Of a DNA stretch of 64,000 nt, positions 1 to 64,000 are shown piece by piece. The stretch covers positions 248,001 through 312,000 of the forward strand of contig NW_019028990.1 of assembly GCF_002105155.1 (NCBI RefSeq). Direction: 5' to 3'. How positions within the stretch are numbered: the first letter of the stretch is position 1; every line of letters begins with the position of its first letter. This DNA comes from Lobosporangium transversale. Its lineage: Eukaryota. Both the position numbers and the translations under genes were made by a program. Under the pieces are notes generated by a model, which ran no database searches, was not told the origin of the DNA, and was given only the letters and a program-made list of their open reading frames with translations.

Positions 1-259
1 GCCTAAAGACTACTTCGCCTCGGAGAGTTGGTATAGCAGCATTCAATGCTGTTTCTTGCTACTTTGTTTGTCTGTACAAACATCCAATATCCCATCAGTC
101 TTTCGCGTGTTATCTTGATCGAGCAACATGTGTCTATTTACCACAGCCAATACCTGTTTCTGTCGCACATAAACAAAGCCGTGCGCGGTACTCGTCATTT
201 ATCATCATCACAATTGTTTGTTTGGCCAAAATGTATAAAAGCTTATTGTCGATCTTGAC

Positions 260-292
<33 letters not shown>

Positions 293-572
293 CTCTTTCT
301 CTTTCTCTACTTCTCGTACTCCATTGTCAATCCCCATTCTGCGGCCTCTTATTCTTGCTGCTTGCATTGTACAGTTCATTATCTATTCACCCTTGACAAT
401 TGGGGCATCATCCCTATTCTTTGACATATATACCCTTATATACCGTTTGTATTCACATACAGACACATCTTTGTACACTGACGTCCTGAATTATAAATCC
501 TTTTCTGATCTCTTTCAAAGACATTTTTATCATCACTTCTCAACAAACACATTCATCTATCCTTCAGAATTT

Positions 573-3011
573 ATGGCTGATCGTGAACTAAAAGAGTTTG
601 GCCACAACCTGCTTGGTTGGGTCAAGGCCTTTCCAAGGAACATACCTCGCTATATTACCGAACGCTTTCCTATCATCAAATGGTAAAAATCAGAAAGTGA
701 TGGGGGTTTTTTTTTTTACTATTGCCGTTGTTGTTGTCGGTTGCTACTATTGCTATCGATTGTTACAACGAACTAACAGATTTGCATACAATAAACCTTC
801 ACCTCTTTCCTTGCAGGCTGCCAAAGTATCAACGTAGCTGGGCTGTCAAGGACATCATTGCTGGCATTACTGTCGGCTTGATTGTTGTCCCACAAGGAAT
901 GTCTTATGCCAAAGTTGCTAGCTTGCCTGTCCAACATGGATTGTATTCTGCTTATATCGGTGCTATCTTTTACTGCCTCATGGGAACCTCCAAGGACCTG
1001 ACCATCGGACCCACTGCTGTTATTTCTCTCATCACTGGTGAACTCGTTGCTGAACTGAGCGGTCGATTGACCCCACAAGAGGTTGCTGCTCTTTCGTGTC
1101 TTGGTGTTGGCCTTTTAACAATGATTTTAGGTGTGCTTCGTTTGGGTATCGTTTTGGATTTCTTCCCAACAACTGTTCTGGTCGGTTACACGACCGGTGC
1201 TGCTGTAACAATCATCGTCCAGCAGATCCCCAAATGGCTTGGTGTGCCCAACATCAATAACCGTGCGCCAGTTTATGATATCATCATCAATATGCTCAAG
1301 GCTATCAAGACCCTCTCTTGGTTGGATCTAGTCTTTGGGCTGGTGTCCATGTTTCTCTTGGTCGCCATTGGATTAGCGGTTGATCGCTGGGGCCGTGGCA
1401 AGTTCTCTATTCAGATGATCAAAATCTCACGCTTCTTCTTTGTTACGGTCTTGGCAACTGCGCTTTCTTACGTGGTCAATAAGAATGCACCTCATGATCC
1501 AAAGGGTCAGATCATTCCACGCATCTCAATCCTGAAGGACGTTCCCTCAGGATTGCCTCATCCAATGGTCCCTGTCTCTCCAGACGGTGTTTTGTCAGCA
1601 ATCGCCCCCAAGTTGGCAGCCATCACCTTGGCTACGATCTTGGAGCATATTGCGATTGGAAAGGCCTTTGCAAGACGAAACCGTTATCAGATCGATTCCA
1701 ACCAAGAGTTGCTTGCTCTTGGGCTTGCTAATGTCACGGCTTCATTCTTTGGAGCATATGCAGTGACAGGATCCTTCTCACGATCTGCAGTCAAGTTTCA
1801 ATGTGGAGTCAAGACCCCTATTGCTGGCTTTGTCACCGGCGCATTAGTGCTCTTGGCCATTTACTTTTTGACCCCTGTGTAAGTATTTCTTTTTTGTATT
1901 CTGCATAATCATGCATTAGCGCGAAGGTGTGGAGAAAGAAAGGAAAGAAAATATGATCACAAGAGCAAATCATATTGATCTCGGACCCTATTTTTGTGGC
2001 CCAACTCAAAACAGACGTATAATCAAACTCATTCTTACCACGTTTTCCATTTTTCTTTTTTCTTTTTTTTTTTTTTTTTTTTTTTTTTCTTTTCTTTTTG
2101 CCCTCCCCCTTGTCCCTGAAACTTTATTTGTGCTATAAAGCTTCTTTTATATCCCTGATGCAGCTCTCTCAGCTGTCATTATGGTGGCAGTCTCGACCTT
2201 GGTCTCGCCACCTTCAGTCTTCTACCAATTCTTCAAAATCAATCTCTGGGATTTCCTCTCATCCCAGGTTGCCCTCTGGGTCACGATCTTTGTCTCTGTT
2301 GAATCTGGTATTGCCGCCGGCGTAGGTTTCTCACTGGTTGTTCTTCTCTTCAGAGTCGCTCGCCCTAACTTTCATGTGCTTCGTCAACTTAAGGATCGAC
2401 CCGATGTCTATGTGGACGCCTCTGTGGACAGCACTTTCGACACAATCCCAGCGCCCCATGGTATCTTGGTATTCAGGATTGAAGAATCGACTACATTCCC
2501 TAATATTGAAACGTTCAAGACCTGGGTGATTGATGAGGTTTACAAATATACCCGCTTTGGTGGTAAGGTCAAAGCCGCATCCGAACGACTATGGTCGGAT
2601 GATATGGAGATCCATGTCCGGAACCTGCGCAAGCAAGCACATGGGCCTCACTCCAACATCACAGATGATGACCTGCCTAGTCTCCGGGCCGTTATCTTAG
2701 ACTTTTCAGCTGTCAACAACATCGACTCGACAGGTTTGCAGGGCCTCTTTGATCTGCGAGAGCTTTTGAGGGATTATGCAGGCGTTACAGATTACCCAGA
2801 TACATTCTTTGAGCTCCATTTTGTGGGCATTCAGGCCAATGTCCTCCATATTCTGGAACTTTCAGGCATTACTCGACCAGTGACACCGCTTGCGCTTTTG
2901 AACGTTCAGGTGATTGAGCGAAACGAGTCAGCTGCAACCAATGAGAGGTTTGAAGAGATTGAAGTGCTGGAGGATGATTTGAAGCAGGCAAACCAGAATA
3001 GTGGAAATAGT

Positions 3012-3048
<37 letters not shown>

Positions 3049-3413
3049 GCGACCGAAGTAGTCAGATCGGACATAGCGCTAATGATGACCATGGTCATCA
3101 CAGTGGTTTCAAGATCAAATCATCAAAATCCCACCGCCCCAAGCCTGGAGACGTTGGAGCAGGTGCGCTCTCTGTGAATGGTACAGGTACAAGCCCGTTC
3201 TTAAAAGAGGAGGGTCTGGTTCATTTGACAGTGCGTGATGCAGTGGACAGTGTCTTGATCCGATATGATGTTTGGGGACGTGGAACTCGAGAGAATGGTA
3301 GTGAAAATGGTGGTAGCACTCATGATAAACCCGATTCAGAAAAGAATTTGTCTTCTTCCATTGACGAGCAGTCAACTATCAATAACGAGAAGACTGCTGA
3401 ACACTTCGTCTAA
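573..3413 (+). CDS. SulP/SLC26 sulfate permease with C-terminal STAS domain; exons 573-682, 817-1878, 2141-3413
   Basis: Motifs DIIAGITVG..VVPQGMSYA, GLYSA, GTSKDLTIGP, NQELLALG, TGSFSRSA and STAS VILDFSAVNNIDSTG. GT-AG introns 683-816 and 1879-2140 join the ORFs in frame. Confidence 0.95.
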
Positions 3414-3538
3414 TTTACCAACAGACTTGTACATATATATATATAATACCCATTTTTATCAATGTATTAAAAGGACACACAATTTTTATATATAAAATAT
3501 ATATTATACACGTTTATTTTATTTTACTCTACTGTCAT

Positions 3539-5034
3539 TCACTTGCGTACTGCTGATACTACAGATGAAGATGTGGTAGGCTCATAGTCCAAAGGCATCA
3601 ACTTCTGCTTCATTACTTCATATGTAGAAAAGAAGATGGAGCATACGCAGAACCACCAGAGACTACGTGGGATAGCACCGACGAAGAAGGTGCTGTAAAC
3701 ACTTTGACCAACACGCATGGATCTGATAAGAGCATTGGAATGAGCGCTAGCCTTGAGAGCCTGCATTGTTGCCTGGCGGTACATCTCACGACTAATGTTT
3801 GTCATTGTGATGGCCTGAGGGGTAGTTGGTACGATGGTTGTGGATGGACCTACGGCAGCAGTGCCTTTCTTGAAGGTCATAATCCTGGTACGGATGACAT
3901 CCATGGGAGTAGTGAAATATCCAGCCAAGAATCCAGAAATGCCACCAAACAAGGTCGAGGTCATAGGGGGAATCTTGACTTCGACAGGTGAGGATGCAAT
4001 GTAATTGGGATCTGAAGTGATCTGAGTAGTGAGAACACGGGTGTGATAAGCCTTAAAGTTCTCATAGGTGGTGAAAAGGATGACCATGAATGGACAGTCG
4101 CGTGCAGTGGTGCTCCAGAATCCTCGGAACAAGCCTCGGACGCCTTCATCCCTCAGCACTGCTCTGAAGACATATCCTGCATTGATGTTGCTCTGGGATT
4201 GTTGTCCCATATGAGTGTGGTGGTTATAGTATCCTGTTTGCAGCCTGGATGTGATGACTTCACGAGGTACTTTGATCACAGAGGATGCAAGGTCTCCAAT
4301 GATGGCTGAGATGGCTGTAGCGGGAATAGGTGAAAGTGTTGGAAGCCACCAAGGATGATGAGGGGGATTGTGTCCAGTCTGAAAACGAGATGTTGGTGGC
4401 AAGAGATATGATTTCGTGAGCTCGTAGAATGAAAACCGAGCACCTCCCTATGAATGGGGGAACAACACAGCAACAGAAAAAAAAGACGGGAGATGAAAAA
4501 TATAATTAGTATACTTTTTTATCTTTACCGCTTCCCTTATTGGTCATGGCTTTCTTTTTTTTTTTTTTTTTTTTTTACCTGGAGACCCGCACCAATGGAG
4601 CTGACGAGAAAACCCTTTCCCAGCATTCGAGCGGTTTCACGAGTAAAGATGGCAGACCATGCGATACCTGATCCACCAGGGACTTGCATTCTAGTTTTGA
4701 GGGTATCGAGTGGGTGCATTACTGCATATGAGAGTGAGAGTGATACAGCCCCTGATTGGAAGTGATCTGTCATATGAAAAATGGAAAAAAGGGGAACAAA
4801 TTAATAAAAATAAGGAGATGAGATCTCAACGCCTTTTTTTTTTTCTTTTTGTCTTTTTTTGCTTGACGATCCGTGGAATGTTGGCTTTCACTTACTCTTA
4901 AACTTCTGTATCTGTGTGTATGCAGGTGTTCTTACTACGGGGGCTGAGTGTGCATGTTGTTGTGCTACTACTACTGCTGTTTTAGCAGCTTGAGTATAAG
5001 GATAAGAAGTCTGTTGTTGTTGTTGTTGCATCAT
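3539..5034 (-). CDS. Mitochondrial carrier (SLC25), resembling SAM-carrier/Pet8 subfamily; exons 5034-4896, 4766-4579, 4447-3539
   Basis: Three PX[DE]XX[KR]X[KR]-type signatures (HPLDTLKTRMQ, VPREVITSRLQ, TPMDVIRTRIM) plus RDCPF..I.F..YE. Splice phases are consistent. Substrate is inferred only. Confidence 0.88.
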
Positions 5035-6264
5035 GAGTGCGTTTTTCTTTATATGTAACAAGTGTGTATTAAAATATAAAAATTATAAATGAAATGCTTT
5101 CGTCAGATTAGAATGAGATGCTGAATGAGATGCTGAATGAGATGCTAAAGAGAAGTGAGTAGTGAAAAAAGAGAGGCAGTTTTGAAGAAATAGTAGTTGA
5201 TATGACGTGGATCAACAATAAAAGAATAAAGCAGACTAAGGTGAGTGGGGAGTACAGATCAAGGACAAAGGATATGAGAATGGAATGGAAGATCCCAATG
5301 TTCGTGTGCAATTGGCAATTACGAAGAAGAGTGAAGAACAAGAAGGAAAAAAAAAAAAAAAAGAAAAGAAAAGGAAAAGAGAGGAGCACCATTAGTTTAA
5401 ATATAACATTGGACAATTGACAATAGCCGCCTTGCGGTCTTGGGGGGAAGGAACACCAAAATATAATTGTTAAGGTTTCTGGTTTTTTTTGTCCGAGATG
5501 GAGAGATTAGCGTACAAACAAGCATCAAGTAAAAATCATGGCCAATCAGATTTGATGCGCGTGCTTTATCAGCGGTGACTGTTGTCTACTAGCCTATGAT
5601 TGACAAACTTGACTCAGAATTAAGGGTCGTTACGACTAATTTGACACTTTGTCTCAAACGCATTCACACATTCCTTGCACGGGCAAAAGTTTGTTCTTAA
5701 ATTTATAAAATAGACAAATAGTTTATATACCAAGCATCATTTTTTCATTTTCTTTCTTTCTTTCATCTTTGGATTATGAAACTATAAAAACAATATGCTC
5801 TGGATCTTTAAAATGGAACAAAAAGGTTTATAGTCACAGTATATACTCTAGCATTGGATCAATGGGTGCCGTCAAAATAGATGACATAATTTTTCATGTA
5901 AGGTCCGTCCGTGTCATGTATTTTAACAGGAAGAGGACGGAGAAAGAGAGACACCCTGGAGCCGTAGTGATCCTTATTGGATACACATCAAAAAAAATAG
6001 TAAAAAAAATGATGACAACCAGCTTGGATTATGCAAGTGCTGAATATTAACAAAACGGCTTCGGGTTAGGTGAGTAAGACAGCCCATTACAGTACTTTCT
6101 AATCCCGATGTTTCTCCCTTTGTTCTTTTATTGGACTTCCTTTAACTACGCGTCTGCCTTTCTGCCTTTACTATTCTGCCTTTTTGTTTCTATACCCACT
6201 TTTGTGAACCCATGTATGATCTACTCTCTCTCAATACCACTGCAATATGAATTGACAAATTTAT

Positions 6265-6340
6265 TATTTTATTTTATTTTATTTTATTTTATTTTATTTT
6301 ATTTTATTTTATTTTATTTTATTTTATTTTATTTTATTTT
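6265..6340 (+). repeat. (TTTTA)n microsatellite
   Basis: Directly visible. Confidence 0.9.
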
Positions 6341-6934
6341 GTTTTGGCAAAAGGACTATGTTCAGCAATTAGAATAAGAATGAGCAAGTCAATGTGGTTT
6401 GCGATACAAATGCTGAATGCAGTCCATAAGCAGGCTTTGGCAATATGGTGGCAAAGAGCAAACGATCCCTGAAAAGAAACCACAGCTTCAATAACATTTC
6501 GCTGCTGTATGCAGCACAGGAGTAGAAGCATAAAAAATAGACAAAACCTTGTATGCTTCAATGCAAATAGTAAAAGTATCAAAGCATTGGCACAAACAAT
6601 AAGCAAATAAAGTCGCATGAACAACCAAGCATTGGGCACGAGCCTTCTTACATACCATTCTGTGCTACAACTAGCGTTTGAACACTGACGCCACCAACTT
6701 AAATCCTGATCACAAAAAAAAAAGAAAATACAAAGGGGCGAATGACAATTTCACAATCCTTTAAAACCTGAACCTTCCCCTTTTTTCTTTTTATTTTTTA
6801 TTTTTTCTTCTTCTACAACACATACAAAGCTTTGATCTATCCAATTCAATCCAAACAGACACTTTGCCACTATCGTTTTCCTTAATTTTAATGCAGACAT
6901 ACCAAATATTCACGCTACACGGAATACATTGACC

Positions 6935-8096
6935 ATGTCTCTTCATTCCTCATATGGCCCGCGGAGAAATTTTCGCACGCCTTCCAAATTAAGATGCCGT
7001 CGTGCACTCTCTTCAGGGCTAAGGTCTACATTGTTCTCATCGCCGTCACCGTCATCATCGCCATCAGCAGCAACAACAACAACAGCAGCAATAACAGCGG
7101 CAACGCTAACAGCAGTAACGCCGACAAGAAGAGTAGCTACTCCAAAAACATCAGATACTTTCTCATCCAGAAAGGCTAGAAGGGCCTCCATTACGTCGCC
7201 ATATGCACGATCTAAGGGGTCACTGCCATCATCGCCTCTATTGCCACTGCCATTCCAGTCGAAGATGACATCAAGCTTCATCGGTCTCATACAAACAAAC
7301 ATGGCCCCTCCAAGATCTCCTGCCCCTATACCCAACAACAGTAATAATAGGCATAAAAACATCGACGATCCTTTTCTTCCCTTTTGTACATTCAAAGATG
7401 CAGCGTCGGTCACGTCACTCAATCGCTGCAAGACAAGGGATATCTTTATTGATTACCGTGAGTAGCATCACCATGTCATTCATTTCTTAGTTTTTAATAT
7501 ATCAGCGAAGTGTGATATAGCCAGCGAATAGAAGAGAGGCATTGTACTCTAGCGAAGTATATATTTATATACCATGATTGTTATCACTCTCTAGCTTACA
7601 TTAAACCACCCAAATCACCAGACTTCAATGCAACCACCACAGAAAACGAGGACGACCCCTATGTTTGTCCATCAATATCTCAGATTCCTCGCTACAAGAG
7701 TGTTAGATTGTGCTCCCATATTGACATGATGAATGGAACCAGTAAAGCAACAACAATAACAAGAGGAACAACAACAACAACAAGATCACCAACAACAACA
7801 AGTCGGCAGCTTTCTTGGAGGGTTGACGAGGCTCACAATCCGTTTTTTGTACCTGCTCTTTCTTATAAGAATAAGGATGATGCCGCTAAGAAGATCAATG
7901 GTGACCCTCAGGGGCGTAATATTGATGACCAGGGCTTTGCCAATATCGAAGGTAAAGGGACCTTTTTTGTTATTTCATTTCATTTTTTGAGGGGAAAGGT
8001 CATTATTGTAATTTTTTTTTTTTTTGCAATCACGAACTTATTGCATCAGTTTGAAATTTTACGAAAGGTTCGGCAATTCTGAACTCCTCTCTCATG

Positions 8097-8148
<52 letters not shown>

Positions 8149-8717
8149 GTTATTATAATCACAGCAAAGTCCTTATTCGTACGAGATGAACATCTGAACT
8201 ACTTGAATGAAACATATACCGTTGACGAAGTTCCTCTTGGTTCTGGTAAATTTTCGCGCGTGTACAAGGTTCAAGACCGTACCACAAAGATATTCTATGC
8301 TGTAAAGATCCTGAACGAACGTGGAAAGGGTAGCATAAGGAGGTTTGTTGCATCGTCAAGCACCTGCTTTTAGGGACTCAATTAGATAAAGGATTTTTTT
8401 TTTCTTTATTCTTTTTCCCTCTTCTTTAGACTAATTATACACCTTGGTGCATTTCAATGTTTGTTCTGTCTAGGGAAAACCTTTTGAAAGAAGTCAGGAA
8501 TATGTGGAAAGTTGGTCAGAGTCGGTCTCGGCATGTAGTAGATTTACACAGCGTTTGGATACAGAACGCACGAATACATTTGCTATTAGATCTCTATGGA
8601 TGTGGAAGGTAAACCGGATTAATGGCATACGACAACCCCCTTGCTGCAGATTCCCCCTCTCTCTTTAATGAATTATCTGAAATATGTGCGTTCTAATATG
8701 GCCTAAATATTGCATCG

Positions 8718-8750
<33 letters not shown>

Positions 8751-9580
8751 CATCCAGCCTTAAATTCACAATGATGACGCTAAAGGAAAAGAGTGGTTTT
8801 GACGAAGGGCGGATATGGCGATATCTGAAGGAACTTTCTTTGGTATGTTTTTAAAAAAATAAAAAATTATGCATTTATGCACCTGCAGAAAGCTCTTCAT
8901 TATTACGAGTCTATGATGTTCAGAGATATGAATGTATTAAGCCTGCTAACCTGACTAATTTTTTTTTTTTTTTTTTTGACACACAGGGCTTGCATGCCAT
9001 TCATCAATGCAATATTATTCACCTTGATTTGAAGCCAGAAAATATATTTATCGGCTCAGACAAGACTCTCAGGATTGGCGATTTCGGTCACTCTGTCGCG
9101 CTGCCCCTCCAAGAGAATGAAAGTGATGGACTGGAAGGCGATCATTGTTATATGGCCAGAGAGCTCCTTGACGGTCATTGCGGTGTGTTTTCAGACATCT
9201 TTAGCCTCGGAATGATAATCTATGAGATGATCAGCAATCGATGTGATGAACTTCCAGGATATGGCTCTGAATGGCATTACTTGCGCAGCGGAGAACCCAT
9301 TTTCTGTGAATCTCGTAGTGTTGTCGCAGGGATTGGCTCGGAATCAAGCTCAGGCTCAAGCTCAGGCTCTGGCACAAGCTCAGGCTCTGGCACAAGCTCA
9401 AGACCTGAATTATCGACGATCAGCAGTAGATATGAACGGTTTTCAGTGGAACTATTAAGCCTTGTTCAATACATGATGCAACCCACTTTCGAGAAGCGAC
9501 CTCAAGCGACAGAGATTTCAGTCATTGCTTCTCGTTTTGATACCCATTTTAGCAGAGAAAACAAAGGTCATCTCGCATGA
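6935..9580 (+). CDS. Wee1/Myt1-family protein kinase with long low-complexity N-terminus; 6 exons (about 6935-7457, 7595-7951, 8165-8342, 8474-8608, 8758-8842, 8987-9580)
   Basis: LGSGKFSRVYKV, YAVK, IHLDLKPENIFI, IGDFG, EGDHCYMARE, SDIFSLG and WHYLRSG. The exons join without stops. Confidence 0.85.
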
Positions 9581-9647
9581 CTTGTAAATAAACTATTTTA
9601 TTAAATGAAAAAGTGAAAGGAGGATTTGTGGAGTATAATAACGCATT

Positions 9648-9682
<35 letters not shown>

Positions 9683-10379
9683 CAAAACCCAAAACCACGC
9701 GACTAACACAAAAAAAGAAAAAAGAAAACAAGTTTGACTCCTTCCCACACAAAGCACACAGGCGGATGGATGTTTATGAGTGTGGCTTTCTGCTTTCCAA
9801 CTTTCAGTGTCATGTGATGAGGAACCTGCACAGCGACAAAAAGGGGAAAAAGGACTACATGTATAGAGCAAGGCACTGTACTGTACTTTGACAACAGAAC
9901 CGAGGAACGGAGACACTTCCGATCGGCCCTTTTTTTTATTTTTTTTAAGCTTGTCTCATTTCTCTTTCCACTCTCCACACATTCCTTTCCCACCTCTCCT
10001 TTTCATTTCCGACCTTCTTTTTTTTTTTTTTTTTTTTTGTTGTGTCAGTCCAAGTCAGATCAGCCTTTTTGGAAGTTCATTCGTTGTACAACGTTTGCAT
10101 TTTGCCACGCCAAAGCATTTTTTTTTTTTTTTTTTTTGGAACTAAGAAAGGGACAATTGTGATTCAGAAACAAACTCATTTTCTACCCCACATTTATAAT
10201 ACACGCAGGTACAGATCGCCAACTAGTCAATCCTAACTTGAGGGAAAGGAAATAAAAAAAAGGGGTAGCGAGGGTAGTTGATAAAAAAGTACAGTCAATT
10301 TTCTAGCTTCCTGATCATATTTTTGTGTTTCTTTCCTTTTTTTAAAAACTGGATCCACTATAATATATTTATTTTAGTC

Positions 10380-13063
10380 ATGGCAGACAAAACACCCGAA
10401 CAAACTCTCCCTGAGACAGCTGTTGCAACTGAGCAGGAGACTCAAGGTAGAAAAAAAAAAAAAAAAAAAGATAAATCATTCCGTTATGATGTGAACATGG
10501 TCCATTGGACAATGCTATTGTTTGATCCGCTCCGATCCTTATATCTGTAAATCATAATAATAAATAAATAAATGAATAAAAATGGTTATAGAGATCGAAG
10601 AGGCCGGTGCTGAGGAGTTTTACCAGATCACCATCAACCTTCCTAACAAGGGTGGTAAAGTCCAGGTCATTGTAAGTGCCGTTAAAATTGCACAACTGGA
10701 TATATCACCACCAAGTCTAATTCATGTTTGGAATGACAGTTGTAGACTTTATGACTATTTGGCTAATTCTTTTCTTCACTATTTCATTTAATCCATTTAT
10801 TTGTGCTTCTTGAATATTAAAGGCTAGCCCTCGTGAGGCAATTCAGGATGTTCGACAATCTATTGTTGAATCAACAGAGACGTGTATTCACTCTTGTTTC
10901 TCGCTTGCCTTCAATGGTGTCAAGCTGAATGATTTTATGGAATTGGGTGATGTAGAAGGCATCACACCCGATAGTGAGCTTGATTTGGTCTTGAGTAAGT
11001 TTAAAAAGTTTTAATGAAATGATATCGAAATGTTGCTTAGCAAGAAGCGAACGAAATTTAACAAAGTTCATTCGATCAAACATAGACAATTACACTGAGC
11101 GGGAGGCTAGGATCCATGTCAACCGTCTTCGTGACTTGCTTGCAGGACCCGCCAAATTAAACGTCAATGCTGTTGGAATCGATCCTGGCTTGTCCTTTTT
11201 ATCAACCGTGTCCGGCCATGTTGGTAAGAAGCTTTAAGATACAGAGAGAGAGCCAGTTTTTGTTTTTGTTATTGTATATGTATTATCGTTATTGGGATTT
11301 GGTTGCTTACTGAAGTTATAAAATATTTATTACCGGAAATATAGAGGAACCTCCAGTAGACAACTCGACCTATGAAACTGCACCTACGACTGTCTTCTCT
11401 AAATTTGATCTCAAGGCTTCTGCAGCTCTCTCCGACTTTGTGCCCAAGGGACTTGAAAGAACACCTGTTCAGTGTGTCAAAAGCATTGCCTTGTCTGGAT
11501 GGAACCCTCCTCCTCACCACCTTCGACTTCGTGGCGATCTTATGTACTTGATTGTCACCACCCTGGAGGGTGAGACTGTTCAGATCACCTCCACCGCTAC
11601 CGGATTCCACGTCAACAAATCAACGTCCAACCACTTTGATCCTACTCCTCGCCAGGATGCCAAAGCTGCTAGTGACCACTCTTTGATCGTTCTTTTGGAG
11701 AAGGTCTCGCCCTTGTTTGCGACCAACTTCAAGAAGCTTCAGGAGTTCATCACCCGCCACCATATGCTTGAGGTACTTCCTGTCACAACTGCCCAGCCTG
11801 CTTACCCCTGGGCTATTCAGCCTTCACCTCACACTTACGATCCTACGCGCCCCTCAGAGGCGTACCTCAACTACGGAACCGATTCTGTTGATAGCCTACG
11901 TGACTGGAACGATGAGCTTCAATCACATCGTGAGCTTCCTCGCTCAAACTTGCAGGAGCGTGTAATGCGTGATCGTTTCCTTAACAAGATTCACGCTGAT
12001 TTCGCTGATGCTGCTGTTCGTGGTGCTATGGATGTCGTTAACGGCAATGTTGTGCCGTTGAACCCTCTGGAGGCTGAGGATTCACATATGTACGTTTACA
12101 ACAATATTTTCTTTAGCAAGGGCTTTGATGGACGCAACACTTTTGAAAAGCTTGGTGGAGATGATGCTGCTCATGTTGCTACCGGTAAGGACTTGGAGGG
12201 TGTCCGCACCTTGAACGGCGTCGATGTTGAAGGTTTGTACACGCTGGGCACAATTGTTGTTGACTACAAGGGCGTCCGTGTTGTGGCTCAATCAATTGTC
12301 CCTGGTATTTTCAGACAACAGGAGGAGTCCTCGATTGTTTATGGCTCTGTCGACAATGGCCCCTTGGTCAAGTCAGATGAAAAGTTCCATGAAATCTTGG
12401 GCCAGGCCGCAAAGGCTCTGCACTTGGCTGAGCATGCTGTCGATAATGGCGAGGGTGACTCCACAAAGCTTTGGACCTCATTCGACACTAAGGGTCTTAT
12501 GGGTGCTGACGGTCGTCGTTACCTCTTGGACCTGTATCGTCTCAATCCTGTTGATATTGAGTTCCTTGAGAACGATTTCCCCGCCAAGGATGGAGTTCCC
12601 GAATACCCTCACAAATTGACGTTGATGAGACCTGAGCTTATGCTACTTTTCTGGGAGCACAAGCTCCGTGCCTGGATGCAGGAGCGTGCCAAGGAGATCC
12701 AGAAGCGTGCAGAGGAGAAGAAGGCTCTTGCTGGCGAGAAGGAAGCCAAGGAAGAAGAGAAGAAAACTACTGAGGATAAGAAGGGAGACGAAGCACCTTC
12801 GGACCAAAAGAAGGAGGAGAAGGCAGAGAAGGAAGAGAATGAAGAGGATGCTAAAGGAGAGGTTGCTACTCCTGCCGCTGAAAGCAGTCCTGAGGAGGAC
12901 ATTAACATCCTTGACTTTGATCTTACGTTCAATGTTGACGCATTCACCTCTGTCAAGACCCCTCCTGAAAGTGGTAAAACTAAGGCGGCACAAGAGAGCG
13001 TTATCCGCGAGGCCTCCAAGTTCTTGCGTGAGAATGTCATCGGTGTTTTGGTATGTAACTGGG

Positions 13064-13103
<40 letters not shown>

Positions 13104-15033
13104 TCTTAGGATACAGGCCTAATTTCCTGTTGACAGCTGCTGACCACATGAACGGTTATTTTATTATATATATTTTAATAGCTTCAAGATTTCACAGCCT
13201 ATATTGTTTCACCTATTGATGGTGGTTCGTTGACGAAGGCAATGCATCGTCGTGGAATTAACATGAGGTATCTAGGTCGCATTGCTACATTGGCGAAGGA
13301 GAGCAATGAACCGGCCCTGGTTCATATCAACTATTTGGCCATGCAGGAGATGGTTGTCCGCTCAGTTAAGCGTATCATCCGCAAGGCTCTTCGTGGATTG
13401 CCTACTACCCATATCCCAGACTGCATCTCTCATATTCTCAATTGTTTATTGGGACATGAGCTTAATGCTAATCCTGTTGCTGGCTTGGCTCAAGATGACT
13501 ACTCCTATGCCAAATTTACTCCTGAGAGCTTGCGCGAGGACATTCAAACAGAGGTCCAGCTGCGTTACCGTTTCAATCTGCCTGAAAACTTTGTAAAGAA
13601 TATTGCTAAAGAGAAGAAGGTCCCATTGTTGAGAGATGTCTGCTTGCGTGCTGGTATCCAGATTGAGGCACGCGACTATATCTTTTCCCCTACTTCTGAG
13701 CCTGAGGCTACTTCTGCTAGCGCTGATCGAGTGGCAGCAGCAGCACCTAGTGGCAAGAAGGGCAAACAGAACAAGTCGGAAAAGAGCCACCAGGACAAGC
13801 AAACTCGCACGATTGCAAAGTCTAAGAAGCGGGCTACTACTTTTGAGGCTAATGATATTTTGACGATTTTACCTCTTGTTAAGCAAGCGGCGACCCGCTC
13901 TAGTTACGCAGATGAGGCATTTGAGGCAGGCAAGACCAGTTTGGCGCAGGGTCAGCGTCAGTTGGGGTTGGAGCTGCTGTTGGAGTCGTTGGCGCTGCAC
14001 GAGCAGACGTATGGTTTCTTGCATCCAGAGACAGCACGATGCTACCAGGCCCTGGCGATGATCTACTACCACTCTGATGACAGAGAGGTTGCGCTTGATT
14101 TCCAACGCAAGGCAGTGATTGTGTCGGAGAGGACACTTGGGGTTGATTCACCTGAGGCTCTGCACAACTACTTGAACCTAGGACTGTTTGAGCACGCATC
14201 TGGGCGCACATTGACGGCCCTAAAGTATTTGAAACATGCTATTCATTACTGGGACTTGATCTATGGCAAGAACCATCCAGATTCGTCGACAGCGGACAAT
14301 AACATTGCAGTGATGTTGCAATCGTTAAAGGATTTTGAAAAGTCATGTGCGTTCTTTGAGCGTGCGAAGGAGACACAGGAGTTGGCGCATGGTAAAGAGC
14401 ATTTGATTATTGCAAACTGTCATCATGTCTTGGCGAAGGCCCATGCTTTCAAGGGAGATTTTGAGACGGCAGTCAAGGTTGAGAAGACTGCATATGATAT
14501 GTTCCTCAAGTTGGTAAGGAGGAAAAAAAAAAAAAAAAAAAAAAAAAAATCAATTGGAACAGGATCCATGCTGTAAAAAAAAAAAAAAAAAAAAAAAAAG
14601 AAAGATGTGGCGTACAATTTTTAACTATTGTAAAAAAAAAAAATTTTATTATAATTAATAGGCTGGCGCTGAGGATGTGAGGACAAAAGAAGCCGAGTTG
14701 TGGTTGCAAGAATTAAAGAACACTGCAGAGTTCACAGCGAACCAGGCAAAGTACGAGAAGGCAGCATTGGAACAACAACAGCAACAAGCACAACAAGCTC
14801 TTCACAGGGTGACGTCTCTGTCAGCGACAGCACAAGCAGCAGCTAGTAAGGCGGCGCTGGCAGAAGCAGCAATCCGAGCAGCGAATGCAGATGCAAAGAT
14901 TGGATCGAGAGGTCATTTGTCATTGAATGAGTTGTTGGATTATATCAATAATCAGCCGCAAGGATCGTCTGCAGGTAGCAAGGGCAAGAAGGGTGGCAAG
15001 GCCAACGCTACAAAGCGTGGCAACAAGAAGTAA
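10380..15033 (+). CDS. CLU1: Clustered mitochondria protein CLU1/TIF31 (CLU domain plus TPRs), multi-exon
   Basis: SGWNPPPHHLRLRGDLMYL, RDWNDELQSHRELP, YVYNNIFFS, KGLMGADGRRYLLDLYR, MHRRGINMRYLG and C-terminal TPRs. Confidence 0.96.
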
Positions 15034-15309
15034 AGACAACGCGGATTCAGCTTTTTTTTTTTTTTTGAATTTTTTTTTTTCTTTCTTCGAATATAGAATA
15101 AGGAAAAAAAGAAAGGCATAGGAGCAATGGTGACTAAACAACTTTACACACACATATATACAAATACGCATTTGCATACATTTACAGATTTGAATAAAAG
15201 AATAATCAATTTTGGCAATTGATTTTTAGTGGGATCTGGTTAGGCTGGGGTCGAGCTTAGCATCTGGCGTTAAAAAAAAGTTTTGGGATATTTACAAATT
15301 TGGATTGCC

Positions 15310-15865
15310 ATCAGATAAGCTAAAAAAGAAAGGATATCGGGTAAGAAGCAGAGAACAAATGGGGGGAGATATATTTGTGTATATATATATATATATATAT
15401 ATATGTTATTGTATAGAGTATATATATATATGCATTACATGTATTGTGGGAATAAAAGAGACTGTAGCTATGCGAGAGACAAAGGCGAGTCGTATGATGA
15501 CCATAAATGTCCTTGATCAATCTCCTTTTTTGCTTTGTGTTCAAGGATCGACAGAGTTTTTTCTATTGTTATTCAAACTCCACACGGTCCACATGACAAA
15601 GCAAAGAGTTGGTCTAATCGATTGAAATTGAATGGTTTTATAAATCCACACTAGTGTACGTGTAGTGTGTGTGCAGTAGTGTGTGTTTAGAAGAAAGGAA
15701 ATAAAAAAAAAAAAAAAAAAAAAAAAAAAGCGGCATGGATGAGTGGTGGCACAAGGTTTTTTCTTTTGTTTCTATGAGAGAACAAGCCACTTTGAACGTG
15801 GGTTTTTGTTATCAGATCCAATATTTTTTTTGTCCTGAATTTAATGGCAGTAAAAAATCAGATAA
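15310..15865. promoter_or_regulatory. Three SreA/Fep1-type iron-repression GATA boxes upstream of FTR1
   Basis: ATCAGATAA 15310-15318, TTATCAGAT (reverse complement of ATCTGATAA) 15809-15817 and ATCAGATAA 15857-15865 match the ATCWGATAA consensus. Confidence 0.7.
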
Positions 15866-16258
15866 ATAGACAGCCCATTTAATATTTTTTTAATTTTTTT
15901 ATTTTTTACGTACGACTTTTTACTCCTTTATTTCCCTTCTTTTTCCTCTTTTCCTCTTTTCCTCTTTTCCTCTCCCCCCCTTTTTCTTTTCTTTTTTTTT
16001 TTTCTCTTCTTCTCACACTTTCCTCTCCTTCCTCTTCGCTCTTTACGCCGTTCAACTTTTTCTTTTTTTTTTTTTTTTGTTCGTGTCACGACTTTAGTTC
16101 CTCATTCAGCTCATTCAATTGCAATCCATTTTTTATTTTTATTCTGGATTCATTACTTACGACCATAAACAACAACACAAACAACAAAACAAAGTTCTTT
16201 TTATATTCATCAATTCAATACAACCACTATAATATCAACTAAAAAGTAAAAAAAAAAA

Positions 16259-16564
16259 ATGGGAGCAGAAGAATATTTCTCAATCCCAATCTTTTTCATC
16301 ATCTTTCGAGAGACTGTCGAGGCAGCCATTATTGTCTCCGTCCTACTCTCGTTCTTGAATCAAGTCTTGACAGATGATCAAGCCGTGCGCAAACGTCTAA
16401 GTCGCCAGGTAAGAAAAAAAAAAAAAAAAAAAAAAAAAAGATAAATGTTACCTTAAAACTTGAGCTCGTTGTAAAACTATGACTATGACTATGACCCAGC
16501 GACTAATGTCTGTTAAACCTTCCTTCTTCTACTTCTTTTACTGCGAACTACAACTTCCATTACC

Positions 16565-16601
<37 letters not shown>

Positions 16602-16717
16602 TTTAGGTGTGGGCTGGTACTGCACTTGGGTTACTTATTTCGCTGGCCATGGGAGCAGGATTCATTGTTATCTGGTACGTATTTTATAGAATCATTGACT
16701 TCTTTAACTTGTCCTTT

Positions 16718-16751
<34 letters not shown>

Positions 16752-17672
16752 CACACGCTTATTTTATATATATGTTTTTTCTCTATCTCTTTTTCATCCA
16801 GGAATCTTTATGCTACCAACCTCTGGGCGATCAGCGAAGGAATCTGGGTTGGATGCTTCTCATTCGTGGCCGTGATAATGATTACAGTGATGGGAATTGC
16901 CATGCTTCGAACCAACCAAATGCAAGAGAAATGGAAGCTCAAGTTGAGGAAGGCTATGGATGATGAAAATGCAGAGGGTCTCGGGAATCAATCCCGTAAA
17001 TACGCTCTGTTCCTCTTACCTCTCATCACAGTCTTGCGTGAAGGTTTGGAGGCCGTTGTCTTCATCGGTGGTGTCACCTTCACAGAAGAACTTGAAGCGA
17101 TCCCCTTGGCCATCTTGGCAGGGTTGGGTCTAGGTTGGTTAGTAGGATTTGCCATCTATCGTGGAGGCAATCGAATGGGACTTCATCGATTCTTTGTAGG
17201 ATCTACTTGTTTGTTATTATTGGTCGCTGCAGGATTGGTCGTCAAGGGCATTGCAGCGTTCGAAGCAGATCGATGGAACAGATTAACAGGAGCACAATCG
17301 GATGATGATGGTACATTTGATCCTCGAGTCAATGTCTGGGCCCTCAAATGCTGTGATCCTAAAACACCCGATGCCGGATGGTGGGGCGTGGCCAATTCAT
17401 TGGTCGGTTGGAGCAACGTGGCCTCTTACTGGACCATTGGCTCTTATATCCTTTATTGGGGTCTGGTCTCTGCATGGTTGATTCGATCCAAGACAAAGAA
17501 GACCAAGGCTCTGACGGCTGAAAAGAGACCTCTTCTCGCAAACACTGCAGGTCACATCGATTCTTCTGCTACTGTTGTCGCTGCCTCTGCTCCTACTCAT
17601 GCTCCTGCTTCTACATCTACATCTGGAGGATATCGTCGTATTATGGATGATAACGAGATTACTGTCGCCTAA
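16259..17672 (+). CDS. FTR1: High-affinity iron permease; exons 16259-16408, 16607-16674, 16802-17672
   Basis: Two RExxE motifs (FRETVEAAII, LREGLEAVVF), multiple TM helices, and W....C.P plus GWSNVASY. Confidence 0.95.
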
Positions 17673-18282
17673 GAAAAAAAAAAAAAAAAAAAAAATTCCC
17701 ACGTTGGCCCTCCTCCTCCCCGTTTTTGCCTTCCCCTTCGCCTCCTTCATTTATTTCTTTTTAGTACACATAATTTTGTTTTTATTTTTTATTTTTTATT
17801 TTTGCACATAGTCTATTAGTTCGCATATTATACATATATTCATACACACCCAATTTGTTTTCACCTTTTTTTTTTTTTTTTTTATTGTACAGTTGTCTGG
17901 CAGCATGTTTTAAGCTGACAGGTAATAAAGCAAAAGCAAATAACCAACCAAATATACAAATACAAATACCAAATATGTTATATTTCTATACAGAAGTCAC
18001 CTTTTTTTTTTTTTTTTTTTTTTTGCAGTAATAGGTTTCCTTACAATTTCATATGAAAAAAAGGAATGAATGCTCATGTGACAAACCAAGATTATAAATT
18101 TACAAAGTGTCAAATGCCAATGAAAATAGGCTTACTTACTACCCTCCTTGTCTTGCGTCAACGTTTTTTTTCTCATCTCCTTATTTCCTTATTTTTTGAA
18201 TTATTTATTTCCTAAAAGTCTAAAAGTGGAGTTTATAAGAAAAAAAAAAGGAATAAGGTATATATCAATCATAGTCTATATT

Positions 18283-20523
18283 TTATACTTTTGTTGTTGC
18301 TGTAGTCATAATCTCAGATTTGGGCCCACAGCTACAAAAACTGTTCACAAGATCAACAATTCCAGTTCGCATCCTCTCTGCTTCTTCCTTCAGAACACGA
18401 TGCTGTCCCTTGTTGTGGCCTTCATCATTCAAGGCTGCCCGTCGAAGCCTTTCAAATTGCTTCGATACATCCACAGGTAAGGTCAAGAACAAGGTGCTTG
18501 GTGAGCTCATTAAAAAAAGTGTTCCAAATACTAGAGCACTCTCATGTTGTTGACTCGATATATCAACATTATCAGGCGCAGGGAAAGCGGATGAAACGAG
18601 CGAAAACAATTCTGTGGATCGGACAGATTGAATCAATTCGGTCGTATCTCGAAGTCGATGCGCTTGTTGTTGACTAACCCAGAATGCATACTCGCGTGGA
18701 ATGCCCTGTAAGACAACCGAAAACATCCGGTCCAATGTCTGTGGGTTCTCCATCTGAATACGACTCGGAAGGTCCTTACAGAAAGTCTGTGCTAATGAGG
18801 TCCAGCTCATCTTGTTGTCAGCTGTATGATTGGGTGTTTTGGTGGCGCTTGTAGAGGAGCAACTAGTAATATTCTTAAAAGTCTCTGAAGCAGTTGTTCC
18901 TTGTGCAGCAGAAGTGGTGATATTATAAGCATGCTCCGCTGACATTGTTGTAGTAGTAGAAGCAGCCAGAACAGTTTTTGAATCCACTGCTTGGGCAACA
19001 TTCACTGTGGCTGTGTTCGATTCTGTTACAGTCGTTGTCGTGCCTGATGTGAGATTGCTAGTAGAAGCCTCTCCTGTTATTGGAGCATTGGGTTCGATAG
19101 TTGCCTTGGGGATCTTGCATAATGAAATGGCTGGCTGGTTTGGGTTGGCTGACAATAAAAAGTAACCACGCGATGTCCCTGTCTCCACATCAATTGGAAA
19201 CAAGGACTCATAAAGTTTCTCTACAGAGACAAAGTAAGAAGGGTATTTGAATCTTGCAGTGTCCAGCACCAGTACCATCCCTGCCTTGGGCACATATCCT
19301 CCAATAGGGCTAATCGTTTAAAACATCAGCATAATGTTAGTCTTCTGAATTCTGGGCCATGGGAAATATAATATATACGCGACAATGCTAAAAAAAAAAA
19401 AAAAAAAAACATCTCCAAATGCAAGTTGGACCTTACCTAAAGTGTCCATCTCCTGTCTGACCAAGAGCCTTTCTTGAAAACGATACGACCATATGGATAT
19501 CATCACGACTGCAGACCATTTCTAGGTCTTTTTTAAATTGCTCCAATGATGTTTGGTTTGCTCGACGAACTTGGACATCACAGTGACATTTGCTTAAACA
19601 GGCAAATTGATTAAAAGTGATACCCTTGGCCTTGACTTGTTCTGTCGGTGCACAGCACTGCAATAACTCGTCACTATACCATCGCCAAGCGCCTTTCCAT
19701 TGTCTCTGTGGATCTACCTCCAATGAATTGAGAACCATGGCTAATGAGCTGGGCCCACAAAAGGCTGTCTCACTCTGTGTCGTGAAATTTCCCACAAGAG
19801 AAAAATAACCTTCGCCTAAAAAAAAAAAAAATAGATCATCAATTTATTAGTCCATGCATAGATGACAAAAAAAAAATTTTTTTTTTTTTTCCTTTAATGC
19901 AGATTACCCGTTAGAACAAATAAAAAATATTAGATGTAGATAGATCTATTACCATAACCTTCTTCAAGCATCTCACGAAACAATTGTTTGCCTTGAGGAC
20001 TTGTGAAACTGATTAGATGATCGGGTAGTTTGCGACGATAAAATGACTTTTTTAGATTCAAATTATCACAGGAGGGTTTTTTAACAGCTTGGGCGGAGAG
20101 TCCCGTAGGGTCATAGGAGAAAGGAAGTATTCTTGGTATATGGGTAGAGGAAGAAGGAGCAACACCAGAAGCAGCAGAAGCGGCGGCGGAGGAAGGGGTA
20201 GTGGTAGCAACAACAGGCGGTGGAGTAGAAGAACTAGTGGTTTTCGTTGAAGCAGAAGCATTAGAGCTCACAGAACAAGGAGATGTGGCCTTGGGTGCAG
20301 CTGTAGGTGTGCTTGTTGCTGGTTTCGAAGACTTTGCAGTGGTTGAAAAGAATGAAACAGATGGGGAAGAAATTGAAATCTTCTTTTGAGGAATTGAATT
20401 CAAACGGCAGGGACATGAATGAGGAGTGAAGATGAATCCTGCACCTTGACCTCTACGGCCAGTTGAGGCCAAGGTATTAATCAGACCATTCTTAGTGGCG
20501 AGCAAGGAACGATTGGACGCCAT
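18283..20523 (-). CDS. PCS: Phytochelatin synthase (papain-like Cys-His-Asp); exons 20523-19953, 19815-19437, 19309-18283
   Basis: FYRRKLP, QSETAFCGPSSLAMVLNSLEVDP, WRWY, GQTGDGHFSPIGGY (across an intron) and LVLDTARFKYP. Confidence 0.95.
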
Positions 20524-20734
20524 GTGTGTTTATTACAGTAAGGGAGATAAGGGAGGAATAGGCGTCTATATAATGGAGAGAGAGAGAGTATGTGAATGTA
20601 TATGAGAACAAGAAAAAATGAGTGTCAATGTAAAAAAAAAAAATAACGAAAAAGTGGGCGCAAGTGGAAAAGGAAATAAAAAGAATAAAAAAGCGTGACC
20701 TCGAAAATGGAAAAGATCGGGTCATTTCTGGAGA

Positions 20735-20815
20735 ATCTGATAAGAAAAAAAAAAAAGATCAGGCATGCCCGCAATAATAGTTTTAGTCTCCCTTAATCAA
20801 ATTAGGATCTGATAA
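20735..20815. promoter_or_regulatory. Two SreA-type ATCTGATAA boxes 210-290 bp upstream of the PCS start codon
   Basis: ATCTGATAA at 20735-20743 and 20807-20815. Confidence 0.6.
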
Positions 20816-20819
20816 GACA
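20798..20819 (+). repeat. 22-bp direct repeat, left copy (CAAATTAGGATCTGATAAGACA)
   Basis: Identical to 34171-34192. Confidence 0.9.
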
Positions 20820-22217
20820 GTAAAAAAATTAATAAATCAGGCACTCCTCTCTTTTTCTCCCGCCTTGTCTCACTTAGTTTTAAACTTCTTTAAAAGGCTC
20901 ACACGCATTACTTCTTGCGCAGTATGCTAATTAAATAGTGCATACTGTGTGGATTTTTGCTTGCTGCTTGTTTTTCAACTCTTTATCCTAGAAGCAAGTA
21001 TACAGCCAGCTATTACTAGTGCATGGTCATGTCGTGCTTTATCACCGATAATGCTGTATTCTAATTACAAACGAGGTTGCACTAATTGAATGCAAATAGA
21101 GAGCATACAAGGCCCCAGTGGGTGTTTTTCAGAAGAGTAAGTGTTATCTATTTCATGGGCATGTAAAGATAGATTAAAATAAGCCTAATTTTCAACTACT
21201 TCTTCACCCGCAACCTTCCATCACTGCACATCCATTTTCAAGTGACGAGGAGAAATACGGTAATAAATAAAAACCTTTGGGTTCTGACTTTGATCCTTGA
21301 CCTATGTCACATACTATCCACGATCCCATTTACCGACAGAGCACATTTCTGTTTCGCCTTTAACCTTTTCAGAGGTTGACAAGCTCCATCATGATATCTT
21401 GGACGCGCTGGCGAAGACGGCATTTACAAGTCTCCGAGTCCCTGAACCTTTATCATCAAAATCTTCTCCGCCCTCATCGACTTTGATAGTCCAGGCTCCT
21501 AACTATTTTTCTTGATAATAGAGTCACCCATACCCTCTGCCTCGATTATCGCAAGTACCCCAAGACTGACAACGTCTTCTCGCTCCTCTAAGAAGCAGAA
21601 ATGTGTGTATTACCATAGGACCTTGACACAGTCTTACTCCCTCATTGATAAAAAGTGGTAAGTCCAAGCAAGTGTGCAGAAAAAGCATTGAGGTTTATAC
21701 CAGTTAATGATATGATTCAAAAATAGACATTTAGGTAAATGGAGAGAAGAAAGTAGATCTTGTTTCAAAAATTCCAACATACCCTCTTCTCACCCTACTA
21801 GATGCGAGTTTATTCTTTGTCCGTCATTCTCACCTTCTGGGATGGTCTGTTTGCAATTGTGGGCTCAAATATTTGGTGTCATTGCCAACAAGACAGCACT
21901 TCTAACGTAAGTAACCCATTGGGTTCTCCACAGGATTCTTCATCTCTATCCGTTTTTACAAAACTCTTTGATAATAGTATCACAAAATTCTGCCTTTTCT
22001 TGCATACAAGATCGCATAATGATCACAGCTTTATAAAGTTCTAAATGCCCTAGTAGAAGGGAGGACGGATTAAACCGCTTTATTCGTCTAGAAGGTAAGT
22101 GGATAATGATGGCTTCATTCATAAAGAATGAACCATTGTAAAAATTTCTCAAGGAACGGGTATAATGCTTTTTTTTTAAAAAAAGACAAAATTTCATCCA
22201 CTTGATTGGTATTCGAT

Positions 22218-24467
22218 TTAATTCTCCAGATTCGTACCGGCTGATCCTCCTGAATATGCAGCTTCGATGTCGATTTTTATGACACGCTGTCTTACATGTT
22301 TTGAGCATTTATATGGATTCTGGATGACCGTATTTCTGGTGGTAAGAAAGTTCTGAACTTTAAAATCGTCATATACGTCTCCTGGCACCACAAAATAGAG
22401 GAAAATAGTATCATCACTTCCCTTCGACTTTGATTGGTCTCCCTTCAAGCAGGGTCCAGTAATACAATCAATCGTCTGACTGGAGATCCCTAAAGGGAAA
22501 TCTAATATCACCACGTCGAAATAAGTGATAAGCATAGATTTCAAACAGTGGGCCTTTAACTATATCCTCTCCGCCTATGACAAGTCTCGCCAACACATCG
22601 ACCCAAGTGTTATCTTTTATTTTGTCCATAATCTGTGATTCGACCCAACGAGATGCCCACACCAGGTAGAAGTCGAGATGGTCAGAAGTGGGGACTCTAT
22701 GGAGTAAACGACTAAATTCACTCGCTTCTTTTCCTCGTGCAAAGAGGCTTAGAAGATCTGCTGGTTTCTCGAGTGTACTAATGGCATCATTGACGCGGAA
22801 TAACGCAGCTTCTTTAGCACGCTCAGTATTTTTTTGATTTTTGGATAGTACATCGGCTGGACACTGTAGAACCTGTCTTGGCACGCCCCCCAAGTAGTAA
22901 AAAAGCTCCTCCAAAAATGCTTCACTCACTACATGAAAAAACTTTACACTGGCTCTACATTCCTTAAGCTCATCCAGACTCCAGAGTGACATGTGATAGT
23001 AGCTATCTGGTGTATTTTCCTCGGTGAGTTCATCGTAATGCTCATAGAGAGTTCTTGGCGATACTGAAAATATCGTCCTGGCTTTACCTGGTTGAGGATT
23101 TTTACCACTATCAACTAAATACCACGTTTCACGTTGCTCAAGGAAATTTTCGAAATCTACTCTCTCCCCATAACATTGGCAAGTTGTTCCTCCGTAGGCA
23201 TAACATTTGGTATTCTGCTTCTCTTGGAAAATAATAATCGGTGGATTTTCCTCATCGTGTTCGGCAAGGAGGCGGATGGCAAAATAGACCAAAAAGGCCG
23301 ACTTCCCAATTCCAGGCGTTCCAGTGATAAAGAGTCGGTTCAAACGAGTTACTTCATGAGGGGTACTTAATTCGGATGTAATATGGTCATAAAGCTCTTT
23401 ATACTCATCTCTGATATAAAGATGCCTTGTTTTAGCAATAGGGAAGATACAACCCTCAGGGGCAGTCAATATTTTGGAATCCTTGATACCACCAGAATTT
23501 CGGAGCTCGCGAGCCACGCTAATAATGCTGTAGTAAATACTATCTACTGATGTCTTCCCCATGTACGAAAGCAGCTTGACCCTCTCTTTCGAGTTTAGAC
23601 GCGGGATGGCAGGGCTACCATTCACTATCCCTTTCGTTACAAGCCCTGCTTCTGTAATCGCATCCATAAGAGGATTTCTGCTTATACTTGGACGAGCTTT
23701 TTTAGAGGGTGACTCTGATAAAGGAGATAGAGTGATCAAAGTCAATATTTTTGATTTATTGCACTGCACATTACTCTAAATTGATCAATAACCAGGTTCT
23801 CAGCCAAAAGCACTCACCAGAATCTCCATCTTGTTTTCTTTTCTGACCTAAGTATCAAAAGCGAATAATGAGAAAGAACGTTGAGTTATCAAGACACAAA
23901 CCAAATGGCGACATTATGCACATGGCCGTTTAAGATACAAACCAAGCTTCATCAGCTGGAAATATCAACAATCAGTCCATCAAGAGCCAAAGATATACCT
24001 CGCTGTGGTGGCTTGACAAAAACATGGATAGTTTTCTCTGGAAGTTCAGAATTAAATATGTCCCCAAGCTTCCTTGACGCGGGTGCGAGAGCCTCTTTTG
24101 ACTCGATTTCTGACTCGACGACGGTCTTGTCTTCGTCAGGGATGGAGACCTTATAGAGGGTGAGATCTTTGGGCTTAATGCTTGGATCCACAGTAATATT
24201 GGGGTAGATTGCTTGCTTGAGCATCCCGACCGATTTATCGCAGAAAATCTCTACTGGGAACGACCTTGCTTCTCCCTCGACAACGCAGTTCAGCAGTAGC
24301 AGTGGGATGGCGCGCTTTTTTCGTTGTGGGTGCTGGTTTACTCTTTTTCGTTTATTGAGTGTGGAGGCATCCTCAGGCTTATTTGCAGTCATTTTTTTTT
24401 GTGCTTGGCTCTCTGTGGAATCATTTGCAGCCATGTTTTTTTGTGTTGAGCTCCTTGTGGTGGCCAT
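22218..24467 (-). pseudogene. Crinkler (CRN) gene: ubiquitin-like header, P-loop NTPase and remnant C-terminal domain, disrupted near 22470; exons 24467-23999, 23847-23818, 23714-22468
   Basis: Header LLNCVVEGE..SFPVEI..LTLYKV..TIHVFVKPP, Walker A ITGTPGIGKS, WYLVDS, W..DEL..C, GGVPR, GPLFE. The ORF stops at QSDD* while the family-typical LYFVVP..VYDDFK.Q tail continues in another frame (22218-22460). Confidence 0.8.
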
Positions 24468-24818
24468 TGAAAATTAAGATGAGTGTGGTTGAAATGCAGG
24501 GAGAATGATGGGTAAATAGGCAAAGGTATATTCTATACTCTTTCACACTCGTGGTCGCTGTATGAAAACAATAATGAAAGATGTGTAAGGCAAAAAAAAA
24601 GAAGGAAAGGAAAGGAAAGATAAATTTGTTCCTTTATTTCAAGGTTAGGCTTTGCGTGAGAAAATATTTTTTCAAATCAGCCACGTGCCATTTTCTGGGT
24701 CATTGTGACGTGACAATCTTTAGTGCGCAAAGAACTCATTTCTCAGTCTCGTCACCAGCCTGAGGACGAAGTTCATGTGCACATGCACAGGCTGGGACCA
24801 AACTTGACATTTTGGCCG

Positions 24819-25199
24819 GAGGTCTCTTTTTTTAAATTTGAAAAAGTTTCAAAGTCAAACACACCGCTAGGAAAGGCTCTTTTTTTTTCTTAGTCATTTA
24901 CACCATAGGGAATAGCTTTTTTTTATTTCTTTTAATTTTTCTATATTTGTTTAAAGGTGAGAATGATGAGAGGTAAATTTCGTAGTGATAATCAGATGAA
25001 TAAATGAGATTGTGAAGAAAAACAGTAGCATGCTTCACACGTAGGCCATTTTCCTCTGATCTGTAGGACTTTGCTTGAAAAAAAATGATTTAAAAAAAAA
25101 AAAGCTGTCCCCTGTGGTGAAAATGACTAAGAAAAAAAAGAGCTTTTCCTAGCGGTGTGTTTAACTTTGAAACTTTTTCAAATTTAAAAAAGAGACCTC
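24819..25199. mobile_element. Foldback/MITE-like element, about 380 bp with about 105-bp terminal inverted repeats
   Basis: GAGGTCTCTTTTTTTAAATTTGAAAAAGTTTCAAAGTCAAACACACCGCTAGGAAAGGCTC is mirrored by GAGCTTTTCCTAGCGGTGTGTTTAACTTTGAAACTTTTTCAAATTTAAAAAAGAGACCTC. No clear target-site duplication. Confidence 0.85.
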
Positions 25200-25609
25200 T
25201 TATAATTTAACTGTAACCTAGACAAATGTGCTTGGGTCTTAAGGATGCCATCTCAGTCATATTCGCTATCTATCTTTTTCCCTCGCGTCCCGGTCACATC
25301 CCTGAACGTGTTGCTCAAACTTTTTAAAGCGTACCCCTTCATCAATCATCTTTCCTGTACCTCAATGGGACCAGAGCACCAATGCCAAGAAAATTCGGCC
25401 GAAGATGACTGGTAGTACGGGGCATACTGGATAAGTAGAATTGGATGAGAAGAGTACTTAAATATTAAAATAATCAATCTTAAACCTTTTTTTTTTTTTT
25501 TACTTTATTTAAAAGCTTCACAGGAGAAAACTATATTCTCTCTTCCAAACATCGGCTCACACCAAAGTGCTGATTTTACTTGCTCTCAGTTGCTTTTATT
25601 GATTTTGGA

Positions 25610-25951
25610 TTAAGAAAAGTAGTTGGGGCACGAAGTTGGATCCCTTGAGGGGATACCGGACTTGCCAAAGGACATGCTGTCCACCCACTGCGCATTATAT
25701 TGGGTCTTACCCTTAGCAAGGGGAGTATAGCTTCCAGTGCAATCGGTGCTTGAGAATAGCTTAACATCTCCTACGTCTCTGTTGTAGATCTTGGCCGTTT
25801 GGGTGTTGATGAGGCAATAGCACGCTCTGTAGCCTGAGTATTCGTAAAAAGTGCGAGTCCAGCCCGCGCTGTTTGTGATATCAACATGGTAATCTCCTTG
25901 AGCAAGCGCACCAGCTGCACAGAGTGCCAACAACAAGAGTGATTTATGCAT
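25610..25951 (-). CDS. Small secreted cysteine protein, type A copy 1 (113 aa)
   Basis: Signal peptide MHKSLLLLALCAAGALA; mature region with CxC, LFSSTDCTG, WVxSxSFG, CPNYF; putative 5'UTR intron 26083-25971. Confidence 0.9.
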   Translation of the reverse strand: MHKSLLLLALCAAGALAQGDYHVDITNSAGWTRTFYEYSGYRACYCLINTQTAKIYNRDVGDVKLFSSTDCTGSYTPLAKGKTQYNAQWVDSMSFGKSGIPSRDPTSCPNYFS

Positions 25952-26725
25952 TTTTTTTTTAGATCGATATCTATTGCAGAGAAAAGCCAGGAAGAGCAAC
26001 AAGAGTTCAAAAAAAGATCAGAAGGCTTGAGGGCACAGATCCTGAAGATCAAATACTAAAAGAATAAGGGAACAGGGACTTACGGTGTGTATTGAGAAAG
26101 AGGATGATGAGCCATTTGTTGGTGGGAAAGGCCCTGTTTTTATATGAAGCATGATGTCCTGTGAAAATAAATCCTGGGACTCGATCGCTGAGATCGAACT
26201 CTAAAGTTTACACTAAATTGCCACTATCAGGGTGCTCTTTCCCAAACCTACCGAAATCAATCCTACTGTTGCATGTTACAGGGTCTACTTCAAGGTAAAA
26301 GAGAGAACAGAAAACAGGTTCTTTGCTTTCTAATTAATTGCTTTTTTGTTTTGAGTTCGGAAAACGGCGTTTGCAAATAAACTAAGCGAGCGCCCCATAT
26401 TAACTCAAAGGGAGCGCCGTGTGCGCACAAACTTAAAGAAAGCGCCGTTGAACTCAAAGAGTGCGCGCTTTTTGATTTAGTGTGCATGGAATCATTCCAT
26501 TCTTCGGATACAAATATCTCCGTTCTCCTCAACACAAACCTTTCATCACCGATCTCTTTTCTTATTCTCTGTATGCCTTCATTCTTTTTTTTTTTTTTTT
26601 TTTTTTTTTAAACATACTTCTTTGTCTCTGAATTAGCTAATGCCCTGAACTTCTGACTTGCCTGATGCCTAACATCCTAAATCTCTCTTGTTTCTTCCTT
26701 TATGGCTTCTCTAGAGTGACCAGCA

Positions 26726-27067
26726 ATGTATAAATCACTCGTCTTGTTGTTAGCAGTTTGCTCGAACGTTGTCCTCGGCTACCACTACGTTACGATCGAG
26801 AACAACGCTGCCAAATATTATTCGACCGCTGCACTGCAAGATCTGGAGAGAAAGTGCATCTGTGTCAAGAATACTCAAACCGCTGCAATCAGAGGAGTCA
26901 ATGGAGGAACCATCAGGCTGTTCAAATCTAACGACTGCACAGGAACCTATCAAACTCTAGGAAGCAATAGCTACCTAAAGAACACATACTGGGTGAACAG
27001 CTACTCATTCGGTGCATCGGGTATGGCATCATCAGGCCCAAATGGATGCCCAAACTACTTTGCCTAG
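26726..27067 (+). CDS. Small secreted cysteine protein, type B copy 1 (113 aa)
   Basis: Signal peptide MYKSLVLLLAVCSNVVLG; same CxCxxNTQTA, LF..xDCTG, WVNSYSFG, CPNYF skeleton as type A; putative 5'UTR intron 26571-26714. Confidence 0.9.
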   Translation: MYKSLVLLLAVCSNVVLGYHYVTIENNAAKYYSTAALQDLERKCICVKNTQTAAIRGVNGGTIRLFKSNDCTGTYQTLGSNSYLKNTYWVNSYSFGASGMASSGPNGCPNYFA

Positions 27068-28391
27068 GAGCACTATTAGCTGTGGTGTGGGTGAAGAAAC
27101 ACAAATAAATGAATGACTGAAAGATGTTTTGCTTGCTTGCCAATGTACAAGAATGTGTTATGTGTCAAATAAATGTAGATGTCGCTCCTCCGTAACAACG
27201 GAGGATGGAGCAAGAATAGTGAAGCCTTAGCTTTAAAAGCGATCTGGCTATAGTAGTAAGCAACCTCAATCTGCGTTGGAAGAGCTGGCTGTATAGTGTG
27301 ATACAAGATGTAAGCTTATGATTAGGATCACTCTCAATGGAAATGCAGTACCAGGAAACAGGAATATGCATCGATGATAAACTCTCCACAGGAAAAGGGC
27401 TCCACCTATTTTATAACAGAAACTGCAATAGCTATAAGGTGGAACAGAGGACTAAGGAATACTGCACCCGGGTGTAACGGAATTCTGACGGGGGGACGGG
27501 GGTGTTCGCGGGGGGTCAAAATTCAATTTTGACGTGGGGGTGTATTTCTCCTTTGTTCTTTTGGCGAAGCTGCAAATCCTAGAGACAATGTTTGGGAGAG
27601 GTAACGTGTGAAGCTTCCAAATAAACTTTTTTTTCTTTAAGTCTTGGATTGTTCCTGTATCATGAGAGTTGAGAAACATGACTATTAGCGAACTGAAACA
27701 GGGCCTGTGCTCGATATTTTGATACGCGTTCGTTTTTTTCGCATCTTTTTTTTTTCTTTTTTTTTCTGTTACTTCTAAACTCTTTTTTTGTTTAGTCCAG
27801 CTTACCATAACTTTATCCTCTACCTTACACTTTTACATATTTGCCTAGGTCACCTTTTCATTCCTTTCAATTTTACGCTTTTACGCCTTTACTCAGGGCA
27901 CCACCACGAAGCGCCAGCTCAGACCAAAGAATCTTCTGATAAGAAATCGAGCTCCAAAGGAGAACCATAGCCCTACTTTTCAACTCCCATTTCAAATACC
28001 CACAACCTTCTCCCTCTCCACTTTTGCCCTTTGCTTACAGAGAAATGGTTGCAAAAGATAGTCCTTTATAAATATGCGTGCAACGCTGTGTAAGGTGCCG
28101 TTGAGTAGGCGTCGCTTAGCCGTTCTTCGTGCCATTGCTTGTAATGTTGTATTTATATACTGTATATTTGAATAAATGCATTCTATGTCCTTCCAAAAAT
28201 GGTCGAACCTCAATGATGAGTCCCTTCAAATGTCGTTCATGACCTGCATGATATAACCAGCCTTCAATGATAGGGTTCTTCAACCATCGATACATGTGTA
28301 TGATTAAATTGATTGGACACTTAAAGGCATAGAATATTTCTATGCTGTGAATGCTGAAAAACATGGTTTCTAGGAAATTGAAACTTCATAC

Positions 28392-28426
<35 letters not shown>

Positions 28427-29009
28427 CAGCAGTGTTGATATATGATATAATTGATAGGCTTCTTCTAAACTGTTTTTGAGCCCAGTCCGTCTCTGCGCTC
28501 CAAAAAAAAAAAAAAAAAAAAAAAAAAAAGTGAGAAACACGAACCAGTGGCGCAAAGGCCAAGATCTTGGTACTTCTTTGTGCTTAATCACTGATCTATC
28601 CCTTGGACTGTAAAACGGGCAAATTTGCTCATTTGGCTTTCACCAATTCATGGGCAGGCAGATCCAGTTCTCCGTGCTTTTTACTAACAGATACCAGCCG
28701 TCTATTCCATACCAAAAAAGAAAAAAAGAAAAAAAATTCAGTAAAAAATCAGTGAAGAAAGCCAGCAAAAACCGTATGCCTAGTTATATCATCATGATGT
28801 GCTATGCCCACCATCCATTTGCCTTCAGTCCTTTGCGCACCTAGCAACCTTCATCACTTCTTTCCTCCTTCCCCCAGCCTAAAGGAAAACAAAGCGCCGT
28901 TTCGGCTCCTTTTTCGCCACAGGTGTGAATCCCCCATGCTGATCTAGAAATGGTTGTCATTTTGACTTTAAAAAACCGATTGGTTGCAGGCTCAAGTCTT
29001 TGTCTCTAG

Positions 29010-29480
29010 CTTGCTCTGCCCCTGTGTTTTCCCAGACGAAAGCCCTTGAATCTATCAATCCGGAAAAAGTAGAGGACGTTACGGTTGACAATACATGAGA
29101 CCAAAGCCAAGGATCATTTACCGAATTTGGCTTCGTACTGTCCTGGCGAAAAGTACTTGAGTTTGATCTATGTCCACCCAATAGTTGTTGAAAAGGATCG
29201 AGATGACCGGAATAGTGACAAAATCTGGGATAAGGAGTCAGATTCAGAACTCGATTGCAGCCCATTGATGTAACTCCTTATGGCTATTGATGGAAGCAAT
29301 ATGCCGGGTTGTCTTCCTGAAGAAGTGGTTGCCTTGCCCGATAGCGTGAAGGATTACAGGCGAGTATATGAGCGACCAGGCTCGTCTAATAGAGCAAACA
29401 ATATTAGAGAAGCAGCAGTAGTCATAGCAGGAAGATATGTCAATAACCAATATGTTGCAGCTAATGTACAAACCACATTT
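29010..29480 (+). pseudogene. Degraded gene fragment, copy 1 (unknown family)
   Basis: About 29180-29480 aligns with about 30915-31210; reading frames are broken. Confidence 0.5.
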
Positions 29481-29510
29481 AAACCTTGGTTTCAACCTTG
29501 GACATTTTGT

Positions 29511-29629
29511 TTTTATTTTTTATTTTTATTTTTATTTTTATTTTTATTTTTATTTTTATTTTTATTTTTATTTTTAATTTTAATTTTAATTTTAATTTTA
29601 ATTTTAATTTTAATTTTATTTTTATTTTT
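29511..29629 (+). repeat. Compound microsatellite (TTTTTA)n/(TTTTAA)n
   Basis: Directly visible; absent from the paralogous position near 31230. Confidence 0.9.
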
Positions 29630-29786
29630 CGCTTTATCTACTTGGTATAGCTTTAAGTAAAAGATCATATGTGTTACTGCAGGATACAAGCGTTGCGTCC
29701 CTCAAACATCAGCTCATACTCAAAGGGGACACATCAAAGTGCTGATTTTGCTTGTCCTCAGTTGTTTTTTTTTTATTGATTTTTGG

Positions 29787-30128
29787 TTAAATAAAGTAGT
29801 TGGGGCACGAAGTTGGATTCCTTGAGGGGATGCCAGCCTTGCCAAAGGACATGCTGTTCACCCAGTACGCATTATATTGGGGCTTGCCCAGACCAAGGGT
29901 ACTATAACTTCCAGTGCAATCAGTGGTCGAGAATAACTTAACATTTCCTCCCTCTCTGTTGTAGATCGTGGCCGTTTGTGTTTTCTTGAGGCAATAGCAC
30001 GGTCTGTGGCCAAAGGAGTCAAATAAAGTCTCCATTCTGCCTTCGTTATCTATAATATCAACATTGTAATCTCCCTGAGCAAGCGCACCAGCTGCACAGA
30101 GTGCCAACAACAGGAGTGATTTATGCAT
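29787..30128 (-). CDS. Small secreted cysteine protein, type A copy 2 (113 aa; no B partner)
   Basis: Identical signal peptide and Cys skeleton to A1 and A3; putative 5'UTR intron 30261-30145. Confidence 0.9.
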   Translation of the reverse strand: MHKSLLLLALCAAGALAQGDYNVDIIDNEGRMETLFDSFGHRPCYCLKKTQTATIYNREGGNVKLFSTTDCTGSYSTLGLGKPQYNAYWVNSMSFGKAGIPSRNPTSCPNYFI

Positions 30129-30789
30129 TTTTGTTGATCGATATCTATTGTAGAGAAAAGCCAGGAAGAGCAACAGGAGTTCAAAAAAAGGTCAGAAGAC
30201 TTGAGGGCACAGATCCTGAAGGTTAAATACTTAGAAGAGTGTGGAGGGAATGGGAACTTACATTATGTATTGAGGAAGAGAATGGTAAGCCATTTGTTAG
30301 TGGGAAAGATTTTATATGAGTCCAGGGACTCGATTGTTGAGATCGAACTCTAAAGTTTACACTAAATTAAGTGAGCGCCGCACATAAACTCAAAGGGAGC
30401 GCGCCGTGAACAGGCCCACTTGATTGCCCAAACTATTTGCCTAAAAGTACTATTGGATGAAGGAATACAAATAAATATATAAGATAAATATATATGTATT
30501 TTGTTTGTCCAAGAGATGTATAAATTAGCGTTAGGGATTCTGAATTTACTAATATGGTAACAGGGAACATGGGTTTTCACCTGTGAAATTTCCAAATAGA
30601 GTAAAAAATAAAATTAAATATTCTCCGATGTCATTCTTATCAATTTAGATCAAACTGTTCTCGTTCTTATATTAGTGCTTCAGATCGCAAGAATGTCAAC
30701 AACGCCATTTTCTTCAGAGAGTATAGACAGCTCGGGTATCAAACACACAACTCTACATTATTACATTAGGCTGTGTTCAGTTTTATCCA

Positions 30790-31210
30790 GAATGAAGACA
30801 AAGGATTCTACGAAATCTTCCAGGGGCTCAAATGATATGCAATTTGATGGAAAGCTCTGTGGGTGGCACGGACCCTTGGATCTGGTTCAATTCTTCCACA
30901 ATAAAAAGTTCAAGCAAGAGTTGTTGAAAAGGATCGAGACGACTGGAACAGTGACAAAATTTGGGATAGGGAGTCAGATTCAAACTCGATTGCAACCCAT
31001 TGATGTAACTCCTTATGGCTATTGATGGAAGCAATATGCCGGGTTATCTTCCTGAAGAAGTGGTTGACTTGCTCGATGATGTGAAAGATTACAAGCGAGT
31101 ATATGAGCAACGAGACTCGCCTGATAGGGTAGACAAGAAACTAAAGAAGCAACAATAGTGAGAGTAGGAAAGCTGCTAACAAATGATATGTTGCAGCAAA
31201 ATATACAAAG
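30790..31210 (+). pseudogene. Degraded gene fragment, copy 2
   Basis: Paralogue of the 29.2-29.5 kb fragment (LKRIETTGTVTKFGIGSQIQ...; MAIDGSNMPG in a shifted frame) with stops. Confidence 0.5.
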
Positions 31211-31430
31211 GATATCAAAATCTTTGGGCGTTTTTTTTTTTTTACTTTATTTACTTAATATGACTCTAAGTAAAAGATCGTATGTGTTGCTGCAGGATAT
31301 GAATGCTGCATCGCTCCAGTATCACACTTTTTTTTTCATACGTGAGAATTGTACTGTACATTAGTTCACACTCATAAGTGGCCCACACCAAAGTGCTGCC
31401 CGCTTTCAGTTGTTTTTATTGATTTTTGAA

Positions 31431-31772
31431 TTAACCAAAGTAGTTAGGGCATGAAGTTGGGTCCCTTGAGGAAATGCCAGACTTGCCAAAGGACATGCTG
31501 TACACCCACTGTGCACTATATTGGGTCTTGCCCTGAGCAAGGGGAGTATAGCTTCCAGTGCAATCAGTGCTTGAGAATAGCTTAACATCTCCTCCGTCCC
31601 TGTTGTAGATCTTGGCCGTTTGTGTATTCTTGAGGCATTTGCACACTCTGAAGCCAGTGTAGTCGTAGAAAGTGATTGTCCTGCCTGCGTTGTTTGTGAC
31701 ATCAACATGGTAATCTCCCTGAGCAAGTGCACCAGCTGCACAGAGTGCCAACAACAAGAGTGATTTATGCAT
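31431..31772 (-). CDS. Small secreted cysteine protein, type A copy 3 (113 aa)
   Basis: Differs from A1 at 16 of 113 residues by my count; putative 5'UTR intron 31892-31789. Confidence 0.9.
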   Translation of the reverse strand: MHKSLLLLALCAAGALAQGDYHVDVTNNAGRTITFYDYTGFRVCKCLKNTQTAKIYNRDGGDVKLFSSTDCTGSYTPLAQGKTQYSAQWVYSMSFGKSGISSRDPTSCPNYFG

Positions 31773-32401
31773 TTTTGTTGATCGATATCTATTGCAGGAA
31801 GAAACAAGAGTTCAAAAAAGGTCAGAAGACTTGAGGGCGCAGAGTCTCTGAAGATCAAATACTATGAGGGTGTGAGGGAGATAGGAACTTACATTGTGTA
31901 TTGAGGAAGAGAATGGTGAGCCACTTGTTAATGGGAAAGCCTGTTTTTTATATGAAGCATGGTGTTCTTTCTGCGAAGAGAATTCCGCGGTCCGGCTGCT
32001 GAGGATCGAACTTTAAAGTTTACACTAAATTGCCCACGATGAGGGTCCCCACATGGTCTGCTACAAGATAAAAGAGATAACAGAAAACAGGTTGTTTGTT
32101 TTCCTAATTGCTTTTCTAATTTGAGTTTAGTTCTCAAGTTGTTCCAACTGTTCTGTTCAAACAAAAGAAAGAGAGCGGCGTCTATAGAGCGCCGCACATA
32201 AACTCAAATGAAGTGCACACAAAACCTGAAGAGTGTGCTGTTGAATACCAAGGGAGCGCCGTTTTTTTTGATTTTAAGTTCTCGTGGCCCTTGAGTTTGT
32301 GTGCATTGGATCATTCCATTTTTCGGTACAAATATCCCCCTCTCTCCTCAACACAAACCTTTCATCACCGATCTCTTCTCTTATTCTCTGTATGCCTTCA
32401 T

Positions 32402-32432
<31 letters not shown>

Positions 32433-32541
32433 CATCTTTGTCCCTGAATTAGCTAATACCCTGAACTTCTGACTTGCCTGATGCCTAACATCCTAAATCT
32501 CTCTTGTTTCTTCCTTTATGGCTTCTCTAGAGTGACCAGCA

Positions 32542-32883
32542 ATGTATAAATCACTCGTCTTGTTGTTAGCAGTTTGCTCGAACGTTGTCCTCGGCTACCA
32601 CTACGTTACGATCGAGAACAACGCTGCCAAATATTATTCGACCGCTGCACTGCAAGATCTGGAGAGAAAGTGCATCTGTGTCAAGAATACTCAAACCGCT
32701 GCAATCAGAGGAGTCAATGGAGGAACCATCAGGCTGTTCAAATCTAACGACTGCACAGGAACCTATCAAACTCTAGGAAGCAATAGCTACCTAAAGAACA
32801 CATACTGGGTGAACAGCTACTCATTCGGTGCATCGGGTATGGCATCATCAGGCCCAAATGGATGCCCAAACTACTTTGCCTAG
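32542..32883 (+). CDS. Small secreted cysteine protein, type B copy 2 (identical protein to B1)
   Basis: Translation identical to 26726-27067; putative 5'UTR intron 32390-32530. Confidence 0.9.
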   Translation: MYKSLVLLLAVCSNVVLGYHYVTIENNAAKYYSTAALQDLERKCICVKNTQTAAIRGVNGGTIRLFKSNDCTGTYQTLGSNSYLKNTYWVNSYSFGASGMASSGPNGCPNYFA

Positions 32884-34170
32884 GAGCACTATTAGCTGTG
32901 GTGTGGGTGAAGAAACACAAATAAATGAATGACTGAAAGATGTTTTGCTTGCTTGCCAATGTACAAGAATGTGTTATGTGTCAAATAAATGTAGATGTCG
33001 CTCCTCCGTAACAACGGAGGATGGAGCAAGAATAGTGAAGCCTTAGCTTTAAAAGCGATCTGGCTATAGTAGTAAGCAACCTCAATCTGCGTTGGAAGAG
33101 CTGGCTGTATAGTGTGATACAAGATGTAAGCTTATGATTAGGATCACTCTCAATGGAAATGCAGTACCAGGAAACAGGAATATGCATCGACGATAAGCTC
33201 TCCACAGGAAAAGGGCTCTACCTATTTCATAGCAGGAACTGCAATAAGGACTATAAGGTGAAGTAGAGACTATTCGATATGACGGGATGTGAAGGGATAT
33301 GAAGGAGCAGAGGATCAGGCATCAAGACACAAAGTAAGTCTATGAAATACAAATGGATCGACTAATAGTTCTGTAGTCCGAATCTTAAAGAGAAAATTTG
33401 CGTCGGAAAGGGTCGCTAGTACAGATAATGAGCGAAGGAAATCCTTCATCATCTTTGCTGCACAATCTGAATACAGATAAGGCCACTGGGTTGGTTGTTT
33501 TTAATTGTGGTTATATAATGATTTTTTTTTTTTTTTTTTTTTTTTTTAGTGAATGAAAATACTTTCTCTATAGGCATCTTTTAGATTCTCTTTCTCGAGT
33601 GCACCCTGTCGCCATTAAAAAGTAAAAGAGAAAGATAACGATGTGATGTGAGCTTTTGGACAGAGTGTACCTGTTATTTAGAGCCGGATATCAAAGATCA
33701 GATCTCACTTTTTTTTTCCTACTGAGGGCACAGCGGTAATTGGTTGCACTTAAACACCACCAATTTTATTAGAAATGTATAAAAATAAAAGCACCAAGTC
33801 GTAAAGTATAGAGAAATAGCGGAGTGAAATAACAACGCCACCAATTTTATTGAAAATAGCATAGCTTTTTGGTCAACAACGACTTTTGCAGCGTCACCTG
33901 ACATGCAAGTGCACATATATAAAGAGTTGATTTGTCAAGAACAAGTGGGAGATGAGAGCATGGACAGGGCAGATCAAATAAGAATCTAGTACATGTACAA
34001 AATTTGCACGGGAACGATCAAATGCCTTTGTGTGAACATTAGGTCAAAAAGCATCAACAGTCCAACTCACACTGAAAAAAACCCTGAAGTATCTCAGAAG
34101 AGTCGTGCTATGTCTTCAGATGACTTTGTTATTTCAGACGAAGAGTGTATATCCACAAACTTCCTAAAAG

Positions 34171-34192
34171 CAAATTAGGATCTGATAAGACA
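34171..34192 (+). repeat. 22-bp direct repeat, right copy
   Basis: Identical to 20798-20819. Confidence 0.9.
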
Positions 34193-34286
34193 AAAAAATA
34201 TACACATGACATCCCCTCTTCTTACAATGCTTGCATGCGTTGCTCTTGCATAGTAAAAGTGACTCTTCACTTTATTGATCCAGGAG

Positions 34287-34324
<38 letters not shown>

Positions 34325-34379
34325 ATTGTATCTCTCCCATAATAAACAACCTTTGTAGTAAGCTTATTGTTATTTTTGT

Positions 34380-35617
34380 TTAAATCAAAATAGCATCATC
34401 CACGCCGGTCCCTGACCCTGACCCTGGAAGGTTCTTACTACTAGTTCCTGAGCCTGTACTTGAGCCTCCAGAACCCGACATTTGTCTAATATTAGCGGAT
34501 GATCCAGGACGAGGCATATCAATGTTGGTTCGAGACCCAGCTCTTGCGACTGAACGTTCACCATCCCTAGATGATGTAGGTTGTGAAATGGAAGTTTTAT
34601 AAGGTGATGATGGTGCTGGTCCCGGTAGTGCAGGCGCAGAGGGTAATGGGCGGGATGGCGGAGGACGATGCGATGAGAGTGATGACGAAGATGGAGCTGA
34701 AGGGGTATTGAGGAAGCTTTGGGATTTCTGGCTAGAAAGGCCTTGTTGTATGACTCCTGCCATCGCTGCTTCTGGACTCTGATATGAAGATACGGGATCA
34801 CTTCTTTTGGGAGATATCTGTGCCATCTGTTGTAGCTGCTGTTGCTGATATTGCTGTTGTTGCTGTAGTTGTTGTTGTTGGCGCCGAGCTTGGTGTTGAT
34901 GGACGGATACTTGATCCAGATGAAGCTGTTCTTGTTTCTGTGTTATTTCCAGCTCCTCTTCTTGAGTTACACTTGGTGGCGGAGCCATCCTGAAATCCAT
35001 TGAATCTTGAAGAGGTCGCACATATGGATGTGCTAATAATTCAGCCATCACTGAACAATATTTTTTAAAGATCCGTGTCAGCTCATAGTAATATCCTGGT
35101 GCGCGAGGATCTTCTATATCTGTTAACCTATCATATACATGCTTTAATACCAACCAACCAACCAAGAAGAAAAAAAATATAAGAGGGTTGTAAACATCTT
35201 CTCTAATCAGTCCAAAAAGTCGACACTTTTTTTTTGTTTGCAATATGAATATATTGAAAAGTTCGTACCTGAGGCTTAACTGGTCCTGTGCTCTCGGATG
35301 ATTTCAGATGTATGTATACACAATCGCAGAAGAACTTCCCACTAGAATACAGGACATCAAGAAGCTAAATGAAAATATCAAAAACCCCCTCCTCATTTCC
35401 TTGTCAGCCGCCATAACCAAATATCTGTACCGTTTTTTTTTTTTTTCCTTTGCTCCTGTTCCTATTGAAAGGTGGGAAAAAAAAAAAGGTATCATGAAGG
35501 CATGCTTACATTCCGATCAGGAACACTGGGAATAACGTCCGATCGAGTGTAGATCATAATTAGGCGATATGATGAACCATCAACCTCATCCAGGTTAATG
35601 TGCTCCAGACTTTGAGT

Positions 35618-35648
<31 letters not shown>

Positions 35649-35700
35649 GGAAGGAAGGAAGGAAGGAAGGAAGGAAGGAACATATAATCAATTTCGGATA

Positions 35701-35734
<34 letters not shown>

Positions 35735-36642
35735 CTCTTTATGGGCCAAAAGGCAATAGAATAGATGCTGTCCTTTGTAGCTTACACTTCTTTGAACATC
35801 GAGGTGGTATCTATAAAGGTATTCAGATGGTTGTCAAAACAAAGGAAATTATTAAAAAAAGAAATACATGATAATAAAGGCCAGCAACTCTGAGGGAGAG
35901 TATCTCTGCAAGTCTTACCAAATGCTTTAAAGTTTCCCATGGTATACAATTCATCAATGGCATGAGATAATAATACAGTATCCGAAGTGAAGTCCATATG
36001 CTAAGTAAGATAATCAAGCAGACAAGGAAGAGAAAAATACTTAGTTTTGTCTTTGCTTGCTTGTTTTCCTCCAATGTATAAAAAATATATAAAATACATA
36101 AAAAAGGGTTTGTGGATAAATCAATGACGTTTTCTTTACCCAGACAGCTTTCTCGCCCAGAATCATGATAGCAAACTCATGCTTTGAATCCCAACACGAC
36201 TTTTGCTCAATAAACCATTTTAAAAGCTGCTTTGTCCTATTGATCCGCGTTTCACTAGGGAGGAAAAAAAAAAAAAAAAAAAAAGAAAGTTCATTTTGTT
36301 ATTAAAGAGTTTGCAAAAAAAAAAAAAAAAAAAAAAAAAAAGGTGGCAAAAAAAGAAACGCTCAATCATACGCACTTGGTCTTCTCTCCTAGAATAAAGT
36401 ATTCATCCATGGATTGGTCCAGGTCGATGCCAAATATCTGCAGAATAATAAACAATAACAATCAAATGCAATTAAAAAAATTGTGCCTTATATTACTACT
36501 ATGATTGCTGGCATTTGTTAAAAAAAACGAGAGCAGAGAATATAAAAAAAAAACTCTTCCTGCAAGCCTTTACAATTTTTTCTCGTCCAGGCAGAGGAAT
36601 TGCCGCGTCATGTTCGCCACTAGTTGAATCCATTTCTTCCAT
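34380..36642 (-). CDS. BABAM1: BABAM1/MERIT40/NBA1-like vWA protein (BRISC/BRCA1-A subunit) with Q/S/P-rich tail; many short exons
   Basis: Spliced reading PGREKI|IFGIDLDQSM, WDSKHEFAIMIL, DFTSD..L, RLIMIYTRS, FFCDC.YIH and ELLAHPYVRPLQ parallels recalled human MERIT40 motifs (PEKVIICLDL, DKSHEFALV, RTILVYSR, FFFDVVYIH, KLLAHPLQRP). Confidence 0.82.
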
Positions 36643-36889
36643 GAGAGTATATAGAGCACAAGGCGTAAGGACGAGTTATTAATGTAACAATTGAGTTGCT
36701 AAAGAGTAAGTTTGAATGCCAAGAATGAGCCAACAGCAACGGTTTTACACTCAAAGTGGTTCATGTGGAACTTGGGCTGAGGCTTTATTTCCGAATTCTA
36801 TTTCCTCACATAGTCCCCCTTTTTTTCCTCATTAAATAGCGCCACTACTTTTTAGTATACATGTATTTTTATTGATTTTTAGGCTTTGA

Positions 36890-38254
36890 CTATGATGGAG
36901 TAGGTAAAGGTGTACTTGGGCGTGGTGAACCAGGATTGGATGCACCAGCCTTTGCACCAAGCCTCCTTGCTGAAGGAAGCAATGGCTGGAACGCGAATTT
37001 GGTCCTAAAAGAATGAATATATTGCATGTTATAATTGGTTCCCGGTCTAGGATGAGGTAGACACCATATAAAGCATTCACTGCAACAAACCTGCAAGTAG
37101 AGCACACTGGAGAGAAACTACAGAAAACTTGAAAAGTCAAGTAAAAAATAACAGTAAGCATGTCACTCGCCGTGGATACTATTTAGTGAATCATGTTCCG
37201 AAACTGTTGAACTTACTGGATAGACATACTGAGCACACATAACCAATGTCGACAATCTTCTTATGACAGAAACAAGCTGCCCTAAAGTCAACTTGATCCT
37301 GTCCTGGCAAGTATAAATAATTCCTCGAATACATATCAGGTAAGAATGAAAACTAAAAAAGAAAGAAGGAACCAAATATAAGCAAAAAAAAAGAAAAAAA
37401 GGAAAAAAAAAATCAGTAAACAATATAGTAAAGGATCCTATCAAGCCTCCATGTCCCAAAATATATTTACCATCAGGATCTGTAAGAGGCCTCTTGGGTC
37501 GCTCGGTTTCATATAGATACCCTCTGTTATATGCGCCGCCTGTTGAAGGAACACAGCATCTTTGCCCCATATCTTGCATACATCAATAGGTATATTCTAT
37601 TTTGACAAACGATTGTTTACGTTAGTAGCAACATCTGCGGGTTGGAAATATATATATATATATATGAAAGCGAGAGTTTCCTGAACAGCCTCAAAACTTA
37701 CCGCCTTTTGCGCTGAAAAGATGCAATTCATAATGGGGATATAATCCGATGATGAATCCGGTGACACTGTCAAGACTAAGATCCTGGGTCTAACATGCCC
37801 CATCCCATCGGATTTTAGGGCCTGGTTGATATCTACCAATGATACCGGAAAAGAAATATACACTTTAAGAACATGTCTCCAATGCTTTTGCATCGAAGTA
37901 AAATGTTCCTTGACTATTATACATGGTGAATCCCGAAAGAAAAAAAAAAAAAAAAAAAAAAAAAAACCTACAACAGAGTCCAAGTGATAGTGAAGCCGCA
38001 ATCTTGGATGAACCAACGTCTCGCTCCTCCAACGCAGGGCGAGGGTCCTGCAATAGTTTTGCAATCCCGGACTGGACTGCATCATTAACAACCTTAAAAA
38101 CTTGGTATGCATTGGCGTCCTTCTTTGTTCCTACTCTCCCACCAGGGATTGGTCCATTCAATTCTGGATATAAAAATTTGCTGGAATGATAGAGGAGATC
38201 GATCAATATCATTCATGTCCGATAAAATAAAATTAAATTGGTGGCGCGTCAATG

Positions 38255-38288
<34 letters not shown>

Positions 38289-38633
38289 TCCATGTTCTCC
38301 GTAGTAACTCATAGTTCCGCATTTACCTAGCACCCACATGACTTGCAATCACAGCCAACCTGTTGTCATGCCGTCCTGCGAGATGTGCATTCATAAAAGC
38401 AAGAATGTGTTGAAGAGCTTCATTGAGGCTGAGGGGTGCTGAAGGGTGTTCCCATTCAAACGGGTTAATGTCAATGACAATCACCAACAGATTGGGATCA
38501 TCTATTTATTAATAATATCCACGACGGTCAATTGGTCTATCCTCAAGCGATGAAGTATACAAAGTCGTTCAACTCTTTATTTTTTATTTATTTTTTTTTG
38601 AGTCTTGCCTTCATTAATCGTGCTGTCCTTCAT
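36890..38633 (-). CDS. TFB4: TFIIH subunit Tfb4/p34, multi-exon; first intron probably GC-AG
   Basis: [58 protein letters not shown]...GYVCSVCLS and FC....CSTC. Confidence 0.93.
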
Positions 38634-38756
38634 TGTTCTTTTGGTTTGAAAAAAGAAGGCAAAGAGCATTTGAGTGCTGTGCATTATAGATATTGTATAT
38701 TGTTAACACGTGATTTATAAGGCTTTTTTTTTTTTTATTATAATTTTATTTTATTT

Positions 38757-40275
38757 TTAATCAACGGTTTCAAGAGGCGCAAAGATGTACTCTGAATACA
38801 AGAACCGATGCTCCCGCACTGGTATAAGAAACTGAATCCTCAAGAAGTTCTCAGCGTTCAGAGCCATGCTAGCTCTACTTGCCATCGGGCATACTCGCAG
38901 TACATTTAGTACATGCGAAAAGTTATAACTGTGCTCGGTCGGGTTCTCGAACGGATATTCAAATGATTCAATTACATCACCCTGTGAGTAATTTACGTCC
39001 AGGTTCTCGACTGTCCCCAGACTAGATATTCTAAGGTGTGGGATTTCTGGCGAAACTCGGATCACTACACGGTCGCTAGTGGCATCCAGGTCCCTAAGCC
39101 CTTCTTCTAACCATTGAGCCTGCAGCATGCATACAAGCATATTAATAATAAAAAATAAAAAATAAAAAATAAAAGAAGATAATAAGCAGAAATACTTTAC
39201 AACGTCCATTTCCGTCGTAGTCACTAATAGGAGAGCAGATCCAATGGCCCATACCTTCATATTGATTTTAGCAGTTTCTTCACCAAAGTCAACTTTGACT
39301 GGAGGTTCTGGATCGAACGTAGGGATACCACATGTGGTCACAACCCCATTGTCCTCAAGCCTACATTGTCAGAAGATCGGAAATTTTCATTAGTTCTATT
39401 TTTTTTTTTCCTAAAAAAAAAAATAAAAAAAAGAGAGCGCTTTACATACGTGAGGATGAATTTGGACCCTGATCCATCGTAACTTAGCTTGACTGCTGTT
39501 GCTGGTCCTGATCCAAAAACCGTATTGCTTTGTCCAGAGTTGCCTTCCCCAACTTGAGTACCACTCCATCCAGCTGTGCCAAACATATTGAGACAACTCA
39601 GGAGCGTTCCTAGGTTGATACCAAAGCTTACGACTAAATCGGGTTCGTTTCCTCCTGGCATTCTTTGACTACTAGCCAAGCCAACTTGTTGTGAACTTTG
39701 CTGCGTATTCGCAACCGTATTGATATTTGGATTCGTGTTCGTATTTATATCCGTATTCGCATATAAACTTTGTTGCGACAAGGGATCATTGATCTCATCA
39801 CTACCATCATTAATCCCTGCTTTTATTGCAAATTTATAGTCCTCAAACAATTGCCTTTGAATCAAACATCGACAAAACAAGCATCGCGACTCTTCCAGAA
39901 TGAATGACAAGCCGTCCGATGTTATCATACAGGTTGCAATCTTTTTGTCTCAAGAGAAAACAAAAAATGAAGAAAGAAAAAAAAAAAAAAAAAAATAGAA
40001 AGAAAGAAAGAACGAGAGAAGGAAATGAAAATATAATCAACAATTAACACAAGATCCTAGTTACATGAACTACAATAGATGTGCTTTTAATTATTTGCGT
40101 TATATCAAGTATATCGTAGTAATAATAGGTGTCTTACATCCTTAATATGGACAGACTTTAGAACTGCTGCGAGATGGCGCACATTCCGAAGACGGGCAGT
40201 GAAGTAGCTATTGAAGCTCTGAGAGTAAATACCATCATGTTTTCTAGAGACTTCTGGAAATTGAATGGAATTCAT
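38757..40275 (-). CDS. RAD1: 9-1-1 checkpoint clamp subunit Rad1/Rec1 (Rad17 in S. cerevisiae)
   Basis: FTARLRNVRHLAAVLKSVHIKD, DGLSFILEE, LFEDYKF, FGINLGTLLSCLNMFG, WLEEGLRDLD and FLRIQFLI..SEY...P. Confidence 0.88.
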
Positions 40276-40521
40276 TACATCATTTCTTACCTACCATTGG
40301 GTCTCAGGCATGTTGTGTGGTTTCGTGGCAAATGAATAAGAAAAAAAAAAGGTTCAAACTTCAGGCGCGCTTTTTTACAAAATGGTGGCAAATTTATGGA
40401 CTGTCATTTTTCGGTGGAATGTTTGTGGCTTAAAAAAAAAAAGAATACAGAAAGAGGGAAGAAGGCGAAGACACATGTCGACTTTTTTTTTTTTTTTTTA
40501 AAAAAAAACAACACTACCACC

Positions 40522-41889
40522 ATGGCATCAGAGGAGAGCATAAACACAACTGCCAGCACCACCACCCCTGCTCCCGTCACTGAAAGCAGCCCATTCTTGA
40601 CTGCAGACGATACCAATGATAGAGCAGTTCATCTTATTTTAGATACTTCACCATTTCTGCGTGGGGGTGCCTCGAAGCTGAGAGCTTTGGCTGACAAGTT
40701 CTACACTATTCCTGAAGTCCTTAACGAAATCAGGGATAGACAAGCACGAAATGACTTAGCCATGCTACCCTTTGATATCGAAGTCATCAACCCTTCAGAA
40801 GCCTCTGTTCGAGCAGGTAAAAAAAAACATGAACGATATACTGTATCGACCCATCTGCATTCATCATATCTGACAAGAAAAGAAAAAAGAAAGAAAGGGA
40901 AAGAGAGAGAGAAAAGAAAGGAATAAAGGAAACCTCAATTGTATGCTTATCAAGACCTTCTTCAACATTTTTTATTCTTTTTCTTTTTCTCAACAACAAT
41001 GTAGTTGCCGCATTCTCCAGAAAGACGGGTGATTATGCAGTACTGTCAGCAACCGACCTTCGTGTCTTGGCTTTGACCTACCAACTGGAAGTCGAAAACT
41101 GTGGCATGAAACGTATCCGCACAGAGCCTCATCGAGCAAATGTCCAAGCTGGATCTAAGAAACCTGTTCTACCTAAACGTACAAAACATTCTGCTAAAGA
41201 AGTCACCGGAGAGTTTGAGGATGGGACTCAGGAATTGAGCGAGACTCAGCAACAAGAGCAACAGCAGGATGAGCCAAATGCGGATCAGCAAGGAAATACA
41301 GTCTTAGAGGAACAATCAGAGGAATCAGAAGACGATGGTGAAGATGATGGTCAAAATGAAGGCGATCAAGTACAGAAACAGGAGGTACAGGATATCACAA
41401 GTAAATTTGAAACCATGACCACAACAGAGCCTGCAACAACTAGTGATGCAGTAGAAGCTGAATCATCTAATAATGCAACTGAGAAAACGAAAGAAACGAC
41501 CAAGGATGAAACCGAGAATGCTCAAGTAAATGGAGATGAAGAAGGAGGCAATAACGATGATGATGATGATGATGGCGAGTGGATTACACCGGACAATGTC
41601 AAGAAATTCAAACGCCATGGTACATTAAAGCCCAAAAAAAAGGCTCGCAAGCCGATGTTGATGCAGGTAGCTTGTGTAACAGGTGATTATGCCATGCAGA
41701 ACGTACTTCTCCAAATGGGACTCAACTTGTTATCTATTGATGGTCTCCGCATCAGCAAAATCAAGAACTGGGTTCTCCGCTGCCATGCCTGTACAAAGTA
41801 AGTGGCATGGATCATATTTGAAAGTTAAAAAAAAAACTTCGTCCGGCATAGAAAAAATTACTTTCACAACTTTGTATCCTCGAATTAAC

Positions 41890-41922
<33 letters not shown>

Positions 41923-42321
41923 AGGGTAACATCCGACATGGATAAAAAGTTCTGTCCCAGTTGTGGAAATGCAACCTTGATGCGCACATCGACCAGCACA
42001 GATCAAAACGGCAATGTCAAGTATTATCTAAAGAAGAATATGGTCTATAATCTGCGCGGCACAAAATACTCGATCCCCACACCCAAGGGAGGTCGAAAGA
42101 ACAATGATTTGATCTTGAAAGAGGACCAACGTGAATATGAACTCTCATTGAAGTTTCAGAAACGACAAAAGAACATCGATGCATTCGATCCAGATTATGT
42201 GCCACGTCTTTTGGAAGGGCAAATCGATGTTCGGAATCCCTTTGGTGCGCCTATCATTGGTTATGGCAAGCGTAATCCAAATGCTGTAAGGAAGAATGGA
42301 ACTCTGAGACGGAGAAGATAG
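40522..42321 (+). CDS. NOB1: 20S pre-rRNA D-site endonuclease (PIN plus zinc ribbon); 3 exons
   Basis: LILDT, EVLNEIRD, KTGDYAVLSATD, GEWITPDN, TGDYAMQNVLLQMGL, LRCHAC and FCPSCGNATL. Confidence 0.96.
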
Positions 42322-44849
42322 ATAGAGAAGATAGAGAAGAAAAGGTCATAAAAATAGGGAAAAAAAAAAAAAAAAAAAAAAATTGGTTACAAAAAAAAAA
42401 AATATTCAAAAAAGTCAAAATCCAAAAATGGAAGTCGCACGCATGGCACAATCCACGATACTCGTCCATGTGGAATAGCACGCCATTTTCGCAGAACCTT
42501 GCTACATTTTTGAAATTTTGGATGTCGTACAATGTGTATGTGCGTATGCATCATTTTACTTTTCTCTCGTTGGCCGTGTAACAGTTGCATAAAATGGATT
42601 ATCTTGTCCTTTCTCCCCTCTCCTTTTTTTTTCCTCCCTGAATGCCATTGAGTTTTTTTTTTAACGCCTTTCAGTTTTTAAAGTAAAAAGGACCCTGCAC
42701 CTAAAATCATCGTGCTTATTCCCTATCCCTTTCCTTCCTTCCTTCCTTCCTCCGCCTCTCTTTCCTTTCCTTTCCTTTCCCGCATCTTGGGTTAGATTGT
42801 ATTCTCAATAAATTACGATCAGCTCTTTCAATTGTGCAACCTCCCTCGTCATAATGTAAAGTTGCTCTTCTGTGGCCGTTACACATCATTGACATTTATA
42901 TGTTTATAAATATGTCAATTGAATACCTGTAAACTCATCTGAATTTGCTGTGCCTCATTCTCGTGAATAGAAATTTCACGCTTTGCGTTCCACACTCAGG
43001 AAATATAGAATGGTAAGACTAGGATATGTCAGCAAATTGAAATGTAACTCTACACCCATTCAAAGGAGTAACACACACACACACCATACACATATAAAAT
43101 AAAATAAAATAAAATAAAATAAGATAAAAAAAAAAACGGGTGCGTGTATTTACATTTTGTACACTCTTGTACCTCTATAATCTTTTTTTTTTTTTTTTTT
43201 TTTCTATACATTAATGTTTGTGTATTTGTGTATGTTGGTCCAAACACAGTTCAGAATGGGTCAGAACACAGTTTGGAAGAAAAGAAAAGAAAAAGGAAAA
43301 AGAGGGCCGGCTTTTACTTTGGTCTTATTTTTTTTTCTTTTTTGGTCCGAGAGGAAATGAGTTTCGAAAAGGGTTTCCCAATGATTGAACAAATGTCTGC
43401 TTGATCTGCCATCGGTCATCACGGAAGTATTGCCTCTTAATCTGTCGGAGGAAGGTGAAGGGGAGATTGAGGGAGAAAGAGGTAAGGCCTTTTTTTTTAT
43501 CAGACGACATAAAAAAGAGCGCTTCAAGGATCCTGATTATTGTCATCAGGAACAGGAAGCGTGCCTGAATAATTACGTCCATTTCAAACTATAAAGAGTG
43601 AAGCAATGTAACAAAGTCGCAAATAAAGATGGGGTAGTGCGTGGGAGCGATATTTCGCATATTTGATTACCTTTTTTTTGGGTAAAGTTATCATAGCTGC
43701 GCAACTCTCAAAGAACGAGCTAGTAAAAAAAAAAAGTACGTTATACAGAAAGTTGAAAACGGGGTGGAGAACGAAACAGGAAAAAATAAGAGAAGGAGGA
43801 GGCTAAGAAAGATGTATAGAACTCAAGCCAATAGCAAAATAGCAAAAAAGGAAAAAAAAAAAAAAAAAAAAGGAGCGAGTGAATAAGAGTTTGAGGATAA
43901 AAAAGGTGTCTTCATCCTTCCTTTCATTGCCGTTACAAGCTTGAATGCTTATTACAGCCACATGCTCAGTACCCTGTCCAACTTCCCTGGTTTCCTGGGC
44001 TGCTTTGTGCTGTCGTAATTCATTCATCCACAGCCTTCAGTTGTGCTGTAATGTGTTTCCTTTTTCTGTGTGCAGCCGATGCATTCATTCTTACTATCCC
44101 TGTAATCAAAAGATGTTGACAAAGATCCATTCAGTATCGTGTCATCACGCAATTTGGACACTTTGTGACCATGCCATACCCTTAAAAAGCTCTTTGCCTT
44201 GGGTAAACATGGCGGTAACCAAGGAGCAACAAGTTTGTTTTTGTTTTTATCACTTTCCTCAATGCATAATTGAATACCTGCATACCGCCAGTAAAAAAAA
44301 AAAAAAAAAAAAAAATGGTCAATTGGACATTGGAAAATGTAACTTTGATCCACAATCCATATACATTCGCCGCTCTTTCAAAAAACAAAAACAAAAACAA
44401 AATACGATCCTTTAGATTATGTATACCTTTCCCTCCCCGATCTTCCTGTGTTTGTCACTCACCTACTCTTTCACTCTGTCTTTCTTCTGCCTGTCCTGTC
44501 CCTCTCTCTCCCTCTCTTCCTGTGTCTCCGTAATTCTTTTAATACATGCTACCGACGGTTCACGCTCATGAACCTTCGCCCTCAGCTGCTTCAGCGAATC
44601 AAAATTTGAATACAAAGATAACATCATTGGTCTGGTTGGCATCGCCATTGTCCAATCCTACTACATATATCCTCCTATAAAGAGCATTTTTCCATCCTTT
44701 TAAAAATTTCCTTCTTTTGAATTTATTCTTTCTCCTAATTCTACTTTTATTTATTTTTTCTTACTATTGTTCCTATAGTTTGCTCTTCAACAACGCGTTG
44801 TGATCTCTCTTTTTGTTTTTTTTATCGATTCGTGAATCAATACAAAGAC

Positions 44850-47226
44850 ATGATGGATAGGGTTCCTAATCCCAATCCATATTCGGTCGCTGCTCCAAGA
44901 GACGATGCAAAGGATGGCAGCGGCAGTGGCAACAATAGTGGCGCAATTGGACGCGGACATGGACATGGATATGGGCATGGGTATGGACGCAGAAGTAACA
45001 GTCCTAGCTACCGTACATTCGGTACAGGAAACATCACAGGAACAGGGCCTACAGTAGGCCTAGGTGGTTTGAACAGCAGTGGCGACAACAGGATGGGTAT
45101 AGGTGCTGAGGGCGACGACGACGACGATCCAGAGAATTTGCCGGACGACGATCTACTCCTCTGGGCGAATTCCCAGGCATTCGGTAATCAGACAGATAAA
45201 AATCTTGAGGATATGATAGCAATCAAGATTGCTCAAAGCCAACAGCAACAATTCCTAGCGGCGCAACAACATCTCCGTCGTCAACATTATCCATTGCAAC
45301 ATCCTCACTATCATGCTCATGCTCATGCCCATGCTCATCCCCATGTTCATGTCCACCCTCTCTCTCCTCATGCTCAAATTCATGGCCAGGATAATAACAA
45401 CCCATTGATACTGCAGGGCCTTCAACGCCATCATCCTATGATGCAAGTTCAATCATCTTTGCCTCTTCCTCATCCTCACCCCCACCCTCATCATCTGCAT
45501 GCACATGAGAATCAACAGGGGCATCCTTATCAACCATCTACTCATACACCCCAGTTTCATCATCAACCTGTAGATATACAGCGACAGTTGCAGCAATTTG
45601 ACGCCATCCAGGGATATCTTGATGCAAGCTCTGAAGGTACAAATGCAGATCTCTTTTTATTTATTTATTTGTTTATTTATTTTACTTTAAGGGTTTTTTA
45701 TATATATATCATATATATAATATATATCTTTTCATTTTTTCGATTATTGATATTCAATCATGCTATTACTTTATCACCTTATATTTTTTGGGGGGTACAA
45801 CATGCATTTTGGTTGTACAATAGATTCACGATCGAATTTACTAGTAGAAAGGTCGCGTCAACGCAACCCTGTCTCAACCGCAGCTACCATCCAGGACTTG
45901 CATCATCATCAACAACAGCAGCAGCAGCAGCAGCAACAGGGATATTTTGATCCTAGTGTTCATCATCCTGCATATGCCACACAGTTCCATCATCAGTCTC
46001 AGCTCCCTCAACAGCAGCATCCTTTCCAACTACCTCATCCTACAGGTGCGTCCACTCTATCTTCTCCGACTGTCACCCGTGATTTCCATCGCCTTCAAAT
46101 CCAGCCACAACAACAACAGCAGCATCCTCAAAACTCTGGGGGCGCGGATGATGCATCGCCTACTTCTGCTCAAAGGCCTCATCATGAAACTATCGGGGGG
46201 GACATACCTTCTCTCTCTCCACCTTCTTCTTCTACAACCACACATGGAGTCTCACATGAAGAAAAGTTACAGCGACTTGAAAATGAACTTCAAGGATACC
46301 AGACAGAACTTGCAGAGGAGCGCCGCTTGCAAGAACAAGAGCTACAACATCTACACCAACAACAGCAACAACAGCAACAACAGCAACAACAGCAACAACA
46401 GCAACAACAGCAGCAACATCAACAACATCAGCACCAGCACCAGCACCAGCACCAGCAGCACCAGCACCAGCACCAGCACCAGCACCAGCACCAGCACCAA
46501 AGAGACACGTCAACATCCCCGTCATTTGCGGCCATGGACACAGACGACGGTCCTTTCTCTGCAGCTGGCTCCAATCATGGTGGGGACGACGACAGTGCCA
46601 GTGTCGGGAGCAACAGCAACAGCAACGCCAGCAATACCAACCGTAGTTCTCGCAGTCGCAGCAACAGCCTACTCTCTGCATCTCATGCCCATGACGATCC
46701 CGAATACGCCGCCAAGCTCACTGCTGCTGCTGCTGCCGCTGCAGAGGAAGACAAAAGACGAAGAAACACAGCTGCCTCTGCTCGATTCCGCCAAAAGAAA
46801 CGTTTGCGTGAACAGATCCTTGAGAAGACCGCTAAAGAGATGACCGCCAAATCCGAATTACTCGAAATCAGAGTTCGTGAACTAGAAATGGAAATTAAAT
46901 GGCTTCGAGGACTTATCGTTGACAAGGATGCTTCCAGAGCATTGCTACGGACTGGAGTTGCTGCTGCTACTGCTGCTGGTGCTGCTGGTGCTGCTGGTGC
47001 TGCTGGTGCTGCTGCCGTTACTACCGCCGCCGCCGGCGGCACTAACAGTAGCGGTGGCAGTTCTCAATTGAAGCCAAGAGCTAGAACTATATCTTCCACC
47101 ATTTCACCTTCACCTTCCTTATCAGGAAATGACGTGTTCAGAACAGTAGCATCAAGATCACTCGGAGGAATGATTATTTCCACTTCTGAGGCGGGGGGTG
47201 GAAACAGTGGTGGCACAAGGCCATAG
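44850..47226 (+). CDS. bZIP transcription factor of the MetR/CYS-3/Zip1 sulfur-regulator type; intron 45637-45823; poly-Q and (HQ)n tracts
   Basis: EEDKRRRNTAASARFRQKK...LEMEIKWLRGLI; N-terminal DDLLLWANSQ.F. Confidence 0.85.
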
Positions 47227-47405
47227 ACCAAGACGTAGATTTAAAATATTTTGAGAAAAAAAAAAGGGAAAAAAAGAGTATAAGAGGTAAAAAAAAAAAA
47301 AAAAAAGGTCGGTTCATACTTTTATATAGATGAGATAGATATACTTTACAAGAGGAAAAAAAAAAAAAAAAAAAAAAAAAAAGGGGCTAGATCCATCTAT
47401 ATACT

Positions 47406-50400
47406 TCAAATAAGCCAGACCATGGAAAGCATTGTTACAGGGATGACCAAGTTATCGTTTTGTTCTGAAACCGCCTCCAGCATTGCTGCCACGGAGACCG
47501 CCATACCATATCGGACGATTCCCCAAACAGACCACGTTACTGACGACCAATCATTCCAAGTTGAAAAGGATAATAATGAAGCCGGTGGCATTGAAGAGGA
47601 GGACAATTGCTTTGCCTTGTTCGATACTAGAACAAGGGAGGACGATCGAGGCGATGTTCCGTCTCCAAACACAAAGCTCATCAACCACATCCCCACAAAG
47701 ACTGCACCGGCTGCCACCATCATACTCGCCACAAACGCAACCGTTCCCTCAACAGTCTTGATCGTACCAGGCCATCGATGCCTTCCAAATCGTTTCCCAA
47801 CAATCGATGCCATCGCATCCCCTACTCCCAACGCAAAGATGCCCGATAATCCCGCCAGGATATGTTGCTCCGCCAGCCATACTGGTGCTGCACATCCCAT
47901 CAGCAAATACAAATGGCTCAGAATAATCGGTCCTCCATCGCGAGCATCCAGAAACCCAACCAGGAACAAATGAATCTCTTTTCCGAATGGCACAACTGCG
48001 AAGCAGCGAATGTACTCCAAGAAGATCAATGCTGCCAGTGCTACAGAAAACGCAATGTGCATGAATGGTTCCTAGGAAATACAAAATAAAGGAGAGAGCA
48101 TGGTATTTAGAAAATAATGTTTTTTTTTTTTTTTTTTTTTTTTTTTTCTTTCATGAAAGTAACTCAAATATATCTATAACAGCCGTTTCAAACTTACATC
48201 AGCAAGATATCCAGGAATAAACATCACCACTGCCAGGGCATGATAGAACTTTCTCCGATTGTTTAGTGAACCCATGATGGATCGTCTCCGAATGGAGGTG
48301 TTGATCCAATAAAAGAATGCAATGGAACAACCGATCGCCAAGACCCAGTATAGACACAGCGCCAAACGGCTCCAGCCGATCCTAGCTCTCATCAATGTCT
48401 CCAATCCAAACTTGATATCCAATAGATTGGCCTTCGTCTCAGCGCTTACTGGAGATTGACCCGGTTGAAGTAGCTCTGGAGCTGATGATGAAAAGATGCG
48501 GCTCATCAGAAGGAACTCGATCACCCATACAAATGGGTTCTGGCCCAAGATACGCTCACACAGTGGCATGAGCACTCCCAACACGATAGCAACAAGACCC
48601 GCATAGACTACACCAGCAGCAATCTTCTTCTTCAGCTCTCGTCTCTGCAGTGTCGATGCACTCGTGCCCTTTGCGGGCCTCTGTGCAAGCGTTCGGCAGC
48701 ACACTAGAGCTGGCATAAGTAGGACTCCGATGAGCAGCATTCCAACCACAAGTGTCAACAAGAACATGAACTGAGGATGCTCCAGGATAGTTCCAGGACT
48801 AGATGGTGCCTTTATAAACGCCATGATCAATGCCTCGCGGATCAGGAGCATAACGGCTTGAGTCAAGATCACCAATTCTCCAAACGTGAACGATCGTCGG
48901 AAAAAGTATGCAAATCCAAACAGCAAGAGCTGGAATACAGAGTGGGTCAACATCACCATTCCGGCTCCAGTGTCCTCTAATCCCGGAAGCCACTTGAGTC
49001 GTGCAAGGAGTGCCACTAGACAATTGTAAGCACCCCCAAAGCCCAGAGCAATGATCCAGATCTCTTCACGATCGCTAGCCTTTTCAAACTCGGAGGTTCC
49101 TACGAGTAAACTTGGATGATGCAATTGATCCGCTGAAAACATGAATAGGTCCGGAATCTCTTTTTGTTTCTGTAGACCATAGGGTTGTTGTACTGCTGTG
49201 GATGGTGTGGACGATGCAGCAGATAGAGTGGGTGAGGAAGGCGAAGAGGGCGAGGATACGGCTGAATTTTGGGGTTTTGGGTGTGAAACTTTGGTGCTAG
49301 TACTTAGGCTGCTAGTAGATATGGAGGCTAATGATGTTGAAGTGGCCATCATTGGTGAAGGTAAGGCTATGTTATCAAGGATCGTACTCCGGGTCGCACC
49401 CATAAATTTTTTCCGCCAAAGTTGTTGTTGCTGATGAGTACGTTTCGATGATCCTGTTCCAATTTGATCAAAGGCTTTCAGAAGTAACATGTGCACAAGA
49501 ATTGATGTTCCAAAGATTAGCGAGAACGCCATGTTTGACAGAACAGATTTGGCAGTATAAATGCCATTCACCCCTGTTGATAAGAAATGTTCATCCGTTA
49601 CGGTCTGTACAAACTTTGCAGCTAGCACAATTGGTACTAGCACTGTTGCGAATATGGAACCATTGTCTGCTCCTCGTCTAATTGGAGGCAGTAAGATTTA
49701 ATAAAGTTGGTAAAAATAAAAAAAGGAAAAGGAAAAGGAAAAGGAAAAAGAAAAAGAAAAACTTTTTAGGACAAAAAAGCTCTACTTACCGATACCAATT
49801 GGCTTCTGAGCCCCAGACTCTCCATTGTGGTGCAGCAATCTCAGCAGAGCGACAAATGCGGTTTTGCCATTTTACAGGAGCCAAAGCATGTGGACCATCT
49901 GTATTATTAGTACTGATACCAGCCCGAGTGCTCTCTTGACTTTGCAACAGATTTTCTTGCTGGATCACCGCGGCAATATCCTTTTGATGAGCCTCATCGT
50001 CTTCACTCTCTTCATCGCTTTCAGCAACAATGGCAGCCACAATGTCCTGCGACGCATTCACATTTAACTGTCGACTGGCTCGTTTCCGAAGAGGTTGTAA
50101 TGGCAGATTCTTATTGTGAAGTGGGAACTGAAGTTGATGATCATGTGCGGTCAAAAAAATTGCATGGATCGTTGCCAATAGGATGAATCCTAAAGGAAGA
50201 GGAAAAAAACAGATATTCATTCATCCATGTAATAAACAAATGAATATAAAAAGAAGGAGGAGGAAAGGAAAAAAAAAAAAAAAAAAAAAAAAAAAAGGAG
50301 AATGGAAAGAATTATTAAATTTCGTCATACCCACATCCCCCAACAACAACGTTTTCCCTTATCTGTGTAACTCATCTTACCAATGGCTAACGCCCAAGCA

Positions 50401-51074
50401 CTTTTGGCCAAATCCGACATGGTTTCCTGATGGCTTTGGTTCTGGTACCGTTGTTGTTGCTGATGATAGTGAGGATATTGTTGTGGATATTGATTAGTTG
50501 AGTCCTTCCATAGAGTCTCTTTCTGATCCTGTAACTGTACCTGTGACTGTGGTTGGTCTAGAATGGTGTTACTGTAATCAAGTGTCATCATCCGGTAACC
50601 TGCAAGAAGAGCCATCCCCACCATCAATCCACGTTCAATCCTCAAACGCAAAAGATTTGCCCACATTCGTTTTTGGACTGGGCTGTAATTTTTGTTACTG
50701 CCTTGCCCTGATTTCTTACTACTGGTCGGAAATGATGCCCCTCCAAACATTCTATTGATTCTTGATGCTGTTGCTGTGGAAGATGCAGTTGTGGTTGTGG
50801 CTGTAGTTGTAGTTGTAGTTGTATTCTTGTGATGACTATGATTATGAGTATGAGTATGAGTATGACTGTGCTTATGGTTATGGCTATGAATATGGTTATG
50901 ATTGTTGGCTGGTGTTATTGCTGCAACAGTGCTTGAGTAAGAAGAAAGCTCTGTGCCGGATTTGGAGAGTGAATGTTCAGAGAAGTGACTTGAAGTCCGT
51001 TCATGGGCATGACTCTTGTCCAGATGGTCACTGTCCCTTTTATCCTCATGGCCATTGCTTTGTTCTTGTAACAT
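47406..51074 (-). CDS. SEC59: Dolichol kinase (SEC59/DOLK); 4 exons
   Basis: RRKFYHALAV, FLDARDGGPIILSHLYLL.GC..P.W, LGVGDAMASIVGKRFG, KTVEGT and LEAVSEQNDNL. Confidence 0.93.
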
Positions 51075-51826
51075 GGTCAATCCTCTGTGCTGTTTGACAT
51101 AAACTGTCCTTTGTCTATTGTCTGTTGTCTCTGTAGTTTTCTTTTTTTTTTTTTTTTTTTTTTTTTTTTCTTAAAAAAAAGTAAAAGGAATAGAAAGATG
51201 TGAATAAGGGAACTTTTTGATCCTTGTAATGAATGGAAAGAAACTATGAAAAAAAAAAAAAAAAGTGAGTCTCACAATTCTAATGGCAGAATAAACGGGA
51301 TGTAGCAGTTTTTGATTGGATGAATGAGAGGATGTGGTGTGGTCCAACTTGATCGGAATCAACAGATAAGAGGCAAGGCAAAAGAAAAGTAAAAGAAAAG
51401 TAAAGAGGAATGAAGTTGGGTCGGATGAATCCAAATGTTTATATTAAGCTTGTGCATAATCACTTGCTCTATTTTAATCCAAGGTCGATCATATCGGATT
51501 TCACATGCCATCGAAAAATGAATTATCGAATTATCTTTTTCATTTCGGAGTGTTGCAAAAGAAACATAACCGTTGGGGGGCTCTGATCAAAGATGACGGA
51601 GCAATTATCCCTCTCTCCTAGGCAAATACATCATGTATCCATCTGGAACATCATCTCGGACCATGAAAACATTTATACACACACATGTACATACATATAC
51701 ATCTATATAAAGTTACAAAGCATCAAGCATCGCTGTCAAGGATTGAATTTGTATATTTTTTATTTTCTCTACTAGTAACGCAAAATACATGTAATCCATG
51801 CTGTGCCATGCTTTGCCCTGCCAGCG

Positions 51827-54807
51827 TTATTTCCCAATTAAGTCGTACCGCAAGTCCAGCCTTGCCAATGCCTTGTTTGTCTTGAGCACATCTGAAAGTG
51901 CCAGAGCTCCTTCAGGTCCAATTGGGTTGCTTCTCAAGTTCAAACTTGTCAAAGTTGTGTTTGTCTTGAGCGCCTCCGAGAGTGCCAGAGCTCCTTCTTT
52001 CCCAATTGAGTTACTTCCCAAATTCAAATTTGTCAAAGTCACGTTTGTCTTGAGTGCCTCTGAAAGTGCCAGGGCTCCTTCATCCCCAACTCTGTTGCCC
52101 CAAAAGATCAAACTTGTCAAAGTCGTGTTTGCCTTGAGTGCCTCTGAAAGTGCCAGAGCCCCTTCTTTCCTAATATAGTTGCACGACAAGTCCAATCTTG
52201 CCAGAGTCGTGTTTGTCTTGAGTGCCTCTGAAAGAGCCAAAGCTCCTTCATCCCCAATACTATTGCTGCTCAAGTCCAAGCTTGTCAATGCCTTGTTTAC
52301 CTTCAGTGCCTCTGACAGTGCCAGAGCCTCTTCCTTCTTAACTGAGTTGGCTTCCAGGTTCAAATCTATCAAAGCCGTGTTTACCTTGAGTGCCTCTGAG
52401 AGCGCCACCGATCCTTCTTTCCCAATCGAGTCGTATCGCAAGTCCAAACTTGTCAAAGTCTTATTTATTTTGAGCGCCTCTGAAAGTGCCAGGGCTCCTT
52501 CATCCCCAATTCTGTTGCCCCAAAAGATCAAACTTGTCAAAGTCGTGTTTGCCTTGAGTGCCTCTGAAAGTACCAGAGCTCCTTCTTTCCTAATATAGTT
52601 GTACGACAAGTCCAATCTTGCCAGAGTCGTGTTTGTCTTGAGTGCCTCTGAAAGAGCCAAAGCTCCTTCATTCCCAATTGAATTGGTTCCCAAGTCCAAC
52701 CTTGTCAATGCCTTGTTTGCCTTAAGTGCTTCTGAGAGTTCCAGAGCTTCTTCATCTCCAATTGAATTTCTGGTTAAGTTCAACCTTGTCAAAACCGTGT
52801 TTACCTTGAGTGCCGCTGAGAGTGCCAGAACCCCTTCTTTCCCAATGTTGTTGTGGTACAAGCACAACCTTGTCAAAGTCGTGTTTGTCTTTAATCCCTC
52901 TGAAAGTGCTAGAGCTCTCTCTTTACCAATCGATCTGTGCATCAAGTACAAACTAGTCAAGGGCATGTCGGTCTTGAGTGCATTTACAAGCTCTCGGAAA
53001 TCGCTGTCCCCGATCGTTGAAGGATTCATCTCGAACGATAGCTCGTGAAGGTGTGGCGGTTTCCTGCTTGATAGATTGGTAAGCTTGATCAGATCTGGAG
53101 ATAGTACTATACAAATCGATTTCATTTTGCGTAGTTCTATAATACGAACAAGCTGTTCATATCGTGTAGACATTGAAAGTAGTTTCCAGATAACACTCTC
53201 TTGAGGCTGCCCAAGATGAAGTCGAAGAACCGATACATTCGACACTTTTAGAGCTTTCTCTAACGCTTTAAGATCTGTCCGAGTCCAGTCCCAGGATAAT
53301 GTGATATCCATCTCGTACACATGTTTTGCATTGGTCAGAGCATTGTAGAATTTTACTGCTGTGGTTCTGGATCTCAATGTGATAGTCACTTTGCCAAGGT
53401 GCGACTCATACTTGCCAAAATGCCACTCCTCGTCTTGGTTCATCTCCACTACATTTTCAAACACCTCCTGTTCTCTCTCGTTATATGTCAAGCGGTAGTG
53501 GTCGATGCAAACCCATCTGACATGGCCTGTTTCTGTCGTAATCCTGTACAAGTTGCCAAGTTGCCAGTCTTCATCCTTGGTTTGAAGGAGTTTGCTCAGT
53601 TGGCGAAGATCTGCTCCTTCAAGTGCCTCAAAGTCATCGATTGTGTTGATGTTGCTCAGAGCTGGATTCGCTTTAGAGAGCTGCTCCATATACTTGATTG
53701 AATAATCAATGCCGGCATCCAGTAGATTTGGGACTGATGTCAGAGAAGTACCTGAAGCTGCTCCTATCCCCAACTTCAACCACTGTAAAAGGATAACTAT
53801 ATATTTTCCATACTTTTGAAAGAACTCTGTGCTGTTCCGGATCTCATATCCTTCATGTCTGGCAAGGTGGATTTGGTCGTGCCAATTCTTATCTGTCTTT
53901 GCAGTGTTATCCCCATGTTCGCATAAGAAATGAAGGCGCACCTTGTTCCTCAAGACATTCATTGGGTCCCACTTGGTACGATCGGCAGGTAAAATGATAA
54001 ACAGTCGAGGAACTGGATACTCGTGTGGCTCAAACTTCTGGACAAGGATAGCTTCAGCTTTCTTTTGCAGGATGGCAAGTCTGCCGAGTGCTTGCCGTTG
54101 CATTTCAAGCATTCTTTCGTCCTTCTCCTTGGCCTCGAATTGCAGTTGAAGCATCTTCTTCTGCATTTCAACCATCATGTCGTCCTTCTCCTTAACCTCC
54201 AACTGCAGTTCAAGCATTCTATCGTCCTTCTTCTTAGACTCTAATTGCAGCTTAATCCCCTCATTACTGGCCTCCATCAGCAATTTCTTTGTCTCTTCAA
54301 AGTGAGAGTTGAAATTCTCGTTATTAGAAGGTTGGACAAAGTTTGATAATGACAAAAGAAGGTCATGAAAAACCAAGTTTTTCGACTCTCCCAATGTCGG
54401 CAAATGGACGATGGTGTTGCTACTGCCGCAGTTGCAGCACTGTGGTGGTTCTGTAATGATGTCCAGGATCTTGTCAGGATAGAATGCAATACGCGGAGGC
54501 TCGATTCTAAAGAGACAAAATAAAAAAAAGTCGTGTCAAATTGGGATTCCCTCATTTTTCTATCCATGAGCAATCAACAAGGCACCAATGATAAAATAAT
54601 ATACCTGTTGCCATCAGCATCCGAAAGGAATGGGATGGGATGCTCATTCAGCTTGAAGCGCAGTGCATCCGGAAACACATCTCGAATGTCTTGCAAAAGT
54701 ACGAAGCACGGCGGGCAGTCATTGGTTGCCTTGGTGGAAGCAGTTTTAACACAAACTTCTTCAACGATGTTGTCCTTTCGGAATCGTTGGTATTGAAGCT
54801 CTGCCAT
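51827..54807 (-). CDS. LRR receptor-like protein copy 1: small N-terminal domain, coiled coil, central domain and 14 RI-like 28-aa LRRs; intron 54604-54507
   Basis: Exon 1 (MAELQYQRF...DADGNR) splices in frame to IEPPRIAFYP and the 858-aa ORF; repeats follow LxxLxLxxNxIGxEGALALSEALKxNxx. Confidence 0.9.
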
Positions 54808-54999
54808 CTCGGTGATGATTCGAAGGATGAGGAAGGAATGTTGACAAGATGCAAAGACCCTTCATTCCTCTTCTCTGAGCAACAGATGCTGTAATACAGT
54901 CGAGTCGACCTTCAGCTTCGCCACTTAAGGTCATATTGGTGTGCTCTACTGACTATAGTTTCGTCCACGAGTGCTGTTTATTTGCATCCGTCGGCTGAA

Positions 55000-56100
55000 G
55001 GTGTAGTAGCCACGTTTGGAAGGGAGGTGCTCTTGAATGGTAATGACCATGGTTGCAGACAACCAATGTAGAACTCAACCTACATAAAAGTGCACCTTGA
55101 AATCATTACTCAATCGAGCCTATACCGGATCCAAGTATCAACCCCATTCCCGATGTCCAGATCAAAGGTATTCATAACTATATCCGCTCAAAGAGCGTAG
55201 GAGAGGTCCACCAAAACCACGAAGATATCATTCACCCATCATCTCACAACATCACCGAATATCGTCCTTTATTCCTATCACAAGGTCATCATCGAGATAT
55301 ATGGAAAGATAGTCAAGATGGCGCATTTATATCCACTCTGAAAAATCAGGACTAATAGTCATCTGAACAATTATCTGCACAACAATGGGCGAACGCGATA
55401 TCGTAACCCTTTTATGAAACCTCTGGTTACGCAACAACAATGTTCTTCCAGATCAACAAATGCATCAAGACCTGTCGCTATTAGTTTACCACAGTAGTCG
55501 TCACCATTCATTAATGCGTCGAGGTCTGCATCAGTCTCAGGTACATAACGCAAAGAGCTGTAGTAACATCGCCAACCGAACTACCTGCAATGCCTCCATC
55601 CATAGGCATATACATAGTAGCTCAAACGGAACGAGCTTCACCACCAAAGACTTCATAAGATTCATCTGCTCCAGCCCAATGAACGCTCTGCCTACAGCCA
55701 ATGAACGCTCTGCCTACAGCCAATGACCAAAATAGCATGTGTAATGGATGGATATAACGAATATAGCAAGAGGAGAGTGTACGAGTAGACACCGAAGTAT
55801 GAATCGACAGATGAGCCTTCTTGAGAGAGAACATGGATAACAACAATGATACTTTAGCTGCGTGGAGAGCAAGGGTCCGCCCCTGCTAGCCATCTTCAAA
55901 TTGAGATGTACAGTCCATGTAACAGTTTTATTGTCATTAGGAATACTGTACATTGGTTCAATCCTGACTATAACATTCATTTTTGTTTCTGTTCCTGGAT
56001 CGACGATATGACATGGGATTTTAGCCATAAAATGGACCGGCTCAAAAAGGAGATGCAAAAGAAGATGGAGGAGATCACACAGTAAAACATCAGACAGCCA
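55000..56100 (-). pseudogene. Possible decayed coding relic, family unassigned
   Basis: Balanced base composition, no poly-T tracts, short broken ORFs, and a 22-bp tandem duplication near 55675-55722. Confidence 0.25.
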
Positions 56101-57014
56101 ATCCCAATCAAAGCGGAGCAGTGTATACTAGTGTTTCATGGCAATAGCAGTAGCAACAAGGAACGCTCTCACCACCTGCCATCACTCAAACCTACCTCAG
56201 CAACAACATCGAGAGGAGTCAAGTCTGAGATAGCGATTGGGAGAAGTGGGTTGTGATTGTACGCATACCACCAACGCATCAAAGTCGGATAATCCATCAA
56301 GCATATCCTAACCCACGCACAGTAGGATACATGCGAGTGTTTGAAAAATCCAAGTACTGCCTTCTAATTGGAGGGCACTCCACGATGACAGTCTTTTCTT
56401 TAGGGCCCAAATAGGTGCCATATAACCCGCATACAGGCGAAAGAGGGCGACCATCGATTTTCAATCGGTTTTCTTTTCAGACTCATTATGAAGGAATAGC
56501 TCTGTTCAGTTCATATAATGGGTAAGGCTGTATATCCATCCATTCATATATTTTTTCAAATATATTTAACGAAAGAAAGAGATTTACTAGTTCTTGTCTT
56601 TTTGTTTTAATTAAAGCACCAGAAAGCATTCACTTTGGGGTATCGATGCACAGCTGCTTTTTGTTATATCACTTCTGGTTAAGGAAAACCGAGTGATTCT
56701 ATATGCGAGAAGCGCTTACATGGGCTAGAGAGTATATGTTTGTGACGGCAAGCCAATTAAAAGACTTTCAAGATCGCCGTACCTACATAGCATCATGAAG
56801 GAGCATTATTTAATCGTTTGGAGGGACGCAGAGGAAGGGGTCATTACTACTGGGGGGTACCCGATGGAATAAGGTCGATAGTATTGGAGGTTAACGACCA
56901 GGATCAGGGCCTAGACACAAGCGATGTACGATTTGAGATGAGGCTACATATACATATAGTAGCATTGGCATCAATGACTGCAAATGCCGTAGCTGGATGT
57001 GGTGATAAATAATA

Positions 57015-57411
57015 CAGCGTTTTTAATTGTTTTATCCATTTTAAAAAAACATTTATCCATTTTCAATTTGCATTGCTCCGATGGGAAATAAGCTTTATCC
57101 ATTTAAGCTAATAAAATTATCCTATAAGTTATCCGAATGTGTCTGGAATATTATCCATTTTTTCAAACATAATAACCGAACCGACTGTAACAAATATCCA
57201 AACACCATGTCCTTTTCCATGTCCCACAAAAGTCATGGTTAATTCCGCATGACCACTTGGACAAAATTTGCAAACACTTGGATAAATTTCTCAGCCCTTT
57301 TCGGCCAACTTTTTAACTTACCTTTGGATAAATTTTTTTATTCATTGGAACAATTTTAAAAAAAAACCGATAAAGTTTATTTTAAAATGGATAAAACAAT
57401 TAAAAACGCTG
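57015..57411. mobile_element. MITE with TA flanks (Tc1/mariner-like), about 400 bp
   Basis: TA|CAGCGTTTTTAATTGTTTTATCCATTTTAAAA ... TTTTAAAATGGATAAAACAATTAAAAACGCTG|TA, with internal repeated TTATCCA/TGGATAA motifs. Confidence 0.88.
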
Positions 57412-57769
57412 TATTGTTGTTACTATTACCGGTGAGCCATAGCCATAGCAATAGCAGCATCAACATTTTCTCTTCTACGAAGCAACCACCTTGAAAGGTC
57501 AACCTATCCAAGATCGTCCAGGAGGATTGACTCTGATCGTGAAAATAGAGAAAAAGTGGTACATACCTTTTAGTAGAAATGCTCATTGTCAGTATTTATC
57601 ACAAATGAATATCGTGAAAGCGCAGAGGGGGAGGGGCATCAAACATTACTCTTGCGAATTGAAATCATTTTTATTTCCTACTAATAATGTAAAACACATG
57701 TAATCCAAGCTGTGTCATGTTTGTACTTGGATTGAGTATTTCAGATTGTACCAGAGCTACTTTTCACTT

Positions 57770-60354
57770 CAATATTGCAAGTCCAAACTTATCAGAGCCT
57801 TGTTTGTCTTGAGTGCCTCTGAGAGCGCCAGGGCTGAATTGAGTTGTATCTCAGGCTCAAGCTAGTCAAAGTTGTGTTTGTTTTGAGCACGTCCGAGAGT
57901 GCCAGAGCTCCTTCATCCCCAATTGAGTTATTATGCAAGTTCAAATTTGTCAAAGCTTTGTTTGTCTTGAGTGCCTTCGAGAGTGCTAGAGCTCCTTCAT
58001 TTCCAATTGAGTTATTGTACAAGTTCAAATTTGTCAAAGCCTTGTTTTTCTTGAGTGCCTCTGCGAGTGCCAGAGCTCCTTCTTTCCCAATTGAGTTCTT
58101 TCCCAAGCATAAACTTGTCAAAGCCTTGTTTGTCTTGAGTGCCTCTAAGAGTGCCAGAGCCCCTTCAGGCCCAATTGAGTTGCTTCCCCAAGCTCAAAGT
58201 TGTCAAAGTTGTGTTTGCCTTGAGTGCCTCTGAGAGTGCCAGAGCTCCTTCTTTCTCAATTGAGTTGGCAAACAAGTACAAGCTTGTCAAAGCCTTGTTT
58301 GTCTTGAGTGCCTCTGAGAGTGCCATAGCTCCTTCTTTCTCAATTAAGTTGCCTTGCAAATCCAAACTTGTCAAAGCCTTGTTAGCCCTGAGTGCCTCTG
58401 AGAGCGCCAGAGCTCCTTCGTTCCCAATTGAGTTGCTTCCCAAGCTCAATCTTGTCAAAGTTGTGTTTGTCTTGAGTGCCTCTGAGAGTGTCAGAGCTCC
58501 TTTCTTTCCAATCGTAGTACCCCATAAATCCAAAGTAGTCAAGGCCACTTCGGTCTTGAGTGAATTTACAAGTGTTCGGATATTGTTAGCTCCGAACACC
58601 CAAGGCTTTACCTCAAAGGATAGCTCATGAAGATGTGGCAGTTTTCCACTTGGTAAATTCGAAAGCTTGACCAGATCTGGAGATAGTACTATACAAATCG
58701 ATTTCATCTTGCGTAGTTCTATAATACGAACAAGCCTCTCATATCGTGTGGATGTTGAAAGTAGTTTCCTGGTAGTGCTTTCTTGAGACAACCCAAGATC
58801 AAGTCGAAGAACCGATACACTCGACACTCTTAGAGCCTTCTCTAATGCTTCAAGGTCTGTCTGGGTCCAATCCCAATATAATGCAATATCCATCTCGTAC
58901 ACATGTTTTGCATTGGCCAGAGCATTGTAGAATTCTCCTGCTGTGGTTCTGGATCTCAATTTGATAATGACTTTGCCAAGGTGCGAGTCATACTTGCCAC
59001 GATTCATCTCCACTACATTTTCAAATGCTTCCTGTTCTCTTTCTTTATATGTCGAGCGATAGTGGTCGACACAAACCCATCTGACGTGGCCTGTTTCTGT
59101 CGTAATCCTGTACAGGTTGCCAAGTTGCCAGTCTTCATCCTTGGTTTGAAGAAATTTACTCAATTGACGAAGATCTGCTCCTTCAAGTGCTTCAAAGTCA
59201 TCGATTGCGTTAATGTTGTTCAGAGCTGGATTGTCCTTAGATAGCTGCTCCATATATTTGATCGAGTAATTAATGCCAACATTTAACAGGTTTGGGACAG
59301 GTGTCAGAGAAGCACCTGAAGGTGTTCCCATCCCCAACTTGAACCACTGCAACAGGATGATCATGTGCTTTCCATACTTTTGAAAGAACTCTGTGCTGTT
59401 CCGGATCTCATATCCTTCATGTCTGGCAAGGTGGATTTGGTCCTGACAGTTCCTCTCTGTCTTTGCGGTATGATCCCTATGTTCGCATAAGAAATGAAGG
59501 CGCACCTTGTTCCTCAAGACATTCATTGGATCCCACTTGGCGCGATCGGCAGGTAAAATGATAAACAGTCGAGGGATTGGATATTCATGTAGCTCAAAGT
59601 TCTGGACAAGGATAGCTTCAGCTTTCTTTTGAAGGTTGGCAAGTCTGTCGAGTGCTTGCCGTTGCATTTCAAGCATTCTTTCGTCCTTCTCCTTGGCCTC
59701 TAACTGCAGTTTATTCACCTCCAATTGCAGTTCAAGCATCTTGTTTTGCATTCCTCGTGTCTCCTTTTGCAGTGTAAGCATCTCGCCAGCTTTCTTTTTG
59801 GCCTCTTGCAACAATCCCCTAATCTCTTCAAAGTGAGAGTTGCCATCCTGAAGAGTAAGAGATGAGTTGGCAGATTGAACGAAGCTTGATAATGAGAATA
59901 GAAGATCCTGAAAGTCTATGTTTTTCGACTCCCCCAATGTCGGGAAATAGGCGACGGCGTTGCTACTGCTGCTGCTGTTGCTGTTGCTATAGCTGTTGCT
60001 GAGTTGTGGTACTTCTGTAATGACGTCCAGGATATTGTCAGGATAAAATGCAATACGCGAAGGCTCGATTCTGTAGGACAAAAATAAAAAAAGTCACGTC
60101 AAATTGGGTTCCACCATTTTTTTTTTATCCATGATAAAATAATAAATATACCTGTTGCCATTAGAGTCTGAGAGGAATGGGATGGCGTGTCCATCCAACT
60201 TGAAACGCAGCGCGTCTGGAAACACATCTCGAATGTCTTGCAAAAGCACAAAGCATGACGGGTTGCCATTGCTTGCATCGGTGGAAACAGTTTTAACACA
60301 AACGTCTTCGAGGATGTTGCCCTTTTGGAATTGTTGGTATTGAAGCTCTGTCAT
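57770..60354 (-). pseudogene. LRR receptor-like protein copy 2, frameshifted within the LRR array; intron 60151-60071
   Basis: Close paralogue of copy 1. An extra G at about 58186-58189 ends the ORF at 58165, further LRRs continue in another frame (58121-57840), and a short deletion near 57835 shifts the frame again. Confidence 0.82.
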
Positions 60355-60445
60355 TTAGATGGTAATTCGAATGATGAGTATGACGAGATGAGAGGTTTCT
60401 TCATTTCTCTTTTTAAATAAGGAGTGCAGTACAGTCAGCCTATTT

Positions 60446-60477
<32 letters not shown>

Positions 60478-61286
60478 CAGCTTCGCCCTTTTTTTTTTTT
60501 TCCTCTGCATTGGCTGAAGGTGATGGTTGTTTTAGAGCTCTATGCATTTTGCCGCCCTCAAATGAGAGATCTCTTGAAGTTGAGCCTTGGTATATATCTC
60601 TATCTGTCTCTGTATTTCAACCGAAAAGGTAGAGCCGTAGAGAGTTGTCCGATGGATCCAGGACCAGCCAAGATACTCCTGAACACGAATACTTTCACGA
60701 TAGTCAATAGTTCATTTACGAGAAAAAATAAAATAAAATAAAAAAAAAAAAAATAAAAAAAATTGACATCTGGAGAGAGAGTTGATACACTTTTTTATAA
60801 ATAAATATATATACATATCTGCCCATGAACGTAGTTACGTGCTGTAGCAGAACAATGGAGGCTTTCCTAAAACGTTTTCGCGCTTAAAGTCAGTAAGTTG
60901 GACGTCGCAATGAATTGTCAAGTGCAATTTATTTTTAGAGCACTGTCTGTTCTTTAGCGTTAGCGTGAATATATAGACACAAGACAAACCTATCCTCATT
61001 TGTTGTTAAGAAACGTCAGCACCGGGGCTTTGGAACTCCAGTGGCGTTTCTGTTGATTTGAGAACGTTCGTCAATTGGCTATAGATATAAAAACGCGCTC
61101 ATGTTAGGGCTCAAAAACCATACGTTAAATGAATGAACGCTCTTAATTTTTTTTTTTTTTTTTTTTTTTTTTTATTTCATTTGTACACAGCTATAAATAC
61201 AAAGCGTGACTACAGCGCACACGCCAAACAATAGGAAAGAAAAAAGTAAAATAAAATAAAATAAAATAAAAGAATGAAAAACTGGA

Positions 61287-61672
61287 CTAGGAAGTCTCCA
61301 TCTTGATTCTCTTGGCCACCAAGGAATCATCTTGAGACTCTGCATATCCATGTTTCTTGCTGCTGCTAGCTGTCAAGATCCGAGCTGCTTCCGCAATCGA
61401 CTCTTCCTCCTCCAACATAAACCTACTACGGCTCGAGGGTGAGACAGTGCTGGCGCGGCTGACACTCACTGATGGTGGAGGCGAAGGCAAATGAGGTTCA
61501 TAATCAGACTTCTTGGACTTTGTGTTTGCGGTGGCGTTCTTGTTCTTGTTTTTAGTAGAGCCGTTCTTGCCCTTACCCGTAGTCTTGTTGGGCAAAACAT
61601 CATCTATGGATGTTGTAATTGTAGCCAACTTCATCTTTTCATGACGATCAATGAACCGTTGTGATGGGGATA

Positions 61673-61711
<39 letters not shown>

Positions 61712-61941
61712 GAGGTTCTTCTTCTTTAGTTTCCTCAAGACGAGAAATTCCAGTCATTTCCTCATCATCCTCATCATCGCATACAGGCATAGAAAGCGAT
61801 CCATCAGCATAGAACGAAGTAGCAGGGGAGATCAAGAAGTCGATTTCTTCTGCACTCTATAATACACAAACAGTAGCACAGTAGCAGGGCCAAATAAATC
61901 GTTAGAAATAGGTTCTACTAAAAGCGCGACCTTTTCCTTGA

Positions 61942-61984
<43 letters not shown>

Positions 61985-63370
61985 CTTACCCTTGAGAGCT
62001 TTGGATCAGCCAAGAGTTTTTGGGAACGGGTAATGTAATGGGTCATCTGTCGCTCAAAGACAATAAGTGGATACTTGGCTGCAAGTTGGACAAGATGGGT
62101 CTCCATAGTAGTATCAGACCAAGCCAAAAACTATGGAAATCACACACCAGAACGAAAGCAACAAGAAATAAGTAAACATATTCAAGACAAGGTGAAAATA
62201 GAAAAGGATTGAGGATTGAGGATTGAGGATTGAGAAATGCTTAAAAAAAATAAAAATAAAAATAAAAATAAAAATAAAAAAAATTTCCCTCAAAGCACAT
62301 CAAACATACCTCTTGCAAACGCTCATCTTTAGCCTTCTTGAAGGCCTCGTACTCTGGTGTCTTTGCAAAGAGGATAGCTTCCTCACAGTCGAGTGCATAC
62401 GCATCATCAAGAGTGTGTTCCTGCTGCTGTTGATTCCGAGAATCCATTGACTGTGTGTTCTCAAGGATACTGTCGTGTGATCCTTCCTGGATTTCAAAGT
62501 CATCGCCATATGAGAATACATCCAAGACCGTCTCTACTCCGGAGATTCCGTCACAAAGATAAGACTCGATCACTGCCTGGGTCATCATCTCGAGCAACAG
62601 TCTGTACCAGCCCTCAAGTACGCGGGATTGGCTTAGGTCCTTGAGCTCACCCTTTTCGACCATGCTCCTAGCAATATCGCTGTAGCTCATAGCAGAGCAC
62701 TTCAAGAATGCTGGGATGGCATCAGTCAATCCAGCGACCCGTTGCTTCTCAAGTTGACGCATGTTGTGAGCATGATATCTGCTGTTCATCTTTTTCTGTT
62801 CCAGAGCAAGTTGTTGCTGTTGTTGCAACTTTGCGAGCGTACAGCATGTGCGTTGACAATCCTTACGATGGTGACGACGACAGAACAATGATGAGTGGAT
62901 AGAGTTTGAGAAGAATGCACGTCTCTTTTGTCCCTGAGGATGATCGGTAAGATGGCGTTGGACAGCAGCACGAGAGGCCTTGTGGCGACGTGAATGGAAG
63001 GCAGAGTAGATGTTGAGGCCTGCAGAGCTGTTGGTGGATGAGGCGACATCAAAGCGACCAAACACCATCGAAGTGAGCTGACAGAGGTGCAGACGATGCT
63101 TCAAGTGCCGTGGCAGGTTCTGCAATGGGCCACTAGAGCGATGTGACTTGAGGATGCCTATCGGATGAATAAGGAATGGATGACGAGTAAGATGAGTAAC
63201 ACTCTATACAAATGTACACACACAAAAATATAAAACTTTCTCCCCCCCCCCCCCTCCTCCCTCCCTAACTGCACACTACGCAACCGATGAAGTAAATAAA
63301 GATGAAAGGAATGGTGTTGCTGCGCTTGACTATCCATGCATGACAGATATTGTCCAAAGCATCGAGTAGA

Positions 63371-63401
<31 letters not shown>

Positions 63402-63465
63402 TTTTGCCTTTTTCGGAAATTATAGTACGCGTTGAGTTGTGGGATCGGAAAAGAGATGGTTTGAG

Positions 63466-63503
<38 letters not shown>

Positions 63504-64000
63504 CGAAAACAAACGGATCCAGAAAAAAAAATAACATGTGGAGAAAGAATGGACGGAGATAAGGAAATGTTGAATGCATAATGCAAATGAAGATCCTTTT
63601 GTATTTCTCAGACCAGTTTCTCTACTGGGAAGGGGCCATGAACACATACCATCGACAATTGCCTCAACATTCGATCCCTTTCGACCAAGGACGACGGCCT
63701 CATCTACAAGGGTGCGTTGACGACGGAGCCATTCGCCTTGATGAGGGGAAGGTGCGGGTGACTGATGATTCTGCTCTTGGTCCTTGATTCGTTGTTCAAC
63801 CGCTTGTTCCTGTGTTGAGGCGAGGTATTGAGCTTCAGCCTGCTTCAAGCGAGTTTCGATCGAGAGATGGAAGCAATGGTCGAGAATACGATGATGAGTT
63901 GAGGGTGTGGAAGAGGGTAGGTTGTTGTTATTATTATGGATGCTTAGGTTCCGGAAGGTGTTGATGCTCGAGGTAAAGGGTGGTGGGGAGGAACGACGAG
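61287..64000 (-). CDS. Unknown protein, 5'-partial; exons >64000-63650, 63157-62310, 62130-61990, 61856-61287
   Basis: GT-AG introns with consistent phases join the ORFs; a helical core IPAFLKCSA...WYRLLLEMMTQAVIESYLCDG; family not recognised. Confidence 0.75.

Follow-up and report, generated by a model that had tools for sequence, protein, structure and literature searches.

Two domains of the betagamma-crystallin kind are paired in lens crystallins. Amongst the secreted proteins that resemble those described below, the excerpted text of 10.1101/127746 places cysteines of MiAMP1 at C21, C23 and C49, a spacing matched by the CxC-x24-C arrangement of the present family, and the killer-toxin-like WmKT is, according to the accessible portion of PMC4695807, an antifungal protein secreted by a fungus. 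With regard to gene layout, the closest counterparts are the effector pairs AvrLm10A/AvrLm10B, Six5/Avr2 and Six8/PSE, several of which are reported in the available sections of PMC10346447 to bind and cooperate, with pairing being the rule across species and partner replacement also described for AvrLm10A/Six5.

The window analysed here, a 64,000-nt stretch of the Lobosporangium transversale genome numbered from its first letter, harbours five ORFs of 113 aa: A1 (25610-25951, minus strand), B1 (26726-27067, plus strand), A2 (29787-30128, minus strand), A3 (31431-31772, minus strand) and B2 (32542-32883, plus strand). As the original prediction described, each of the five proteins contains CxCxxxTQTA, LFxxxDCTG, WVxSxSFG and CPNYF, and each has four cysteines (residues 44, 46, 71 and 108) in its mature part. 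The two subtypes that it distinguished are likewise evident, with the A copies being 72-86% identical to each other (A2 is 72-73% identical to both A1 and A3) and A and B sharing 43-47% identity; they are distant paralogues, and an AU test rejects A and B as one clade (p=4.7e-5). A1/B1 and A3/B2 are divergently transcribed, with start codons 774 and 769 bp apart, respectively, and B1 and B2 are separated by 5,816 bp, in agreement with the approximately 770 bp and 5.8 kb given previously; A2 has no head-to-head partner. Signal peptides were called by eye on the basis of the sequence, together with low model confidence at residues 1-18, and all five proteins are likely secreted. Variation amongst the A copies is concentrated at residues 18-43, where 16 of 26 positions vary (36 are variable overall), and this is also the least conserved stretch across the whole family. 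The dN/dS values for the A copies, at 0.27-0.74, do not demonstrate positive selection. A Crinkler-type gene lies 1.1 kb from the gene cluster.

Their sequences place the five proteins in a large family, as yet without a name, from Mortierellaceae and Umbelopsis, within which A and B are distant subfamilies. Searches returned 129 matches at E ≤ 0.01; 97 of the 120 listed carry an organism name, all of them Mortierellaceae, and members were also found in Umbelopsis isabellina. Pattern matches in prokaryote genomes (26) and viral contigs (20) included no confirmed relatives, and one locus (L013) was dropped as a false bacterial match. Long family matches, amongst them a two-copy protein and a join to a cyclophilin, appear to be gene models joined in error. 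The comparison loci derive from few metagenomes, and may represent few species. Family members are mostly basic, with a median pI of 8.5 and a pI above 8 in 75 of 110; A and B share all 10 invariant columns and the same type of leader. The view that the proteins belong to no named family holds, in that neither the window proteins nor two alignments of the family gave a Pfam match above cut-off, and PDB sequence searches gave unrelated weak matches only. A UniRef label of Alt a 1 allergen on one relative (P0013) looks automatic, as the crystallin fold fits instead; Alt a 1 is absent amongst both the Pfam rows and the 50 structural rows listed. Literature searches found no paper on the family or on the upstream motif described below, and supplements of secretome-wide structure surveys may list such proteins; a term search of 10.1101/2024.01.04.574150 for Mortierell-, Mucoromycota and crystallin found none of the three, and PMC13039781 matched through 'crystalline' only.

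A short element, RCGCCGY, is a new finding of this study and lies upstream of all five genes. Three candidate transcription-factor sites occur between A1 and B1 (26364-26448), two upstream of A2 (30375-30407, plus strand) and three between A3 and B2 (32175-32262), giving 8 sites in 2,443 bp, a number reached by none of 300 shuffles (mean 0.2). As a control, a single site occurs in the 14,997 bp of DNA that precede 17 further genes of the window. The element is also enriched in relatives, with 25 sites in nine upstream regions of eight independent loci vs 3.8 in shuffles; their downstream DNA has 6 vs 3.4 (32 of 300 shuffles). De novo analysis of DNA upstream of relatives ranks ACGCCG top of 1,951 6-mers (19 vs 2.0 expected, in 7 of 9 regions), and at 26 of 27 sites the base that follows the motif core, which the search did not include, is a pyrimidine. 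Two of the nine regions (L009 and L011) lack the element. These counts leave out L003 and L012, which come without upstream DNA, and L005 and L010, which have no clear in-frame start; L010 has two sites upstream and L005 none in 232 bp. Sequence upstream of L006 and of L010 can be aligned to the A1-B1 motif block at 74-83%, and a consensus longer than RCGCCGY proved weak. Because the motif cluster sits between the genes of each pair, shared regulation of the paired genes is likely.

Transcription of the genes is apparent from run X1. None of the matching runs listed is on record as RNA, and X1 was handled as such on the strength of two GT..AG joints and of intergenic bins without coverage; its contigs were compared over 21000-30300, so the second pair is read indirectly. 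All four distinct gene sequences (A1, A2, A3 and B) are present in this one spliced run. Contigs match A1 (25532-25928), B (26715-27047) and A2 (29651-30105) with 0 differences, whilst a further contig aligned on A1 agrees with A3 at all 15 of the places listed and shares the same 44 substitutions with A3. The contig depths, which cannot rank expression, range from 4.6 to 266.5. Predicted 5′-UTR introns can be read in B1 (26571-26714, plus strand; GTATGC ... CTAG) and A1 (25971-26083, minus strand; GTAAGT ... ATAG), the latter with counterparts in A2 and A3, and the B1 contig begins at 26715, the first base past the AG of the predicted intron. Of the co-expression originally proposed from a fixed divergent arrangement, likely shared regulation and joint presence in one RNA run are retained; the fixed arrangement itself is not supported in the loci and locus-tag neighbours examined.

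Structural models of B1 (pLDDT 87.5) and A3 (pLDDT 89.7), the latter standing also for its paralogue A1, each contain eight strands in two Greek keys, and A and B are predicted to be single betagamma-crystallin domains of the MiAMP1-like double Greek key type. Nearly all of the best 27 structural rows for B are crystallin-type domains. Against MiAMP1 (1C01), B scores Z 7.3 (rmsd 2.2) and A3 Z 7.6 (rmsd 2.1), each with 70 of 76 residues aligned; this score is tied with those of lens crystallins, Geodin and a fucosidase domain, and all values are at Z ≤ 8.0, possibly reflecting a mere common arrangement. MiAMP1, Crystall and Inhibitor_I36 clusters appear in Atlas at a TM of about 0.6, and Foldseek returned no match at E ≤ 0.001. 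PF09117 gave no row amongst the families listed (25/26) for 111 members, nor for 52 members at E ≤ 0.1 or for the window proteins. Disulfides C46-C71 and C44-C108 are likely.

The best reading of these observations, to which we assign a probability of roughly 0.5, is that of a co-regulated family cluster encoding stand-alone antimicrobials of predicted crystallin fold, which would bind cell-wall glycans and be switched on together via RCGCCGY; the divergent pairs would share a promoter within a diversifying antimicrobial arsenal. An A/B pair with one motif cluster may have been copied as a 1.9-kb unit, with a partial copy giving rise to A2, which would have kept two motif sites without a B gene. 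One transcription factor would drive the family, and the head-to-head layout would let one set of sites serve two genes whose proteins need not touch. A conserved core (R42, Q51, F66, N86, W89, N91, S92 and S94) might bind wall polysaccharide, for example beta-glucan, a target proposed by analogy with a report on the MiAMP1 homologue Sp-AMP3, and the range of targets would be set by the variable residues 18-43. The antimicrobial role suggested at the outset is compatible with the predicted fold; literature searches found no activity for any family member, and paper searches found no protein antimicrobial from Mortierellaceae.

It is possible, if less probable, that the proteins are not antimicrobial, and are instead co-regulated secreted proteins of the same fold with lectin-like, protease-inhibitor-like, wall or spore-coat, or plant-directed effector functions. 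The fold has many jobs, with the fucosidase accessory domain, IPSE, Protein S, Neurospora APP and the StcE X409 glycan-binding domain matching equally well or better, and with Inhibitor_I36 clusters amongst the Atlas matches. Crystallin-like effectors are described as widespread and induced early in host infection in the portion of PMC13525658 available, and the proximity of the Crinkler-type gene would suit such a role. However, small size, mostly basic charge, MiAMP1-like disulfide spacing and many diverged paralogues per genome would fit an arsenal for antagonism, and the Ca2+ motif of structural microbial betagamma-crystallins (N/D-N/D-x-x-S/T-S) is present in just 1 of 120 family proteins.

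A cooperating pair, in which an A-type protein needs its head-to-head partner to form a heterodimer, as for AvrLm10A/Six5, and in which that partner is swappable between lineages, appears unlikely. The layout itself is that of head-to-head effector pairs, with gaps of 774 and 769 bp, a central motif cluster and a predicted shared promoter, and lens crystallins provide a precedent for two-domain pairing. At other loci, neighbouring family genes lie in tandem, converge, or diverge from a different partner. Two of the four oriented adjacencies in other loci are divergent, and one heterotypic combination of neighbours is shared by two lineages, which is unexpected for a purely random cluster: in L008, a gene of the 'GDYHMDV' clade (sister to A, support 93/78) and a member of the 'WQF/WHI' clade are divergent with 1,452 bp between them, and the same two clades bear consecutive tags in Linnemannia schmuckeri (BG015_009087/8). 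A second combination is found in both L. zychae (consecutive tags) and one L. elongata contig, and partner replacement is reported for AvrLm10A/Six5 in the available text of PMC10346447. Against this, the A+B combination occurs in none of those four adjacencies, nor in any of seven neighbour pairs inferred from names or contigs, and the fixed A+B pairing originally envisaged is absent from the loci and locus-tag neighbours examined, in which every orientation is seen. The locus most like B (L010, 60%) has no family gene in approximately 1 kb upstream, and L006 and L007 carry the motif with no partner within 1.0-1.2 kb upstream. None of five named B-clade proteins (P0002, P0014, P0038, P0042 and P0055) has a consecutive tag amongst the matches listed, a weak point as the list is clustered. 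A2 is, furthermore, transcribed without a neighbour, and the two pairs in the window represent one duplication. An obligate two-component system is unsupported by these observations. Quite unlikely, too, is an ancient inducible defence regulon of Mortierellaceae in which one RCGCCGY-binding factor controls dozens of MiAMP1-like proteins acting as mix-and-match heterodimers, with A-type genes lying head-to-head with a swappable partner; if true, pairing different paralogues would widen the range of rivals killed.

The repetition of the pair can be traced to a duplication, with a unit comprising A1, the shared promoter and B1 (25554-27454) aligning by blastn to one of A3, the shared promoter and B2 (31380-33272) at 85% identity over 1,974 columns. 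Since both pairs lie inside one duplicated block of approximately 1.9 kb, the repeat of the pair is a single event. Within these units, the B1 and B2 genes match at all 342 bases, and form part of a 732-bp tract (26643-27374 and 32459-33190) that takes in 83 bp upstream, the B coding sequence and 307 bp downstream. The tract copies have 0 differences in 732 positions, including 0 of 390 non-coding bases, and their flanks diverge by 4-18%. At the rate separating A1 from A3, which differ by 11%, the B copies should have accumulated approximately 18 synonymous changes, and none is seen. B1 and B2 are therefore likely to have been made identical by recent gene conversion rather than by selection. 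In this way, the 'invariant B' of the original prediction is correct as a description of the two copies, but is probably not a mark of a partner role, because the homogenised tract takes in non-coding DNA as well; the locus is a clean case of probable gene conversion imitating an invariant partner. An artefact of assembly or polishing is very unlikely to account for this identity: mis-placed short reads could produce a sharp, perfect block of 732 bp, but the depths of the two B bins (166.2 and 119.1, with observed values equal to those computed) are fully explained by one RNA contig with 0 differences, diverged A3 produced its own contig, and the tract flanks are distinct on both sides, with divergence tapering to 4% just upstream. 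As this single B-type contig explains the entire RNA depth on B, a second, different B is absent or silent. Finally, the earlier idea of a toxin with immunity, in which A would be the toxin and an invariant B would shield the fungus that makes it, draws on the divergent layout and the variable-A, constant-B pattern only, and is extremely improbable given that the constancy of B extends to non-coding DNA, B-clade proteins of other species are just 47-57% identical to B, A and B share predicted fold, all 10 invariant columns and leader type, and A2 has no B.

Fungi of the Mortierellaceae are common in soil and on roots. With more than 120 sequence clusters, many paralogues per genome and a MiAMP1-like predicted fold, this unnamed family could readily supply antifungal candidates. 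Its conserved RCGCCGY element makes a likely regulon of an early-diverging fungus directly accessible, and is usable for a genome-wide scan of co-regulated genes and for finding the transcription factor.

Compared with known systems, the locus resembles AvrLm10A/AvrLm10B, Six5/Avr2 and Six8/PSE in its divergent adjacent genes for small secreted proteins, its repeated pairs and a likely shared promoter; unlike in those pairs, A and B are clear paralogues, orientation and partner vary, and singletons exist. The proteins share with MiAMP1/beta-barrelin (1C01, PF09117; homologue Sp-AMP3) a predicted double-Greek-key domain (Z 7.3-7.6, rmsd 2.1-2.2), a CxC followed by a cysteine some 25 residues on, small size, mostly basic charge and an N-terminal leader. 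They differ in sequence (13-16% identity, with no PF09117 match), in belonging to a fungal, multigene family whose antimicrobial role is only predicted, and in their cysteines: MiAMP1 has six, in three disulfides (C11-C65, C21-C76 and C23-C49), whereas the window proteins have four, the last of which sits in a C-terminal extension past the aligned part, and their two bonds may correspond by spacing. WmKT (Williopsis mrakii, 1WKT), Streptomyces SKLP (1F53) and AFP1 (1GH5) are of the same fold class, but score weakly (Z 4.0-4.9, rmsd 3.0-4.0) and have no sequence match. The traits expected of MiAMP1 and killer-toxin-like antimicrobials are growth inhibition and either beta-1,3-glucan binding or a block of glucan synthesis. 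Ecp4, Ecp7, CfCE44 and CfCE72 of Cladosporium fulvum (the 'Crystallin' family, PMC10462633) are, similarly, small secreted fungal cysteine proteins with a predicted betagamma-crystallin fold, present as paralogues and without the Ca2+ motif. Compared by description only, Ecp4 and Ecp7, which an ascomycete pathogen of plants produces, have six cysteines spaced as in MiAMP1, whilst the family reported here has four, belongs to Mortierellaceae and Umbelopsis, and carries a conserved upstream motif.

The five open reading frames of the original prediction, with their motifs, strands and spacing, were confirmed in the sequence. Three belong to the A subfamily (A1, 25610–25951; A2, 29787–30128; A3, 31431–31772; all minus strand) and two to the B subfamily (B1, 26726–27067; B2, 32542–32883; plus strand); A copies are 72–86 % identical among themselves, whilst A and B share 43–47 %. 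The window's content is fungal, with ordinary eukaryotic genes, and the named homologues are from Mortierellaceae. A blastn self-comparison reveals that 25554–27454 recurs at 31380–33272 (85 % identity), and that A2 lies within a partial copy that has A's upstream DNA, as far as ~30402, and A3's downstream flank in common with them. The head-to-head pairs A1/B1 and A3/B2 are thus one duplication, and the layout, although it exists twice as predicted, counts once. Downstream of A2 and A3, a duplicated stretch (29179–29686 and 30915–31299) with a short plus-strand reading frame, an identical in-frame stop in both copies and no Pfam match above cut-off is possibly a gene relic. The A1, A2, A3 and B genes are transcribed, as judged from one run treated as RNA and stored as contigs (X1), which informs on presence only: contigs match A1, A2 and B without a single difference, one carries the A3 letters at 15/15 listed places, a nearby gene shows two GT..AG joints, and several intergenic bins lack cover.

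A profile of the five proteins retrieved 129 clusters, 120 of them listed, and the 97 of these with an organism name derive from Mortierella, Podila, Linnemannia, Actinomortierella, Gryganskiella, Dissophora, Haplosporangium, Entomortierella and Benniella; members from Umbelopsis isabellina came in with a wider profile, and 79 matches were obtained when 50 % representatives were searched exhaustively. No family member was found in the prokaryote genomes and viral contigs searched. The family is large and unnamed, in keeping with the original prediction, which recognised none; Pfam likewise yields no match above cut-off. Trees contain many old subfamilies: A clusters with Mortierella sp. AM989 and NVP41 proteins, B with those of Podila, Linnemannia and Gryganskiella; A and B as one group is rejected (AU test on 35 selected rows, p-AU 4.7e-5). 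One homologue, P0121, harbours two family domains within 211 aa; it is either two tandem genes wrongly joined or a genuine two-domain form, and the latter would bear on dimerisation.

Confident AlphaFold2 models of B (pLDDT 87.5) and A3 (pLDDT 89.7) contain eight strands each, and their best structural matches amongst 48,161 PDB representatives are betagamma-crystallin domains. The antimicrobial protein MiAMP1 aligned over 70 of its 76 residues (Z 7.3 for B, 7.6 for A3), tied with lens crystallins, Geodin and a Fusarium fucosidase domain, and a common fold alone is no proof of function. Crystallin-like secreted proteins are described as widespread among fungi in PMC10462633 and PMC13525658; Sp-AMP3, a homologue of MiAMP1, reportedly binds beta-1,3-glucan and has antifungal activity (10.1101/127746), and WmKT is stated to inhibit beta-glucan synthesis (PMC4695807). 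An antimicrobial function is about an even prospect, and a non-antimicrobial role is less likely.

GCGCCG-like words recur in the spacers. The 2,443 bp that precede the five genes contain 8 copies of RCGCCG (shuffle mean 0.2), against a single copy in the 14,997 bp that precede 17 other genes of the window, with starts approximated from long ORFs. In nine upstream regions belonging to 8 independent loci, 25 copies are present versus 3.8 in shuffles (0/300), compared with 6 versus 3.4 (32/300) in downstream DNA of those loci. ACGCCG ranks top of 1,951 6-mers without use of the window (19 versus 2.0, in 7/9 regions), the following base is a pyrimidine at 26/27 sites, and most sites lie ~160–490 bp from the start codon. 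The nine regions show no mutual alignment at E ≤ 1e-3; the metagenome loci L006 and L010 are the sole loci whose motif blocks align with the window's. The motif precedes family genes whether these are single, tandem or divergent, and is therefore a property of the family, not the pair; RCGCCGY is, on sequence grounds, a candidate family-wide cis-element, and a literature search listed no description of it. In L006, ~30-bp repeats of the element that carries the motif form a tandem array (570–727) ahead of a lone family gene. One isolated RCGCCGY site (28894–28900) lies between B1 and A2 with no adjoining family gene and is possibly a promoter relic. The only one of the 17 other genes with RCGCCG within 900 bp upstream is an FTR1 iron permease, which adjoins a phytochelatin synthase gene (16464–20529).

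With regard to pairing elsewhere, 12/13 loci from a metagenome scan were true, and in three of the 12 two or more family genes occur, which yields four adjacencies of known orientation (L001 convergent and divergent, L002 tandem, L008 divergent); seven more neighbour pairs, without orientation, come from locus tags that are consecutive or nearly so, or from one short contig shared by both genes. None of these 11 pairs combines the A and B clades (P0182, a homologue, was left out of the trees). In L010, which resembles B most closely, ~1 kb of upstream DNA contains no family gene. In favour of the original prediction, the two divergent genes of L008 belong to the sister clade of A and to the 'WQF/WHI' clade, and these two clades have consecutive tags in L. 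schmuckeri, so that some heterotypic pairs are old. Two readings fit this recurrence: microsynteny inherited around a shared promoter, or cooperation with partner swapping as in AvrLm10A/Six5 (PMC10346447). The original interpretation is partly supported, and a cooperating heterodimer is improbable.

B1 and B2 agree at 342/342 bases, which had been taken as invariance of a partner; however, the identical tract spans 732 bases, of which 83 upstream and 307 downstream of B are non-coding, and this constancy is likely mechanical. Divergence between the units is 11 % in the A genes, 18 % in the spacer core and 13 % just beyond the tract, and the A1/A3 rate predicts ~18 synonymous differences in B, versus 0 present. 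Identity that extends into non-coding DNA cannot be due to selection on the protein and likely stems from recent gene conversion. This is favoured over an assembly artefact, since a single 0-difference contig explains all depth on B in run X1, whereas A3 gave a separate contig in that run.

We favour a birth-and-death cluster under one regulator, with a duplicated shared-site unit and a converted B, and put this architecture at a probability of roughly 0.85. Its products would likely be stand-alone secreted proteins, one set of sites would serve two genes in the head-to-head layout, and the unit would have duplicated before B was homogenised. Their most likely job is binding competitors' cell-wall glycans, and they have a conserved core and a variable N-terminal strand pair.

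Other features of the window include a Crinkler-type gene (22468–24467, minus strand; PF20147, E 7e-18) that lies 1.1 kb from A1 and includes a P-loop ORF; the great number of near-identical RNA contigs that match it suggests a multicopy family of large size. Between it and A1 is a MITE-like element of ~380 bp (24819–25199) with 60-nt terminal inverted repeat arms (97 % complementary). Two tandem-duplicated genes (51743–60378, minus strand), ~5.5 kb apart and ~79 % identical, contain arrays of 84-bp (28-aa) LRR_6 repeats and are candidate immune-receptor-like genes.

The family of the five genes appears to be an undescribed variant, with four Cys, of the crystallin-like secreted antimicrobial/effector class, and has a candidate cis-element family-wide. 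Amongst known proteins, WmKT, SKLP and AFP1 score Z 4.0–4.9 against the B and A3 models. The family's CxC-x24-C spacing is similar to the C21/C23/C49 of MiAMP1 (as given in 10.1101/127746), and by this analogy C46–C71 and C44–C108 are the likely disulfides.
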